Shown here: piece after piece, positions 1 through 64,000 of the stretch
Numbering within the stretch: position 1 is the first letter of the stretch
Layout of the letters: each line of letters opens with the position of its first letter
Source of the DNA: Marsupella aquatica
Taxonomy: Eukaryota; Plantae; Marchantiophyta
Assembly (NCBI GenBank): GCA_973895155.1
Contig: OZ316891.1
Coordinates: forward strand, 18,533,987-18,597,986
Length of the DNA stretch: 64,000 nucleotides
Direction: 5' to 3'
Position numbers and translations under genes: made by a program
The notes under the pieces: generated by a model
Told to the model about the DNA's origin: nothing
Seen by the model: only the letters and a program-made list of their open reading frames with translations
Database searches by the model: none

Positions 1-5
1 TTATT

Positions 6-192
6 CCAAGGGCAGGGGGATGGCTTTTTTGGACACCCTTGTAGTCTAATTGCTTGCTCTGATGCCATTCGTTATGGTTTAGGAAATTTTGTATTTATTG
101 TACCTGATGACGAGATCAGTTTTCGGCAGTCTTACTTGTGTCCCCTTATGTCCAAGGGCAGAGGGATGGCTTTCTTGGACACCCTTGTAGTT
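6..192. repeat. Short direct repeat (about 40 bp, two copies)
   Basis: ccaagggcag(g/a)gggatggcttt(t/c)ttggacacccttgtagt occurs at ~6 and ~152. Confidence 0.7.
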
Positions 193-2083
193 TAGTTGGT
201 TCAGGTGAGACACCTCTTGGAGTAGACAGTCATAAACTCACATTAGACCTGCTTTGGGATCGATGCAGCAACAAGAGGTAGCCTCTTACACGAACAACTT
301 TGATTCTCCATGCATTTTAATCAGGAACTCTGTGCTTCATTTTTTCATCGACCGTCATGCTTTCCGCTTGTGGAGTGCACTGAGAAACGAGCTGTTAGAG
401 AAGCAGAATGAAGCTCATGCTTTGACTTGGGGAAATGAAACAATCACACAATGGGCGTGAGAGGCTCCCACAGGGCAATGGTTTTTTTCTCGCAGCAGAA
501 ATCGAGTCTAGAAAGAACCATATGTGTGAGTTTGACTGCCTTCGACCATTCCAGCTTTCTCAGGTCCAGAATGATGCCTGTCTTGATTTGACAATCTTTC
601 AATAGCGACAGCACTCCCGCAATATAGAGGAACAAGCAAATAAATCATGGAAATGAAGACGACATCGAATAGAGGAACAAGCAAATAAAGCATGAAAATG
701 AATACGACATCGACTGCAGGAGAGAGCTAATTATGCACGAGTACTGCTTTAGACCGCCTTGACCTGTTAATATATGATTGTTCATCTATTTACTCTCTTT
801 TGATCTGGCTCTAAATTTCTATATTTCACAAAATCCCACAACAATGGAAAAAATCGAAAGTTCGGGGAACTACCGACCTCAATGCAAGTTGGGTAAACTA
901 CCACATTTTTATGGCTATCCCATAGGAAATTGGATATTGCAAGACAGGTGCCCAGTGACCCACTAACTCTGCAACGAAGGCCCTTGTGCTAAGCTTTCTT
1001 AGGCGAGTATAAAGGATGCACCAACACTTTACTGTAGCAGTGGAAGCTACCCTTAAGATTGGACGTCTAGCTCCCACACTGATTCATGCTCTGTGAGGTT
1101 TCCACAAACCCTTCAAGTTTCACCTCAAATGATGATACGAGACAGAAAACCGGACGCACCTCTCTCTGAACCATTCAGTGCACAGTGATCCACTACCTAT
1201 GGCCATGCTGGATAGCAATACTGGTTCAATACCGTGTCATCTAAAGTAGCGAGGGGAGATGCGTGAGTCCCTGAAACAAGCCCGAATCCCTCTAATTAAC
1301 TCTTACCGGGCTTCTCTTACATCTTCAGTTTTCAAACATGCTGGAGGAGTGATCACAACAGTATATATCCATTTCCTTCCGGGTAAAGAGTAGATGTGTT
1401 GCCAATTATGTCAGTATCAAAATTGTGTTTATAATTGATAGATAGAGCAGTGCAGTACGTGCATTGTCAGCTACAGAGCTGCAGATTCAACGTTCTATGC
1501 TTCCCAGTTGAAGTGAGATATATGTCCATAACACCTAGCTCAACCTACACATCATGTGCAATGAATATCAATCCGGACGTTCCAATGGAAAAATAAGTTC
1601 ACCCTTGAACTATGGAAATGTTAGGCCTTTTTTTTTTACTGCTACAAGTACGCAAATACTGTCGTCCGATGAGCTGCAGTCACAGAGACATACAATATCA
1701 GCAATTCCATAAATAAGTAGGACAAACTGGACTGTACTTCGGACAAACTTGAGCAGCAAATGGTCAGTAATGTAATTAGGATCATCTCATGGACGGGATG
1801 GCTTTGGAGCACTGTGACTCCTTACCAAACAATTTAGGTCATGTCTCCAAGTACCTGCCAAGGTGGATTGGCTACCACCTAGATGGAGCTGCAAGATCAT
1901 TGTGGAGCTCGCGGTTTCCAAAATCTTACCGTCAGGGAGGCGATGGACGACATCGAAGGCATTCTCCCACTTCGTCTTTCGGGACATACGGAGCTCACTT
2001 AACCAGCCGAAGCTTCAGACACGATTTCATTGGACGTCCACAGAGAAAGGCCATGGAGAGTAAACACCAAAATTTCTAACATC

Positions 2084-3964
2084 TCAGTGAGCAGCGAACA
2101 CTCCTGGGCGATCAGTCCACCCCCCAGAAACATGCCCATTCTCACACACACAGGCATGAACGACAGGCTCTCCATCATCATGATACTCAAACGACCGCCG
2201 AAGGCAAAAGGCCGTCATCATGTCCCAAGTGGAAGTCGCGGAACAAAAAGCACAGGCAATGTCGACTTTCCTGGCATTCATATCCTTCAAATTCCTCCAC
2301 AAAAGTGACGTCCTAAAATTTTTGAAAAACCCTCGGAACAGCTTGTAGTTGCGCTTCTCGCCTGTGTGCACGCAACCAGGCCAGTCACAAATGTAGAGGC
2401 TGTCGCACCTGAACCTGCTGGCGAGTAACCGGCTCCCTTCTTCTCTCGGTAAGGACCACTTTGCAGCTACTATGTGAAGTCGCTGCTTGGGATCCTCGGG
2501 AATCTTTGCCAAAAGCCGCCTCAAAGCCCTTTCCTTCCTCTTCCTACTCCGCCCCCTATCCCTTTCTGTGAAATGCTCTACCGAGCCTCCAAATTTCGAT
2601 CCGGCAACTTTATCTCCTTTCGAGGCTTGCTCCCCTTCTTTCCAGTGAACTCTTTTGACGGATTTCGCTCGGGGTGGCCGCCCACTTCGACACTGCACTT
2701 CCGCGGTAGCCGAGGGACCAGTTGTAGCAGACCTGCCATTCTTCTCTGCCGTCACCGCGGTCATACCCATATGAACACGTCCTGTTGGAAAAACATGGTT
2801 CTCAGAAACGGGATCATTACTTACCTCCGGGCTGGATTGCACGATCTGCCCCTCAGAAGTTGAAGGGGCTTTCGATTCTCCACTCAGCTTCCCTTGCGCA
2901 ACTGACGAATTCCTTGCCAGCTCCGTGGTAGATTGGACAATCCGATCCTCAGAAGCGGAAGGGGCTTTCGATTCTCCACTCAGCGTCCCCTGCCCAACTG
3001 GCGAATTCCTTACCAACAAGGACGAGTTGCTCTCCTCCGTCAGTGCTACTGACTTCTCCTGCTCCGGACCACCACCTTCTGTCAAACACTTGGAAGCGAC
3101 ACAAGGATCGCCATTACTAGATGACTGCTCAGTAGACCGTGTCTCTTGGACGAATACATCCATCGTAGCTGATGAATCCTTTCCAGAGCACTGTCCAATC
3201 CCACTGCCATTCGCATTCTCTACAGTGACTGCTGACTTCACCACCACCTGACCGCTTCCTGTCACACTTGTCAAGCTTGAGCCCACAGAAGAATCCTTTC
3301 TAGATAATGTGTACCTTTGGAGCCCGCTTTGGAGAGAAGAATCTCTAACAGATAATGTGTAACTGTGAACAGGTAAATCTCCAGTAGCTGCTGACGGGTG
3401 CTCCCTACTCCCTGTTTCAGAGTCAAATGCATCCTTAGCAGCTCCTGTCGTCAATTCACTACTCCCAGGCCGTTGGACAATATCAGCTCCAATCCTTCTC
3501 TTCGGGACATACATGGGCCGAATGTTGTACAGTTCCGTCGGCCCAATTTCGCTCTCCAGCCCGAAATCCCAGGATGTGGTACCTACTCCGGCATGCTTGA
3601 GACCAGGGCAGCAAACAAGCAGTTTCATCAAGGCTCCCCATCCTCCGGGCGGTTCCGGGATCTGGTCCAAGTGCGTCTGGGGAGAAGGCATTATGTCCGG
3701 CACAATTCGAGTGCACTGCCTCTTCCAGCACACATTTCTAATCACATGGGCGAAGATTCGACATACACAAGCCAGACGGGCCAGGTGCCGCGGATCCTCT
3801 TCCAGCCTCGAGAAGATGTTGACTAAAATGTCCTCTGAAATTAGCTTGAAGGGAGAAAGTGCGCCTTCGGTGAGACCGTCGTGAGATGGTGGTCCTTGCA
3901 ATTCATTTTCTGAGGTCCCAGCGGCACTGGAGATTCCGTGGGTGGAGGAGATGGTAAGAGCCAT
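2084..3964 (-). CDS. EID1: EID1-like (phytochrome A-associated) F-box protein, intronless, with a long low-complexity central insertion
   Basis: Motifs match Arabidopsis EID1 as I recall it: EDILVNIFSRLEEDPRHLARLACVC, PPGGWGALMKLLVCCPGL, DFGLESEIGP, LLASRFRCDSLYICDWPGCVH, FCLRRSFEYHDDGEPVV, VCENGHVSGGWT. The first ATG is at 3964; the ORF track start at 3997 is TTG. Confidence 0.93.
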   Translation of the reverse strand: MALTISSTHGISSAAGTSENELQGPPSHDGLTEGALSPFKLISEDILVNIFSRLEEDPRHLARLACVCRIFAHVIRNVCWKRQCTRIVPDIMPSPQTHLDQIPEPPGGWGALMKLLVCCPGLKHAGVGTTSWDFGLESEIGPTELYNIRPMYVPKRRIGADIVQRPGSSELTTGAAKDAFDSETGSREHPSAATGDLPVHSYTLSVRDSSLQSGLQRYTLSRKDSSVGSSLTSVTGSGQVVVKSAVTVENANGSGIGQCSGKDSSATMDVFVQETRSTEQSSSNGDPCVASKCLTEGGGPEQEKSVALTEESNSSLLVRNSPVGQGTLSGESKAPSASEDRIVQSTTELARNSSVAQGKLSGESKAPSTSEGQIVQSSPEVSNDPVSENHVFPTGRVHMGMTAVTAEKNGRSATTGPSATAEVQCRSGRPPRAKSVKRVHWKEGEQASKGDKVAGSKFGGSVEHFTERDRGRSRKRKERALRRLLAKIPEDPKQRLHIVAAKWSLPREEGSRLLASRFRCDSLYICDWPGCVHTGEKRNYKLFRGFFKNFRTSLLWRNLKDMNARKVDIACAFCSATSTWDMMTAFCLRRSFEYHDDGEPVVHACVCENGHVSGGWTDRPGVFAAH

Positions 3965-4721
3965 TGCTAGGACAACAGATAGGAGATAAAACTCCAATTT
4001 CCATCAACTGCACGAGGAGCAACTCATTTCACTCCTCTGCCGACCTCCAGTGATATTCCCAAGGCTAGTGAAATTGCAACTCGTGGCCAAACAGAGCTCA
4101 TCTCACCTGCATCGAGCCATGGCACGAATCAAATCAGTAGATGAGCTCACAAGCGTTACAATATGAGAAGGACAGCCATAGCCAGGAAGTCTGAAGAGCC
4201 AGAGAGAGTTTTTTTCTTGAGCAATTTCTAGAATGCTGGAAGGTGACGAAGGTCACAGGAATTGTCCAAAAACAAATTGGCAACAACAAAGATTGTGATA
4301 CTCACATGCTGAGAACGTAGAGAGAAATTCAACGCTTCGTCTGGGAAGGGAATGGTGGAAGGCATCCATCGAGGACGAGGAGAAGGAATCGCTGCGACAG
4401 AAGATCTACACTGGAAGTGGAGGTCACAGGGGACTAAACAAGGTCCAGCAATGGAGATCCTAAGCATGAGCAGAGGGTCCAGACACGGAGGTCAGGGGGC
4501 GTTAGAAAGCGAGGCAAAATATCTTGTACAACTTACTTGTAACAGAATCAGCAGCCCACTTGGGCACTTGTTTCAGCTGGAATCTTACCTGCATCATGAG
4601 GGCAGATATTTCGCCCACCTACACAAGGGAAAATATCCACAACTGCAACACACATTCCTGACGTACGACAGGCGTTAAGTTTAGTCCAGTCCCTCTCCTG
4701 CAATCTTTTCCTCTGGTTCGC

Positions 4722-5290
4722 GCCCAAGATCAGCCTCACAAGTGCCCCTCTCAATTCCAGCACAGCCACCTCATTGGGGAGTTTGATTTTGACTCTTCCT
4801 ACTAGTCTGATTACCCCTTCATGTGTGTCCCCAAGATCAGCCTCACAAGTGCCCCTCTCAATTCCAGCACAACCACCTCATTGGGGAGTTTGATTTTGAT
4901 TCTTCCAAGTCTGATTACCCCTTCCCATGTATCCCCAAGATCAGCTTCACAAGACGTGCCCCTCTCAATTCCAGCACAACTAGCCTGTTGCAAAGTTTAA
5001 TTAATTAGGGACCCCCATGAGAGGTCCCTTGCAAATTCCCTGCCATGAGGTTGCGTTACGTCAGCACAACCAGCCACAAACACGAAAGATTATATTTTTG
5101 ACAATAACAAAAGTGCGCATTCATGTTTGTGACAAAAGTAACATAATTTTTGTTTTGACTCTTCCTACAATAGTCTGATTACCCTTCACGCGTATCCCCA
5201 AGATCAACCTCACAAGTGCCCTCTCAATTCCAACGCACTCAGCTCATTAGAGATTTTGATAGTGACTCTTCCTAAACTGATTACCTCTTC
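4722..5290. repeat. Degenerate ~105-bp tandem repeat upstream of EID1
   Basis: The unit cccaagatcagcctcacaagtgcccctctcaattccagcac...ctgattacc recurs at ~4723, ~4829, ~4935 and ~5198. Confidence 0.85.
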
Positions 5291-6641
5291 CTATAGCCGT
5301 ATTGTATGATACGAGCAACAGAAATTATGATAGCAAGGAGAGTGTTGTTAAAGAGTCACTAGTTTTGTTTTAATTTCTTTTTATTTTTGCTGATTCTTAT
5401 ATTTTTAGTGCATCTTTAAGACTCCATATGGCTACTGAGTTTGCTAGCCAAATGAGGAGTCCCAAAATTGGATCTTACTAACCAGATATTGCATAGCTGG
5501 GGACTAACTTTGCTAGTGAAGTGGGGTTTTTTACTCATAAGAGATTGTATTTTTTATGCTTTTCTTGCACACTAGAACTTAAAGCCCATATAGACACAGA
5601 CTTTTGCGATGACGACCCGGATGGACACATAAGGTTGACAGTGTCACAACAATACCCAGTGACACCCAAAATGGATTACCGGGAGCTCATGACTGGAACC
5701 TAACCATGGTTCATACGTTAAGTACGTTTAGTCTCTAACTGGTTTTCCTTCCGTCCTTCCTTCAACCCACGGCAGGTCGCTGCCAAGTATGCTAGCGGAT
5801 CGCCTCCCTTCGTGACGGAAATGTGGCCACCATAGTAGCAATTTTGCGAAAAGCTTGGCATGGCAGGGGATATGCCCTAGTCCCGATCAGCTTAGCAGAA
5901 TCGAACGAATGTGTTCAGGCTTTATCACATTCAATCCAGGCTGAATTTGCAAAACGATCATGAAGGATGCAAGCTCGTCAAGGAAGCATTTGACAGCAAA
6001 AAAATTCAATGTCGAATGCATCGCTGCGCTGCGGGTTTAAGTGGCCAAATGAGCTGTGAATTGTACATCAGGAGGAGTTCTTGCCAAATCGCAGGTGGAA
6101 TAAGTTTGTGTTGAAACCACCAATCCGGGAGTACTTCAAAGCAAAACGCATGCCCCGCAGTTACGATTGAGGACTTATGAGGGCCTGGATTGAATCAACT
6201 TGGATTCGGATTGGAAACTGAAAGAGCAGGAGTACTTATTCGATCCCAAGCACAATCTGAATGGATGTTGGCTTCTTGGGGTAACGAATCGCAGTTGTTG
6301 GTGGAACGAAGAAGCTGAACTCTATGTGATTGCCGATGTCCAACTCGTGGGCTGAACCTTTTTCACATCAGTTCACTGGAGGACAAGTACTACTGGTCAT
6401 CAAAATCAATTTTGCCGACCTTCCTTGTAAGAATTCAGAGCACATACATGTTGATTGTTTACATACAATGGAAAACAATGTTATAGACTTATGGTATGCT
6501 CCGAACACACTAAACGTGCTTGAGATTAGCATGAAAATGTGACCTGTGTTGCACACAAAGGACCCTAGATGTGACCAAAGTTATTGTTATTAATATGTGA
6601 GTGCTTTATAATGCACAGGTTGAACAAGTTGCAGATACACC

Positions 6642-9625
6642 ATGGACCCTCCAGAGTTCTCAGCTTCAGGGTCTTGGCCACATACTGAAGAACATGTGCA
6701 ATGTTCATCCTATGACACCAATGATTCTGACTCTGATTATTGTACTGACAACTCCGAAAAAGAATCAGATCCCACCCCGGAACCCACATTTCATGGCAAT
6801 CACAATACTGAATGGACGTTGGGTTCTGAATCAGACTGTGAAGACCATCCAGAATTCAGAGATAACCCTGAGAAGAATCCTTTTATTGATATCAGTGAGC
6901 TTGTCCAGGATGAGTGGCACTGTGAGTTGGATCCAGCAGAATCAGGTACACCCTATCTACCTCCACCATGTACATACATGTTTTCAGCATATAATCTTTC
7001 TGCATTCACTATTTGCATTCACTATTTAACTTCATTGGCAATCATGGGGCATGCAGGATTTGTGAACAATCATCAACCATCCGAGTTGGAACTGAAACTG
7101 GTAAAAGGGCAACAATATGTTACTTGGAATGATTTTAATAGAGCATTGGATGAATATGAGGCCAAGGCAGGATGGAGTTTCACTAGAATTGCTAGGAATA
7201 AAACCAGATTCATGGGTAAGTGTAGAGGGTTTGTTGTGAATGATTTGGACTCATGCAAAGCTGAAATTTATGTGAGGCACAAGAAAGGAAGTGGCAGAGT
7301 TTGCATTCAAAAAAGCTACCTTATCCACACCTGTTCACAATCTAAACACAAGTGGAGACATGGTGCTCATAAGAGGCGATGGGTGGAGGAAAAGGTCCAG
7401 TCAAGCATCCGTGTTAACCCAAGCACAACAATAAAGACCTCAGAGGGCACATTCGTGACATCCATTCTGCTGATACTACAATATGGACTGCACAGCGAGC
7501 ACGGCAGACAGTCATTCGAATGCTTGGTGGTGATCATGGCACATCCTTCCAAATGATTCCAGCCTATGTGGCTAAGGTCAAACATACTGACCCTGGCTCA
7601 CACGTATTGTGCGAAACATATGAATCTGACAATCGATTTTGCAGAATTTTTATGGCACCATCATCTTCACAAAATGCCTTCATCCATGTTCGACCCTTTG
7701 TTGGGATGGATGCCACGCACACAGGTAACAAGACAGAGACTTGAACTTTTTTTTACTCATTCAACTTTATCACCACTAGCACCTGCACCTGCATCACTGA
7801 TGTCATGTTTTCATAACAGGAGGAGAATTTCCCATGATTATATTGCTGGCAACAACCTTTGACTGTAACAACCATATTCTATTACTAGCATGGGCTGTTG
7901 TTGGCGTGGAGAACAAGGAAAATTGGATTTGGTTCATGGCTCATGTTGATAGAGCCTATCCTAGAATGAGGATGGAGAGTGAGACTATCATTGTCTCAGA
8001 TTATGATAAAGGTTTGATTCCAGCAGTACAAACCATCTGGGGTGACATTCATCACTCATTTTGTACACGACACATTAGGGCAAATGTCATAACCAACTCA
8101 GACAAAGCACTTGGTGACTGGTTTATGAAGGTACATGTGATTGAACCCCTTTACTCAATTCATCTATTCCAACCCCTTCTGTGAGTTCTTCACTTATGAT
8201 CACTAAGTTTAGTCAAATGTCCACTCATATGTCTCTGTTTTGAGTGCTCAGTTGGCCCGTGAGGTCCGCAAATCCGAATTTGACCGCATGTTGAACAAGT
8301 ACCAACCACTAAATGACCGTCAAGAGGCTAGGATTCGATATATTTGAGCTATTGACCCTCAGCTCTACTCACGTCATGCCTTCCTAGTACCAAGGTATAG
8401 CCCATGCACAGTTTCCACAATAGTACTCATGTTATTTGTTTTCACCAAAACGATCTTGGGTTTTTTATTACTGTATGTGTTCATCATGTAGGTGGGGTCA
8501 TACTACCTCAAACGTGGTGGAGATTTTAAATGGAGTGATTAAACCAATTCGCAAACTGCCCGCACTACTAATATGCAAGGAACTTTGGGACTACACGATG
8601 ACCAAGCATTACAGCAGAGCAGTTGATGCAGCAAGTAAGATGTAATTAAAATCGTAAGACATTTAATTCTCCTACTTACAGATGCATGAATGAATCTGTA
8701 TTAACCTTGATACTTGTGCATTGTAGGTTGGCCTGCAGGTGATAATAGCTTGACACAACATGCAACATGGATGCTCAATACATTGTATACTAAAGCAGGT
8801 GGGGTGGAGGAGCATCCATCATCACCCACTACTACTTTGATGTGTGATTCCCAAGGACAATGGGCTCTAGATGTGGAGTCACAACAACGTGAATGCAAGG
8901 ACTGGGCTGAGATGGGGTTTCCATGTGTTCATGCTATTAAATTTTGTCGCAATCGTGGCTTAAATGAAAAAGTGTACATTGACAACATTTGGAAGGCCAA
9001 ATCATAGGTCAGTGGGACACCATTACAGTCTAAACTTTTATAATGTACCATTTCTGAAATTCCCAGTTTTTGTAGTAAAAAATTCATGATGTTGTCTTGC
9101 TTGGCTTGCAGGTATTGGTTTACACAGTAAGTCTTCCTCCAATTTCATTAGATGGATTACATAAAGATTCAAAGTGTCTCCAACCTCTTGTTGTTTCATC
9201 GAAGAAGAAGGCATCCAGGTCACTAAAGCGAATGGCATCAAGGTATGACTTACATATGAGTGAAATAGTACTGCAACATGTGACATGTTCAGACTTGATA
9301 CATATTCTCTTAAATGGAGGCTAATTTTCACATGTTTGTGTATAGATTTGAGCGAGTCATTGCATCTGAGCGCATTGCAGCCAAACAACACCACAAGTGT
9401 AGTGTTTGTGGCCAGGCAGGGCATAACCGTCGAGGATGTGTTATCTCAAACCAAAGAGCACAGGTCCGCATGAATAGGTCTGCTGATTTTTTCAGGGTCT
9501 GCTCTATTCACACTATGGAGCGGGACAAGATTGAGTCTGAATGGATCATTTGGGATAGTCGACCAGCACCCAAAATATCTTTCTCTCAATGGTATGAGGA
9601 ATCGCAACAAAGTAGGGAGCTGTAG
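6642..9625 (+). pseudogene. MURA/MuDR-type transposase, multi-exon, with frameshift and stop codons
   Basis: WRKY-like N-terminal zinc motif (C...CKAEIYVR...HTC). MULE core motifs GMDATH, DCNNHILLLAWAVV, IVSDYDKGL, CTRHIRAN, TTSNVVEILNG. Degenerate SWIM (CKDWAEMGFPCVHAI) and zinc knuckle CSVCGQAGHNRRGC. Confidence 0.92.
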
Positions 9626-9780
9626 GATATAGGATGGCTTCATAAACTTTGGTTGGTCACACTATACATGATATTCACAAGACATTCAGTGAGTGTGAAC
9701 ATGTTGTGACAAAGCAAAACATGTTGTGACAAAGCAGAATGTGAGGTTTCTCTTTATTTTCATCAAATTTTAATCAGAGT

Positions 9781-11472
9781 CTACAAATTTTGAACCGTGT
9801 TGTACTTAGAACGTAAGTCATCCAAATACTCTTTTGACTGTCTCAAGTCTAACTCCTTTGCTTCTAGCTTGTCCTCACACTTTTCAATCAAGTTGCTAAG
9901 ATGACTAAAGTATCTAGACTGAAGGTTGTGAAGAGTGTAGTCATGTGCATGACATTCATGACTGCTACCAACACCAATGTCCAATCGATGCAAAGCATCA
10001 CCCAAACCATGTACACCATCATCACTGTCATGGTGCAAATTTGGGGTCGTGATTGTGATTGGGCTGATAATATTTTCAATGACTGGAGCCCCATACTCCT
10101 GGCGTGAGGAAGCTGGTACACAGTCTGCAACATAACGGATTTCATGCTCAGGGGAGTAAGTTGGTGTCGGACCCACATCTTGTTTTCTAGAGACAGAGGG
10201 TGTGGCATGAAATGGACCTACATTGGTTCGTGTCATTCCAACAATGAACCAGGTAGGATCATTTGACTCTCCGGCAGGCCGCTGAAATATGATATCAAAA
10301 AGGAAATATGTGCCACAGATGTTCTGCATCCGTGAGAGCAGAAGATCAGTTGTTGCACAAAAGGGAGGACACTGAATTGTGCAGCTTCATAGGGATTAGG
10401 TCCCTCAAAATTTCAGAGCCAACATCCCACACTGCACCTCCACGACCTGCACATCATCAGTAATGATTGCTCGAAACCTCCAGAACCAAGTTGCCCTGTC
10501 TCGGTTGTCACATGGACCATTGTGGCTTGAGGAGTGCTGCCCACCATCTAGATCCAAACAACATGATGGAGTTGTGGATCTTTTGCACAATCTTGTTGAG
10601 GTTCGGATCTTCTATCCACAACCCAAATAGGTGAAAGAGCCCAAAACAAGCAGAATGTATGTGAGTCGAGTTCGATCTGACATGAGCTTGTATCTTAGCA
10701 CCATACGGCAAGTCTTCCCCACGAGCAAGTATGGACTCCACTCTTTGAATTCCAGTCATGTGAATGCGATTAGGACGAGGTTCTAGCATCCTACAGTGCA
10801 TGATGTACATAACCAACATGCTCGATCAGTGGAGGGGAGTTGAGCATGAAGAACATATAGACAAAGCGTTTTTACCAAAATGCCATTGCATTCACCAATA
10901 CACATGCTTCAATAATGGACACAATTGTAATGCTGTGACAAAGCAATTTTTATAGACAAAAGAACAAAAATTCCAATAACTTGTTGCCTACATAACTGGG
11001 CCAAAATTGAGATGGAACTCATCACTGGTAATGTACAGGATTTGTTGAATAACATGGTCAAGCTGTGTAAGGTACCCAACCCCTAATTCCAACATAACAT
11101 CTAAACCCCATCCTCCTAGCCACCATTTAGGACGTGGGCCGGGCCCTGACAGTAGAGGCCCCAGTGCCTTCCAATAATTTGATTCAACCACTGCTCTCCA
11201 GCCTTCACTAATGCATTGAATGGACATGATATCCTGGGACTGGCATGGAACTGACAATCTTGGCCAAATATGGGCGAGGACTACATCGTTAGGCAGGGGA
11301 GGGAGGAGATGGAATGCCTTCAGAGTACTCTCAATATTCTGCCCTTCAGCCTGCCCCTCAGCATCATCCCAGGTTGGAATGAGCTTGTCACCAGAAATCA
11401 TTTTTGAATCCAGAACAGGCTGGTCATTAGGGTCATGGACCGGTTTGAGGACTTCAAGATTGTCACAAGGCC
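9781..11472 (-). pseudogene. Downstream exons of the MULE cargo gene: F-box-like motif, unknown domain, C-terminal coiled coil
   Basis: LLPPLPNDVVLAHIWPRL...CISEGWRAVVES is F-box-like (~11150-11315). ORF fragments lie at 10508-10819, 10405-10590 and 9781-10329, the last ending in a heptad-like LIEKCEDKLEAKELDLRQSKEYLDDLRSKY. Confidence 0.55.
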
Positions 11473-11528
11473 CTACAAGGAACACAATGAAGGCCATGAT
11501 GAAAGACTTCACACTATGGAGCATGTGT

Positions 11529-12203
11529 ACGTAGTACAACTGAAAAAATCCAGGCCATGTCCAGCTGCGTATTTAGCAGCTGAGAGGCCTAGCCTATTAC
11601 CTGCATACACCCCGCAGACAGAGTGTGCATCAGGCTTATAAAATAGAGTATCAGTGAACCCTAGACTCCGTAGGCGATCCCTTAGTCCAAAAACATCCTC
11701 AATGTCGGTGAAATTAGCAGACCAGACACAAATGACATGCTGACAGTGAGGGATCTTTTCCTCTTTGGGAAACCCAGACTTCAGATGTTTAGTATGAGAT
11801 GTGGAAACCTTGGCATCAGTTGCCAGGAAATCCTGAACAATAGCAGTAGCAATTTTCGCCCACTGGGTATCTATGGCATGACTGTCAACAAAAATCATCC
11901 ATTTTCCCGAGAGGACGTTATTGGCAATATATAGCTAGACTTTCAATATGAGTGTTTTGCAGCCTTTCGTGGGAGGAAAGACACAATGCTTCCCAAGCCA
12001 TGGCTAACCCATTTACAGTATTGACAAGGCAGTCCGAATCCTTGTCAGACTAGAGGGTGCTAACAGTCAGCCATTCAATGTAGTTGAAAGGAATGGATGA
12101 TGGCTTCCATTGTTGAAGGAATTCAGAAATAGATTGTAAGTCGCTATCAAAGCATACTACATGAGAAGACTGGCCAACGTCCATGACTTGTGACCAATTA
12201 AAC
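11529..12203 (-). pseudogene. C11orf68/Bles03 (DUF1917, eIF4E-like fold) exon of the MULE cargo gene
   Basis: Manual translation gives EFLQQWKPS...EWLTV...GLAMAWEAL...LA(frameshift)IANNVLSGKWMIF...WAKIATAI...AKVS...HVICVW...FTD...LFYKPDAHSVCGVYAGN. This is colinear with human C11orf68 as recalled (GLQAAWEAL, LAITHHVLSGKW, AKVS, VICVYTDDFTD, YKPDVYT). One stop and one frameshift. Confidence 0.85.
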
Positions 12204-15200
12204 CTGCAAGCACATGCATCTTTGACAATTAATACTACAAGAGACCAAACTTCATTTGTAGGACGAATTTCCTATTGTAGCAAACATAATGCATCTACGA
12301 GACTAATGTAAGTTGGAAACAATTACCTTCACAATGCTTGGTGAAGCCTGATGTGGGCTAACAATGCTTCCCTGGAGTCACAATCTGCAATTGCTCATTG
12401 ACATATCATTTGAAAGCTCCACACTCAGTTTTGACTGCCAAGGAATTCGAGACATTTGCAGACGCGATAGAGGCAGACTAATCATTCAACAACGATTCAT
12501 TCATGAAGAACTTACAAATCTCAATGACACTGGTGAGCTACAATGATTTTTTGATTCAGCTGGGCGTGCTGCTGTTGAGCTTGGTTTGATTCCAACAGTG
12601 ATTTGCAATTGAGTAGGGCAGGTGCTGTTGAGCTGTTGTGATTTCTTGTCCCGATTGAGCTAGGCGACCTCGACCACAGCACATTACGCAACGCCTAAAG
12701 GTCGGCAGACTGGACCCTTCCGGTACTTACAATTCATATGGAAATCAGTGCGCTAGGTCACACACATTCTCGCCCTCCTTCGTGACCTTGAATTCCTTCG
12801 TGTCCCCTGCTCTGCTCGATCTGGCCACTACGTATGAATGTGACCTTCAACTGATGCTCGTCTGCACAGAGCACTTAGCTCTCATCTAGTCTCCAACTCT
12901 ACATAGTGCTGCTAGCGATCATAGCTGGTCCCAATAGCGCTGGTCCCGGGGCTGGTCCCAAGTCAGTTGGGCAAGTCATCCAAATGCAGCACAGTATGCA
13001 GCTTCTTATCCTTGAAAGACTTCTCGTGCTTGTTTTAGCCTCCCCTGTGCCGATGTGAACGCTGCTTTGGGCCCATACACATAGAACATAAAATGCTGAA
13101 TGCTTCCAATTTCCTCCCTCTCCATCAAGACTGATTCCGATCATGCAACGATAGTGCTATGTGCTAAGTGCTATGTGCACATTATGTCTAAACCTAGAGA
13201 AATGTGTCGCTGTGGTCGAGGCCTTTGTGTTAACCATGTACTTCTGCCAAAGCATCGATAGGACTACTGAAGCCGTTGTTGAGGAAGGGAAACCGGGATA
13301 TGGACAGACATCCGGATGGACTGACTGAAAACCTCCTGCTCCCGGTCAAACAGCTCTTTACAGGTCACCCTTGGAACATGCAGCCAATATGTGTTATACA
13401 AGCATAACTGCAACTTCGGCCTGTGTCCATCCAAGTTGTCCTTGTCCATCCGTGCATTTTTGCAAAAGTTTGTGTCTATATGGGCTTTAAGTTCTGCACA
13501 CTACAATCACCTGTGCATATATATATATATATATATCAAACTGCAGAAAAACAAAAGGCACCCAATCAGGAGACAAGATCCCAAGGGGGAAGGGCCCAAT
13601 CAAGGGGAGGCAACAAAGAAGCCAAAAAGGCTCAGGGTTTGAACAAAGGTCCACAAACAAAAGCAGCCTCATTAATACCCATCCTATGTAAATAGACATA
13701 AGGAGAAAAAAAGCCTTGTAAAAACTAACTAAAAGCTTGGATGGACTGATAGGTTGTTTATGAAGCCCCCATGTACAAACTAAACTGTTGAGCATAGACG
13801 ACAATCGCAACGATAAGCACATGACACATCCAATGATCAAATAATCGACACAAGAGATACGTGGTTCACCTCCTCGAGGCTACGTCCACGAGAATACACA
13901 AGAGAGCTTTACTGAACTCTAAGCCCGTCGGCTATACCAAGTCTCCACACACTACTACATATTTGCCAATTTTGCGAAGGCGTTTTACAAGAGGAAGAAA
14001 GCTTTGCAAGATTAATCTCATCGCTAAACTTGCGATCCGATACGCATCGCACTTAGCGAATCTACACACATCGCAACACATAATTGCGAAACTTAGACCA
14101 TCACAACATTTTACGACACTTCAGGTATCGCAAAACATTTCCGAAGCAATTACCATTGAACAAGTTAGCGATCTTTACCGCTTCGCAAATTCATTAAGAT
14201 GCGCCGGAAAACTAAATGGTTGCAAATATTTAAGCATCTCAAAATATTTTGCGAGTCTTATTGTCTCGCAAATGAGCGATATTTGTGGAATATATGGCTA
14301 ACTTGCGATAGTAATAGGCTCGCAAATCCTGTGCCTGTCTAGGGTCTCATTTTGTGAATGTTTTGGTTTCGCAACTTTGAGATGGTGGTATCTTCGGAAG
14401 TTTGCGATGAGGGAATGATGGCAATTAGGGAGCAGTTAAGTATCGCAAATGTAGCGATGAGTTTGCGGGTGTAGGGGTTTTGCAAGATGTTTCGCAAAAT
14501 ATTATGAGCGCTTCAAAGAGGTGGAAAAGGAATGGGATTGGGGAGGGAGGGTAAAGGAGGGTGGATACATGTAATTTTTAGGGAGGGACAATGAAAAGGA
14601 GGAGGAAGGGAATGGGGCTAGGAGGGACAAGGAACGGAGGGATCCAAGAGGGAGGATACGGGTTTAGGGGGCACAAGGAAATGAGGGAGGAGGAAGGGTA
14701 TGTAGATATAGTTTTAGGGAGGGTTTGGATTTAGGGAGTGAAAATAAAAAGGAGGGAGTTTAGGGTTTAGAGAGGGACAAGGAAAGGAGGGAGGGTATTG
14801 GTTTAGAGAGGGACAAGGAAATGAGGGAGGTTTAAGGGTATAGGTTTAGGAGGGAGGAGAGAAGCTAGGTTGTATAGGTAAGAGTGGGGGACAGGGGTGG
14901 AAAGTAAGGAAAGTATAGGGTTGAAATAGAAAGCCAGGGGTTGGGACAAGGAGAGGAAGGAGGAAGGAGGGTTTAATAAGAGGGACAGACAATGAAAGAA
15001 AGGAGGAGGGAGGTGGGTACAAGTAATAAGGAGAACAGCTAGGGGGGGATTAGGAAAGCATGGAGGATAGAGGACTACAAGCAACATGAGTTTTCTTTGC
15101 ATAAAGTCTACCAAAAGGTGTGGTGAGTGTGGGGTAGGGATGGGAGATATAGAAAACAACATTTGAAAATGATATACTTACAAAACATAAGTTTATTGAT

Positions 15201-15304
15201 AATTGAGAAGCACATATTTCTCCATTCTACCGAGAAGAGAAATCTTCATATCATCAAATCTAACTATATATCCGTGTAGCTATATATCCACAAACACAGA
15301 CCCC

Positions 15305-18300
15305 TCAAACTTGGTCCTCATCATCTTCAGGTTGGGACACAACTAGAATATCAGGCTTTTCCCCAACGATTGAATGAGACCGTGGCACATATGTGATGAC
15401 AAGTGACCATTCCTCTGGGTTTGGGGGGTATGGAATATAGAAACATTGTTCCACATGACTTGGAAAAGTGAACGGCTCTGATGTTTGCCAATGAGATGGC
15501 TGGAAACTAGTGGCAGACGTCTTCAGTCGTGTAAATCCACACTCATCTTGAACCACAGTAGGATTGTTACCTGCAAGGTTCACTTTGAACCACTTGCACT
15601 TGAAGACATACTCTTCAAACTTTGATTGTGCATCATAAGATATCACTAGAATCTCTTCTACCTTTCCATAATGTGGTACAACATCTCGAATAATATTTGT
15701 GTCATGGCGACTGCTGCGGGAATCTTGAGAGAATTGTCCTTGAACTCCACAATCAAAGGTACGACCCCTCTTCTCATCAAGGGAAGAAATCCTAAAATCC
15801 ATCAAACCATAAGGATATGTTACACAAAAATAGACACAAACATATTCCAATTAATTGAACACACCAAGAATCTGCCTCTTCAATATACGTGCTTGTATTA
15901 CAAATGAATTAAATTAAACCAAGTGATTCAAATCAAAGGTTACTAAGGTAGATGGAGATCACCTAAAATGTCTTCCTTGTGTCCACATTGCTGTCCTTGT
16001 TGTAACCACTCTCAAGGGACCATGAACAATGGTACGAACATCATCTGTGATAGCCGGAAAATGTAATACACTCTCTCCCCTGACCACCATGTCATCCACC
16101 TCAACTAACTTCTCCTTCATATAGTCAAGGTACTTTGGAAAAATCCTTGGTCTTGTGCTGTTACTTTTGGCATCCTCATAGAAATCCCTCCATTCTTCCA
16201 TGATAGTGTTGTTACTCAACATGAATGTGGTCAGTTGTTTCACCTCCACTGGTGTCAACATGCGAGTTTTCCTAGCACCTGTTAAACGATCCTCTTCATC
16301 TTCCCTCTCCTCTACCCAAGTACGGGGAGAGGTACAATCAATTGTGGCCAATATGTTACTACAATAGAACATACTCTCAGCTGCTAAGTATCCTGTAGCC
16401 ATGCTTCCCTCAACCCGTGCACGGTTACGTACATAACCTTTTAACACTGCCATGTATCGTTCTAGCCAATACATCCACCGACAATGCACAGGACCTGCAA
16501 TGGCCACCTCATGAACAAGATGAACAAATAAATGCACTTGACAGTCAAAAAAGGAAGGAGGAAGGGCCTTCTCCAACTTGCATACCACCTCTGCTGCCAA
16601 AACCTCCATCCTAGGGATCTCATCAGTATATATCTCCTTAGAGCATACCCATCTCAATAGTTTTCCCAATGACCAAAGGGCATCTTGCACTTCTTCACTT
16701 GCCAAACCTATTATGGCCACAGGCAATATGTGCTGCAATAACCTATGGTAGTCATGTGTCTTGAGATACCTTGGCCACTTATGATTGTCCTCCATCCCAA
16801 AGGCCTTTCGGAGATTGGCACCATAACCAGTACGAAACCGCATGTCTCCTATGCGATTCTGAAACTCCCTTCTCTGGCCAATAGGAAGCACCCATGGAGC
16901 TGAAGGTCGATGCTCGATCCCTGTGATAGGATCACTTATGACCCACACATCTGGATGCATCTCAAGATCCTCACAAGCCTCCCTGAAGTTAGTGTCTTTC
17001 TCTCCATAGAAAGCCTTTATCAAAGCCTTTCCCACATTTCCCTCAATGTGCATGGGGTCTAATAGATGGCGGATCTTCAACTCACCCCAATAGGGCAAAG
17101 TGGTTAATATACTCCACCTTGTCAAGCCACTACCGTCAAATTGCATGGGATCCTCTGGGTCTGCCACTCTTGCAGCCATGTCTTTCCAGTGTGTAAAAGT
17201 TGTTGGCTCAGGTACATCACGCTCGTCACCAAAGGGCATATCAATAGAGGAAAATAGTAGTGGGTCACGCCTCATCTGATGTCCCATTGGAAGAAACTTT
17301 GTATGCCCAAGATAAACAATCTTGCGAAGATGTGATGAATACTTGGCTACATCACCAAGGCTTGGGCCACAAGTGGAGCAAGCCTTGTAGCCTTGGGTTT
17401 GCAACCCACTCACAAAGCCAAATCCTGGTCATATAAACACACATTATGTTAGGATTAGCACATGGAAATGAGGGGATACCATGCATTAGAATATGATGCA
17501 TTTAAACAACAAAGTTCTTACCTGGGTAGTCATGCATGGTCCACATACAAACCCCTTTGAGTTTGAAAACCCGTGGGGTACCCCCTGTAGTCTTTCGACC
17601 ATCATATGCCCATACTCCTTCCCATAATTTCTGGAGTTCTTGAACTAGTAATGTCAAATAGGTGTCCATGTTCTTCACCTTCTTTGGCCCTGGGATAATC
17701 AAAGATAGCAACAAAAAACCCTTTTTCATGGACAACCATGGTGGAAGGTTGTAATTCATGAGAACCACAGGCCAGACCGATGTAGGTCTCCCCTTCCCTC
17801 CAAGTGAATGAGGGCTAACTCCATCTGATGCCAACCCCAGTCGCACATGCCGAGGGTCACGCTCAAAATCTGGCCATGTTGATTCCACATGTTTATGAGC
17901 AGGAGAGTCAACTGGTAATCGCATGACACCGGGCTCCGAACGATGTTTCTTGTGCCATACCATCAACTCGGCCAAGTCAGAACATCTATACATGTGCAAC
18001 AAGCGAGGAATTATGGGGAACCAACAAACTGCTTTCCTTGGTACCTTCTGGGTTAGCATGTTTGGCTCATACCGTGGCTCATGACACACTGTGCATTCTG
18101 TGATATGGGCGGTATCCCCGTGAAATAACATGCAATCATTCACACAGGCATGAATAATATGGTAATCCATACCAATGGATGAGAGAACCTTCTTTGCATC
18201 CTTCCAGATCCCTGGCAACACATTCTCCGAGGGTAACATCAAGTCATGACAATATTCAAATATGTCTGATAACATAGAATTGCTTGTCTTGTGTTTGGCT

Positions 18301-18677
18301 TGAATGTTCAAGAGCCCCAATATGACAGAAAGACGGCTCAACCGAGCACCCTCAGAAATAGGTGTTCGAGCATGTTCCTCTGCCTCTTTCCATTGTTGTT
18401 GTCCCTCTGGAGTATGTTGTGGCCGTGGGTCATTTGAAGGGCCAACCTCATGACCAATGTGAGGCACATCATCCTCAACATCGGCACCAAACCAATCAAC
18501 CATGAAGTCATCCATGGCTCTATCTTGATCATGCATGACCTGGTCATCAGTCCGAGGTGCGGCTTCCTCATCAGCACCACCTACATCATTACTTGATGAG
18601 GAATCACCCTCTGATGGTTCTCCCTCTTCTGGCATACCCATCTCCCGATATGTTGCTCTCAACCTTCGTGGTAACAT
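15305..18677 (-). CDS. TnpD/Tnp2-type CACTA transposase; predicted exons 18677-17522, 17424-15963, 15791-15305
   Basis: Motifs IHACVNDCMLF, CTVCHEPRY, RLGLASDGVSP, NLPPWL, HDYPG, LDPMHIE, KTHDYHRLLQ, GPVHCRWMYWLERYM, FKCKWF, EPF...QCFY (Transposase_21, DUF4218 and DUF4216 type). GT-AG introns restore the frame. Confidence 0.93.
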
Positions 18678-18909
18678 TTGTTGAGATGGTTGCGCATTCT
18701 ATGCACATTACAACCAAAAAACCTCCTCATGTATATTTGACCAAGTACAACAAATTAAAATAGACTTAACACCATTCATTCAAGACATTAAGAATTAAAG
18801 TAAATGCATGGGCTAAAACCTTATTACTCCAAAATGAGCCCAAAGGCCATATATATAATAGTAAATGGGAAGTCCAAAATAGGTGCAAGAGGATAAAGGA
18901 CATGATTTC

Positions 18910-20076
18910 CTAATCCCACTCATAGTGTGTGAATAACTCATCTCCTGCTCTAATGGTCCTAGTAGCAAGAACTAAGCAATGGTCCTTATGATATGTCGTG
19001 CCATATGGTGCCGGCATTGGACCATCAGTAAAAACCCACTCACAATTGGCCCTACGCTTGGGCCGAGTCCCCACAGTACTATTTATGAAACCAGCAATAT
19101 TCCCATTACGTATGGGATCACCATCTATCACCCGCTGCTCACTATATCTTCTAGTGCTACCATCAAAAGTATCCATCTCTAGAGCATATGTTTTCCACTC
19201 AGGATGTTGTGCAAGGATCATGTTCCAATGTCTTCTCTTGTAGATGGGTCCACCATATGGGAACAAAGTAGGACCCTCTCTACCACGAACACTTGACCCA
19301 CCCTCCTCATCCATGATGATATCCTCACAAGCAAATACTCCATATCCATGTCTCTCTCCAAGTGTGGAAGTTTTCACAATCCAACGTCTACCCCAAACCA
19401 CAATCTCCTCATCAAAATCTGTAAAATAAGGCAAGCCAAGAGTGATAGGTTCCCAATCCTTGATGATAGAGGCACACTTGCCAGTGAATGAACAAACACC
19501 CCACCTACCCTGAACTAGTGTTCTGGATGGGTCATTGGGTGCTCGTGGCCTCCTGTTGGATTGGGGCGTGGACCGGGGTCTTCGTGTCTCAGTGGGCACA
19601 TGAGGGTGTTCCCCTTCTGTCCCATGACTGGTACTAATTCCCAAACCCAAGGCTTGTGAAAGTGCATTGCCTATAGCATCTAAAACTCCTTGTGATGGGA
19701 CATAGGGTGGTGGTGTCACCAATCTACGCATACTGGATCCCTATTCCATGCAAACACCCACAAACAACCAAATGTGTAAACCATATGTGTAAACATTGAT
19801 TCACCTCTAAAAATAACAGTAAAGAACGGCAATCAATTGAAACAAACTTACCATATGGGATGAAGAAGCCCCGGGAGTAAGACCTCTATGACGTCCATAT
19901 CTCTCAATATGTTGAGCACACACATAAGATTTTTGAGAAATTTGGCCCACACATCTGGTGCAGTCACAAAGTCTTCGGGGTGGACCACGAGGACCAGTAA
20001 CCTCGGGCTGAGGAGGAGGGGGTATATCGTCATCGGAGGAGTACTCACTACTGGATAGTTCAGAGGAAGAGGACAT
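18910..20076 (-). CDS. Transposon-borne zinc-finger + SET-domain protein (predicted 351 aa; exons 20076-19852 and 19740-18910)
   Basis: Exon 1 has CDCTRC...HIERYG, resembling the CACTA transposase-associated zinc motif. A phase-0 intron atg|gtaagt...aatag|gga joins it in frame. Exon 2 has SET motifs KTSTLGERHGYGVFACEDI, PYGG, IDG...GNIAGFINST, ANCEW, LATRTIRAGDELFTHY. Confidence 0.88.
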
Positions 20077-20229
20077 ATCCACTGCCACATTACATTGCAT
20101 GTAGGGCATGATTAGGAAAAATTAGGCCATATATAAAGCGATTTTTAAAAAAATGAACTCAAAAAACAATTAGGTTGGTTTATACATGGGGTTTTATTAC
20201 CCTTTTATATTTGTTAGCATGAAACCCAA

Positions 20230-21240
20230 ATTAAGGTGAGTGTCATGCAAGAAGAAACCACATTATAACCTTTGGGAAAATTGTAATACCCTATGTCCTA
20301 AGTGAGGTTAGATTATTACCTGAATGAGACCCGGGCTCAACAGTGCCTATAGGTCACGTGGCTTTTGGAACATTTGCCAAATCTAGAAGTAGGAGGAAAA
20401 TACTGGAAACAAAATGTAAGTTTGGATGGTAATTAGCAGCCATCAAGTTGTGGAATCTTAGACATTTACCCACATATATCATGGCACAACAAAGAAGGGC
20501 AAGCATAAAAATCTGTACTAACAACATTGACTGTATACATGATGTTATACCTTTTAGATGCCCGGGTTCCCACAATGCATATGCATTAGACAAAAGTTGA
20601 GGTAGTAGTGTTGGCCCTGCGTTGTATCATGATTACATGGGTTTTCCCCTCAATTGTTAGCATAAAACCCTAAACCCTAAACCCTTATCCCCCCTCGAGT
20701 GAAAGGTGAGTGTCATGCAATAAAAACCCACCCTAGACCCCTGGGAAAACTCTAAAGGCCTAAGCCCAGAATGAAGTTGGACAATAATTACCTGAATGAG
20801 ATCCGGACTCAATAGTGCCTGTAGGTCGTGTGGCTCATTGAACATGAGCTGAATCTAGAAGCACGAGGAAAATACTGGAAACAAAAAAGTAAGTTTGGAT
20901 AGCCATTAGCTTCTCTCAAGTTGTAGACCCCCAAACATGTGCATATAGATATTCTTGCACAACAAAGAAGGGCAAGGTTTATGAACAATCTCTTTATCAA
21001 ACCCTGCTAACATACATGTTTAAATATACCTTTTAGATGTCCGGGTTCCCACAATGCATATGCATTAGACAAAAGTTGAGGAAGCAGTGATGGTCCTGCA
21101 CTGGATCATGATTACATGGGATTTCCCTCAATTGTTAGCATAAAAACCAAAACCTCATCCCGCTTCAAGTGAAAGGTGAGTGTCATGCAATAAAAACCCA
21201 CCATAGACCCTTGGGAACTCTAAAAGCGTAAGCCAATGAA
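20230..21240. repeat. ~470-bp tandem duplication (just over two copies) between the divergent CACTA-1 genes
   Basis: The anchor aaggtgagtgtcatgcaa recurs at ~20233, ~20703 and ~21173. ccgggttcccacaatgcatatgcattagacaaaagttgagg recurs at ~20562 and ~21041. Confidence 0.85.
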
Positions 21241-21959
21241 GTTAGCAAAAACCTAAATGGTCAATTCCCTTCAACCATCCTATGCTTCTCTCTACCATAA
21301 TTATATGCCACCCCTCTTGGTTACCCTCCTAAGATACCATAAAAGTGACCCAAGATACTATAAAACTGAAACCTCTCTTTCAAACCCTCCTAAGTTGGCC
21401 TAAACCCCAAAACCCAAAACATAAAACCCCTCCTAGCTCTTACCCTCCAATACATATAACCCCAACCTTCATAAATAAAACCCCCCTGCAAACCCAAAAC
21501 ATAAAACCCCTCGTATCTAAGCCAATCTAAGCCCAACCTTCACAAAAGAAACCCTCCCCTAACCAGGCCAAACCCCCTCCTCTTACCCTGCAATATAACT
21601 CCTTCAATTTTCTAACCCCCCCAATCCTTATCTCATCACATCCCACTAAAATGCAACATAATCCTCTACATCTACCCCATTTAATGTTCATAAGCCCCCT
21701 TAGTATCCCTAACAACACATCAAATACGCATGCGAGATGGGGGTTATGGCAAAACCAAATAGCGAAGGCTTTTGCGAATCTTGAAGCTTCGCAAAGATAG
21801 AATTTGTGAAGCTTTTTGCGAAGGCCGATGCATCGCAAACTGCGATGCGAAACGAATCGCAAAGCCCAATATTTTGAATCCTTATGGATTGCCGAGCGCG
21901 GACAAGGCGGATTCAGTTCATTCAGGCCTAAGGAGAGCAACGAGGGCAAGGGCAGAGCG

Positions 21960-24066
21960 ATGGCGAGTGAAGAGGGGACTGGTGGTGATGGAGGAGCTTC
22001 TGGCAGCAGCGGAGGCAACCGAGGGGGGGGGATCGATTGAAGGCGATTGTGGATGAGCATTTTTCGGTTGCACAGTTGAGTCAAATTGATTTCACCAGTC
22101 CAGCAGGGCTGGCATCATTGAGTGCCCTTCTGGGCCAAGCCTTGCAAGCAGGTCTCACTGCAGGGCAAGCAGCAGTGGAGGAGGATGCAAGGAAGGCAGC
22201 AGAGCAGGCGGCTGCTGAGAGGAAGCGAAAGAGGGACGAGAGAGCTCAGGCTGGAGTGCTCTCGCCTCAAGCATTGGAAAAGAAGAGGAGGAAAGATGAG
22301 AGAGACCTGATCAGGAAACAGAGGGAGGAGCAAAGAAAGAAGGAGGCAACAAGGAGGAAGCTGCCTCTGATTACTTTAGAGGATGAGGGGATTCCCACCG
22401 AGCTTGCTTACAATGGGGCCAAGAGCACAATCAGGCACATTGTATCCACAAATTTTGCAAGAGGAGTCAAGTGGGGCACTCGCTCAAAGGCAGAGCAGAA
22501 GCGAGTCATCAATCAGGTGAAAGATGCATTTCGAAATGGAGGAGAGATGGATTCACAGTGGCTTGCTGACAAAATTTCAAACTCCATGTCACAAGCTAGA
22601 TACCATGATAGAATGAAGACCAGGTCTCACCTTAGAGATTTGGTGGAGTATAGGAATTTGCAGAGGCCGCTGCAATTCTCAGAAGATATCTGGCAGGCCT
22701 TCTACCAGACAGAGGTGAAGTTGAAAGCAGCCAGGCTCCTCAATGATTTCACAGAGAAGCTGGCAAAGGCTCGAAGGGCAAAGGAGGCCGGGAAGTCTGA
22801 CCGGGACCTGAAGGTGATGGAGCAGAAGGTAGCCCAGCTCCAGCAGGTTGTAGCAGAAGTAGGCGATCCACCCAACAAGTTCCTGAAGGCAGCTGAGCGA
22901 GTCCGAGACAAGCCCAACATCACCCACAGGCTGGGTCAAGGTGGCCTCCCCGGCCTCAAAGCAGCATTCGTGAGTGCACCTCCCTCTCCTCCCTTGACTT
23001 CTTGCTACTCCAATTCCTATTCCAACACACCTGCAATGAGCCAACTCTTTCTTGCATTTCCACCAAGTAGTTACAATTAGACTTGTTGTGTCAGATTAGG
23101 TCACGTACAGTTGCTTCCCTCTCGGGTTTTTTCCATGACAGAGTTTGCGATACATTTGCGATGCGGGTAGCTTCGCAAATCCTTCGCAAACCTTATTATG
23201 CCCTTTTTTTGCTTACGTTTGCGAAGGCGTTGCAAAGACGTTCGCATCGCAACCAGCTTCGCAAACGTAATTGTCCTTATGATTGCGAAGCTGGCGCCTT
23301 CGCAAAATTTCAAAAATTTGAATTTTTAAATTTTCCGATCGTTTAAGTGTTCTTTGAGGGTCTTCCCCATATATGCCACCCTCCATAACCCCAAAACCTT
23401 GATGCACCACCCCACCAGCCCCAACAAACCCCCTAATTTTTAGAAGCCATGTGAATCGGGTTATGGGTTGGTGTTAACCCAATTGTGCTGGTTTTGTTTT
23501 GGCTTAGTACAAGAGGTACAAGAGGAAGATTACGGCGGCTGAGATGGAGGTGGGCCAGAAACATGGGAAGGAGCATCTCTTTCAGCAAGTTGATGAATTA
23601 TTGGTGAGAATTTTTAGGTTATTACATTCATTGCAATTTTGAATGAATATCTCTTTTGTTCACACTTGTAAAGAATATGAGACTAACAGACACCCTGGTT
23701 TGCTAATGGAAGCAGGGAGGGGAGGATGGTGACTCCCATACCGAGGGTGGCACCGATAGTAGTGATGAGGATGTGGAGGGGGCAGGGGAGGGGAGCACAG
23801 CTCCTGCTACTCAAGCCAGGCCAACTAGCACTGGAGACCAGTCATTTGCATCAGCACGTTCCAGTGGTGCTGGGGGTGGTAGCGCGGCAAGCCAGGGCGG
23901 TGGAGGTGGGGATGAGGATGAGGATGAGGATGAGGGTGACCCCGAGGGTGACCAAGAGGAGGAGGAAGTCCAGGTTGCACCCCCCCAAGAGCACACAAGG
24001 GCAAGGAGAAGGCCAAGGGGAAGAAGGCAAGGAGGGGCAGGAACACTCCTTTCTAGCTCGATGTAG
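21960..24066 (+). pseudogene. CACTA-1 accessory (TnpA-like) gene, three predicted exons, frameshift in a poly-G run
   Basis: ATG at 21960 (MASEEG...), with a frame break in the G-run at ~22021-22031. Helical/charged ORF to a donor at ~22970, then exons ~23507-23604 and ~23715-24066. HRLGQGGLPG parallels FWGQGGWGG in the equivalent CACTA-2 gene. Confidence 0.6.
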
Positions 24067-27000
24067 ACAAGTTGTAGCTAGAGCACTTACATCGAGTTCA
24101 CATGTATAGCGATCAGCATGCATGGCCATGGCACTTTACCTAAGGGTTTTTACCCTTCCATTTTGTAACTTTTGTACTTTTTCAGTAATGCCATTTTAAT
24201 TGCGGCAGACTGGGTCAACATCACTTTCCTCCCTCCTTCAAAACCCATGAATGGTCTCCCTCACCCTCACCCTAACCCAAATACACAAAAACCCATGAAA
24301 TATACATTTTGCGAAGCTTTTGAGAACCAACCCCCATCTCAAAGACCCACGGTGAACGTATCGCAACCATTCCGAGGAGAAACGCATCGCAACACTTGCG
24401 ATGTTGTCTAAATCACAACCCTAGCGAAGACTTACTCTCCACACGTTTGCGAGTTAAATGCCTTCGCAACAAAGCGGTCATCCGCTTCTCACAAGCTTAC
24501 GAGTTTGTTTGCATCGCAAGTTATAGAGAAATTTAACATCGGAAATTGCGATGTAAATGTTATCGCAACGCGAGCGATTCATTTGTTCTCGCAAAATAAT
24601 GAAATTTGTCGTTTCTCAATATTTGCAAGGACAGTGCCGTCGCAACATTGCGGAGATGTTGCGACGTATTTAGAATCGCAAGTTGCGAAGTAGTTGCGAA
24701 GGGCCGTTTGCAAAGAATTTGAGATGGGAAGTAGCGAAGACGTTGCGATGCGAGTAAGTTCGCAAATTGGGTATTTCGGATTTTGTTTCCTTTGTATGAT
24801 GCGAAGGGTGGTGGTTCGCAAAAGAGGTGCATAGTGTTGTAGTGACAGTGTAAGCTCTCCTCATCTCTCAAGTGGCTCCGTAACAATGAGACTAAGTTCC
24901 ACTTATCCAAGCAAACACTGTTTGGCATATATATGCATCCTAGTTAACCTAACCACATCTCCGACTACGGTTAGCCTAACTACGATTACATGTCGTAACC
25001 CTAGACCTTGAGTAAATACCTAACATAAACTTGGATGGACTTGACTCAAACACACATATATATATATATGCTTGGATACTATGTTTTACACTTGTGTACA
25101 ACAATACCCTGTCAGATCATCACTTCTGTCCAACTATCCAAAAGTACCATGTCAAAGCACCATATATCTCTGTCCATTTTGTCCAAGGGTACCATGTAAC
25201 ATCATTGATTGCAAGCCTCTTTGTATTCTCTTAATATTCTATTCCCTCAAGCTAGTCACTTTAACCATGTTTTTAGAATTCAATAAAAAACATAAAATAT
25301 GTAAGGTATGTTTAGATATTTGTAGGCCTTTTCTGGCCTTTGTTAATGGTAAAATAAACTTATGTGTAGACTAAGCTCTTCACAATTTACTCATAGTGCC
25401 TCAAGTAGTTTGTTCAATGAGCAAAAGCAAAATTAACTCAAATTTTTTCAAGAATATTTTTTTGTTTATAGTAGGTAGCAAAACTCCCACAAAAGGGGGA
25501 AACAAGCACCACAATGACCCGTGAACCAATCTGACAATTCCACTAGCAAACAGGGGACAAATCTTGATTTTCATAGAGAATTGCTCTTGAGATGGAATAC
25601 TATTTTCCATATAGTGTTAAGGAGGGGTTTGACTTATTTTGTGGCAGCAAAGCTACCTCAGATTTTAATCTAAGAGGGTATTGAACATTGAGAAATCCTA
25701 TTTTTCAGATAGCGTTGCTCTTGTTACAATAAGCGCTTTGAGTACTTTGCCATCGCGGAGGTCTCAAAAATTTCAAATACAATACTAGATGTACACCTTT
25801 ATTTCATTTCATGCATGTTTTCAGTTCACTTTTAGGTGCACAGATTCTCCTAATGTGATTAAAATGTAGGTAAACAGCTAATGATAACATTATTATCTAA
25901 ATTTTCCCATCATTAGGTGTAAGATGCTTAGTTTATGTGTCACAGTCCATGGGGATGTTGAGAGACAACCTCCCAGTCCATCCGGGCTTTGGTTTCTGTA
26001 GAAAATTAAAGTATTCCATGTTATTTCTTTCATCTTAATTTCCCCCTCCCCAGTTTTTTATCTATAACCTCAGTGTCAGTTATGCTCTCAAGTAGATCAA
26101 CATCTAGGGGCTTCAATCTAGAACGTAGGCCCTGGGACTAGCTTTGATTGAATGTGCTTTTTAATTGATAACCTAAATAGAGATGAGGAAAAAGGAAAAA
26201 ACCTTGTCATAGAAAGAAATCTACCATTTCACTAACTCTGGAGATTCTTTTGTCCAAAGTTGAAGAATGAAATTTCCAAAACATTCATTTCAAAAATCCA
26301 AAAACATGATCTGAAATTTCCAAAACCCAAAATTGAAGTTTGCAAAAGCATCCTTTAAATTTCCAAAACCTAGTCCATTGGATGAATTACAAATTCAAAG
26401 GCAATGAAAAAAGTACTCCTTCAAATGAATGACTGAAATTATTCTTTATAATAAATGGGGCACTAATGGTGGTGCCGTACATATATTTTGATATCCTTTC
26501 ATGGGACTTCATTGTTGGGTTTTTTGCTAACTACAACATCGTCTTCCGCTATTTAAGTGACTACAAAGTTGACTAGACAACTACACATATTTGACTAGAC
26601 AGCTACACTAATCATATCAAGAATATCTGTGAACTAACAAATGAAGGATAGCTTCGTCATAGACACCTATTTCTCCTCCTTCCTAAACTCTGTCCATCTT
26701 CCAAAACCTTGTCACAGACACCCATTTCTCCTCCTTCCTAAACTCTGTCCATCTTCCAAAACCCCTGCCAAAGCCTCCCCTCTCCCCTCTACGTTCCGCC
26801 ATAGTCCAATTGTGTCCGCCTTCAAGCCAAAACGACTCCTCTTCTCCTCTCCTCTGCTATTGGGCCAAACCGAAAGGAATGATTCCAGGGTTGCGCATTG
26901 GCCTTTACCCCTCCCTCCAAATGGGGCTAATTCTAATCTATATGAAGCAAATTCACTAAATTATATCCGTAATCTGAAGTACTAAGTCCTGCCTACTCTT

Positions 27001-27139
27001 TACTCCTGTGTTTATTCTACAGAATTTTGACGTTTGTCTGTGAACTTCGCTGACTACTTCCTAAAATTTGTGGCGAATAGCCCACGCAGCTCCTAGGCCT
27101 TTTGCACATTGATTAGTTTCATGCTCAGTGAAGTCTTCC

Positions 27140-27997
27140 TTACAAGACATCTATGTGCCAAGGAGTAAGTTCTGAAGTTGTCAGTTGGAGAACATCATAT
27201 TTGCGCACTGGCAACCACGCAAAAAGCGAATTAGATTCCCCAAACCCCTGCAGTTGAGTGTATATCTGTTGATAATGTTTCCGATCTTCAGCTAAATTCA
27301 GACTGGACCATTTTGGAGTGTTTCGCCACAAATACACATGCACATCTCTTGCCAAGGCCAACTCCTGCAACACTGGTTGCAGTTTGTTGCTTATAAACAT
27401 ATCTGCAAGGAAACCACTATTATTGCCGTTGAAGCAATCACAAAACAACGTCGAGTATTCGGGGTTAAAGAAACTTCTATGAGGTAAATCATCAAGAAGG
27501 ATGGTGTTGCTGTCATTATAAGGTGCGCTTGTCCGATCTCAATTTAAAACGAGGTCATCCCAAATATTTTTCAGTAATTTCACAAAGCAATTTTTCCCTT
27601 TGTTTCTTCTAGCCCCATAAAATATCCCAGTTGACAAGGCTTCTGCTTCAGTTCTCACAAAGACAAATTGATGCTTCTCGTTGGGAAACACTTTCTCCAA
27701 AATCTCATGCACATTATGATATACGGCACAGACCCATATCCCCACATCAAATGTCTAAAGACACCATTCAACGAAGCGCCGCATTCCCGGTCTTACATAG
27801 ATGATTCTATTCTTTAGAAACAATGTCTCCCCATTTTCAGTATTTATATCCCTAAGAGACTTTGCTTGCACTCCCGATATTTGCACAATATGTAAGAGAA
27901 CATTCATGTCAAGTACGACTAGTTTACGAGGAACGGTGTTTTGTATAATAGTTGCCATATCGTATGTTACAATATCTGCAGAGTGACAATTTAACAA
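27140..27997 (-). pseudogene. FCP1/NIF-type HAD phosphatase-like domain
   Basis: KLVVLDMNVLL...IYVRPGMRRFVEWCL...GIW...K.L..IW...YNDSNTILLDD. Interrupted by stop codons. Confidence 0.75.
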
Positions 27998-28104
27998 TAA
28001 ATATCAATATTGTAAAGTCCATGCAAGAGCGTAACATCAATTACAACGCATTGCAGCGTATGGAAATCTAACAATAACCTATTCCACACGAGAATCACGT
28101 AGAT

Positions 28105-28740
28105 CTAACTCAAATGGTGATGATAAAGGCTTAGAACAATATTCCTCCTTTCAGCATCCATGTCCTCGGCTTTGAAATCAATAGGCTTCTCCCTACTCTG
28201 GTAATTGGCAAATTTCATGACAAATACTCTGCAGTTGTAGTCATCGGTTTGAAGAGGGATGTCTTTACAACAGTTTCTCGGCCATGACAAAGCATTCAGT
28301 TCCTTATGAGTTCTGAACATGGCTTCATCATCTAGATATCTTGCTAGGTTCTCAAGAACTTCAGGGTTATCTTCGTGCAAAGAATCCAAATAGTCCAGTT
28401 TCCTAAGACCCATGTCGATGACGACCAGTGCCCAATGGTTATGTCCCTCATGAATAGGGACCATGACCATCTCTACATCAGTTAAAAAGTACTCCAACTT
28501 CGAGGTCCAAGTTTGAACATCGTCATACTTATATCCACCTCGCGCAAGTTCCGAATAGAACCAAGTATCAAAAATATGAACCTGCGGGAGGTCGGTACCA
28601 GCGGATTCTACTCTCGAAGCAATCAGACCAAAATAAGCATTCAGAATTTCAGAAGTTATCCATCGCTCGGGACCTAGACATGCCATCTCGTGACGAGTTA
28701 TGATGCATCCACTGATTGTCGACAAAACTAAATCCTGATC
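28105..28740 (-). CDS. Ulp1/C48 SUMO protease domain (C-terminus of the 501-aa ORF 28105-29610)
   Basis: WITSEILNAYF, FDTWFYSEL, VPIHEGHNHWALVVID, YLDSL, PLQTDDYNC; catalytic H, D, Q and C are all present. Confidence 0.92.
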   Translation of the reverse strand, partial: DQDLVLSTISGCIITRHEMACLGPERWITSEILNAYFGLIASRVESAGTDLPQVHIFDTWFYSELARGGYKYDDVQTWTSKLEYFLTDVEMVMVPIHEGHNHWALVVIDMGLRKLDYLDSLHEDNPEVLENLARYLDDEAMFRTHKELNALSWPRNCCKDIPLQTDDYNCRVFVMKFANYQSREKPIDFKAEDMDAERRNIVLSLYHHHLS

Positions 28741-29399
28741 CATGTCAGGGTTGAGGCAAAAGTCTATCGCCACATCATCGTTCAAGTTGAGAGAAGTGGG
28801 AAAGAGTGAATTGGCACCTGCCTCATTCGCAGGCTCCACTGCAAGTTCCACAACAACATTATCGACATGTCCAATGACGGGCTCGACCTCGCATGGACCC
28901 CGATTTTCTGCCCAAGTGTGGGGAGGGGATGGATTGATGATGTTAACGGCCTCTTGAATTCCAGTGACAACCCGAAGGTACTCGGAAGGATCCTCAGACA
29001 CAACCAGTGCAATATCATTTACAATTGAGTCCACCTCGCCAAACGACCCCACACGAGGCTCGCGTAGAGATAGAGGTATCCCACCGTCATTGTGTTCTTC
29101 CTCCACAAGAGGTCCTTTGGAACTCCCTAAGTGGTGGATCGGTCTTTGCGCCTCACCAAATTCCCATGGACGGCGAATCTGTTCCCCAACATTAATCATT
29201 CCAACACAAGGATCAGAAAATCTGTTATCGTCTTGATGGGAGACTGTTCCAGTGACATGATAGTGCCTCTCTTCCTTTGCGCCACTTGCATTTGAGTTTT
29301 GCGTTGAGCTGCCCTCCCCTCCTGGAAGTTTCCATAAGGATTTTGCGAATTGTGTGACACCCTCCAACAACTTGAGATTCTCCGCATAAGCCGTGAGGT

Positions 29400-30493
29400 C
29401 CATCACATCCCCCCTTTCCGAACAAAAAGAGAAACATTCCCTTTCTAGAAGAAGGGCATTCTTTAAAACTTGCCCACCAATAAAGAAGTCCAACACAATT
29501 TCCTCCTTCTCGGAAATTCGAAGAATGATTGCCTTGATAATTCTGCTGGGCTTAATGTTTGATGTAAATGTTTTGCCACCGGGGGTCCGGAAAGGAATGA
29601 GTCTATACAAGCGATCTCCAAGAGCGGATTTTTGCTTTGCTGCAACCTCTTCCTAGGAAAGGCCAGCATAATCTTCTTTGGCTGGTCTTGCCAGTTCAAG
29701 CTAATCCATGGATTCCGCCAAGAAATGACCTTGAAACCCTCTGAAATGTTTTTCCTAATCCGGTTCTTGTTCCTGGGAGACTCCAAGGAAAACAAGGGAC
29801 TCAATAATATCCGACATGAAATGCGATGAGCGGACTTCTTTCGCACTCTTCCAATAGCTTCCATACTCCAGATGAGCATTATAATTGGAAGGTAGATCAG
29901 TGACAGCTTCAATAATTCTAGCCAGCAAGAGACCTGAGTGCACAAAAAACACGACAGTCACCAAGTCGTTGGCGGGGACATTCACGACAGTCTTCAAGAA
30001 ATTCAGCAGCTCTAATTGTGTCCAAGTATTTTGAATTGAGTGTGTCATATCGACAATAGCAAGGGATGCATTAATCCTCTCCCTACAACTCATCGAATCA
30101 AAAGGAGGCTCCGCGGAAGCAAGAAGATTCCTAGAGTAAAATATTTGATATGGATCCATTCTCTCGCGGACAGTTCCCCCAAATTTCTTTTGGTAAATAT
30201 TCCGTAACCTATTCTTCAAAGGTTCCAGCATATTGGATTTTGCAGAGACCTTGACTAATTAAACTCTTGAAATAAGCATTGTCAACCATTGAGCAACATC
30301 GATCCAATTCTTCATTCGTGAAATTAAACTCGCGGACCACGTCCGACCAAACGGCCCCAACATTGAAAAAACTTTCATAGGTCTCGCGGTAGAACCGCAA
30401 GATTGCACCTTTCAACTTTTCAGTATACTTGGCTTTCATGGCAAGATGGGACATTGAAGGTATATCTGTCCTTGCATGTCTTCTCTTCATCAA
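29400..30493 (-). pseudogene. Degenerate beta-class amino (N6A/N4C) DNA-methyltransferase-like domain
   Basis: KPSRIIKAIILRISEKEEIVLDFFIGG resembles the KP..L...I...S...D.VLDPFxGSG signature. Upstream LAIVDMTH sits where the DPPY motif is expected. ORF 29755-30231 is in frame with 28105-29610 across three stops. Confidence 0.6.
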
Positions 30494-32380
30494 GAGAACC
30501 TCTCCCGATTAAACTTTATTCAAGATAGAGGTAATGTCAGATTCTTGCGCCCCCTCAAATACCCTGAATGTCATCCTAGTAAGCTACTTTGCTTCCCTCT
30601 TCTTCCCAGTCATATCTCCATTGTTGTCAAGTAAACTACCGGACAACCAACTATTGCAGATTGACATCCACAACTTATAGAGGCTCTCCGATGCAAAAAG
30701 GATCCAGTTGTATTTGCTGATGCTACTCACTTTCAGTGTGACTTTGGCCACCCTTCGTAATCTTGAAACCCAACAACAAATGGTAAGAACAACACAGTAA
30801 ACCAAACCTTTGGAGAAGGTATCTTAGAGCCAAGCCTCGGATTCTACACGAGGCTCGTGTAGACCACAAAAGAAATTATAGTGTCAACAAGAACGGACCT
30901 GGAATTCCTGGGATTTTTGCCCTGACGGCACTGGCCGCACTGGTCGATTCATTTCTGAATATTGCATTCTCACATGCCTGACCTGGTCGATGAATGGTGA
31001 TGAGAAACAATGTGCTTCAGCTTGCAAGTTTTTTGCATGTGAAATTGACCCCTTGAGAATTCTTGCACGACGGAATTTGAGAAGGTTGGCCGTTTCAACC
31101 AGAGATGGTTGTGTCCAAGAACTCCAAATGATTTTCCTCGCGGCCATAGTTGAGTGTTGACCACTTATTGCAAAATATTGATACTCGGATAATTGTTTAG
31201 AATCAAAATCTCTGACGGAAAGATCGATAAGTGTCATTTGCCTATCCAACGATTAATACGTGCAAACCGTACTTTCTTTGCTTAAAACGTTGGTATCGTG
31301 TTACGGGGTCGTGGACGCTATTTGGAGGATTTCCACACCTAAGGATGAGTATGTTTGATTCCGCTCCCGGAAGGATATTTTTTGATCAAGTCTACTGACT
31401 GGTCTCTCCGTTTTTTATCAAGTCCAAGGGACTGGTCCTACCTTCTACAACTCATGCCCACCGGGTGAGTGCTGTCATCACCCCCTCTCATGGGCAAGCA
31501 TACAAACATTTACTATAAGATTTGAACACTAGTGACAAGGGGAAAATGTTTCCACAACGGAACCGACCACATGCACTAGGGGAGGAAAACAAACAACACA
31601 AGCAACAATAAGTGACACAAAATATTGGAACCTCAAGCCAAATCCATATCTCTTGGTGTTTCTCGTAACACATGCAAGGGCAACCCGGCCTCCTGCCGTC
31701 TGCCCAACTCCTGCCTCCCTGGGACAAGAGCTACGTTCTCCACCTCACTACTCTGGCTTGAACTTCTCCTAATCAGTGCGCTACTCACAAAAGCTACTCA
31801 AAGCACTACGCTGAGTTTTCCCCCCCACTACTACGGGGCTCTCCCCCTAAATACTCAAAACAACACACCATTGAAAGCACCCCTCACGGGGTCACAAGGA
31901 TGGCGGCTACCCTAGCGGCGCCGCTAAACTCTTCACTAAGGAACCCCTAAACTAAAAGCATGCGGCACACACCTGCTTCTAAAACCCTAAACCCTAAACT
32001 AACAATGGGGCCGACGGTGCCTTCGATGGCGCCCCAACATTACTCCATGAATCGTGAAATTGCAAGGAACCCCATAATGGCCGAAACTAGGTGCCCTTCC
32101 ACTTGCACCTCTGAGTTCACCCTGGAGATCCCTCCTCCTCCTGATCATGAATCACTCAACCGCTCTTGAAACGGACATCGGACGACCAAGTTATGGTTGT
32201 TTTAGTATCCCATAAACCCAACTTTGTCGGGCCCTAACTTGCTCATCCTGGCTCCGTTTGAGGAGCGCTGCCTCTTGTTGGACTCAGCTCCGCAAGCTCT
32301 TTCCAACAAGCCCGTGAGTGACCCCTCACAAAAAAAATTGGAAAGTCAAGGGGCCGTACAACCACATCGATACGACCACT

Positions 32381-34242
32381 CTAATCCTCCTCCTCTTCAC
32401 TCACGGTACCCTGGCTTGAGCCCCGTGAGTGGGCCTCCTCATCACTCTCCACTGGAGTGAGTGCCACTTCACTCCTCTTCTTCTTCATCGGGGTACTCCT
32501 TGTGCTAGTGCTCCCCTGCTTCCTCAAATTGGCCAAGGCTTGCCACGCCTTGATGTACCCCTCACCAATGGTGTCCTTCCATAAGGCCGCCTCTTCACCG
32601 GATTGCAACTCCAACAGTAAAACCTGCCCGGTGGCCATGGGAGTCCCAGGGGTGACAGATCGGGGTGGCATCCCCGGGGTCCCCATGTTGACATGAGCCT
32701 CTCGTAACGATTTACGTACCTCCCTGAGCTTCTTCTCTAAGCTCTTGCTCTTCTCTTGACTCTTCTTGGCTGCATCCAAGAGGGGTCCATACTTTCCACT
32801 GACTTCCTTCACCACCATCTCAATGGCCCTGGAGATCAAATCCGGGGAAAGTGTGGAGCTAGGTGTGCAGGGGCTCTTCCGTTTCCCCAGACTCAAGGCC
32901 TCACTCCTCTTAGCCCTTGTCTCAAAGATCACCATTTGACCCCGTAGTGCTCCCACCTGAGCTCTTAACTCCACCACTTCTCCAGAATTCTGCTTCTCTT
33001 TGGCCAATGCCTGTTTCAATACTTCAACCTCTTCCGCTTCCTTGGCCTTGGTGGACAAGGCTCCTTTCAAGTTGGAGATCTCTACGTGAGCTGCTTGGAG
33101 AAGCTTAACCTTCTCATGCATGGCCTCCTCCTTGGCCTTGATCACCTCCTTCATAGACAGGGCATTCTGCTCCAGAGTCTCTACTCTAGCGGTGGCCTGC
33201 TTGAGAGAATCTCTCAATGCGTGGACTAGCTTGAGTCCCTCATGGACTCCCTCCCGGAAATCCCGTAATTCCGCCAGGTAGACATCAGGAATGTCGTAGA
33301 CCAGGGGCTCCTTCAGATCTCCCACAAGTGATTCAAGCCACTCCAATGTGGAGTCCTCATCCTGGTTTTCTTCCTCTCTATTATCATCCCCAACCGCCGA
33401 CGATGATCCCTCCGTTAGTTTCCTCAAGATGGTAGTGGCAATACTCCTGATTTCCGTGGTAAGGGATGATCTTGAGTCTTCGTTTCCCGGGGGAACACTC
33501 CACCCTTCTGCTCTGGCCAGCAAAAATGACCCCATCAAATGTACAACCCCACCTGGTTTCATACTCCCGGAATCGGCATCCAATAGCTTCTTCAACCCGT
33601 AGTACCACCATCCGTACACATGGGTTGGATAGTTCTTGATGTCCATAGCTACCATGAAATGCTTTCCATTCACCACCCCGGATTGCACGTTACCAAGGAC
33701 CCGTTGATGAACCTTGGCCAGAAATCCCTTGTGCTCAGCATCCTTGACGGCGGAAAGAGGAATGGAAGTAGTGGAGGTGGGATTAATCACCCAACCGGCC
33801 ACCATTGTCAACGTGAGCTCTCCCCTTATGTTCTGAGGCATGAATGAGAATTGCTGGTTCTCCAGAAATAGAAGCTTAGCTAACTCCATATGGGGCACTA
33901 CCCATTGGAGACATTCAAAGTAGATTCCTTCCGTACGTAACTCCATCCCGGCCTCAATGTTCCAACTCTTCCCCGAAGGGATTGTAATCTCCACCTTCAT
34001 GAACTCCGTGAGCCCGGTGGCTTGAAAAATATTCCTACAATCCTCCATCACCTTGGCGGAGGTTTTGGGATAAATTTGACGGAAACATTCCTACTCACCG
34101 GTGCGGAACTTGCCGCCAGTCCAGTACTCATCACAACTTCTCTCTCTTCTCTCTCTCTTGCAATCAATGTCTCAACGTAGTCACGGTAAGCAGCCTTGTA
34201 TCTTCGAATGCGTGCCGCACTAAACTCCGGTTGATTCCGCAT
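32381..34242 (-). CDS. LTR-encoded ORF (556 aa plus a frameshifted 5' part): globular N-terminal domain and long coiled coil
   Basis: Uninterrupted ORF 32381-34051 with a heptad-rich C-terminal half. IFQATGLTEFM loosely parallels FMAGSGLETFV in the solo-LTR ORF. Confidence 0.7.
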
Positions 34243-35039
34243 CCATGCATCCAGAAATCAAATCTTCAATCACCAAATCCCATCACCCGTAGCAATGTCA
34301 ATTCCCTGGCCCGAAATGGCCCCCGTATCCCGATCAATCAATTACCCTCAATTCCCTCAGAAGCCACTCAATGCCGTCGCCTCTAATGCCCAAAAAGAAT
34401 GTGAGCCCCCAAGCTCTCCCAATCCACCATGAGAGAGCTTGCAAGAGAGAGAGCTTTCGGAAATGGGAGCAAAGTGCTTTCGGCAAAGGGCGGAGTCGCG
34501 TAGAAAGTAGGGAAGGAGAAAAGAAAGGAAAATGGCTAATACAAGGGAAAGGGAAGGGAACCCCTCCCGTGTATTTTTTTCCTCCTGGCTCCTTGGCTTT
34601 CGCCATGCGCCCCGGCTCGCAGCCCTATGAAGGGCTCACGCATGCCGACACGCGGCCCTCCTCACCTCCAACTCACGGGCCCCAAATGCATGCGGCCCTA
34701 TGCAGGGTGCGCCCGGTCCTGCTTCCTCCTCACAAGAGGGTTTAATACCCCCCCACCCTCTCACCCCTCCTTTGGGCCCGGCTCGCGAGAGCTTTCCCCC
34801 CTTCCCATGACCTTTTCCTCCTGGCACCGGCTGCGGTGCATCCCGGCTTGCCTCTCGCCCTGGTAGCACCACCTGGGCTCGCCCACTCGCGCTCCTGTTG
34901 GGGGGTTTAACCCCTCCCCCTTTTTTTCTTCTCCCTTTACTCCTTCCCCTACCTGCTGCCGTGTGCCTCCAGCGCCCATCCCTGCATCCTCCCCGGCTCC
35001 CATCGTACGCCCAGCTCTTGGTATGCTCCTATCTTCTGG

Positions 35040-35530
35040 CCATGGTACCCTCCTGTCTTCTGGCCACGGTACCCTCCTTGGTACCCCCGGCTCCTGCTGC
35101 CCGCGGTACCCTCCTCGGTCACGGTACCCTCCTGCCCTCCAGCTTCCCTCTTGCCTCGGTACCCCCGGGCCATGGTACCCTTGGTACCCCCGGTACGCCT
35201 CCGGCCATGGTACCCTCCACTCACGGTACCCCCTGGCTCCTGGCCACGGTACCCCCGGTACCCCTGCCTCCTCAATGGAGGTCAAGGTACCCCCCGGCTT
35301 GGTACCCTTGGCACCCTCGGCTCCTGCTGCCCGCGGTACCCTCGCGGTACCCCCGGCTCCTCCCTGCTCATGGTACCCTCCTGCTCGTGGTACCCCCTGT
35401 TCGCCCTGCCTTGGCTCGCGGTACCCCCGGTACCCTCTTGTCTTCTGGCTCGCGGTACCCCTGCCTTGGCTCGTGGTACCCCAAGTACCCTCCTGTCTTC
35501 TGGCTCGCGGTACCCCCGGTACCCCTGCCT
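35040..35530. repeat. GGTACC-core minisatellite inside the LTR (copy at 40360-40620)
   Basis: Dozens of ggtaccc cores, mostly spaced about 10-25 bp apart. Confidence 0.9.
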
Positions 35531-35779
35531 TGTTCTCCCACAAGACCCAAGAGAGCAAAGGGTGAATTAAAAAATTAGTTCCTCCCGGGTTCAAATAGCT
35601 CCGGCCCCTCCAAAGCCACATGAACACCCACCGGGCTGAGTAACTTTTAAGAAAATAAAGAATTTAAAAAAAAAACTTGTATATCTTGGCTTATTTATTT
35701 ACATGCATCATGCCAATAACACCTAACGGTGACTTTATGTGATGGGGACCCCGTCACATAGCTCCTCTCTTAATTGCGA

Positions 35780-38700
35780 AGCGCCCCCGCGAGCACCATA
35801 CTCCTCCTTAGCATAATACTTCTTTAGGCGTTCTTGATTAATCCGTGTGTTGAGTAGTTGCCCTTCCAGCGTTTTGAGCTGAACCAATCCGTTGGAGTAG
35901 ACCACATCCACAAGGTAGGGCCCCATCCAACGTGTATGTAGCTTCCCCGGGAAATGCATGAAACGACTGTCGTAGAGGAGCACCAAATCTCCCTCCTCAA
36001 TGGACACACGGCGTCGGGAATCGTAATGCAACTTCCGTTTGCCTTGTTGTTGCTCCGTGTGCGCCAGAGCCTCCTCTCGTACTTCCGTAAGTTGCTCTAA
36101 TTGTTGGAGTCGTGCAGCGACACTATTTTCTTGCCCTTCCCTTTCCTGTGTCAGGATTCGAATGGTGGGCACCTCAAATTCCACCGGCACCAAAGAATGT
36201 TGACCAAACACAAGGGAATAGGGGCTGTGGCCAGTGGTGGTCTTGTGAGCCAGGTTGTAGGCGTAAGTGGCAGCTAGCAACTTCAAATCCCAATCTGTTT
36301 TGTGAGCTGACACCGTCTTGTTGAGAATCTTGCCCATGATCCCGTTTGCTCTCTCAGTAAGCCCGTTGGCTCGTGGATGGTAACGGGTTGTCTTCCTATG
36401 GGAGACCAAGTAGTTCTCCATTAGACGCTCAATTGTATGATTGAGAAAATTAGTACCCCTATCACTTACCAGCTCCAAGGGCCCTGGGCCCCCACTCTTA
36501 GGTAAAATGGGTCGGACGTGAGAATGATTCAAGGGTCGATTTAATTCATGTTGAAGTAATTTTTAGAATTGGCTTGTAACTAAGCAACCCACTCTTTTAT
36601 ACAAATGTCACTTTCCAAATAAGGAAGAGCACTTGATATTCCGCTCCCATTTGTTTTTGGGAAGGGGGTATATAATCATCTCCGCCACACGGCATCATCT
36701 TAGTGGTACACGTGGCATCATCTATAGGTACACATGTCTATGCCTTTTGGTATGCCGTTGTAAGTTGTGGCGGGGTTGTGGGGTTTAGGGTGGGTGTTTT
36801 GAACTACCCTGTGAGGAAACACATGGGGCAAATCCCTGCCCATTGGATCCGAGGGAGGGAAGATCTTTGAACAAAGAAAATGTAACTAATGAAGCCTATA
36901 TAAAAATCCTCAAATCTGGATTTTATAATTATCTCAAGGATATTAAGTATTGTCAAAATATATTTTTGTCTAAATAACAAGGCAAATTTTTATTGTTTAA
37001 AAAATAATAACAAGGGGTACTAGAGGGGGGTCTGTTCACAGGGGGGTAGAGATTTCTTAGTGGGAGTGGGGGCCCAGGGTCCAAGGGTGGGCCGAACCGT
37101 GTAAAAATCTGCTCATACAAAAACCGTGCTGTTGTGTTGGCATCATCTTTTGCAGTTGCTCGGGCCTCCACCCACTTGGTAGCATAGTCCGTAGCTAGGA
37201 TGATATACCTCTTCCTTCCCCTCTGTGTGATGGGAGTGAACGGACCAATGAAGTCCACTCCCCACTTCTCAAATGGGGCAAGAGGGAGGATTGGCACCAA
37301 TGGATGTCGTGAGGAGGGGCCAGGTTTCCCTTGGCGTTGGCAGGGGTCACATCTCTGGATGTACCGGTGCCGGGACCGGTGCACATCCCGAAAAAGAGTT
37401 GGCCACCAATATCCCGCATCCAGTATCTTTCTAGCAGTTGTCTCCCGAGCAAAGTGACCTCCTGCTTCCTCCTCATGTAGTGCTACCATGATGGTACGTA
37501 TCTCAGCTTCCTCCAAACAACGACGAAATCGGCCATCCATGCCGTACTTGTGTAGTACTCCTTTCACAAGCAAGTAGGGACCCGTCTTACATAAAAATAC
37601 TGCTGCACGTTCCGGATCTAACCGTAATGGAACCTTAGCTATACGGAGAAATTCAAAAATTTCTTCATACCAAGTAATGGCCTCCGTAGTCACCCTGAAG
37701 ACTTCTTCATCGGGAAAACGATCATCAATCTCTTGAGAGTCAGATGCTCCCTCAATACATGAGAAGAAGTTAGCATTGCTGTGACTCTTCCCGGATCTCA
37801 CCCTCACCTCATAGTTGAACTCCTGCAATAATAGGACCCAACGTGCAATTCTCCCCGACAAGTCTGGCTTGTTGACCATGTACTTCAAACTATTGTGATC
37901 CGTGTGGAACACAACCTTGTAACCCAACAAATAATGATGATACTTCTTACAAGCATAAATGATACCAAGAGCCTCCCTATCGGTGGGTGAGTAGTTTTTC
38001 TCTGCCGGGGCCAACTACCTACTGGCAAAGTAGATGGGATGATCCCTCCCATCATCATCCAACTGACTCAAGACGGTACCGATGCAAAACCCTGATACGT
38101 CCACGTAAACATGGAACTCCTTATTCCAATTAGGCGTAATGAGTACGGGAGCCTCTAGCAAACGTTTCTTCAATTCATCAAAAGTAGCTTGTCGGGAAGG
38201 AGTAGGTTCAAATTCACTTCCCTTCTTCAACATGGATGTGAGTGACATGGCTACCTTGGCAAAGTCATGAGTCGTTGAATCATGCCAGGGGCATTGCACA
38301 ACCCAAAAGGCATTCGACGGAATGCAAAAATCCCCCACTCCGTGGTGAAAGCCGTCTTGAGTTGATCCTCCTCTCGTATCCAGATTTGATTGTATCCAGA
38401 GTAGCCATCTAGGAAGCTGTAAATCTCCCAACCAGCCACCATATCCAACACAATATCAGTAAACGGCAACGGGTAGTGATCCTTCTTGGTGGCCTCATTC
38501 AACTTCCAAAAATCTTGACACACCCGTATTTTCACCTTCCCGTCCGGCCCCTTCTTCTTGGGCACTATCACGATGGGTGATACCCACTCACTATGCACAA
38601 CCGGATAAATGAATCCTGCATCTAACAGACGGTCAATCTCCTCCTTCACCATGAGTGAGTACTTGGAATTGAGACGGTATTGGCGTTGCCTCACTGGCCG

Positions 38701-40360
38701 TGCTACAGACATCAAGTCAATGCTATGCTCACCAAACTCAGGTGGCACTCCCTTCAAATCTTGGTGGCTCCATGCAAATACGTCTTGATACTCCTTTAAC
38801 AACTCTTGAATAGTGCTTTGCTCCGTAGCATCCAGCTTGCTACCAATGTTGAGTGTCTTGCCTTCACCCACCTCCACCTTGGTGTACTGCTCCGGCCTGA
38901 TCACGTCCAGCTTGTTACGTGTCTCCTCATCAAAAGTCTCCTCCAACCGTGCTAGTCGCATTCCTCCGTACACTGGTGCATCACTATCCTGTTGGTCTGG
39001 CTGAGTTGGGGGTGGGTCTTTTGTCACATGGGCCATCATTTTTTCCACGTCAGATTCTTTGTAATGTGACAGTAGCTCCTCTCTTAATTCTTCATCCAAG
39101 AGGTCATTCAGCCACTCCTCCCTTCGTTCATCGTCAAACAGAATGGCTTGAGCTTCCTGCCCCTCCTCCTCCGTTTGTTCCTCCTCCATTTGTTCCTCCT
39201 CTTGAGTATCAACAAGTTGGGCCAGGGGTGGTGTAGGTGGCTCTTCCCTGGTTTTCCTCTACACAACATAACTTTGGTCAAGTGGTACTTCCGTAATTTC
39301 CTCCTCAATGGTAGCAGCTTGTGGGCCAAAGACATCTTCCTCCGTCAGATGAGAAATCAACTTCACCATGTATACTTCATCCTCGTCTTCATCCGAGGTG
39401 ACCTCGGGATCATATTGCTCTTCCATAGAGGTAGTCTCCCCCTGAGGTGACTCCGCTGACCAGGGAATGATAATAGTGGGGGTACCAAACCGAAACTGCC
39501 GTTTGCCCCAATCGCTGGTTACTTTAGCCACATACAACCAAGGACGACCAATTAGTATGGGAAAACCGTATGGCCTGACTGGCCGCATTACCAAGTAATT
39601 GAGGGGAAAGGATCTCCCTCCAATCATTGTTGGAATCTTGGTGAGACAACCCAACGGGACCACTCGTGCCCCATCTGCCAGCCTCATGGCACGTGCTGGT
39701 GGCTCCAACTCCGTATATCCCAACCGATTGGCTGTCTCCTCGGTCATGATGTTGACTCCTGAGCCGCCATCCACCGGTACAAACCGTATTGCACATCCGT
39801 TGATGTCCATCGTGACCTCTGGGGCACCCAAATCCTCCGTGACCCAATTGACTTGTATGGGGTCAGCCCCGACTCTTGGCAACCTTCTTCTACGCCGCCT
39901 CCCCATGAGCATCTCCTTGACTTGACGGCGGTAGAGGGAACTATCATGTAAGAGTTGACCAATGGTAGCAGTGACCGGGCAATGTAGAATGTCTTGGCCA
40001 ATATTGTACGCTGTTGCAGGAGGTATGGGTGGGATGACGTCCTCTCTTGGTTTCCACCGAACAACCTTCTCCTCCGCTTTCTTTCTAGCCTTTGCCTCCT
40101 CCAGGTCTTTGTCAATGGCCGCTTGCATTTCTTGTGCTTCTAGCTCCTCTAGCTGCTTACGTACTTCCTCCCCCACCTTGGGGTAAAACAACTTGGGGTT
40201 ATCCCGGTCAAAGTCGCTATCTTCCATGGGTGGCACCTCCGGTTTGTGTGAGGTGCCCGATGTGGAAGCTTGATGCACCTCCTTGTACTTCTGCTTGAGT
40301 TCAGACTTATCCTTCTTTTTCCTAGACCGAGTGGAGACCCAGTAACAAGAGTAGTGTCTC
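35780..40360 (-). pseudogene. Gypsy gag-pol remnant: protease, RT (internally deleted), RNase H, integrase
   Basis: PR VDGGSGVNIM. RT LDGYSGYNQI and MPFGLCNAP, with the YxDD segment missing. RH YVDVSG and TDHNSL. IN H..GGH...CDPC, GVDFIGP, SDRG, NGLTERAN, WMGPY. Confidence 0.93.
36482..37079. mobile_element. Non-autonomous TIR element (MITE, 598 bp) inserted in the integrase
   Basis: 16-bp TIR CCCTGGGCCCCCACTC. 8-bp TSD TCCAAGGG at 36474-36481 and 37080-37087. Removal restores RFGPPLELVSDRG. Confidence 0.93.
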
Positions 40361-42849
40361 CCCCGGTACCCCTGCCTCCTCAATAGAGGTCAAGGTACCC
40401 CCCGGCTTGGTACCCTTGGCACCCTCAGCTCCTGCTGCCCGATGTACCCCCAGCTCCTCCCTGCTCGTGGTACCCTCCTACTCGTGGTACCCTGCTGCTC
40501 GTGGTACCCCCTATTTGCCCTGCCTTGGCTCGCGGTACCCCCGGTACCCTCCTGTCTTCTGGCTCGCGGTACCCCCAGTACCCTCCTATCTTCTGGCTCG
40601 CGGTACCCCCGGTACCCCTGCCTTGTTCTCCCACAAGACCCAAGAGAGCAAAGGGTGAATTAAAAAATTAGTTCCTCCCGGGTTCAAATAGCTCCGGCCC
40701 CTCCAAAGCCACATGAACACCCACCGGGCTGAGTAACTTTTAAGAAAATAAAGAATTTAAAAAAAAAACTTGTATATCTTGGCTTATTTATTTACATGCA
40801 TCATGCCAATAACACCAAACGGTGACTTTATGTGATAAGACTGTAAACACCATTAATCATCTTGTAAGGCACCAGATCTGCAGGCAAAGGTTCCTGACCG
40901 GCATTTGAAATCATCAATTGAACAAGATGGTTGACATGGTCTTTGTTGAGTAACCGCTCATTCATTTTTGCCGGCGGAGGATAGATATTCATCAAAGGAA
41001 CGAGGAAAAATTTTGACAGCCCAAAAGAATACCAGCATTGGTTTTGCTGCAAAGTCTTTTCTGCCCTCTCAAGTCTGGCTCGATCAACGATTACTTTAGA
41101 ACTCGAGTCAGCATTTATCTCTCCCATGTCATCGACGACATCCATCTCAATCATCTCCACTTTCTTACGTTGTTTCTTCGGGATTGGGACACCGGTTTCC
41201 GGTGCCTCTTCTGTTCCCTCAGTCTCTCTTTTGCAGCCCCTTCCACGCTTGGACTTCTTCGATCTTGTCACCCCATGGTATGTGGATACGTCTTGCACTT
41301 GAGTATTGACCTTTTGAGATTTTGAAGGCACCTTCTGTTTCACGACAGCGGAAGGTGTTGCAGTGGAAGCCTTACGAGACAAATCCTTCTTAACGACACC
41401 TTTTGATACGGGTTTTGCTATCTCTTCCACAACTGCCTGCTTCTTTTGAGCCTTCTTCCTGATAGCCTTCTTTTGTTCTGGCATTTCGGCCGCTTTATAC
41501 TTCTTCTGTGGTTGTTTGGACTTTGTGATCTGTGGCCCTTTCACCTCAGTAGAGCTAGTGCGGATTTTTGCCTGAGGGACATTAGCTTTCCCAACCTTCT
41601 CTGGAAGAGCAATCTTTGAAGACAATCTCTTCTTCTTGGAAGGAGGAGCGTCTTCTTCCATTCGCTTTCTTTTCTTTTTCTTTTGCACCTCCATCTCAGT
41701 CTCAGAGTCCTTTTCCTCTTCAGCGTCTGAGCCTCCCACTTTCGCAAGTTCTTCATCCACGGCTTGGATCTCATCTTCAAAGATCTCCTCTGTTCCAACC
41801 AATTCAGGACTCAAAGAGTCACTGGGAACAATGCTCGGTTCATCTGATGTACCCTGTGAACTTGATGATCCTGAATCTAAACTCGACGATGATCCAGGTT
41901 CCTGTACAACTTTGCTTGCTTTGAGATTTGGGCCACCACCATGACGTCCATGCCTTTTCTGATTCAAATTGAAGGCCTTCACTACAGGATGGATCGCAAC
42001 CCAACGTTTAATCCTTTCCTCGTCAACTGGATCTGGGAAAGCAATTTCTGGAATGATCTCAATCTCCTGCCGGAGTTCATCTTCCGGTAAAGATAGAGAC
42101 ATAACGTAAACAACATGCCTGGTTGTAGAAAGGTGAGATTGATAATCTTTGAAGAACAAAAAACTAACCCTTCCTAGCCCTGAAACAATATCCTCAACAG
42201 TGAGAACATTATCTGGATCCATGAAACGATGAGAGGATGGATGAAAAAATCCTAAGGACGTTATGTTGATTGTCGCATCATTTGGCTCAAGACAATGTGT
42301 GCAACAATATTGTTCAACGGGAAGATAGAACTCTCTATATCCATAATTAATGCGGTCCTCCACCGTCACTGTCAGAAAGACCTTCCCCTTCTGGTGCTCT
42401 GGTGCTTTTGAAATCCTACAATCGGCAAGCACACCCAAGTACTTCCAAAACCTCTTGGGCTTGGCAATAACGATCCCCTGCAACCAACACCTCCAAGCGT
42501 CACCCTCCATACGCATTTCAAAAGACCATGAATTGACGATTGGATTTTGGTGGCTAACAATGCTTTGACTTAGCGACTGCGGTAGGCACGGGTGGCTGAA
42601 ACAAACATACGGGAATCCTAGGAAAGAACCAATACGGAAGATTTAGAACAGAGTCGAAGATGTCAAAACAAATGTTGAGATTTTATTATTCACAAAAATG
42701 GACAATCCGTCCAGAAAACAACTCATTCAACCAAAATGGACTTTGCCCGCTCGACTACCATCTTCTAAAGTTGGGGCACATATTCATTTGGGTGCCTCGA
42801 TATCCAACTAAACAACTCGTCTAGTACTAAGTCTTGACAGATGAGTTCT

Positions 42850-43703
42850 AGGGAAATGTCTCCTAGGCTGCTTCCTTCTTCAGCCTCTTGATAGTCTAGA
42901 GGTGGCCTTCCTCCTGGGCCGTCATGATAATCAGCTTCTTTGTGAGCGTTTGTATCTGACTCTCACAAAGCTCATCAAGCTTGGCGGCCTCCTTCATCAC
43001 TAGGCACAACTCCTGACATGTCTGAAGATGGTTCCGCTGAGCTCAAAAATATCTTCCAACATAATCCTTTCTAATCAAACTAATCTCTTCATCTTTCTCC
43101 TTCACAGTTTCTTGCAGGGTCTCAAGTTCCTCGAGGACATCCTCAGTCATTTGGGACTCCTTCTCATGTTTATCTTTGATCAATTTCAAATGTTTCAAGG
43201 CATTGTCGATTTGGCCTTCAAGGTAACAAATGAGCCTCAGGTGAGTAACATGCTCTACACGAGAGTTGCGTGAAAGCAAATGGAAATGATATTTACTCCA
43301 ACGCATTTTCATACGGAAGCATTGATGGGATGAGGATCGTCCAGGATCTACACGAGAGTCGCGTGAAGATAGAGATAAAAAACATCTAAAACTGATTCGG
43401 AGAAAAAGACTGAGGGTTACCTTCAAGCATGATCTGTGCATTCACGGCATAGTACTGGAGCTCATCTACACGAGTCTCGTGTAGAAAACTTAGTAATTAC
43501 TAGGTATCGCATACAACAAATAAATCTAATAGGATAATGTCTACACGAGACTCGTGTGGAAGGAACCGCTGAAATTTGAAATAAAAACAAACAACAAAAA
43601 GAAAAACTAAAGATCTACACGAGTGTCATGTGGAAATACCTTCAACTCTGGTGAAAGCTGCGACCGACATCTCCCGGACCTCTGATTCGGATAGATTTGC
43701 CAT
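42850..43703 (-). pseudogene. Small coiled-coil gene remnant of the giant element
   Basis: YLEGQIDNALKHLKLIKDKHEKE...LEELETLQETVKEKDEEISLIR, continuing past stop codons. Confidence 0.4.
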
Positions 43704-44281
43704 GAGACCTCTTTGCACGTGTGAAAAAATTCACAAAATATGGATGGAATTGAGCAGAACTCAGAGGGAGAGACGAATGAGCAAAAGGGCGGAGAATGAG
43801 CGAGAGGGCAAAGATGAAGGAATGAGTGAATGAGCAAATCTCCTTAAAATATATACCTAACACGAGGAATGGGCGAGCGTGAAAATGGGCCGGCGTGAAG
43901 CGTGAAGACATCATTAAGAGCGCCGCCAAAAATATCGACGAATCTTACTAGACGACAATCGTGCAGAGCTATCAGCCTGTCACATTCAAGCAGATGTGCT
44001 TACTCTTTTGTCATTATCTGTTGTCATTATCTGACATGATTAATTGCGCCGCCAAAATATTGGAAAATCAGACCACACGACAATCTAGCAGAGCGGCCAC
44101 CCTATCATTCTTTACCATTATATTCGGGATTTCTATCTGGGAATGGTATTTATCGATTAGTCGTCCTGATTCTCTAGTCATTCTCTCGCCAGACGTGAAT
44201 GGTTCCGAGGACAGGTTTTGGCACGGGTTTGAGTCCAAGGACTGCTTCTGGGCACCCAATCGGTACGTCCCTTCTGGGATT

Positions 44282-44356
44282 TCATTCCTGTGACTGTCTC
44301 ATTCCTGTGATTGTCTCATTCCTGTGACTGTCTGCCCGGTCAGTGTCTCATTCCTA
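44282..44356. repeat. 17-bp tandem repeat (tcattcctgtgactgtc)
   Basis: Three to four copies are visible. A separate degenerate ggaatttgtaccc repeat lies at ~44640-44725. Confidence 0.8.
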
Positions 44357-47300
44357 TCACTCTTGGAGAATGTTTTTTAGGACAATTATTTGTACCTCAT
44401 TTCTTTCAAAAGTTCTACTAAATAGGGGTACTGTAATAGGATATTTAGGATTTCAAAGAGGAATTAGACCTCATTTCTTCCATAACTGCCCTAATTTTAG
44501 AATTAGACTTCATTTTTTCTTAATTGAAGACGATTGAGGGTCCTGACATGGGTTATGTCTTGGTCTTGAGGAATTGGACTTCAATTGTAACACAATTTAT
44601 CAGTTGGGTGGTTCCTTAATGTGATATTACATGGATTGGGGATTTGTACCCTATTGGAATTTGTACCCTAATGGAATTTGTACACTAGTGGACCTTTTAC
44701 CCTGTTGGAATTTGTACCTTGTTGGACTTTTCTTCTCTCTTAGAGTGAAGCATCGAATAATAGTGGGTCCTTTCCTTCTTCTTGTGGGACTTTTTGTCAT
44801 AAATGCATATGATTGTGATAATTCCGTTATGTTTGGGAGATGTTTAGACGTAAGCTGATGCTCTACACGAGGCTCGCATAGCCATCGAACCTCCTTGTGT
44901 TTCCTTCCACTACCTGTATGCGTTAATAATTCTACACGAGCCTCGTGTTGAGGGATACTACCGTGCATGTTTTATTCTGGTTAACCAGGTCTTTTCCTGC
45001 CGGTGAATAATTCCCATCACAACTACATTTTCACATTTCGGGACCAGGTGTAACCTAACCCAAGAAGACTTTCGTTCCATTAAAGTCGGACTATATGTCG
45101 TTAATCTCCGGACTGTTGTCGGATGTCGTCCGGAGATTCGACGGGATCAGATAACGTCGATTGTCATGACGTTAAGTTTACGTCCTTTAAGACACGGTAA
45201 GTTACCTCGTATCATACGTTGTACCTCTCATTACGTCTTCCTAGACGAGGTAACTTACCTGTTTCCTAAAGACGTAAATTAGAACGATGTATAGGACAAC
45301 GTCCATAATTTTAGGCATTTGGAATGACGTATCTGCAGATACGTCGTCATAGAATACCATACGTACATTGGGGAAAACGGCGTTAATTCCACATATCAGC
45401 GTTGGACAAACTCAACTATAGGTGAGAGGCTCATTATAGCCAGCATTCCCGAGTGAAGACATCAAAGTGTAGAGAAGTTGAACCGTGGGAGGCAAAGTGT
45501 TCAGCTATGGTGCGGAAGTTCTTTGCAAATGTGCATTGTTGTTTCCTCCCACTTGGTGAGGAGGAGAAGATGGTTTGAGGGTTCTTTTGCCGTGGAGGGC
45601 TTGTTGACAAGCTATGTACCTCACAGGCTTGTTGACAAGCTATGTACCTCACAGACCGATTTCTTGATTGCAAATACGTGGAAATAGGTTGTGGAGCACT
45701 TCAGTGACTATGCTGGCTTGATCGAGCATTTCGCTGAAACCTTGCATTTCATCTCTACTCGGTGGGTAGAGTGCTCCATTCTTGTCAACAAGCAGCTGGA
45801 CCCAGGAGAGTTCTTGTTGCATCCAAGCAGTGATCGTGGTTTGGAAGATTCGCCCGAGGATGATGATGGTGAGGCCTACCCTCCCACCTTGTCTAAATGT
45901 GAGCTGTCACCCATTGAACTTCAGATTGCTATGTTTGATTACAAGGAAAGTTGTGCAGCCAAGGTGGAGGCTTAGAGGCTACAGGCCAGTGAAGCTGTTG
46001 TCCGGAAGAATTGGAATGCCAGCCAAAGGCGTGCTTCATACAACAAGAGGATTGAAAGTGGATGAGGAGTACTACTGGTCTGGAGAAGGGACTCCTTAAT
46101 CAACATCAGTTTGGAGGGAGGTTGTAGAGGGATGACCATGACTCATGTAAGCTACATTTGCAGTAGAAAGGATGGTAGAGCTATAGTGTATCTCTATTTG
46201 GTCTATGTGCAACAATAAACACATCCATGAATGTTATTTGTTGCAAAAATTGTGTGGTTTGAATGTTGTATCTTTTTCCTATGATTAACGTCAAAAATCA
46301 TTTGTTACGTTGAATGAAACATCGTATGTAAATTGCTAACGTCGTTATACTCGTGGTAATATAATTTTGTCTCTACATACATCGTTAAGTACGTCATTTT
46401 TACCTTGTTACAAAGTTTAGGGCGACGTTAAAGAGAGTTATAACGTTGGATAATGGTTCGGTACACGACGTTGAATCGTGTTACGTCAAGGAGGCATAGC
46501 TATAAACGACGTAAAAAATTGTGCATCGACGTAAAATTCCAAGGATGACATTAATGACAAGTATCCCTTGTAGCAGAAGGCCGAGGGATCATGTGCATAA
46601 ATGTATGGTTGTTACTTGTTTCTTTACCAAGTTATTAACACAAGCCCATCCCACTCTCCAAATACATAGATGCCTAGGCCATGAAATATGTGTGTTTATA
46701 TGCGAGGAGTGACAATAGTCAATACAAATGGCGATAGTGAGTCTATCATGTCAATCCTCATCGTCTGCAAGAGCTGATGGCATGAAGCCCTTCCTACGGC
46801 GTGGAAAGATGGGAATCACAATGGACCATCCTCCCATGGTCTGCATCGGAACCATAATGCATTGATCCACTTGGCTAGGAAAAACTATAGTGTCACTACA
46901 CTCAGTCCCGCTTGGTGCAACACGGGTCGTGTCCACACGATAAAATCCACACTCATCCTTCACCATGGTAGCTCTTGCTGGAGGTGACATGATGGACTTG
47001 TGCCACCTCACCTCTAACACTGTGGTGGTAAACGAGCCAAAATTAACATCCAAAATATCCAAGACTATGCCACAATAAGGAACCTCAACATCACCTACAT
47101 CGGTCACCATTTATACTCCAGAGTTACAAGTACTCTTCTTCATATGGTCCGTCCTCCAAGTCCGAAAGTGGTGCCCTGACTCATACATGTGAGTATGAGT
47201 CATAGCCCACATCGAAGGCCCCCTAATGATGTTTTGTACATCAATGGGAATGAATGTAGGGCCATGCACTGCCAGGAGCCCCTCCATGCACTCCAAGGCC

Positions 47301-48423
47301 CATATGCGAAATGATGCATGAACACGCTCTCGTGCTGCCCCTATCCGCTACTGCTCCACCCATGCCCTGCAAGTACTGGGTCACATATACATTAGTGACC
47401 ACCCTAAACCCTAAACCTTGAATGTACATTTCAAATCTAAGTAGGACTCAACATGAAGGATTACGTCCCTACCTATACAACTCTCTCCAATCTGACATCT
47501 CCGTGCGGTTCTCCAACACATAATTGTGGATCTGTCGGCAAAAAATGTCATCATGTAATGATCTCTTCTTTGACGCGCCCATCACTCGCAACCCACCGTT
47601 GTCATCATCTTGTGCCTCTTCCCAAGCTGTGGGAGCCTATGTGTCCAAACTTCTTATCACCCCGCTTGAGTAGAACAGGCACTCCGACATGATATACCCT
47701 GTTGCCATACTTCCCTCTGGTCGAGCGGGTTGGTTCACCCAAGACTTTAGCACTTTCATGAACCGCTCTACCCAATACATCCACCGCGCATGCACTGGAC
47801 CAGCAATGGCTACCTCGTCCACCAAATGACATAGCAAATGCAACTGCACGTCAAAAATACATGGGGGAAACACCTTCTCCATATTGCACATAACACGGGC
47901 AGACCGTTCCCTCATCTCGGGAATCTCACTCTCCTTTATTTCCTTTGCGCATACCCACCTGTATGGGGTACTCAAAATTTTGTCAAATTATTAGTATGAT
48001 AAACATATGCAATGATCATAGCATAAATATATGCCAACAAGACTATGCTCACCTGAAAATGGAGCACAACTCATACACTGTATGTCAGAGTAGGCGTCGC
48101 TCTCTAGAATCATCGCAACAACGCAAGACAACAGGTAACACATGCTGAATCAACTTGTGATAATCATGAGACTTCAAGCCTATTGGGGGTATGTGGTCAT
48201 CCCTTGTAGTGCACCCACGGAAGCCGGCTCCGTAATGGCTAGGGAACTTCATTTCACATATCATCCCATTCATCTCCTTCAATATCTGTCTTGGCAAAAC
48301 CCAAGGAGCATGTGGCTTCTCCCCATCTCGAGTTATCCAACAACTCTTCACCACTCCAACCTGCTTTGCATCCTCTCGGACCCCACGAGTATCATTCATG
48401 CCATAAATGTGCTTCACCAGGTT

Positions 48424-49461
48424 CCCTGGGCCCTCACTCTTACTATATCAAGTGAACCCCCCTGAGAACAGATACCCCCCGTGTACCCCTTCTTAATATT
48501 TTTGTTCACAAAAAAAATCCCTTGTTAATTTAAAAATATTAACTTTTCCTATTAAATTTTATCCTTTTGTAAATTATAATAGAGTTTTTCAAGGAATTGA
48601 AAACACCCTTGAATTTTTAGAATTACAAATATCATACTGAAATAGTTAAAACTTTATCTTTTCATAGGGGACTTGTATGTTATGCTCGATGTTCAAGGTA
48701 CATATTATATATAGATAAACAAAATTAGGACGAGAGAAAATTATAGTTCTTCCTATAGTTTACACATAGACCTGCAATTTTGTCTTAGTGTTCGCAAAAG
48801 TGCCTCTGAACTTCTAGTTTCATTAGTACTATATATATATGTATAATCCAAGAATAATACTTCAAAGTCTGAACCAACTATAACAAACATTGTTTGAGCG
48901 CTCGAGACCCCTCCCTCAATACACAAACACATCTGGCCTCATACATGGCTGTTTGATTCAAGGGAATTCAAAAGTAATCTTGTCCATCCATGTGGGATTG
49001 ATCCATGGATCCCCATCAATCCCAGTTTCCCAACCAAGTTGGGTCCAAAGATCCTGGCCCAAAATTTACTCAACTCCCCACTTAACTTCTAAACGTGCAG
49101 GTAAACATGTCTACCTTAGTTAGCCCATTTGTTCCACTATAAGGGGACCAACGAAACCAAACCTGCCTTAAGACGATAATAATTAAATATATGATTTACT
49201 ATATGGACACGTGTGCAAATGAAGTGATGACATGTGTGTCAACCATATAGTGACGCGTGTACTTGGCATTTTGGGTACCCTTGCATAAGATTTATGTGAC
49301 ATGTATTTGATTCTTGCCTTATTACTAGTATTGTGGTGAATGTATATAGAGGGATGTTGCCTACTTTAAAAACTGTTATAAAAATTAGTTTGCATTACAT
49401 TAAAAATACCCTTGCGTTGTTCGCACGTCCTCCTTGTATTAGTAACACTAAGGGCCCAGGG
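48424..49461. mobile_element. Non-autonomous TIR element (1038 bp), related to the 36482 MITE
   Basis: 11-bp TIR CCCTGGGCCCT. 8-bp TSD ACCAGGTT at 48416-48423 and 49462-49469. Removal restores AKNLVKHIYG. Confidence 0.93.
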
Positions 49462-50402
49462 ACCAGGTTCTTGGCAACATTTACTTCAATATGCATGGGG
49501 TCCAACAACCATCGTATCTGGAGGATCTGCAAAATGAGTGGAGAATCAGGTTTTGTTAGTAAGAAATTCATAAAGAGAATAAGTCTACAAGTCACTAACT
49601 TAAAAGAAGGTAAATTTATTTTACTTACCCTCCAATATGGCAAGTCCCACAAAGCTAAGCGCCTATTGACACCACAGTGCTTGGGTTGAAGTAACTTTGC
49701 CTCCACTTTCTCTGCCATCTGAATTTGGGCCTCAGCTGAGGGCCCATTGGGACATGGCCTAAACTCAGTCTCAGCCCAATGTGTGGTATTATGTTGCAAG
49801 ATATCATCCATATATTGGTAATCGAACCCTACTGCCCTCATATGTGGTTTGGTGCAAGTGGTTAGAATATCTCCCATGCAACTCGGGACCACATGAAGAG
49901 CAAGCAGAATAACCAGCCACCTTCAACCCGGATATTGTGGCCATACCTGTGAATGAATGGAAAAAAATTGTCAGGCCATAAACATTGGCCCATGCAATAG
50001 GACCCTGCACAATGCATGTCAAAAATTTTCAGTGACTGAGCATTACCTGGACCATCAGTGGTGCAGTGGGTGATCATCGCCCTCATCTGAAATGTCCTCC
50101 CATTATCCGGTGCACGAGTGACATCTATGGTCACTGCCCCAAACTCCCATAGCTTTTGCAATTCTTCATAAGCTGGAGCCAAACAAATATCCGGATTCTT
50201 ACAGGCTTGAGGACCAGGAATGATAGCGAGGAGAAGAACATGACCTTTCTTCATCGCCAACCATGGAGGGATATTCTGATTTATCAAGAGAACTGGTCAT
50301 ATGGACTTAGGCTTGCGTCGTTGCTTGTATGGGTTTACCCCATCTATTGCCAACCCCAATCGAACATTCCGCGGCTCTAGAGAAAAATCAGGCCAAGTGG
50401 TG

Positions 50403-53400
50403 TGTGGTGCTTCCCATAGCTCCCCAAACCCAAGAAACCCCCCCGCACAAGCCGATTCCCGCAGGTTTCGTCCTCGGCGAGGCCGTTTCCGTGGCTTAGC
50501 GGCATGGGACGCTGCTAATCTTCTCTACTACTATTAACATTTTACACACATATACTGGACAGATCCTTCATCGGGTCATGAGATACGTAGCCGGCCTATT
50601 CTAGGCCTTCCCTTGTATTCCTCTCCTGGTCTTCCATTAGGTATGTTTGGATTCCGCCGCTGGAATATATGATCCCCAATTGGCTTGGTTAAGTCGCTAA
50701 GACCTCTCTCAGCTCGACACATCCAACTCTCACTCCCTTGCTACTTCCCTTCATTGATGTGGGCACTCTTCACACAAGTTAATGCGACACACAAATAGCA
50801 AAATAACTCCTGACTGAGTTATACCATGCACTTGCCATACAAACAGTATATCTCATACACAAGCTCTGCGAACTAAACCGTGAGGCCAACTCTATTCAGT
50901 TCTTAGGCATGAGGAAACATGAATATACACAAGGGTCATTGTATAACTAACCGAGAGCTTCTCTTACTACTTGATCCTAGCCCTGCTGGTGCAACTAAAA
51001 ACTTGCTAAAGAAGAGGCCCTGAACTCCCCACAGCCCAGGTACTTATCCTGGTTGTGGATCCGCCTGATTCCTTGCAGCGTAAGCCTAATCTACTTATCT
51101 GTAATCTACCTAACTGTAATCTACCTATGTACAGCGAGGCAGGAGCACAAGTGTTGCCCTTACTTGTGGATCCGCAATCCCACTAATCTAAGTGTCAGGG
51201 CCGTCGCCTGGTCCTGATCCTTAGTCTAAACTTGGAGATCAGTGCCCGCCCTGCCCACTCACGCCTCCTACCTCCACGTCCGCCCTCCCTAAAAGGGACG
51301 GGCGCCCTTGCACCGTCACGACACCGGTGGCGGATCCTCAATGGACGCCCCCAACGCTTCCCCTGTAGCCACTACCGTCGGTCCGTCCTCTAACAGATTA
51401 CCTGCCCCGGACCAAGTCAACTCTTCATCGGCTTGACTGGGTCCACCCTCGGCTTCGGCCTCAGCATCGGCCACAACCTCCCTGGCATGTTCTAGTGGAG
51501 GATCTGGTACCTCGGCTTCACTACTGGTTGTCCCGGCCTCGGCCTTGCCATCCCCACTTCCTAGGACTGGTGGATCCACCGCCGTGTCGATGCTGGAGGT
51601 TGGTGCCGGGTTTATCTTCTTGGTCAAATGGCTGGAGAAGCCGTATAACTCCCAGACCCAGAAGGTTTCTGCTTCTTCTTCTTCCCTATTTCGACAGCTG
51701 GTCCCTTCCCCTTGCTACCTACCTCCGGCACCGGGGCGTGTGTCTCTGCTTGTCTTTCGGCCAGTACCCCTCCTGGTAACGGAGTTCCCACAATTGGAGT
51801 TGGACCAGATGAAGCTAAGCACTTAAATACTGTGGCCTGTTTCTTCAGCCGCTCCGTTTGGTTGTCGGCCCGCCGCTGTAAGTTCTCCATCTTCCTGGTG
51901 GTTTCCTCCAACTCCTCTTGGGCTTCCTCCAGGTCCTTCCGTCCCTCCTACAGCTCCTTTCTGGCTTCTTCCAATTCCAATTTTAAGGTAGCCCTCTCCT
52001 CCAGGGTTGCTCTTAGCTCCTTGTCGAACTCTGCTACGACCTCAGACTCCATCTTATTCATCTTGGCATAAGTCTGGTCGAGCTGGTCGTCCTTTTCACG
52101 CAGGTCGGCCTTGAAGTTGGCCGTCAGGGACGCAAGCTCCTACTACAATGCAATAATCCCTTGATAGGATTTCCCTAACTCGGCTTCCTTCTGCTCAAGG
52201 GCTCCGCGGATATCTTCGAGCTCTCCTTTCAATGCCCTCTCCCTTCTCTGAGTCTCCGCCATGGCCCGGTTGTTGGCGGTTAAGTGGGCCTCCTCTGCGT
52301 CCCTCAACTCCTGCTTCCACTTTTCCCTATCCTTGACCGCGCTGGCCAACTCTCCTTGGGTCCGAGTCAGTTTATCCTCGATAATTTGATTGCCAGACTG
52401 AGCGGCATCCAATTGTCCTTGCATGATGTTTAGCTCATGCCGCTTAATCCGCAGCTCATCTTGGGCTTTCTTGGCCGCCTACAGGACTTCCACCTCACCT
52501 TCCTTCTCCCTAAGCCACCGGATGACCTCATCCTTTTTGCTTGTCTCCAAAGCCACCGCCTCTTCTAATCGGTGCTTCTCCAACCTCTCCCTCTAGAAGA
52601 AAGGTCCCTGCTCCAACTCCTCCCCAAAGATGCTAAGCGCCAGGTCCCCACACATCTCCCCGTACTCCATGGCTCTATCTTTAGCATAGGTGGAGTAAGT
52701 AGAAGTCATCGGCAACAATCACCTCGGCCTCTGTTCCCAATCCACCTTGCGGATTTCTTCTACGGTGGCAAGAGGGTTGCTTCTTTTTTCGGCAAGCCGC
52801 CTGATGTCCTCCGGCCAATCTCCTCCTGGTAAATCTTTCTCCCTAGCCAGGGCTGCTTTCTCTTCCTCCCTAAGTCGCTCCTGAAACTCTTGTGCCGTCT
52901 GCTTTATGCCGTCAAAGCTCGGGGGAGCAACCTCTGGTGGGGGAGACTCGGGGCTACTCTGCTGGGTGGGGTCCCCTCAAACTACTCTTGGAAGTGTGGG
53001 GATAAATTGGCCACAGGTCCTTACTCCTGGAACATGATGATCCGACCCATAGCCGAAGTTATCATTGCTGTAGTCCTCCACCGCCTCCTCCATTGCTTGG
53101 ACTCCCGGCTTCCCCCTCTGTTCCCCTGGTCCTGCCGTGAAAACGGCCTCACAGACCACGGGCTCTTGTTCCTCCTCTAGGCACCAGGCTATCCTTTCCC
53201 TCTGCTCTCCGTGGGAAGGAGCCTTAGGCTGCTCTGCCTCCGATTTGGGGCTTGAGGCTCTCACATACATTCGCACTCCCGGCTTGTGTTCCGGCCTCCT
53301 TCTCTCCTTGGCTCCGGTAAAGGGGTTTTCCCTCCTGAGTCGGCTTAGGCCAACCTCTGGGGCAGTGTCCTATACCGGTGCCGTTGCCGTTGCTGGTGCC

Positions 53401-55113
53401 GTTCTCTCCTTCTCCAGCATTTTCAGCAGATTCTGCATGCCTGATTGCTGCATCGGCAAGTCTTCTTTCCTTGGCCGAAACACCTACTCGATCGTAGGGC
53501 TGGCAGGCTGGTTGGGCTCTTCTGTTGCCGGCCTCTGCTCTGGAACCTCCTCCAGTGCCCTTGCCGATAGGGGAAGTATTGGGGCAAAGATTTGACTTCT
53601 GGCATACCGGCACAACAGCGGCATGTGATAGCCAAGCCGGGACACGCTTCCCATGCCGATCGCCTACTGTTCCTCCTTCAAGATCTTCTTCAGTTGGTTG
53701 AGGAGGTACCCATTGTAATCCCGGCTTGGATCTGGCCTTTCTGCCAGGTAGACCTGAGCCTTGCCGATCTCTGCCCTCGGCAAGTTACAATGCATGGTCA
53801 CCCGCAAGAAATCGAACATCTCTCGATGTGCGGGTTGGTGCAGGTGTTCCGGAAGAAGCCATTCTTTGTTGATGGTCCTGGGAACGACCGAAACTCCTTG
53901 TCAAGTAAGGTCTTCCTGGTATCAACCTTGGTCTTATTACCCATCGGTAGGCCAAACACCTCGGCAATCACCCGGGGAGTGAGATAGAAATCCTTTCCAT
54001 ACACCCTCGTGGAGTTGGTCTCGGGTTCCCATGATCCCACGAATTCTAATAAGTCTGAGTCCGGCACCTCCGGCTTCAGCCATGGTAATCTTACAAAGGT
54101 TTCCAAGCCGGATCCGGCCATGAAGCCCTGGTACTTCTTGGTCTGCATGGCCGTAAAGCATGCATCCTCCTCCCGTGCAAAATGTAATTGCACTTCCTCT
54201 GGTAGGGTCTCCGCCCAGCCTTTCCAAGTGTCATCCTTTGTTGGAATGGCATTGATGGGATCATCCTCCTCTTTGGCTTCTCCCTGCCTCCTGTTCTGCT
54301 GCTCTGATGGCTTCCTTGGTGCTGCCGACCTTGTTCGTTTTTTTGGGGTGGCCTCTTCGTTGTTGTTTCCTTTCCTCTTCATCTCGGCTGCCGTGGATGT
54401 TTCTCCTAGCACAGTTGCCTTTGTCCACCCCTCCGTGCTACCCTTCAACTCCCAGTGCGCATCGTTGCAGTGGTTGATGGCTTCCCGAATGCCAACGATT
54501 TTGTCTTCGCAAAACAGAAGGTCATCGAGCTGATTGGCAGTAGGAGTCCACAAGAACTCAGCCTTGATGAGTTCTCCTCCTAAGAAGACAGACTTCTGCA
54601 GCTCCCACAGTCGAGCGAGCTCCTGCCGTTCGCGAGCTGCTCTCTCTGAGTCTTCATCCTCGTAAGTCCTAATGTACTCAGTTGCCCGTTCGAACAGGCA
54701 TCCCCAAAAATGTGCCGCTTGATTGACGTTGCTCATACCCTCCTTGACTCAATCGTTGGTATCTGTTCCCACCTAGAGTGCTTGCCTAAGTAGTTGACAG
54801 TATTTGGCCTCCCGTAGTCGTCTGCCCAGTTTGTGCTTGCAAATGAGCCACCATTCCTTGCGAGCGGTCCTTACCCCTCTCCTCCTCCGGTCTTCCCTCC
54901 CGTTGGTCACCCCTAGCCGCCGATGCTTAGCGCGCCCTAACCCTAATCGTGTTCTCTCCCCCGGCGTCCTTACTTCTGGCCTCGGCCCGGGTTCCATAGT
55001 CACCCTTAATTGTTTATATTTTCCTTGTCTTGTTACTATACTAAGGTGTTTCCAGGGTACACTCCTGCTTTTACCATGTAAACCGGCCTAGTGATTCCTG
55101 GCTAGGCATCACA
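50403..55113 (-). mobile_element. 4.7-kb TG...CA insertion, interpreted as a giant solo LTR containing a gene
   Basis: Ends are TGTGGTGC...GCATCACA. 5-bp TSD TGGTG at 50398-50402 and 55114-55118. Removal restores transposase KHIDTTWPDF. No gag/pol and no internal LTR pair seen. Confidence 0.85.
51316..54736 (-). pseudogene. Solo-LTR ORF: PMD/Transposase_32-like domain followed by a long coiled coil
   Basis: GSGLETFV...LLEFVGSW...VYGKDFYLTPRVIAEVFGLP, then fragmented coiled-coil frames 52424-51624. Confidence 0.6.
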
Positions 55114-57211
55114 TGGTGTCAATATGCTTCCACGCTGGGCTGTCGTGGTGATACCGCATAATCCCTGGTGGGGACTTGTTCTCAACATGCCAAGTTTGGA
55201 GTGTCGATAGATATTTTCGTCGATACAGATGTTGTAGTCGGGGTGTGATCAGGAAATACCTGAAGACCTGCAAAAACCACAGTCACAATGAACCCTCCGA
55301 TGTTAATTGAGATTAAATGTTGAACAAATCATCGTGTTACCTTAAATACCTTGTGATACACGAGGTAAATTGAGACGACGTTCATAACATCGGTAAGTGT
55401 AAAGTAACCTCGTCAATAATGACGTTAATAATTTTATGTCGTTGAGTAAGACGTAAGTACGTCGTATATACTATGATACGTAAGATACCTCCTGATATAC
55501 GTTGTAAAAGTTTGTTACGTTAACCTAGACGACGTTAAATGGGAAAAAGCCGCACTAGACAATTTAAACAACGTTTTTTGAAACGTAACTCTATGGACTC
55601 CTACGTTAATTTTGTAACAAATATCTTTCGATCATAGCAGGAGATCTTATCTCACCTTCTATGGAATTTTTTTGCCAATGGTGTCGGGCCGGTATCGTGG
55701 AAGCTTACATTGTGCCTCTGGGCACTCTGTGTGGTCCAAGTATGTCCCTCTGTACAGGATGCATCCACTTGGACACATATGGATAGTCTCTAAAGCCAAT
55801 CCAATTGAGGTTAACAACTTCTTAGCTTCCCTCACACAACCAGGAAGAGTGTTTGGTTGGGGCAAGAGTTTTTGGTGGAATAGCTGGAAGAGTGCATCTG
55901 TATGGACGTCTGAAGTGTTGAAAACTCCCTGCAAATTCAACATCAGCAAAGTGGCACCCAACCTGCATTCGTGAAACCAGGGGATAATTAGTTTGAGGTA
56001 TGACATTGGGTGTGGCCTGTACAAGTTCATAAGTAGAGTCTTGGGCTGGATCAAACCCTAAATTCATTAAATATTGTGAAAAAAAGAAGCTTACCGTGAT
56101 GATGGAGAATCCAAGAAGAGTGGAGTTTTGGCTTCCATTTCCAAGTGGTCCCAATCATCCTGGTCTACTTCCATGGTAGGCCTCATGTCCTCAGGTGCAT
56201 GTGGTCCAAAGTGAACGTCCACAAGGTGGGCAAAAGCATCCTCTTCAAGAATGGGTGCATCCCCCTCATCTCCATCATCCTCATCAAACTCTCCATCATA
56301 TGCATCATGGTACTCCTCATGGTCACTATCCAAATCATCAGGCTCCGGCCTCATTCACAATTGGTGTACCTCGCAGGAACCACTTTCAGGACTCAAAAAC
56401 ATGCTTTTTTAGTGAAAAATGACTTTCGTAACATGAAAAAAGGTTCATCATGATTTTATCTCAAGACATTCAAGTCTAATTTTTTCACAAGACTATTTTA
56501 CATGGTGTAACCTACCTCACCATGTAGATACATCAAGTTTTCAACTGTTTTAAGGGATCCTGTTATTGATGGCCCTAAATAGGCCAAAATTATTGATTAT
56601 TTTTGTCCTGTACATAAAGGTTTAGTGTGTGTCACTATTTAAGTTTTGAAATATAAGATTATGCTATTAGTATGCATGCTTTGGTAAAAATTTATTGTCT
56701 AAAATGCATTTTTTAGAGTCCTTTGGAGTCTTGAAATGATGTGACCCGTTGCGTGACAAGTCCTTTTATCAATCTTTGAAGGACATATAAGGAAAGCTTC
56801 AAAGTCTCAAATGCTAGATAGTTTAATGAATGTTACCAACCTATAGGATGTTTGTTAAGTATAGTACATCAAATTTTCTATATCATCTCATTACACCCTA
56901 AAAATGATATCCTAAAGCATAATAAACTATGGTCACTTTTGAGTGTGACGTTCCTTTTGGGTCCTCCAATTGTGAATGAGGCCCTCCAAGTCATCATCTT
57001 CATCATCATCAAAATTTAGAGTGGCACGTAGGTGAAAGGCACGCGCTGACATTGTCATCATGGATGGGTGAGGTGTAGGAGTAACATATGCACCATCCTA
57101 CAATTGTGAAATCCAATATTTGATACAAAGTCATATATAATCAAACGCAATAAACGATGCAACAATGTATTATGCAACAATGGGTCCATAAATTACGAAT
57201 ATGTCATATTG

Positions 57212-58678
57212 TCAATGCCAATCATAATCTACAAGAATCTCTTCCCCTGCTCTAATGGTGCGAGTAGCATGGGTCAAGATCTAATGCGTACAAGCCATGG
57301 GCAAACGAGGGTGAGTCTGGTCATGGTACTCATGCCACTCAGCGTTTGGCCTAAAACCTGAACGTCGAGAACCCAATGTGCTATTGATGTAACCCGCCAG
57401 GTTTCCAGTGCGCGGCGGGTAACCATCCATCTGAGCATACCTAGGGTCAAGCTTGACCGACATGCCATATCGACCAAAGGTCGGACATTGTTGAGACAAG
57501 ATGCGCCATCGTTGAGCAGAATACTTAGGCCCATAGAATGGAAAGACCTGAGGCAAGTCCTCGGGCGCACAACCATTAGGGACCACAATATCTACAAGCG
57601 CAAATAATCCAAGCCCTACACCAGGGCCCAATGTGGAGGGGAGGAGGACCCATGGGCGATCCCAAACTATGATAGGCTCCCTAATTGGAAGGTCCACAGG
57701 GAGCCCAAATTGGGTGGAAGGAGTCCTTTACAATGTCCAAGGCTCTCCCATGCAACTCTCTCGGTGCCCGAGCAATAGATGCATCAAGAAAAGGACAATG
57801 TGGTGGCCTCACCCTAGGCAGACGAGACTCCAAAGACTGTGGTCTAGTATTGACCATGACTCCCCTCGCAATAGGGTGCACCTATGAAACCCTCCTCCTA
57901 TCAAAAACACGGTCTATTGCCCTCAAAGTGGCATCTAGAGCTGATGGGGGCACCAGTGCAGTCAGAGCTCGACGTGCAACCTCTCTCATGCTGTCCTTAG
58001 GAGGTGACGGCACAACCAGAATCTGTTCCACATGTAAGCAAGAAAATCTCAGCATGCCAGCAAACTTGAGCATTCATGATTGAAGGCAAAGTACTCCAAC
58101 CTTGTGATAGTTAAAGTTAAGCAAAATGGTTTTGCAATAAGAAGGAAACTCACCTCGGGTATTGGTGGTACATGACGACCATGCATCCCTAAATGGCTAA
58201 CGACAGTAGTCCTCTCGTGAGATACAACACCCTTGCATCGTCTACAAGGGCAAGGCATCTTCCGGACTGGTCCAATCCCATGAAGAGTAGCCATGGCCTC
58301 TCCAAACCCCTCGTCCAAAGAGGAAGGTGAGTTGTGACCATGGGGCTCTGGATGACGATGAACGTCATATGGCCGATGGGGGCTCCTATCTCTCCTATCC
58401 TCCTACCTCTGTCGATGGCGATGACGTCGGGATCTATGACGTCTCAACCTCCTCCGCTCTGGCGAGTAGTCCCTCCTCCTCTCTGAAGAGTAGTCCCTCC
58501 TCCTCTCCTGAGAGTAGTCCCTCCTCCTTCTCGGCAAGTCGTCCCTCCTTCGCTCTGGCGAGTAGTCCCTCCTCCTATCAGGAGAATAATCCCTATCCCT
58601 ATCATGATGCCGGTATCTGTGACCAACAATCGTATCCCCATCATCTGTGTCATCGGACAGAGAGTCATAGATCACCAT
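57212..58678 (-). pseudogene. CACTA-2 Arg/Ser-rich repeat + zinc-finger + SET-domain gene (stops and frameshift)
   Basis: RRRDYSPE repeats, CPCRRC...HLGMHG, then PSTLGPGVGLGLFALVDI, PFYGP, MDG...GNLAGYINST, PNAEW, and past a TAG at 57281-57283: HATRTIRAGEEILVDYDWH*. Confidence 0.87.
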
Positions 58679-59121
58679 GTCCTACAACCAATAAAACCAT
58701 CTCTCATTTGAGAAAAACCTATACAAAACCCCTCACAAAAACCCATCCTTAAAACCCTACAATTACAACCTAATATTAGTTTTAACGTCGTTTTAAAAAA
58801 AAAGCCTAACATTTAACGTCCCGCTTAAACCCCGTTCGATGTCGGTTACATCTTACAAAACGACGTTCCTAAACTTAACGTCATTTAGGACAAGGTGCTC
58901 ACAGGAAACATCATTTGGAAGAGACGTAAACGGGACGTTAAAGAGACGTTAAAATGACGTGAATTGCAAGAAACGGCGAGCCCGCGAGGTTAAGCGTTTC
59001 CCCGGTCATTTCCTTCAGAAAACATCAGGATCGTGTTCGAATGCGAGTCACATTTGACATTCCCCAATGCACCTCTAATCCTCACCTCTCTTGGTCTCCT
59101 CTACCTCATAGAATCGCCCGC

Positions 59122-61198
59122 ATGTCTCATCCAGGCTACCTTCCATGCAGTGTGAACTTTGATGCAGTGAAGGTGGCCATGGAGGATCCAGAGGAGATGG
59201 AGAAGGTGCATAGAGCACTATGTTCGACACATTCACTAGTTCAGGCCTTCAACCATAGCTGGCAATTCATGGGAGGACAGGGAACGAAGGAGTCCAGGTT
59301 TATAGAGTACCTGGAGAGTATTGAGGCCAATGCTCCCGACCAAGAGGAGGTGGCCGAGGTTGAAGTGCCGGATGTCGTTGGAGAGCTTGATGGGGCATCG
59401 ATTGATCCGCTGCCTACATTCCCAACACTAGCAGACAATGGTTGGGACGATCCAACCTTCTGTGAGATCCAGCTAGATTCTCAGGCAACTGCTTGAACCC
59501 CTATCAAGAGTCAAGTGAGGATCGCACATGAGAGATATAGGGCAGACGATGAGAGGAGGGACCGTCGAGCACATAGGAGGAGGAGGCGATCTCGGTCTTT
59601 GTCAAATAGCAGCACTGAAAGGAGAAGGTGAAAGGGGAAAGGAACCAATGAGCACACGACAGAGACATCAAGGTCAAAGAGACGCAGGGGAGATCGACAT
59701 CATGGAGCAGAGAGGAGAAACAAGCACTCACATTCAGAGCGGCGATCACATCCTCAACAAGCTCCTGCTAGCAAGGAGCACCTCCCCACCATCACCCTTG
59801 CTACTTTTGATGCAAGGCCGGACGTTCTGGATGAGAAAGCACTCACAAACAGAGTGCAGACTTGTGTAACTAAACACTGCCCCGGTTGGACGACCTGGAA
59901 GGAGCTGGTACATAATGAAAAGAAGTTCCAGGTGCTCTTGAATGATGTGCAAGCTGGATTCAGAAATGGGCGAGAGATTGACTACCGCCTCATCAGGAAG
60001 AAGATTGTGAATCACCTCGCTGATCAACGGTTCAGGTGGAGAGCAAAGGTGCGCAAACTCAGGTGCATAAGGACGGGGGAGTATAAGAAACCTGATGGCA
60101 TGAGCGAAGCTGACTTCAAATTGATTGTCAGTGAACTTGAAGCAGCCCCGGACACCCCAGTTGGAAAGCGAGTGCGTATGGGAGACAAGGCCACTGCTGT
60201 TCGAAAAGCGAGTGGCAAGAAGGTGACAAATTTCTGGGGGCAGGGAGGATGGGGAGGATTTCTTGCAACCTATGTAAGTTCTCTTCCATTTCACATTGCG
60301 CAATCATTCAAATCAATGCCTTGTGGTGCTGCTTCAGTGTGAAATAGTAATTAACGTCGTTCTTTTAGATTAATGTCTCCATTGCCGAATTGAATGTCGC
60401 TCAAATCATCGTATTTCACTCTTTACGTCTCACGAGACGACGTTACACTACCCCTAACGTCGTCGTTGTGATGTCAATGCCATTGAGTAATATGTAACAT
60501 TGTTTGGGACGACGCAATTGGTTTAACGTAGTAGTGAGGTGTGTAAAGTACCTCCTCTTGAACGACGTAATGTGACTTTTGCTGCAGAAGCGAAAGTATG
60601 GCCGTGATGCCGACCCAAGTGAGCAAGAGCGCTTGTACTCCAAGCGATATGGCCCGGCAGCCCTATGGGCAAAGCTTGATTCAACTCCGGAAGACTTCCT
60701 AGTAAGTAGTGATGTCTTGGCTACATTGTATTAACACCATTCCATAGACGTAGAGTGAAAGCGTATCTTGTGCCAACCTAGATTGAAACCGTTCTTGTAT
60801 ACAGGTGGATTGGACTGCACCGGAGGGTTTAGTAGCACGACCCATTGCAGAGGATGAGGATGCTGACACTGTCCCGCTTGAGGAGGGTACCCAGGAGGAG
60901 GCCCCGGTACCATGCGGACAGCATGGTGGGACTTCTTGTGATCTTTTCCCTGAAGGAGGATGAGGGAGGGAGAGATGCAAGGAGGGAGATAGAGAAAGAC
61001 GGAGAGATAGAGAGATAGAGAGAGGAGGAGTAGTGGTGAGAGGCATTCCACTAGGGTACCTCGTAGCACTAGAACAACAAGAAGCAAGGTTGCGCCAGAG
61101 CCAGATAGTAGTACCTCAGAGCAGGATGACCAGAGGTACAAGTTGCGCCGGCGAGGCGGACAGTCAGGACGTGATAGGCAATCTCAACGACATTAGCT
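59122..61198 (+). pseudogene. CACTA-2 accessory (TnpA-like) gene
   Basis: Divergent from the SET/transposase unit as in CACTA-1. Fragments 59122-59496 and 59854-60272 (FWGQGGWGGF), then exons at ~60588 and ~60804 onward. Confidence 0.55.
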
Positions 61199-61950
61199 AG
61201 GAGGCCTAATTTTGTATGTTATATCTTGGATTTGTATTCAAAACACCCATTTGTGGTGGCATATCATTCCAGGTTACAATGTGTATAATGAATGCATGTA
61301 TTCTATATTGAACCAGAACAACAACCCGAACCAGTCACGTACTACCGTGCCTAATCACGTATACTATCGTGCCTAATCGTGTATACGTCCTGTTGTGTTA
61401 CACTCTTAACTGTTCCGATCATCGTGATGGACTACGTTCCCCAATGTACGTCCGCATACAGAAGCAGATAACCATGTTATTTACTGTGTACGTAGACCGT
61501 ACCAAACATCGTAAGAAACGTCACACTTAACCAACTAAACTATGTTGTACCCGTTAAACGTGGTGTCTTACATGGCAATGTACAACGTATCAAACTTGGT
61601 TAAACAATGTCTAACGTCATTTCTAGCCACGTCAATAGGCCATGTTATCAACAATGGCACGTTGATGTTAACGTCGTCTAATACAACGTTAAGTAGAGAA
61701 CGTCTCAGTCGGCGATGTTTAAGTACATCATGTAATGCTACGTTAAGAACGTCCGAGTGTACATCCTCGTGTACATCATTAGTAACGTCGCTACTTAAAC
61801 GTCGTTGGGTGGGACTTTTCCACACGTCGGCTGAACGTTGCAATTAACGTCTGCTTAAATTACGTTAATCAGGCAGATAATGTAGTTGTGCATCTTGTGT
61901 CCACACGAGAGTCGTGTCAAAGTTACTGTTAACCTCGAATCAGTCAAGAA

Positions 61951-62580
61951 TATGTTTTCCCCTGGGGATCGAGTTAATCTCTTATTGAATGATGAACCGG
62001 TTGCGGGTGGGACGGTTTTCAGCATTACTCCCTCGGACTCTTGTCACAACATTCTGATTGGCGAGCATAGAATCAGTGTTTTTGTTGAGGATGCATTCTT
62101 CCACCTTGCTGAGTTACCTTATCCAAACGCAGGGGCGGACCTGGTCGGTGAAAGCTTAAATTCAGTAATTTTGTGGGATTGGTCTAGCGTCAGGTTTGCG
62201 GAAAGCCAGCGCCCGGTTGATCCAGGTGACAACCAAGAGGAGATTCCTCTAGAACGGGAAGCAGGTTTTGGGGAGCAAGATGCCATGGGAGACACTGTCC
62301 ATAGTCAGGACAATGTTCTCTTGAGAGAGGACCTGAGCAATCAAAGCAGGTGGTAGTTTGCTTTGCTTTACAAAGACGATGATGAGATACTACTGGCTTG
62401 AGGGTGTATCACGAATTCACACCCTCAAGCATTGATTAACAATGAGAGAGTTGGAGATGATCATGTCGGGATCAATATTCTCACACTGGCCGCCGACAAA
62501 AACATCTCAAAGATGACGTTCCCTTATTTTGTTGAGGGAATGCCTTGCACAATCAAATGGCCTTTGCGGAGAACTCGGAT
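61951..62580 (+). pseudogene. Two tandem DUF8039/Tnp1-like beta domains upstream of the transposase
   Basis: VAGGTV...CHNILIG...VFV...LPYP...VGESLNSVILW, then a second degenerate copy LA*GCI...VGDDHVGINI...IKWP. Confidence 0.5.
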
Positions 62581-62779
62581 CGAGCTTGGAATGCAATTGT
62601 TAAGCGATCTATTGGATCAAAATGAATTCCTGAATCCTGAGCGAGCAATTGTATCATATGTTAAACCAAAGCGAGCTAGAATAATCAACATTGCAACCCG
62701 CAGGCTCCTGAGGAGAAGGAAAGGAAGAAGATTCATAGAAGGCGTAACAGAAAGAAGACTCAAGAATCTATTGATGCTA

Positions 62780-63660
62780 TTTTCCAGGTTGAGTGCTGCA
62801 CAAAGAATTGTTGTAGGAGACAACAGTGGGAAGTGGTCAATCAGATTAGAGATGAATTTTATGGTCTCTCTCACGCCGATCAACAGATGTACGTTTTCAA
62901 CCATCTACACGGGAGGGATACGGAAACTATAGAGGCCGGGATGATTATTTTTTGTGGGACACATGTCTGTAAAGAAGGGTTTTGGACCATCCATGGTTTC
63001 TCCAGAGGAACCTTCTATTCAATCTATAGTCACTATTGGAATGGGGCAAAACTTGGCGTTCATGGCAACCAAGGATCAATGAAAACCAAAGACTACGTCA
63101 CGCTGTTTGTGGAGTCTATACAAAGTGTATTCCAGAAATGTGCAGAGCCCATGCCTCATCTCCATAAAATTGGAGAGTCTGGAAAGCAGGAGGTCGTGTA
63201 TAGGGTTCCTATAAGCTACGAGAGGAAAGATGTTTATGAAGAGGCTTGCAAGCTTAACAAGAATCTTGGAGCTTTTTCTCTTGTCATCGCTACTTTCTAC
63301 AAGATATTGGAGAAAAAGTTTCCCAATTTTCAGCTTCTTGATCGAAGCAATTTTGCAAAATGCGATCTCTGTACTACAATCAAAGAGACTCTTTGAGGCG
63401 AGAAGAGACAAGATGTTGTTCTTGAAATCAAGGCCAAAAGAGAACGTCACATGTTGAAACAATAGTCTCAGAGAAGCATGTATTATGCAGCCAAACTGGC
63501 AGCAATCAAGAGCCAGAGAAGTATCTCTCGGTGATTCATGACAAAATGGATCAAGCCAAAACAAGGATACCAAAAATGACTTCAACTCTTAAAAGTCAAG
63601 CGGGTAAATCAATTTCGTTACCGATGACGTTGACTAGAATGCTCACGCATGGACGGTGTC
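62780..63660 (+). pseudogene. Sola-like (DUF7869-type) DDE transposase, N-terminal half; breaks off at ~63660
   Basis: CCTKNCC...IRDEF, VCKEGFWTIHGFS, HGNQG, AEPMPH, FAKCDLC, KYLSVIHDKMDQAKTRIP, MLTHG. Confidence 0.7.
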
Positions 63661-64000
63661 TGGGGGGAAAATGTGGTTCTTGAGGAAGCACTGGGCCTAT
63701 GGCTGCTAGTGTCAAGAGAGAACTTAAGTTAAGAAACAAGAAGCCTTAAGGGATGAGTCCAAAGCCTTATTTCTCTTTTCAAAATCTTCATGATATTAAA
63801 AAGTGTATACCAAAAAACCACCAAAAAATGGTATGTATTTTCCAAACTAGACTCAAGAGAATTTTACCACCAAAATCTAAGCATATCTTATATGATATTC
63901 TCACAATTGTATAAACCTTGAAATGTGCACTTTATAAAAGTAATCAAAATCAAACTCATCGATCAGAGTTTAAGTCAAACTCAAAGTTTTACAAAATATA

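Follow-up and report, generated by a model that had tools for sequence, protein, structure and literature searches.

A predicted SET-domain protein encoded inside a CACTA transposon of Marsupella aquatica leads one to ask whether the domain is an integral, selected part of the element, whether it is likely to be an active enzyme and on what it might then act. The window (i.e., the whole stretch of 64,000 nucleotides that was analyzed) was accordingly studied together with its relatives in protein databases, sequencing runs and metagenomes. The original prediction had described an intact two-exon gene, joining a zinc finger to a SET domain, within a delimited CACTA element.

Organization of the SET-bearing CACTA element

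The CACTA (En/Spm) element, hereinafter element 1, occupies 13950..24844 on the minus strand (10,895 bp) and lies inside a high-copy repeat. It has 10-bp terminal inverted repeats (TIRs) with one mismatch, its termini (CACTACTACA and CACTACAACA) begin with CACTA, and it is flanked on both sides by the target-site duplication ACA (13947-13949 and 24845-24847); TIRs starting with CACTA and a 3-bp duplication are the definition of CACTA/EnSpm used here (PMC4158355). The joint of a site without the element (13946 to 24845) was recovered in all four sequencing runs checked and fixes the ends of element 1 exactly. Given that the surrounding repeat is itself present in many copies, its other copies are the probable source of these joints. 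The predicted delimitation by TIRs and a target-site duplication is hence confirmed. As the reference for single-copy depth we used the region of a single-exon, apparently single-copy F-box gene of the window (2084-4003, minus strand): in one run (X1) a 7,575-nt contig matches 1500-4752 without differences at a depth of 10.7. In the same run, four contigs of element 1 (557-797 nt, 2-5 differences each) have depths of 506-607, which suggests about 50 near-identical copies, depth being a rough guide and not a copy number; by the same rough guide, the SET exon has a depth similar to the rest of the element in the expanded family. From these near-identical copies, together with the stop-free transposase exons described below, we infer that the family is young and recently active. 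In a run from another organism (X6), the coding parts of 15171-19727, including SET, have a summed depth of ~5,000-39,000 and the non-coding parts are near 10, possibly reflecting a very high-copy sister family.

The SET gene, on the minus strand, has an open frame of 351 aa, for which the predicted splicing joins exon 1 (20076-19852; 75 aa, 225 nt, phase 0, donor GTAAGT) to exon 2 (19740-18910; 276 aa) across a GT-AG intron of 111 nt (19851-19741; 111-118 nt in relatives). Exon 1 encodes a Ser/acidic/Pro leader followed by a Transpos_assoc-like motif, C37xC39xxC42...H56xxxxG61, and exon 2, hereinafter the SET exon, encodes a variable linker, a folded pre-SET segment and the SET core with the residues G207-x-G209, Y237, N295-S296, N307, E343 and Y348. 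The stop codon falls 3 residues past this last tyrosine, leaving no post-SET region, and the last SET codon is 214 nt from the transposase on the same strand. We thus recovered the intact gene with all its quoted motifs, its position directly upstream of the transposase and its lack of post-SET cysteines as originally predicted. An alternative in-frame acceptor for the SET exon at 19807 was dropped, as stops remain in frame. Upstream of exon 1 lies a tandem duplication (20233..21243) with a period of ~470 bp and 78% identity.

The transposase is encoded on the minus strand by exons 2 (17522..18698; Transposase_21, with LASDG and MHDYP), 3 (15963..17424; DUF4218, with CxxC, HxxxH and WLERYM) and 4 (15305..15791; DUF4216, ending with a stop), its frame being immediately preceded by a conserved phase 0 AG acceptor (18699..18700, minus strand; TGCATAG). 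The Pfam families PF02992, PF13960 and PF13952 each score above the cut-off, identifying it as plant Tnp2 type. CSTC and HLFVH, corresponding to the C(2)C and H(3-4)H motifs, also lie within the frame, together with three putative acidic (DDE) residues. When the SET exon is skipped, exon 1 and the three transposase exons together form a stop-free, in-frame protein of 1116 aa; CACTA transposases average 1,163 aa (PMC4158355).

Exon 1 therefore deserves attention as a potential common exon. Its donor GT is kept in 17/17 loci, the SET acceptor in 16/17 and the transposase acceptor CATAG in 20/23 (of the three that deviate, one is shifted by 3 nt and two are mutated). All three splice sites are phase 0 both in element 1 and in element 2, a distant element of the same window described below, and DNA similarity to relatives begins at the transposase acceptor, upstream of a methionine at codon 8 of the transposase exon. 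At the protein level, exon 1 of element 1 has no Pfam match at E<=10 and no match in a PDB search; that of element 2 matches Transpos_assoc (PF13963, E 1.4e-4, 22.4 bits against a cut-off of 27.7), and further weak matches to this domain occur in proteins of the family (P0094, E 0.031; P0053, E 0.059). The exon 1 products of the two elements agree at 38% over 34 aa, with C, C, C, H and G in common. Judged from these sequence features, the zinc finger, which the original prediction had treated as belonging to the SET gene itself, is most likely the transposase's own N-terminal (transposase-associated) domain, and exon 1 is very probably common to the SET and transposase transcripts by means of alternative 3' splice sites. 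It appears rather unlikely that SET and transposase are instead separate head-to-tail genes, the transposase being translated from its own methionine after a 5'-UTR intron and exon 1 serving SET only. Such an arrangement would fit the conservation of the codon-8 methionine in the close family and the database models, where none of the 15 proteins with exon 1 is joined directly to a transposase and exon 1 is included in 0 of 918 candidate long transposase gene models (weak evidence); likewise, Arabidopsis Spm families alternate between spliced and split genes (PMC13547354). However, it would leave unexplained the phase 0 of the transposase acceptor in two distant elements, the similarity extending 5' of the methionine to that acceptor and the resemblance of exon 1 to a transposase-associated domain. 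Weak GTAAT donor-like sites occur in the spacer between the SET exon and the transposase.

Divergent from these genes, on the plus strand, is ORF3 (21960..24066), likely a TnpA/ORF2-like accessory gene. It matches no Pfam family at E<=10, has no meaningful match among PDB sequences and reaches only 0.83-0.84 in the Atlas; its resemblance to TnpA lies only in the motif HRLGQGG. ORF3 is conserved between elements 1 and 2 (28% over 96 aa). In the element 1 copy, a run of nine Gs (22023-22031) places the start codon out of frame with the long ORF, reflecting either a mutation or a read error in an otherwise intact young copy, and later exons probably lie near 23508-23607 and 23700-24066. Element 1 further contains 47 TCGCAA motifs, as against 16 in the remaining window, and 46 of them fall within four clusters: two subterminal, with 14 at the 3' end (13972..14492) and 18 at the 5' end (24309..24816), and two internal, with five in the space separating the divergent genes, shortly upstream of ORF3 (21772..21857), and nine in a putative ORF3 intron (23145..23300). 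Relatives show the same kind of clustering. In Arabidopsis, clusters of CCVTCGCAAA motifs are bound by TnpA-Spm1, which activates the cognate copies and removes DNA methylation at their ends only (bioRxiv 10.64898/2026.08.24.746577); the exact CCVTCGCAAA motif has no occurrence in element 1.

Relatives of the element and selection on the SET exon

Element 2 (45018..61890, minus strand) is a second, decayed SET-CACTA of a distant family, absent from the original prediction, with intact TIRs (CACAACTACA) and an ATG duplication. Its layout and gene order are identical to those of element 1, with the exon 1 donor at 58153, the SET exon at 58022-57212 and the transposase acceptor before 57097, all on the minus strand, and a divergent ORF3 near 59632-60342 on the plus strand. 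The SET exon is 36.5% identical to that of element 1 and has two in-frame stops, the transposase is disrupted by insertions, and the subterminal motifs differ (AACGTC). One small insertion with 34-nt inverted ends (56347-56983) lies inside this transposase.

Other mobile-element-like features also populate the window. A run of ORFs on the minus strand (27140-31252) combines in one frame a Ulp1 protease (PF02902, E 1e-31) and a weak match to N6/N4 DNA methylases (PF01555, E 0.001, under the cut-off), flanked by ORFs that we take to encode an FCP1-type phosphatase and a ParB-like domain; it is perhaps another cargo-carrying element. Accessory genes of red-algal Plavaka elements also include PF01555 and ParB (bioRxiv 10.1101/2025.02.11.637652). 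A Ty3/gypsy-type LTR retrotransposon (32381-42642, minus strand) encodes protease, RT, RNase H and integrase and contains GGTACCC-rich repeats at 35.0-35.7 and 40.3-40.8 kb. Cys-rich ORFs with CCTKNCC and CDLC (62402-63396, plus strand), matching no Pfam family above the cut-off, perhaps represent another DNA transposase.

Searches with exon 2 recovered 46 proteins among 742 candidates, the named ones coming from Sphagnum, Calypogeia and Riccia and one cluster comprising 360 members; a phmmer search over 1.84 billion representative proteins gave 91 matches. Accessory domains of host SET classes were found in none of the 45 of these 91 that were scanned with Pfam, where the only other notable matches were a weak Transpos_assoc (P0094) and the Transposase_21 of a Riccia gene model (P0097) in which a distant SET is joined to this domain. 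Across 45 metagenome loci, the transposase comes right after SET in 24, exon 1 is present in 18 and ORF3 lies upstream in 10. Six loci (L024, L033, L038, L039, L042 and L043) have >700 bp downstream without a transposase, and the SET is truncated in all six; one further locus (L045) has no match to any part. A complete second TIR with its duplication was seen in no metagenome locus, and the same left end as in element 1, CACTACAACA, in five of the 14 checked.

These loci are mostly close copies of one family (pS<0.1 in 272/325 pairs) and hence not independent. With loci covering less than 70% of a region excluded, comparison of the window with the loci gives a median dN/dS of 0.21 across 30 loci in the SET core and of 0.49 across 29 in the linker; the exon 1 motif has 0.08 (18 loci), ORF3 0.17 (10) and the transposase 0.10-0.18 (12 and 5 loci). 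Four pairs among three families give SET dN/dS values of 0.24-0.29 (bootstrap upper bounds 0.39-0.46), and close copies a value of 0.95 among themselves, which is the usual post-insertion decay. Judging by the between-family values, active elements benefit from the SET exon, which is under purifying selection rather than a passenger, and the comparison as a whole points to SET as a permanent component of a CACTA family instead of something recently taken from a host. Neutral evolution and a recent origin from a host gene, against which the original prediction had asked to be checked, are thus contradicted by this dN/dS and by the same layout at 36% identity. That the exon is a functionless, recently captured piece of a host gene of the Pack-CACTA kind is accordingly hardly credible. 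CACTA elements do pick up host sequence (PMC13317346) and the close copies do decay neutrally, but the between-family constraint, the identical position of SET in elements only 36% alike and the missing host-SET accessory domains in the Pfam-scanned matches all speak against it; indeed, selection and deep conservation already refute it, barring a single-copy host orthologue nested in the family.

Between the window and one locus (L002), synonymous divergence is 0.56 in the SET exon as against 0.85-1.29 in the transposase exons, which could reflect constraint at the RNA level or cassette exchange between families. In a SET tree (62 rows, quick method), the window is placed together with Sphagnum and Calypogeia proteins in a starred set of 10 rows, apart from Riccia; the moss and liverwort SET proteins are ~80% identical with unsaturated dS. 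Transfer from one bryophyte to another is hinted at by this pattern, which old paralogous families account for as well.

The SET fold and predicted enzymatic activity

The Pfam SET profile (PF00856) matches exon 2 with 27.1 bits (cut-off 22.4, E 5.7e-6). An AlphaFold model of the SET protein from an alignment of 65 sequences (pLDDT 90.9, pTM 0.86), which replaced an earlier one from 43 close sequences (pLDDT 69.5), retrieved 308 PDB chains at E<=0.001 in a Foldseek search, with LegAS4 at the top (7e-8). In VIA comparisons there is a near tie by Z-score between COMPASS/Set1 (12.6; rmsd 2.5, 124 aligned), SET7/9 and SET8 (12.1) and LegAS4 (11.3). The top Atlas match is likewise a SET cluster (0.97), and a profile search of PDB sequences placed LegAS4 first (E 5e-5); phmmer with the single SET sequence against PDB sequences gave 0 matches at E<=10. 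Profile and model agree that the exon 2 protein adopts a SET fold, so that the HMM and structure searches proposed in the original prediction as its check came out in its favor. Nearly all the top structural neighbors of the model are histone lysine methyltransferases, and SET8, EZH2, G9a and ATXR5 are among its neighbors; nevertheless, on the model no host SET class stands clear as the closest, and a substrate is not assignable from structure. Matches at E<=0.001 further include 21 viral SET proteins, but at 14-23% identity.

SET enzymes use the GxG motif and the Asn of NHS for binding SAM and the Tyr of ELxF/YDY for catalysis (PMC6054832). Across the 65 family members, the corresponding positions are strongly conserved (G207 60/63, G209 61/63, Y/F237 65/65, N295 58/65, N307 64/64, E343 59/60, Y348 54/58), and GxG, N295 and Y348 are retained in the family alignment even at 25-40% identity. 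The His of NHS is replaced by Ser in 61 of the 65. This residue touches the adenine of SAM and is Cys in PRDM9 (PMC6054832), and LegAS4, an H3K14 methyltransferase (PMC10653858), has INFS, with Phe at the His position, in the profile alignment. Because both enzymes depart from NHS, and LegAS4 methylates H3K14 all the same, the NST of element 1 is by analogy no strong objection to activity, contrary to the original prediction, for which it was the main doubt. The stronger doubt comes from the absent post-SET cap: the segment forming the cofactor pocket/peptide groove is missing, and most family members also stop within ~15 residues. The post-SET part helps build the cofactor pocket of SET enzymes (PMC6054832), and the isolated SET domain of LegAS4 is a poor SAM binder (PMC10653858). 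A partner or dimer may thus be needed to complete the predicted enzyme.

LegAS4/RomA of Legionella (PDB 8swi, 5czy) resembles the SET protein in having GN..YINxS for NHS and no post-SET cysteines in the aligned stretch. However, the two share only ~26-30% identity, and LegAS4 is in a near tie with Set1, SET7/9, SET8 and EZH2 by VIA Z. Moreover, the activity of LegAS4 requires a post-SET segment and ankyrin repeats (PMC10653858), both of which the SET protein lacks, and the H3K14 substrate of LegAS4 cannot be carried over.

Possible roles of the SET protein and comparison with known systems

The element itself bears the marks of past DNA methylation. The interior of element 1 is depleted in CpG/CHG, its coding part showing a CpG observed/expected ratio of 0.29-0.35 as against 0.56 in the window, and at related loci C-to-T changes at CG/CHG reach 0.10-0.16 per site versus 0.006-0.009 for A/T transitions (~14-26x). 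From this depletion and C-to-T excess, the copies appear to have carried methylation over a large part of their past. Interior methylation counts against simple anti-silencing, and does not exclude an action at the ends or at some stages, as with TnpA.

Taking these observations together, we read element 1 as a young bryophyte CACTA in which one transcript would give rise to either a zinc-domain and transposase or a zinc-domain and SET protein, the latter a predicted methyltransferase marking the chromatin of its own copies; we hold this reading, taken whole, to be about evenly balanced between right and wrong. In mechanistic terms, alternative 3' splice sites would yield the two proteins, the ORF3 protein would bind the TCGCAA clusters of the element, and the common zinc domain would recruit the transposase or the SET protein to the element or the transposition complex, possibly via the ORF3 protein. 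A partner would supply the absent post-SET cap, and the SET protein would then methylate a histone lysine in nearby chromatin, thereby helping the expression or movement of its own copies. A more elaborate form, in which this is an old land-plant CACTA lineage whose zinc domain docks the enzyme on a TnpA-like protein, whose partner completes the active site and whose mark is confined to its own copies, is possible and on the whole doubtful.

The enzyme could be active on something other than histones, with the SET isoform methylating the transposase, the ORF3 protein or a host silencing protein and thereby tuning transposition, which we think unlikely. The retained catalytic residues, a common N-terminal domain that would put SET in the transposition complex, the absence of a specifically closest host SET class and the methylation-depleted interior, which a histone anti-silencer might have prevented, would all suit such a target. 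Nevertheless, the top structural neighbors are almost exclusively histone lysine methyltransferases, and published transposon SET genes have been interpreted as chromatin modifiers, there too by inference (PMC12730594; bioRxiv 10.1101/2025.02.11.637652). It is quite unlikely that the fold is dead or weak and acts as a histone-tail reader, decoy or scaffold, or that the isoform merely diverts splicing from the transposase and competes with it via the common domain: a pure scaffold would not need GxG, N295 and Y348, which are kept to 25-40% identity, and LegAS4 is active without the His. The missing post-SET cap and the Ser in place of His would nonetheless accord with such a protein, as would the lower synonymous divergence of the SET exon if it means constraint on the RNA. 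Finally, the enzyme might place a repressive mark on the element's copies or on rival elements, sparing the host. The presence of SET8, EZH2, G9a and ATXR5 among the structural neighbors and the methylation footprint on the copies lend this self-restraint some plausibility, yet it strikes us as very unlikely in view of the recent expansion to ~50 near-identical copies, in which the depth of the SET exon is similar (a rough guide), and of the activating role of the published transposon accessory factors VANC and TnpA (PMC12730594; bioRxiv 10.64898/2026.08.24.746577).

If the more elaborate form were true, element 1 would be the first transposon shown to aim its own encoded chromatin writer in this way. 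Exon sharing, if true, would assign a function to the transposase-associated domain, about which little is understood, and would amount to a novel means of directing a chromatin enzyme. With an intact copy from a recent amplification, in plants for which good transformation models exist, it can be tested directly whether a transposon writes histone marks to its own advantage. Furthermore, Sphagnum and liverwort annotations list hundreds of "SET domain-containing protein" entries that are probably derived from transposons and that would make host chromatin genes seem more numerous than they are.

The original prediction knew of no SET-encoding CACTA family, and the novelty this implied does not survive comparison with the literature: SET genes occur on HarbingerS and oomycete MuDR families (PMC12730594), on Phytophthora Helentrons (PMC4067079) and, as PAG2, on red-algal Plavaka elements of the EnSpm/CACTA superfamily (bioRxiv 10.1101/2025.02.11.637652). 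Our literature search found no paper describing a canonical CACTA of land plants with a SET exon, though Repbase Reports or bioRxiv supplements may contain one; SET as a whole word is absent from the available text of a 2026 gene-capture review (PMC13317346), and the accessible parts of the literature on these SET-carrying groups gave no activity assay of a transposon SET gene. HarbingerS, MuDR and Helentrons resemble element 1 in being DNA transposons with a SET gene of their own, but they belong to other superfamilies and non-plant hosts with no exon sharing with the transposase described in the available text, and the Helentron SET is an intronless, Clr4-like ORF (PMC4067079). The Plavaka PAG2 is likewise a fixed SET gene in the EnSpm/CACTA superfamily and a proposed chromatin modulator; however, it is a separate accessory gene of 17-19 kb elements, in which a DNA methylase (PF01555) is fused to SET (bioRxiv 10.1101/2025.02.11.637652). 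Element 1, in contrast, has a canonical plant transposase and a SET without methylase, its exon lying between transposase exons 1 and 2, and PF01555, which the Plavaka PAG cassette has fused to SET alongside PAG1 and PAG3, is absent from its ORFs and from 59 family proteins.

Maize En/Spm and Arabidopsis ATENSPM3 produce TnpA and TnpD from one alternatively spliced gene (bioRxiv 10.64898/2026.08.24.746577; PMC13547354). Spm is like element 1 in its CACTA ends, 3-bp duplication, clustered subterminal TCGCAA core and a single gene that likely gives a transposase and an accessory isoform, but in element 1 the alternative product has a predicted SET fold and is not TnpA, the TnpA-like candidate ORF3 being a separate divergent gene. 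Further, the Spm TnpA is a sequence-specific anti-silencer that recruits host DNA demethylases and does not write a mark (bioRxiv 10.64898/2026.08.24.746577). The functional model for a transposon factor acting on its own chromatin is VANC of VANDAL (MuDR), whose effect has been shown by experiment and which, unlike the element 1 protein, is not a SET enzyme (PMC12730594; bioRxiv 10.1101/2025.02.11.637652; bioRxiv 10.64898/2026.08.24.746577).

Follow-up and report, generated by a model that had tools for sequence, protein, structure and literature searches.

What kind of cargo does a transposon carry when methylase-like, SUMO-protease and phosphatase-like domains lie side by side, and could these domains act together? 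This question is raised by a locus in a 64-kb stretch of Marsupella aquatica DNA (the window). The preliminary description saw in it a multi-enzyme toolkit carried by a transposon and pointed to Ulp1 as common cargo of Mutator-like elements. We found the modules on the minus strand in the order charged region, YFAISGQHS domain, methylase-like domain, Ulp1 and NIF. The element comprises 8,893 bp and the remainder of the window 55,107 bp. The features are as follows.

27140..27958, minus strand: NIF/FCP1-like HAD domain with two in-frame stops (PF03031, E 2.1e-8 on read-through)
27976..28109, minus strand: possible 134-nt GT-AG intron, proposed from sequence only, whose removal would bring NIF into frame with Ulp1; one palindrome lies in it
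28084..30862, no strand: three palindromes, at 28084 (just past the Ulp1 stop), 29049 (coding linker) and 30844 (likely intron)
28120..28665, minus strand: SUMO-type protease domain (Ulp1/C48) that shares an open frame with the methylase C-half (PF02902, E 9.9e-32)
29350..30200, minus strand: domain of beta-class amino-methyltransferase fold, with DMTH at the likely motif IV, DFFIGG at motif I and three in-frame TAG stops (29 relatives)
30200..30760, minus strand: helical region that separates the ParB-like domain from the methylase-like one, with stops and frameshifts in this copy (alignment with relatives)
30899..31225, minus strand: remaining half of the ParB-like domain (YFAISGQHS; alignment with relatives)
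31232..40833, minus strand: Gypsy-type retrotransposon, a secondary insertion foreign to the element (Pfam: RT, RNase H, integrase, protease)
40834..42516, minus strand: 5' part of the main gene, with an unassigned N-terminal ~170 aa, an acidic/basic low-complexity region and the first half of the ParB-like (SGQHS) domain (open frame 40828-42642)
42860..43441, minus strand: small reading frame of coiled-coil type that precedes the main gene (ORF 43043-43441; coiled-coil Pfam matches only, sub-threshold)
43255..44950, no strand: upstream cluster of eight palindromes, mostly non-coding, starting at 43255, 43348, 43466, 43541, 43615, 43948, 44863 and 44932 (0-5 mismatches)
61886..63700, plus strand: broken transposase-like gene with a Cys-rich region, CDLC and IHDKMDQ (translation)

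The Gypsy insertion measured 9,608 bp and was bordered by a 6-bp duplication, GATAAG, at 31226-31231 and 40834-40839. Both sides shared one frame, with the halves of the N-terminal domain in frame, and empty-site joints from 31225/6 to 40834/5, skipping 9608 bp, were present in contigs of three of the four runs (X1, X2 and X4; two studies). Other copies of the element do not carry this insertion. Together with the Pfam matches, these data confirmed that a Gypsy element split the cargo gene. Variant contigs covered every bin of the element and every module in all four runs and, with the empty-site joints, bore out the proposal of a repeated mobile cargo. Because these contigs were short (longest listed piece ~510 bases), the four runs yielded no further copy holding all four modules, and the four-module set was found in this element only. 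The element is repeated and likely mobile, with this copy broken, and the gene is multi-copy, likely transposon-borne and decayed here; the pseudogenisation described earlier was evident from stops and frameshifts in the helical, methylase-like and NIF parts. The 5' part of the main gene (40834..42516) had no Pfam match, and its last ~70 aa could be aligned with the relatives P0033, P0037 and P0039-P0043. The exon at 30899..31225 probably ends at FQV, the same place as in the relatives.

The methylase part belonged to an unnamed family that includes liverwort members. Intact frames were present in P0033 (1009 aa) and P0037 (1219 aa), both of which hold the ParB-like, helical and methylase parts in one protein. 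Neither intact protein had a Pfam match, and the family escapes annotation. No members were found in viral contigs, prokaryote genomes or phages; a word-based search with the methylase region gave no match, and a metagenome scan returned a single contig of 1.8 kb that had no flanks. The literature covered contained no paper on the family.

The family profile matched M.RsrI with an E of 6e-9, and the methylase C-half by itself gave PF01555 at E 0.001, below the cut-off. Upon superposition on CcrM, the model of P0033, an intact relative (pLDDT ~90), showed a Z-score of 17.6 and an rmsd of 3.6 between 220 aligned residues. Ranks 1-11 of its fold search were beta-class 6mA/4mC enzymes, and Foldseek on the same model gave an E of 1.5e-7. 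The model predicts a permuted Rossmann-like fold in which the catalytic half precedes the SAM-binding half. The profile match and the Z-score support the bacterial-type amino-methylase fold proposed earlier, and we infer that this fold is of phage or bacterial origin. A single-sequence fold of P0033 (pLDDT 35) was set aside, and chance matches to ubiquitin and other proteins from single-sequence PDB searches were rejected. The stretch between the ParB-like and methylase parts was helical, ~240 aa long, and contained frameshifts and a likely intron; it was modeled at pLDDT ~90 in P0033, and the fold search with this model returned no match for it above Z 4.9.

The likely catalytic motif of the family was altered. 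Motif IV was placed by strand order in the model together with a by-eye match, a placement that a profile-profile alignment of the methylase N-half to phage methylases failed to confirm. At this likely position, all 20 sequences covering the site had D[FLM]xx (DFSR in six, DFAR and DFTR in three each, DFGR and DLTH in two each, and DLLR, DFVK, DFHR and DMTH in one each); PP occurred in 0/20, and the motif was never DPPY. The DMTH noted earlier as degenerate is one form of D[FLM]xx, whose occurrence throughout argues for a family-wide loss rather than decay of this copy. The intact long frames of the relatives indicate that the altered form has been kept. Where this copy has a stop at 29703, contigs from each of the four runs have a sense codon. 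Motif I was DFFxGG in 21 of 22 sequences, one residue short of DxFxGxG, the form seen in four of five phage enzymes, namely those in which the pattern was found. After the next strand, where an acidic residue is expected in the beta class, the family had mostly F/Y-S/A.

Methyl transfer has presumably been lost. That the protein is instead active as a methylase, using a new catalytic motif and writing 4mC or 6mA on the palindromes described below to mark the element's own copies, appears quite unlikely, as the PP and the following aromatic residue were replaced in 20/20, motif I was shortened and the acidic residue was mostly missing. Such activity would nevertheless be in keeping with the complete beta-class fold of the P0033 model, the Asp retained after the catalytic strand in 20/20, the highly conserved VNP-K and DFFxGG blocks, the two CpG and several adenines in each palindrome and the active-type Dam enzymes described in retrotransposons (10.64898/2026.05.21.726589, text covered).

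Upstream of the methylase part, a ParB-like domain had been proposed. The YFAISGQHS domain was indeed present at that place, but its identity as ParB was not confirmed: no ParB match was found in PDB, Pfam, NCBIfam or PHROGs, the model having pLDDT 30-60 there and the structure searches barely probing that part. A comparison with five plasmid-type ParBs scored 10.1, inside the range of 30 shuffles (7.9-17.2). The arginine patch of the ParB/Srx CTPases is GxxRxxA, which was absent; SGQHSxxA stood at the comparable motif in 7/7 sequences. Judging from its best matches, the domain most closely resembles eukaryotic clusters, some with DUF3723. By itself it reached 0.95-0.96 to fungal and cnidarian clusters (atlas feature similarity, computed with no alignment), and the top eukaryotic cluster (0.96) had DUF3723 (PF12520) in 31% of its members; DUF3723 genes are Starship cargo. 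The atlas also led to phage clusters with ParB_N plus N6_N4_Mtase at 0.78-0.79, and the best viral matches were phage N4/N6 methylases, one of them annotated ParB.

The Ulp1 domain scored 111 bits against a cut-off of 20.7, and all catalytic residues claimed for it were located (His, Asp, Gln and Cys at residues 406, 423, 468 and 474 of ORF 28105-29652). This SUMO-type protease is likely active. The FCP1-like assignment held as far as a NIF domain is concerned (34.5 bits against a cut-off of 21.8 on read-through of 27143-28003, with two stops), but CTD-type dephosphorylation appears unlikely because this copy has DMNVL in place of DxDx(T/V). With this motif missing and the methylase motif replaced in 20/20, the toolkit of several enzymes was not upheld. 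Nor did the sequence show a single polyprotein: Ulp1 and NIF are parted by a stop at 28105-28107, and a likely intron and frameshifts precede the methylase part. Frame agreement between Ulp1 and NIF across the possible intron has a chance of 1 in 3. The four-module set did not extend to the relatives: Ulp1 was present in 0/43 of them, and 14 had a different tail at the end. The fusion looks local to this element, and Ulp1 is therefore not needed for the core function of the family. The absence of Ulp1 from the relatives, the position of NIF after a stop and the many lesions of this copy would also suit a pile of four separately captured fragments with no joint function. We regard this as improbable, since the methylase C-half, linker and Ulp1 form a single 515-aa open frame (minus strand), P0033 and P0037 each unite the ParB-like, helical and methylase parts in one protein, and variant contigs from 4/4 runs cover every module.

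The element also carried a repeated 19-bp palindrome, CTACACGAG-N-CTCGTGTAG, which the preliminary description had overlooked. Eleven copies were found in the 8,893-bp element against one in the other 55,107 bp, and shuffled windows contained 0-1 each (20 shuffles, 4 mismatches). Ten of the 11 lay outside the main reading frame. They do not form a tandem repeat, because their flanks were unrelated; a role as splice acceptors was dropped, the spacings of 74-118 bp being too short for repeated exon-intron units. The twelfth palindrome, at 61901, was beside the transposase-like gene.

No Mutator transposase was found within the element, and the nearest transposases were a CACTA Tnp2 at 46.7-56 kb and an unclassified one at 61.9-63.7 kb, which speaks against a Mutator-like host. 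The unclassified gene (61886..63700) had no Pfam match and no relative in viral contigs; possibly it is the far half of the same element, with a CACTA insertion at ~44956-61880 in between. No target duplication was found for such an insertion, and no joint across 44955-61880 was among the 15 of 255 joints listed. The neighboring Tnp2 element was apparently self-contained, and one CACTA at 26461 had no partner end in the window. The module as cargo of the adjacent CACTA was unsupported, as a sister CACTA (13950-24844) of the same layout lacks it. Repeated motifs of their own are present in both of the window's CACTA elements.

These motifs bear on another explanation, in which the palindromes would serve as ordinary transposase/TnpA sites, the protein being a transposition accessory or an insertion-targeting DNA bridger with Ulp1 as a passenger capture. 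The densest palindrome cluster lies near the putative left end, one copy is beside the transposase-like gene, and capture of Ulp1 by plant DNA transposons is known (PMC13317346, text covered). Three palindromes, however, are inside the gene, at distances of 1.6-4.4 kb from the single CACTA at 26461, and the site is a spaced two-fold palindrome, whereas the CACTA elements of this window have short direct motifs. We consider this explanation rather doubtful.

We tentatively favor, as a possibility somewhat short of an even chance, a pseudo-methylase that is encoded by the transposon, binds the DNA of its own element and carries a SUMO protease, acting like the VANC/Kaonashi anti-silencing proteins. 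The intact product would be a DNA-binding protein with a methylase fold that is catalytically dead, in fusion with a SUMO protease that is likely active. A dimer, formed through the ParB-like and helical parts, might read the two-fold palindromic site, so that the protein would bind the 19-bp palindromes of its own element and counter silencing there. At the element, Ulp1 may deSUMOylate silencing or repair proteins, and NIF would be an optional spliced domain, dead as a phosphatase. The anti-silencing reading follows precedent, as the short motif bound by VANC is located in non-coding parts of VANC's own family (PMC5735166) and Ulp1 is present in some VANC genes (PMC13317346; text covered in both cases). 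An unlikely variant is that a phage ParB-methylase fusion was rebuilt for parS-like self-recognition: a ParB-type dimer would sit at the 19-bp palindromes, the methylase fold would read or flip modified bases or write 4mC/6mA with a new motif, and the protease would strip SUMO from silencing proteins. If true, an anti-silencing system of prokaryotic origin would have converged with VANC. On the pseudo-methylase reading that we favor, sequence-specific anti-silencing, best known from one flowering-plant transposon family, would have a second, unrelated system in liverworts, whose candidate binding site would make both anti-silencing and the Ulp1 role testable. The family also gives land plants a bacterial-type methylase fold separate from the Marchantia sperm 4mC enzyme and apparently retained as a non-enzyme.

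Compared with known systems, the family shares its fold and motif order with the prokaryotic beta-class amino-methyltransferases CcrM, M.RsrI and M.PvuII and with phage ParB-methylase fusions. In contrast to these, it has no (D/N/S)PP(Y/F/W), a shortened motif I and a ~200-aa helical region, and it is a eukaryotic gene with likely introns, fused to Ulp1 in this element. A bacterial-type beta-class fold is also present in the eukaryotic MpDN4MT1 of Marchantia and N4CMT of a bdelloid rotifer (Z-score of 14.9 to the P0033 model). Those are host genes, whereas here the gene is repeated cargo with the motif replaced. MpDN4MT1 has no extra domains in the text covered of PMC8885841, and the link to liverwort sperm 4mC drawn earlier is weak, as those enzymes keep TSPPY (10.1101/2021.02.12.428880, text covered).

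Dead amino-methylases in mobile elements and eukaryotic methylases from phage ParB-terminase loci have precedent (Iyer et al., PMC4738411). The inactive DIRS retrotransposon methylases, METTL14, the ParB-HTH chlorophyte Dam and haptophyte clade 6 belong to other structural groups or lineages, and no land-plant beta-class family is described in the text covered of that paper. VANC and Kaonashi (KIU) of the VANDAL Mutator-like elements are likewise transposon cargo with an Ulp1 fusion, and their elements repeat a short motif in non-coding parts (PMC5735166, PMC13317346; text covered). The present protein differs from them in that its predicted DNA-binding part has a methylase fold and no VANC domain, no Mutator transposase is linked to it, and its motif, a 19-bp palindrome, lies in flanks that are unrelated rather than being a 9-mer in tandem repeats.

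Using 1.84 billion representatives and E up to 0.001, a search for proteins related to the methylase-like domain revealed 29 relatives, a set later grown to 43. Named relatives of the main gene came from Riccia sorocarpa and Calypogeia fissa, and Streptophyta predominated in two atlas clusters, pointing to a probable origin of the window in a liverwort or another bryophyte. Two intact relatives, P0033 (1009 aa) and P0037 (1219 aa), contained the SGQHS domain, the helical region and the methylase part in one frame. The methylase fold was assessed on the model of P0033, not on the window copy; this model, built from 41 sequences, showed a pLDDT of ~90 over residues 280-750. Structural comparison revealed similarity to CcrM with a Z-score of 17.6 and an rmsd of 3.6 over 220 aligned residues, and M.BceJIV, M.MboII, M.RsrI, M.PvuII and rotifer N4CMT were also matched, with unrelated rows well below at Z 5. 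The family profile matched M.RsrI (E 6e-9). We also observed that the C-terminal region of P0033 (residues ~939-1009) forms a small, conserved domain, GPxKG ... EYGSF, partly with pLDDT above 90, which is found in 13 other relatives and lies at the place of Ulp1 in the window copy.

The position of the catalytic motif IV was set by strand order and a by-eye match. The Asp that ends the second strand of the domain, which corresponds to the DPPY position in phage comparison enzymes (DPPY being present in three of five), was followed by F, L or M and never by PP in all 20 sequences, and the SAM-binding motif I was DFFxGG in 21 of 22 family sequences. Profile alignment to the phage methylases recovered only the C-terminal half (probability 97.6%); no alignment was recovered for the N-terminal half, which includes the motif IV region. 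We read the family as a pseudo-methylase, the rival reading being an unusual active methylase. The preliminary description had regarded the motif as degenerate in this copy; the methylase fold was found on a relative, but the altered motif at the likely motif IV site was a feature of 20/20 sequences and not of one copy only.

The SGQHS domain, previously described as ParB-like, is conserved and real, but its ParB identity was not recovered by scans of PDB, Pfam, NCBIfam and PHROGs or by profile comparison with five plasmid-type ParBs. We take SGQHSxxA to resemble the ParB arginine patch; the arginine was absent there in 7/7 sequences. The P0033 model was poor over this domain. In favor of ParB identity, besides the likeness of SGQHSxxA, whole P0033 gave atlas leads of 0.78-0.79 to phage ParB_N and methylase clusters, and in structure it could be superposed at length, though loosely, on a phage protein annotated as ParB (565 columns, rmsd 25). 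The domain alone scored 0.95-0.96 to eukaryotic clusters (fungi, cnidarians), the best of which had DUF3723 in 31% of members. On balance, we favor membership of the ParB superfamily, with some reserve.

The methylase C-terminal half, linker and Ulp1 formed one 515-aa open frame. As claimed earlier, Ulp1 (PF02902, E 9.9e-32) kept its catalytic residues, all four of which were located. Ulp1 was found in none of the 43 relatives, and 14 of the 43 ended in a different conserved tail, many of the others being fragments; the methylase-Ulp1 fusion therefore looks lineage-specific. The proposed FCP1/NIF-like domain was detected (NIF, E 2.1e-8), but DMNVL replaced its catalytic DxDx(T/V). NIF could be joined in frame to Ulp1 via a putative 134-nt GT-AG intron.

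The gene is interrupted by the following insertion:

31232-40833, Gypsy-type element between two GATAAG copies

Contigs of three of the four sequencing runs (X1, X2 and X4, from two studies) skipped exactly 9,608 bases at this site, and the reading frames matched across both sides; the earlier removal of this element was therefore right. Its 3' LTR-like unit (~4.4 kb, 31299-35758) was bounded by TG...CA and began with a hairpin; it also held a coiled-coil frame of 569 aa (32381-34090) that matched no known family. The 5' copy lacked the first 15 bases, and there were 67 extra bases at the other end.

Across 26.2-45.2 kb, 30/30 bins were covered in all four runs, with several variant contigs at listed sites; thus, the module is repeated, with a copy number not derivable from depth and no contig spanning two modules. 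T/A in the window copy against C/G in other contigs was commoner than the reverse (X1, 435 vs 254 places across all 19 kb), the pattern that decaying methylated DNA would be expected to leave. The methylase part of the window copy had three stops; at one of them, each of the four runs had contigs with a sense codon instead.

A palindrome, CTACACGAG-N-CTCGTGTAG, was present in 12 copies with <=5 mismatches in the window, 11 in the element's 8,893 bases and 1 in the other 55,107. At 4 mismatches, there were 11 in the window and 0 or 1 in 20 shuffles. The flanks of the copies were unrelated to each other. The copies were placed as follows:

Within the element, 8 upstream, 1 in a likely intron, 1 in the linker and 1 just past the Ulp1 stop
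61901, the twelfth copy, just beyond the CACTA element that starts beside the copy at 44932, and before a broken transposase-like gene

The palindromes at 44932 and 61901, on either side of the CACTA, suggest that its insertion split one element in two; no target duplication or joint for this was found among the joints listed. The transposase-like gene (61886-63700, broken off at ~63.7 kb) had a Cys-rich region and an IHDKMDQ motif, and no match in Pfam or viral contigs.

The window was repeat-rich eukaryotic DNA, with an F-box gene and remains of Mutator, CACTA and Gypsy elements. The F-box gene (2084-4003; PF12937), a single intact frame of 639 aa, is probably a host gene. MuDR-like remains were bounded by 34-bp terminal inverted repeats (5574-13495). 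A complete CACTA element (13950-24844) had CACTA/TAGTG termini and a duplication of 3 bp, ACA. It contained Tnp2 at 15.3-18.7 kb, an unbroken frame with a SET domain (18910-19740; PF00856, E 5.7e-6) and, at 22-23 kb, a divergent frame on the plus strand. The second, diverged CACTA (~44956-61880) had the same SET and Tnp2 layout, its SET (57218-57709) being 37% identical to the first. SET cargo thus occurs in two CACTA subfamilies, possibly as a histone-methyltransferase toolkit. The transposase of the second CACTA carried a 4.7-kb insertion of very high depth with a long coiled-coil frame (50401-55118; empty-site joints in three runs) and a ~1.05-kb insertion with 30-bp inverted ends (48416-49468), absent from other copies in 4/4 runs.

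In the most likely reading, which starts from the observed domain content, fold and site enrichment, the intact main-gene protein would dimerise and bind the two-fold palindrome, the dead methylase fold would bind DNA or modified bases, and Ulp1 would be brought to the element to strip SUMO from silencing factors. The observation in the preliminary description was partly confirmed, and its interpretation was partly supported, though not as a multi-enzyme toolkit. A literature search, with supplements outside its scope, found no description of the family. Passages of PMC4738411 give precedents for dead methylases in mobile elements and for eukaryotic methylases from phage ParB loci, and Dam enzymes are noted in retrotransposons (part of 10.64898/2026.05.21.726589). 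In the relevant sections on Marchantia (10.1101/2021.02.12.428880; PMC8885841), the enzymes keep TSPPY, whereas the present family lacks PP at the likely motif IV. As a working analogy, we liken the main-gene protein to VANC, an anti-silencing protein of VANDAL elements, although it is not a VANC family member: according to passages of PMC5735166, VANC binds a motif that lies in non-coding regions, introns among them, of the family to which it belongs, and some VANC versions carry Ulp1, its role being given as unknown in the relevant part of PMC13317346.

Follow-up and report, generated by a model that had tools for sequence, protein, structure and literature searches.

Organization of the locus

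The window analysed here, a 64,000-nucleotide stretch of Marsupella aquatica DNA, carries a decayed Ty3/Gypsy element on the minus strand (40834-31232), with the 5-bp target site duplication (TSD) CTTAT on both sides (minus strand; 5′ copy at 40835-40839, 3′ copy at 31227-31231). Both copies are placed by the sequence and by sequencing-run contigs that hold the empty target site (two in run X3 and two in run X4) and link 31231 directly with the sequence left of 40839. The element begins with a remnant of its 5′ LTR (40360-40834, minus strand), which aligns to the unit at the 3′ end as LTR nt 18 to ~490, with 12 substitutions in 458 aligned columns and 3 gaps. About 475 bp of this LTR are left, its first 17 nt and all beyond nt ~490 being lost. 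A deletion fuses the remnant to the end of gag, so that the window shows neither the PBS nor any second copy of the ORF discussed below.

The end of gag and an aspartic protease follow on the same strand (39259-40350; Pfam Asp_protease_2, 5.5e-4; tblastn with P0003 and P0007), the first ~570-590 codons of gag being absent. Reverse transcriptase (RT), RNase H and integrase are broken (35804-39189, minus strand; Pfam RVT_1, Integrase_H2C2 and rve; alignment to P0007) by a deletion of ~108 RT codons at 38263, by in-frame stops and by a MITE. Pfam and the alignment to P0007 reveal neither an extra RNase H nor a chromodomain in pol. The MITE, 598 bp long with 16-bp terminal inverted repeats and an 8-bp TSD (36482-37079), sits in integrase and is presumably hAT-like, judging by its TSD length; the MITE-free joint 36473-37080 is seen in three of four sequencing runs. 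Rfam gives 0 matches across 30500-41500, and a tRNA scan finds no tRNA gene.

Directly after the integrase end lies the PPT AAGAGAGGAGCTA (35759-35771, minus strand), followed by TGTGAC, just as an earlier note on this DNA had read it. From there a unit of 4,527 bp (31232-35758, minus strand; TGTGAC...TGACA) runs to the CTTAT at 31231-31227, whose partner stands at 40839-40835, in agreement with that note's 4.5-kb unit reaching TGACA at the TSD. Its further claim that the post-PPT sequence recurs at the 5′ end is true of nt 18 to ~490 but not of TGTGAC itself, which belongs to the missing 17 nt. The unit is annotated as the candidate 3′ LTR from the PPT, the TSD, the 5′ copy, the flanks and contig depth.

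An accessory gene within the terminal unit

An accessory ORF starts 1.5 kb and ends 3.4 kb into this unit. The earlier note had described an intact sense frame of 556 aa; a long sense frame is indeed present, but it has 555 aa plus a stop (32381-34048, minus strand), is frameshifted and represents the 3′ part of a longer gene. Homolog P0124 aligns in two different frames, at 34242-34147 (78% identity over 32 aa, its aa 1-32) and at 34102-33707. The true 5′ end of the gene thus lies at 34147-34242 (minus strand) in a different frame, and on this sequence comparison the gene is ~60 codons longer than the 555-aa frame (~600 codons) and broken near 34.1 kb in the window copy. No open frame of this length arose in 1000 resamples of the unit, where the longest spanned 338 codons. 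A search of 1.84 billion representatives yielded thirteen homologs at E<=0.001, and four of the eight looked up are Calypogeia fissa proteins (CAM6083533.1, CAM6129071.1, CAM6126659.1 and CAM6090912.1). Word-based protein searches with the ORF (305-972 aa) and with an N-domain alignment (1044-2980 aa, a range that misses likely homologs) gave no match. Among the indels listed, three of five in the gene are in frame vs none of six in the tail that follows it (p=0.06).

The 555-aa frame encodes an N-terminal domain, an acidic linker, a long coiled coil (aa 255-386), a KKKR motif and an acidic tail. The N-terminal domain is predicted to share the fold of PMD, Transposase_32, ATHILA ORF-1 and DUF1985 proteins, which commonly serve Athila/Tat/Ogre elements as accessory proteins. 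This prediction goes through homolog P0128 (29% identity over aa 8-176, E 2e-18), whose Atlas model (pLDDT 0.51) reaches TM 0.59-0.70 to eight plant clusters, all under the Atlas naming bar; four of the eight carry Transposase_32, ATHILA, PMD and DUF1985 families. Structure models of the window protein itself are poor (pLDDT 41 for the N-domain). Foldseek with the full-length model found no match at E<=0.001, nor did an Atlas feature search with the window domain or Pfam above its curated cut-off, either for the ORF or for the N-domain of its homologs. A PDB sequence search returned coiled-coil noise only, and the profile comparison to the accessory ORFs of relatives stayed within the shuffle range (19.7 vs a maximum of 21.9). 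A membrane-spanning segment, the mark of an env-like ORF, is absent (top 19-aa hydropathy 1.01).

The rest of the unit is organized around this gene. Upstream, 24 GGTACC motifs form degenerate tandem repeats (35044-35523, LTR nt 236-715), compared with a mean of 0.9 and a maximum of 6 in 2000 resamples. They likely constitute an enhancer or protein-binding array. Since the abundant subfamily hardly covers LTR nt ~135-1390 at 85% likeness, the array may be peculiar to the subfamily of the window copy. A TATA-like TATTAAA (34741-34747, minus strand, LTR nt 1012) is a candidate core promoter, and a leader-like CT-rich tract (34429-34559, minus strand) is 80% pyrimidine in LTR nt 1201-1300. Downstream lies a non-coding 3′ part of 1.15 kb (31232-32380, minus strand) with two telobox-type repeats at 31996-31982. 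A sequence scan of the 4,527-bp unit showed no internal repeat and no PBS inside it.

Extent of the LTR

The whole 4.5-kb unit is most likely the LTR of the window family. It opens with TG right behind the PPT, closes with CA and borders the TSD around the element, as LTR boundaries should. Its junction with the PPT corresponds to that of L001, a metagenome element, at the PPT next to the LTR (score 58), whereas the internal PPT of L001 scores 18 and none of 420 other sequence windows exceeds 22; on this ground, birth of the long LTR through takeover by an internal PPT was rejected. The unit end at 31232 is sharp: unrelated loose flanks begin exactly there in runs X1 (9 flanks), X3 (8) and X4 (4), with an agreement of 0.41-0.52.

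Depth points the same way when read from single-contig rows of the abundant subfamily in runs X3 and X4, contig depth not being a copy count. The ratio of unit to pol is 2.12 in X3, from 5 unit and 3 pol contigs, and 2.25 in X4, from 6 and 4. Depth in these runs is flat over terminus, tail and ORF, at 2.1-2.3 times pol across 31232-34692. In X4, single contigs of the ORF stand at 1599-1616 and those of pol at 687-725, vs 1536-1627 for four contigs in the non-coding 3′ part (including the terminus). These rows were chosen among the 32 of 15,630 pieces that were listed. Multi-contig rows were left out, among them two at 31312 (3238 over 5 contigs in X4, 11,339 over 4 in X3) that can be read as a doubling close to the unit end, as were half-depth rows (757 at 31514-31614 in X4). 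The flat two-fold depth and the 5′ copy of post-PPT sequence support the earlier note's placement of the ORF within the LTR.

It is very unlikely that the true LTR is short, the ORF an internal accessory frame and the window copy a rearranged chimera, with the two-fold depth due to pol-less derivatives. Such a reading could draw on the ~475 bp that remain of the 5′ LTR, on a purine run followed by TG 255 nt before the unit end, and on relatives L001 and L012, whose ORFs lie outside the LTR. However, that purine run, at 31490, aligns to no PPT junction (scores 12-20), and a single TSD brackets the element. Summed depth in the tail is 1.45-2 times that of the ORF across four runs, and at 31312 the rows made of several contigs stand roughly twice as high, but overlapping contigs are counted twice in summed depths. 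An LTR of ~250 bp with an internal ORF, which the earlier note had named as the refuting case, predicts a terminus at least twice as deep as the ORF and a terminal segment copied at the 5′ end. The data show neither of these: the terminal contig in X4 equals the ORF in depth (1536 vs 1599), and the 5′ end of the element copies post-PPT sequence rather than the terminal segment.

No full-length copy was recovered. The ORF is encoded at no locus in the metagenome contigs and at none of the 159 loci examined. The viral sequence collection scanned gave no match, and no solo LTR of the window family was seen. If the LTR is the 4.5-kb unit, it encloses the gene, which would therefore be duplicated at each insertion; a depth ratio slightly above 2 suggests that the gene may also survive in solo LTRs.

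A possible mode of action

Taken jointly, these observations are probably best explained if the element is a degraded member of a high-copy, Athila-like Ty3/Gypsy family. The LTR of this family is most likely the entire 4.5-kb unit, so that each element likely carries the accessory gene twice. The predicted product of the gene is a nuclear helper of the PMD/Transposase_32/VANC fold group that binds DNA or chromatin and would promote the element's own transcription. The gene presumably belongs to the ordinary class of 3′ accessory ORFs and was shifted to, or gained anew at, a position beyond the conserved PPT/LTR junction. The apparent order of the LTR begins with the GGTACC enhancer array, followed by the TATA-like box, the CT-rich leader, the gene and the 1.15-kb tail. 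This order would place the gene downstream of the start site (in R/U5) and make it the first reading frame of the 5′-LTR transcript. It would then be expressible from either LTR or from a solo LTR. The protein is predicted to oligomerise via its coiled coil and to counter silencing at the motif array. Placement of the gene in U3, like sag of MMTV, with genomic transcription starting within the final 1.1 kb and the gene read from an additional promoter or from a spliced transcript, seems quite improbable. MMTV provides the precedent, and the 1.15-kb tail after the ORF approaches a whole L001 LTR in size (~1.0 kb) and has teloboxes; yet the sole TATA-like box with a CT-rich tract after it lies upstream of the ORF, the tail has no similarity to the L001 LTR, and the LTR start matches the LTR-adjacent rather than the internal PPT of L001.

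As a tentative and rather doubtful extension of the preferred reading, the LTR may be a self-contained anti-silencing module, a single 4.5-kb repeat in which a promoter and a gene of the VANC/PMD fold are combined with the GGTACC array that the gene product would target. The gene would be doubled with each insertion, and solo LTRs would keep supplying the protein in trans. It is also unlikely that the gene, although within the LTR, merely travels with the element or acts elsewhere (in particle structure, nuclear import or integration targeting), with the array bound independently by host SBP-box factors, which recognise a GTAC core. Its function is a prediction, the array is not covered in the abundant subfamily, and the reviews consulted assign no role to the accessory proteins of Athila, Retand and Ogre. 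Conservation across liverwort lineages and the in-frame indels nevertheless argue against a mere passenger, and the fold group is tied to anti-silencing through DNA motifs.

Implications

Plant LTRs are regarded as non-coding (PMC13192763), and accessory ORFs as internal (PMC7264820). The window most likely presents a gene of ~600 codons in the 4.5-kb LTR of a plant retrotransposon, a normally non-coding part. Solo LTRs are normally the host's way to disarm retrotransposons; if the assignment is true, their formation would leave behind a promoter together with a gene rather than an inert relic. A candidate protein and a candidate target array in one repeat would offer a compact test of the role of PMD/ATHILA/Transposase-type accessory proteins in plant Gypsy elements, in a group of plants whose transposons are repressed by Polycomb (bioRxiv 10.1101/2022.10.24.513474). 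Coding 4.5-kb LTRs and their solo copies would be annotated as host genes, possible examples being the "unnamed protein products" of Calypogeia. On the doubtful module reading, several liverwort families may have taken this course. A candidate is another TG...CA unit of 4.7 kb in the window (50403-55113), which may be a solo LTR or a deleted element; its 3′ end is not similar to that of the main unit above background (49 vs a maximum of 50).

Comparison with known systems

In an RT tree built without labelled reference sequences, the window RT groups with Calypogeia and Riccia in a clade of 19 rows (100/98), separate from a seed-plant clade of 20 rows (99/98). Clade member L001 has the same PPT/LTR junction but a different layout (pol, internal PPT, 742-aa ORF, PPT, ~1.0-kb LTR, PBS), with an ORF that lies outside the LTR and is not detectably similar. 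The 6,190-bp "LTRs" with an ORF in L003 were dismissed as the product of a circular assembly unrolled too far, the PPT and PBS of L003 putting its ORF outside the LTR. The window copy lacks the PBS region; L001, like L003, L009, L011, L012 and L014, has the PBS TGGCGCCG, which we take to be of the tRNA-Asp type.

Athila elements, a non-chromovirus OTA lineage, have a 5-bp TSD in 95% and a tRNA-Asp primer site in 72% of cases, the 5-bp TSD being common to most lineages. The window element resembles them in its GAG-PR-RT-RH-INT order without extra RNase H or chromodomain, in the TGGCGCCG primer site of its relatives and, weakly given that most lineages have one, in its 5-bp TSD CTTAT. Its sense accessory ORF belongs to the same predicted fold group as ATHILA ORF-1/Transposase_32. 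The extra ORF of Athila, however, is internal, between pol and the 3′ LTR (PMC6317226, PMC7264820), whereas here it most likely lies inside the LTR with the PPT directly after integrase, and the window RT groups with liverworts rather than within the seed-plant clade. Ogre (PMC6431247, PMC6317226) shares a very long LTR (1.9-6.5 kb) and a PMD-like accessory gene, here possibly ahead of gag on the genomic RNA; its ORFs are internal, however, its LTRs are described there as non-coding, and it has an extra RNase H. This extra, archaeal-type domain, which defines Tat/Ogre/Retand, is absent from the window element. Tat Z1/Z2 also lack it and are present in Marchantia, so the element is compatible with Z1/Z2 on this feature. 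Phygy has a 4-bp NCGN TSD and a tRNA-Trp primer, unlike the 5-bp CTTAT seen here.

MMTV sag/naf (PMC9412291) likewise comprises a complete gene within the LTR, two per provirus, with its own LTR promoter. Sag is, however, an unrelated retroviral membrane protein encoded in U3, whereas the window protein is larger and non-membrane and its gene likely lies downstream of the start site. PMD and DUF1985/VANC have a common fold and act in anti-silencing via DNA motifs (PMC5735166, bioRxiv 10.1101/2024.09.27.615353, PMC13547354). To VANC of VANDAL elements and the PMD proteins MAIN/MAIL described there, the window protein is likened by its predicted DUF1985/PMD fold group, its coiled coil and a tandem array of short motifs in the element's non-coding DNA. 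Those systems are a DNA transposon or host genes and show no sequence match to the window protein, for which motif binding and anti-silencing are predictions.

Element structure and lineage

The window is transposon-rich plant DNA in which CACTA transposases and an F-box gene (2084-3964, minus strand; the only clear host gene noted) are present, with tandem arrays of 24 nt and 107 nt lying outside the element at 58448-58594 and 4723-4980, respectively. The Ty3/Gypsy element occupies 40834-31232 of the minus strand with CTTAT on either side, and two of the sequencing runs contain empty-site contigs that join 31231 to the sequence left of 40839 (two each in X3 and X4). Its internal order is 5′ LTR remnant, gag end, protease, RT, RNase H, integrase, the purine tract AAGAGAGGAGCTA and, directly after this tract, a 4,527-bp unit reading TGTGAC...TGACA (35758-31232, minus strand). 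The copy is damaged: a deletion joins the remnant, of which about 475 bp is kept, to the end of a gag that lacks its first 570-590 codons when measured against the protein relatives P0003 and P0007, RT carries a 108-codon deletion, and integrase is split by a 598-bp MITE (36482-37079; 16-bp inverted ends, 8-bp TSD) that is multi-copy in all four runs.

The nearest named RT relatives are from liverworts, namely Calypogeia fissa (79%) and Riccia sorocarpa (63-71%), and the window RT falls with both in a 19-row clade with support of 100/98 in a tree of 50 rows, none left out. A liverwort is accordingly the likely host. The lineage is Athila-like, not Phygy, and may belong to Tat Z1/Z2, presented in excerpts of PMC10508981 as aRH-less clades of liverworts. 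The element lies inside a different multi-copy repeat, where it splits a long ORF (28105-31231 and 40835-43441, minus strand); this repeat also carries an Ulp1/Peptidase_C48 ORF (6.8e-32). An ISGQH stretch in the interrupted frame, without a Pfam match, is reminiscent of ParB/sulfiredoxin-like domains.

Evidence for the 4.5-kb unit as the probable LTR

The earlier note described a Gypsy element with a 4.5-kb LTR enclosing an intact sense ORF of 556 aa. This observation holds overall with two corrections, and its interpretation is supported: the unit is very probably the LTR, as argued by the 5′ copy and the TSD, junction homology with a related locus, a sharp end at 31232, and dosage. Between the 5′ copy and the unit, the match covers nt 18 to about 490 of the latter, with 12 substitutions in 458 columns, nine of them transitions, and three gaps, and the TSD follows directly after TGACA at the unit end. 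TGTGAC does not literally recur at the 5′ end as had been stated, the first 17 nt being absent from the 5′ copy.

The metagenome locus L001, in the same RT clade, is ordered as pol, internal PPT, 742-aa ORF, second PPT, a TGTGA-starting LTR of about 1.0 kb, and PBS. At 3756-7590, two PPTs ending GGAGCTA flank the ORF (no Pfam family), and the LTR is followed by the primer site TGGCGCCG. The window PPT junction aligns to the second, LTR-adjacent PPT with a score of 58, against 18 for the internal PPT and at most 22 for 420 other windows, so that 35758 is a real LTR start. Because this start is the conserved one, relocation or re-acquisition of the gene downstream of it is more likely than growth of the LTR from an upstream PPT. 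At the other end, contigs over 31190-31300 (nine in X1, eight in X3 and four in X4) stop matching exactly at 31232 and continue into unrelated flanks that agree at 0.41-0.52.

Dosage was compared on single contigs of an abundant subfamily, about 12% different from the window copy, hand-picked from X3 and X4 among 32 of 15,630 pieces listed, with multi-contig sums left out. Depth in X3 is 6000-6328 in the unit (five places) and 2845-2934 in pol (three places), and in X4 1536-1627 (six places) and 687-725 (four places), giving unit/pol ratios of 2.12 and 2.25. Relative to near-exact contigs (about 30 in X3 and 10 in X4), depth suggests very roughly 60-100 pol-bearing copies, although contig depth cannot be equated with copy number.

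If the LTR were short and the ORF internal, depth at the terminus should be at least doubled. In X4, mean depth is 1583 over four contigs of the non-coding tail, one of them ending at the terminus, and 1608 in the ORF. Multi-contig sums at 31312 are about double (3238 over five contigs in X4; 11,339 over four in X3), which could be contig overlap or real doubling; summed bin depth in the tail is 1.45 to 2 times that of the ORF, and X4 depth is halved (757) in the rows at 31514-31614. At 85% likeness, LTR nt about 135-1390 is hardly covered by contigs, except at 34616-34692, where one X3 contig has a depth of 6000. None of the contig rows listed shows a PBS junction, and no full-length copy was found in metagenome contigs, fetched loci or the viral collection.

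What looks like a pair of 6.2-kb LTRs with an ORF of 1,226 aa at locus L003 (1-6190 and 12557-18746) was rejected as an over-unrolled circular assembly, a trap for claims of genes in LTRs. In a more distant element (L081), on a contig assigned to a bacterial MAG, pol is followed by a 325-codon frame (19068-20042) that extends about 110 nt into a 1.65-kb 3′ LTR. Eukaryote-type Gypsy retrotransposons were seen in many bacterial and archaeal MAG contigs (L080-L159), likely through binning contamination or chimeric contigs.

The accessory gene and LTR organization

Within the unit, a 555-aa frame (34048-32381, minus strand) far exceeds chance (0 of 1000 resamples). Contrary to the earlier note, it is not intact: the match to its homolog P0124 begins in an upstream piece that lies in another frame (78% over 32 aa, 34242-34147) and continues in the main frame. 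In the same area, an indel distinguishes an abundant contig of X3 from this copy. Among the 12 of 93 indels listed, those in frame number 3/5 in the gene and 0/6 in the tail (p=0.06). Thirteen homologs were found at E<=0.001 among 1.84 billion representatives; the eight looked up divide equally between Calypogeia fissa 'unnamed protein products' and Logan contigs.

No Pfam family matches the ORF. The homolog P0128 is 29% identical over aa 8-176, and its Atlas model, a weak one, matches clusters of ATHILA ORF-1 (TM 0.70), Transposase_32 (0.68), PMD (0.65) and DUF1985 (0.59), all under the Atlas naming bar. Structure models made here for the N-terminal domain are poor, and when its profile was compared with those of accessory ORFs from related elements (one such ORF matches Transposase_32 at 3e-7), the score stayed within the shuffle range. 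The rest of the protein comprises an acidic linker, a coiled coil (aa 255-386), a KKKR motif and an acidic tail; no membrane segment was found, so the protein is not env-like.

The LTR carries 24 GGTACC motifs at nt 236-715 (0.9 expected), a TATA-like box at nt 1012, a CT-rich tract at nt 1200-1330, the gene from nt 1517 to its stop at nt 3378, and a telobox-bearing tail of 1.15 kb. These motifs may be read as enhancer, promoter, leader and gene, which would place the gene downstream of the start site, first on the 5′-LTR transcript, its product makeable from any LTR. The rival placement is in U3, as for MMTV sag. As for function, the protein is predicted to be an oligomeric helper that works in the nucleus on the chromatin of the element. 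In the published excerpts, PMD proteins counter Polycomb together with DNA motifs, and their fold is also that of VANC's DUF1985 domain; the targets of VANC are tandem repeats within its own transposon. The obvious candidate target here is the GGTACC array, which contigs of the abundant subfamily leave uncovered, but it may instead bind host SBP-box factors, which recognize a GTAC core. An anti-silencing role has about even chances at best.

A second TG...CA unit

A 4,711-bp unit, TGTGATGC...GCACCACA (55113-50403, minus strand; 5-bp TSD CACCA), is inserted in a CACTA transposase, precisely at its codon 266. It contains no gag, pol or internal repeat, and holds a decayed long sense ORF with a coiled coil and a domain matching the relatives' accessory-ORF profile (29.1 vs a shuffle maximum of 18.4). 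It resembles a solo LTR from a different family with a gene inside, but the PPT core of the window element's lineage lies 14 nt before the terminal CA, so that an ordinary element with two deletions is equally possible. The unit is not counted as support for a gene in the LTR. Elsewhere, a SET-domain ORF (18910-19731, minus strand; PF00856, 5.6e-6) lies directly upstream of CACTA Transposase_21 and DUF4218 frames on the same strand (15959-18677), possibly forming a CACTA element with a histone-methyltransferase-like gene.

Comparison with known systems

LTRs reach about 5 kb in the sections consulted of Neumann et al. (PMC6317226), so the length of the 4.5-kb LTR alone is not new. The same sections name PMD, Transposase_28 and ATHILA ORF-1 as the extra-ORF domains that characterise Ogre, Retand and Athila. 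According to Additional file 5, extra ORFs of Tekay occur on the 5′ side (33%) as well as on the 3′ side (18%); these may be unrecognised cases of ORFs carried by the LTR. Excerpts of Vicient and Casacuberta (PMC7264820) and of a Retand survey (PMC11963269) put extra ORFs in the internal region; those of a 2026 preprint (PMC13192763) call plant LTRs non-coding yet report many LTR-contained transcripts. Titles and abstract openings in the literature searched describe no plant LTR retrotransposon with a whole gene in its LTR.

What is new in the finding is where the accessory gene is placed; the kind of gene is known. The extra ORF is internal in Athila, Retand and Ogre as excerpted, and in L001 it lies outside an LTR of about 1.0 kb, whereas in the window element it is most likely within a 4.5-kb LTR. 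MMTV, according to part of PMC9412291, carries a gene in the U3 of the LTR; in the window element, by contrast, the gene would lie downstream of the start site.

Follow-up and report, generated by a model that had tools for sequence, protein, structure and literature searches.

A SET-domain exon nested within the transposase gene in a bryophyte branch of En/Spm transposons

Results

Two elements carry a SET exon inside a TnpD gene

In the window, by which we mean the whole stretch of 64,000 nucleotides that was analysed, we found two transposons, E1 and E2, in each of which a SET-domain exon, homologous between the two, separates the zinc-finger exon of a TnpD-type transposase gene from its catalytic exons. 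The original prediction had placed a ZnF-SET gene ahead of TnpD in both; the homology stands, but the nesting of the exon and the pseudogene state of the E2 copy had been missed. On balance we favour the reading that both elements belong to a bryophyte branch of En/Spm transposons in which the nested SET exon is probably alternatively spliced and its product is likely to counter silencing of the element itself.

The first element, E1, is nearly intact and comprises the following features:

13950-24844, no strand assigned: E1, nearly intact CACTA element (TIR CACTAC, TSD ACA, empty-site joints)
19852-20076, minus strand: predicted first exon with the transposase-associated zinc finger (phase-0 GT donor; N-terminal TnpD profile)
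18910-19740, minus strand: intact SET exon of 276 codons (Pfam SET above cut-off; AF2 pLDDT 91.5; SET fold)
15305-18698, minus strand: TnpD core exons with Transposase_21, DUF4218 and DUF4216 (Pfam; phase-0 acceptor at 18698)
21960-24066, plus strand: divergent accessory gene, ends approximate, frameshifted once at a G run near 22030

Its termini read CACTAC...GTAGTG and are flanked by a 3-bp TSD, ACA. Empty-site joints spanning E1 were present in contigs of three of the four sequencing runs examined, and since these contigs read straight over the insertion site the ends of the element are real. The target itself (13930-13949 and 24845-24900) is a high-depth repeat, with several empty-site contigs in X1, X3 and X5. 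The SET frame of E1 exceeds the Pfam cut-off (27.1 bits, E 5.7e-6), as do Transposase_21, DUF4218 and DUF4216 in its TnpD, while the N-terminal TAD of this protein is recognised by a custom profile alone (E 2e-4). The junction at the end of the first exon agrees with gene models of Calypogeia and Sphagnum.

The second element, E2, is longer, divergent and decayed:

45018-61890, no strand assigned: E2, decayed and divergent member of En/Spm, interrupted by three nested insertions (TIR and TSD)
58154-58678, minus strand: predicted first exon with RS-like repeats and a CxCxxC..H transposase-associated zinc finger (phase-0 GT donor; stop at 58405)
57212-58022, minus strand: SET exon, a pseudogene in this copy (phase-0 AG acceptor; stops, frameshift)
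46754-57097, minus strand: TnpD core exons with Transposase_21 and DUF4218, broken (Pfam and tblastn pieces; phase-0 AG acceptor at 57097)
59122-61196, plus strand: divergent accessory gene in the ORF2/TnpA position, ends approximate, no Pfam match
56347-56983, no strand assigned: 637-bp MITE-like insertion in the first TnpD core exon (TSD CTCC)
50403-55113, no strand assigned: 4.7-kb TG...CA insertion with LTR-type ends in a TnpD exon (TSD TGGTG)
48424-49461, no strand assigned: hAT-like insertion of about 1.04 kb in a TnpD exon (8-bp TSD)

E2 is bounded by a perfect 12-bp TIR, CACAACTACATT, at 45018-45029 and 61879-61890, with the 3-bp TSD CAT. In its TnpD, Transposase_21 and DUF4218 lie above the Pfam cut-off, TAD lies below it and DUF4216 gave no match. 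The ZnF-SET gene is broken by stops at 58405, 57884 and 57283-57281 and by a frameshift near 57715, and the broken SET frame, searched alone against Pfam, gave no match. Six of the nine proteins retrieved with this frame are open frames, 57-66% identical, that read through the breaks of E2; the E2 copy itself is dead and its SET exon a pseudogene, while the family retains open SET frames. Contigs in X1 and X5 differ from the window at the frameshift, and those in X1 and X3 differ from it at the 57884 stop. Upstream of the finger, the first exon contains a 24-nt tandem repeat (58420-58615, minus strand) encoding RRRDYS-like, RS-domain-like units, at the place where the first exon of E1 starts with a Ser/Asp-rich stretch.

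E2 appears to be inserted in a further DNA transposon, itself putative. Copies of the motif ACACGAG are found on either side of it (42900-45017 and 61891-63700), and the flanks hold a broken plus-strand gene with CC..CC and HDKMDQAKT motifs that had no meaningful Pfam match. Elsewhere in the window, Pfam identified an F-box gene (2084-4003, minus strand) and Ty3/gypsy remnants with protease, RT, RNase H and integrase (35700-40400, minus strand). In a 515-codon frame at 28105-29652 (minus strand), Pfam finds the Ulp1 protease domain with E 1e-31 and, weakly and below the cut-off (E 0.001), an N6/N4 DNA methylase; this frame is possibly chromatin-related cargo of another transposon.

The two families share their layout and differ in their ends

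All three pairs of SET motifs quoted in the original prediction were recovered on the minus strand (57664, 57406 and 57268 in E2; 19395, 19104 and 18966 in E1), and BLASTP of the two SET frames gave 49 identical residues of 136 (36%), with E 2e-24 for the pair. The claim of a common layout likewise holds, with an accessory gene running divergently from the ZnF exon, the SET exon and TnpD. As had also been proposed, the families differ in their termini (CACTAC with TSD ACA in E1, CACAACTACATT with TSD CAT in E2) and in their subterminal motifs, which are TCGCA in E1 and ACGT in E2. Both motifs contain CG. Their density is raised about 7- to 35-fold in introns, in subterminal sequence and in the divergent promoter region: TCGCA occurs 27-55 times per kb in the non-coding parts of E1 against 1.6 per kb in the whole window, and ACGT 19-36 times per kb in those of E2 against 2.8. 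At the DNA level E1 and E2 have four short blastn pieces in common, and their protein matches are collinear. The accessory proteins are weakly homologous (15 of 40 residues identical, E 1e-6), and a search of these second genes for the TnpA-like Transposase_24 gave no meaningful Pfam match.

The description of E2 as a second CACTA family requires rewording. The En/Spm superfamily is defined by termini of the form 5'-CAC..GTG-3' in short TIRs, following PMC12730594, and both elements have such termini together with a 3-bp TSD. The strict CACTA pentamer is present in E1 but not in E2, whose terminus reads CACAA, and E2 is therefore filed in the En/Spm superfamily on its TSD and its transposase, not on CACTA ends. 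A different intron pattern was also claimed, and this is correct inside TnpD but not at the ZnF/SET/TnpD junctions, which share their phase.

The zinc finger is the N-terminal domain of TnpD

The order proposed earlier, a 'ZnF-SET' gene followed by TnpD, was found as described, but the finger turned out to be TnpD's own transposase-associated N-terminal domain, and the SET exon is therefore nested inside the transposase gene. A custom profile built from 34 TnpD N-termini, mostly from angiosperms, matched the finger of E2 with E 1.5e-8 and that of E1 with E 2e-4 in a search of six sequences; the corresponding Pfam domain, PF13963, matched the E2 finger below its cut-off (E 2.8e-4). PF13963 was present in 37 of 53 long TnpD homologues, and SET in none of the 53. 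The canonical ORF1 of En/Spm has the same four domains, TAD, Transposase_21, DUF4218 and DUF4216, in the sections of PMC8978399 that describe it.

In both elements three junctions are in phase 0, namely the GT donor of the ZnF exon, the AG acceptor of the SET exon and the AG acceptor of the first TnpD core exon. This pattern suggests that the ZnF exon is joined in some transcripts to SET and in others to TnpD. Contigs of the sequencing runs had no joint at these predicted junctions, which has no bearing on expression. Among 30 related loci (described below) the donor GT was kept in 11 of 11, the SET acceptor AG in 15 of 16 and the TnpD acceptor AG in 23 of 24. The distance from the SET stop to the TnpD acceptor is 211 nt in E1 and 114 nt in E2, and this spacer is AT-rich. 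Both the SET and the TnpD exon also have an in-frame Met near their start, within the first 4-16 codons, so that each could be translated on its own, which counts against a splice switch. We considered an in-frame SET-TnpD fusion through a donor at the 3' end of SET and rejected it, as no consensus donor was seen in phase.

SET and TnpD are linked in mosses and liverworts

Searching with the E1 SET frame retrieved 46 proteins, the named ones coming from five Sphagnum species, Calypogeia fissa and Riccia sorocarpa. A SET profile search returned 160 clusters at 50% identity, and members of the family are as distant as 25% identity; more distant relatives (P0157, P0208, P0240 and P0244) are gene models of Calypogeia, Ginkgo and Adiantum. 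Scans with alignment A1, which reach only close relatives, found such relatives in none of 24 candidate stretches from viral contigs and none of 29 from prokaryotic genomes.

The 30 metagenome loci related to the E1 SET are one Sphagnum-like family, one of them (L002) being 97% identical to a Sphagnum protein; as near-copies they weigh roughly as much as a single data point, and because they were picked through SET, copies lacking SET could not show up among them. Within this one family, 23 loci extend 300 nt or more downstream of SET, and in every one TnpD follows directly. Of the 13 that extend 400 nt or more upstream, 10 have the finger ahead of SET; in the other three the SET match is cut short on its 5' side. 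Thirteen of 191 SET-family proteins carry the finger, by profile or motif, and five continue into TnpD. These five SET+TnpD gene models were predicted automatically and may have been joined in error; four belong to Riccia and the fifth to Sphagnum jensenii, and as predicted they show the SET-TnpD order in a distant liverwort as well.

The protein predicted from E1 is 75% identical to a Calypogeia model and 71% to a Sphagnum model. Liverworts and mosses split over 400 My ago, and identities of 71-75% are high for such a split, so that horizontal transfer of the element between a liverwort and a moss is possible on these sequence comparisons.

Purifying selection and phylogeny point to an old association

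For the SET core, dN/dS between E1 and 25 related loci had a median of 0.195, and in the comparison of E1 with L002 synonymous sites differed far more often (45/114) than non-synonymous ones (33/378; Fisher p 3e-13). The TnpD parts gave dN/dS values of 0.09-0.18 between E1 and the loci. Between E1 and E2, dN was 0.69 and dS 1.3, a ratio that we set aside because it is near saturation and involves a pseudogene. A swap of the SET module was considered, given a dS of 0.58 for SET against 0.9-1.35 for the TnpD parts, but in none of 5 loci was the difference in four-fold-site identity significant (p 0.10-0.45), and the idea was rejected. In the last 26 SET codons of E1 (18913-18990, minus strand), four-fold-site identity to the loci reaches 96%, against about 55-60% elsewhere; the independent sites are few, and the excess could be accidental or reflect a splice or poly(A) signal.

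The TnpD tree comprised 34 rows, among them 26 of the 53 long homologues and two of the 30 loci, with P0184 omitted, and the SET tree 45 rows. In the 34-row tree the seven SET-linked TnpDs, together with P0047, whose N-terminus is missing, form one branch with 95/95 support in which E2 is deepest; the sister sequence P0048, which has its finger contiguous with the core, and P0066 fall outside it. Strict monophyly of the seven was not rejected (p-AU 0.43), a result that does not amount to proof of monophyly. The six TnpD-linked SETs fall into four separate starred subclades of the 45-row tree. Congruence of the SET and TnpD phylogenies, which had been put forward as a check, is seen, among six paired taxa, for the pairs E1 with L002 and P0149 with P0171, which occur in both trees, while the deeper order of the SETs is unsupported.

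The proposal that SET is an old, selected core component fits one bryophyte branch, as dN/dS, linkage and the clade indicate, and does not extend to CACTA elements generally, given its absence from the 53 TnpD homologues. The second, deep-branching family with different termini shows that the layout is old, and a single acquisition of the SET exon long ago would be the simplest reading.

The SET protein has the fold and the core residues of a methyltransferase

An AF2 model of the E1 SET (pLDDT 91.5) matched known SET structures (Foldseek E 8e-8; VIA-align Z 12.4, rmsd 2.6 over 130 residues). VIA-align scores to SET enzymes ranged from Z 11 to 12.4 and were tied among activating and repressing classes, so that neither the substrate nor the direction of the effect follows from them. 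The GxG, YxG and ELxxxY motifs, the last with the catalytic Tyr, have established roles in SET methyltransferases. In the family alignment, G62 is conserved in 45/45 sequences, G92 in 44/45, E196 in 43/44 and Y201 in 42/43. The canonical RFINHS motif is altered, its Asn being kept in 41/45 and its His replaced by Ser in 43/45. An NST variant had been named as a lineage signature, and this did not survive the larger alignment: T is found in 11 of 45 sequences, the residue after NS varies (S in 19, T in 11), and the signature is NS, with the His lost.

A PDB search with the single sequence gave no useful match. The best sequence match in the PDB was Legionella RomA/LegAS4 (8swi, 5czy; E 1.6e-5, 26-30% identity), which was also the best Foldseek match and likewise lacks the NHS histidine. 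RomA/LegAS4 is reported to be an H3K14 methyltransferase, and the His is thus not required for activity. Judged from these conserved residues, the transposon SET protein is probably enzymatically active. Its matches to known plant SET classes (E(z), ASH1, TRX, ATXR5/6, SUV) are weak and C-terminal, with tied structural scores; viral SET proteins match the E1 model at similar strength, and the nearest Atlas cluster is a streptophyte SET cluster.

Discussion

A possible enzymatic anti-silencing function and its alternatives

In maize, TnpA and TnpD are made by alternative splicing. We hypothesise that in E1 and E2, as members of one bryophyte En/Spm branch with the SET exon between the zinc-finger and the catalytic TnpD exons, the ZnF exon is likely spliced to the SET exon, yielding in E1 a predicted lysine methyltransferase of 351 aa, or instead to the TnpD exons, yielding the transposase. 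The SET product would then methylate chromatin on the element's own copies and ease their silencing. This self-directed anti-silencing is the function that we prefer, tentatively, VANC with its arrays of motifs being the analogy that we draw on. A more specific version, in which a splice switch places the TnpD finger either on the transposase or on a SET histone methyltransferase, and this enzyme is steered to the family's CG-containing motifs to write a mark that counters silencing, is somewhat unlikely as a whole.

The nested, spliced arrangement has to be weighed against one in which SET and TnpD are separate genes with the same ancestry and selection, the ZnF exon serving SET only and TnpD having its own start past the SET stop. 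In its favour, codon 8 of the TnpD exon is a conserved Met in E1 and in the Sphagnum-like loci (the Mets of E2 are at codons 14-17), and gene models show ZnF-SET, none seen in the branch joining ZnF to TnpD past SET. The spacer is, however, just 114-211 nt long and AT-rich, the phase-0 TnpD acceptor is kept in E1, E2 and nearly all of the loci, and TnpD normally needs the finger at its N-terminus (the relevant passages of PMC8978399; PF13963 in 37/53 homologues), and we therefore regard separate genes as unlikely. Far less probable is that the SET genes are independent or chance captures from hosts. CACTA elements often take up gene fragments, as stated in part of PMC8978399, accessory genes of red-algal Plavaka elements move between transposon families, according to passages of bioRxiv 10.1101/2025.02.11.637652, and distant SET relatives occur in Ginkgo and fern models; yet position and splice phase are identical in families with almost no DNA similarity, dN/dS is 0.2, and both SETs belong to one family that matches the known eukaryotic SET classes weakly and at the C-terminus. 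An origin of the two from separate host genes, raised at the outset as a way in which the proposal could fail, is thus largely ruled out.

As to what the protein does, it is a real possibility, although not the one we lean to, that SET acts on a non-histone target such as the transposase, the accessory protein or a host silencing factor, or that it is a binding module or a self-repressor limiting damage to the host. Such roles are compatible with the absence of pre- and post-SET reader domains, the missing NHS His and the structural matches tied across all SET classes. Against them, the catalytic Tyr and the SAM motifs are kept across the family down to 25% identity, and the passages that treat SET genes of other transposons consider them, in discussion, to be chromatin modifiers.

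If the more specific version with a splice switch holds, these elements would have the first enzymatic system for countering silencing in any land-plant transposon, and that system would have moved between liverworts and peat mosses. The SET genes of oomycete and red-algal transposons appear in the published passages without functional tests; an intact, conserved SET protein of about 350 aa in moss and liverwort transposons makes self-written histone marks testable in a land plant, and the nested-exon design would couple the SET enzyme to transposase output. Moreover, a large unclassified SET family (the 160 clusters) is annotated in bryophytes as host 'SET domain-containing protein', although some of its members, at the least, are cargo of transposons.

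Comparison with known systems

SET cargo in DNA transposons has already been published, and what is new here is the second, deep-branching bryophyte family with different termini. Within the titles and the beginnings of abstracts searched, a set that lies outside Repbase Reports, no SET genes in bryophyte CACTA elements were described, and the main-text portions consulted of PMC4158355 and PMC12973397 make no mention of SET domains. Angiosperm En/Spm elements with TnpD have the same CAC..GTG termini, 3-bp TSD, four TnpD domains, subterminal repeats and second ORF, as far as the excerpts of PMC8978399 and PMC4158355 go; unlike them, the bryophyte elements have a SET exon with its own stop between TAD and Transposase_21, their second ORF is divergent and without a Pfam match, and E2 ends in CACAA.

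The VANDAL elements with VANC, described in part of PMC5735166, resemble E1 and E2 in combining dense, family-specific short motifs in non-coding parts with an element-encoded factor. They belong to the MuDR superfamily, and VANC was found by experiment to bind the motifs and induce loss of DNA methylation, whereas here the likeness lies in the motif pattern alone. RomA/LegAS4, at 26-30% identity and tied with eukaryotic SETs by VIA-align, carries no evidence of descent or of a shared substrate.

Other transposons with SET methyltransferases are HarbingerS and MuDR of Phytophthora, cited in a passage of PMC12730594, which are DNA transposons of other superfamilies in oomycete hosts; SET cargo has also been published for Helitrons, as mentioned in bioRxiv 10.1101/2025.02.11.637652. 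The closest parallel in that same text is the red-algal Plavaka with PAG2, likewise an element of the EnSpm superfamily that keeps a SET gene over the long term. By its description there, PAG2 is a separate gene fused to a DNA methylase domain, of the same N6/N4 family as the weak match in the 28105-29652 frame, and is part of a three-gene cassette, whereas the bryophyte SET exon sits inside TnpD and is attached to that gene's zinc finger.
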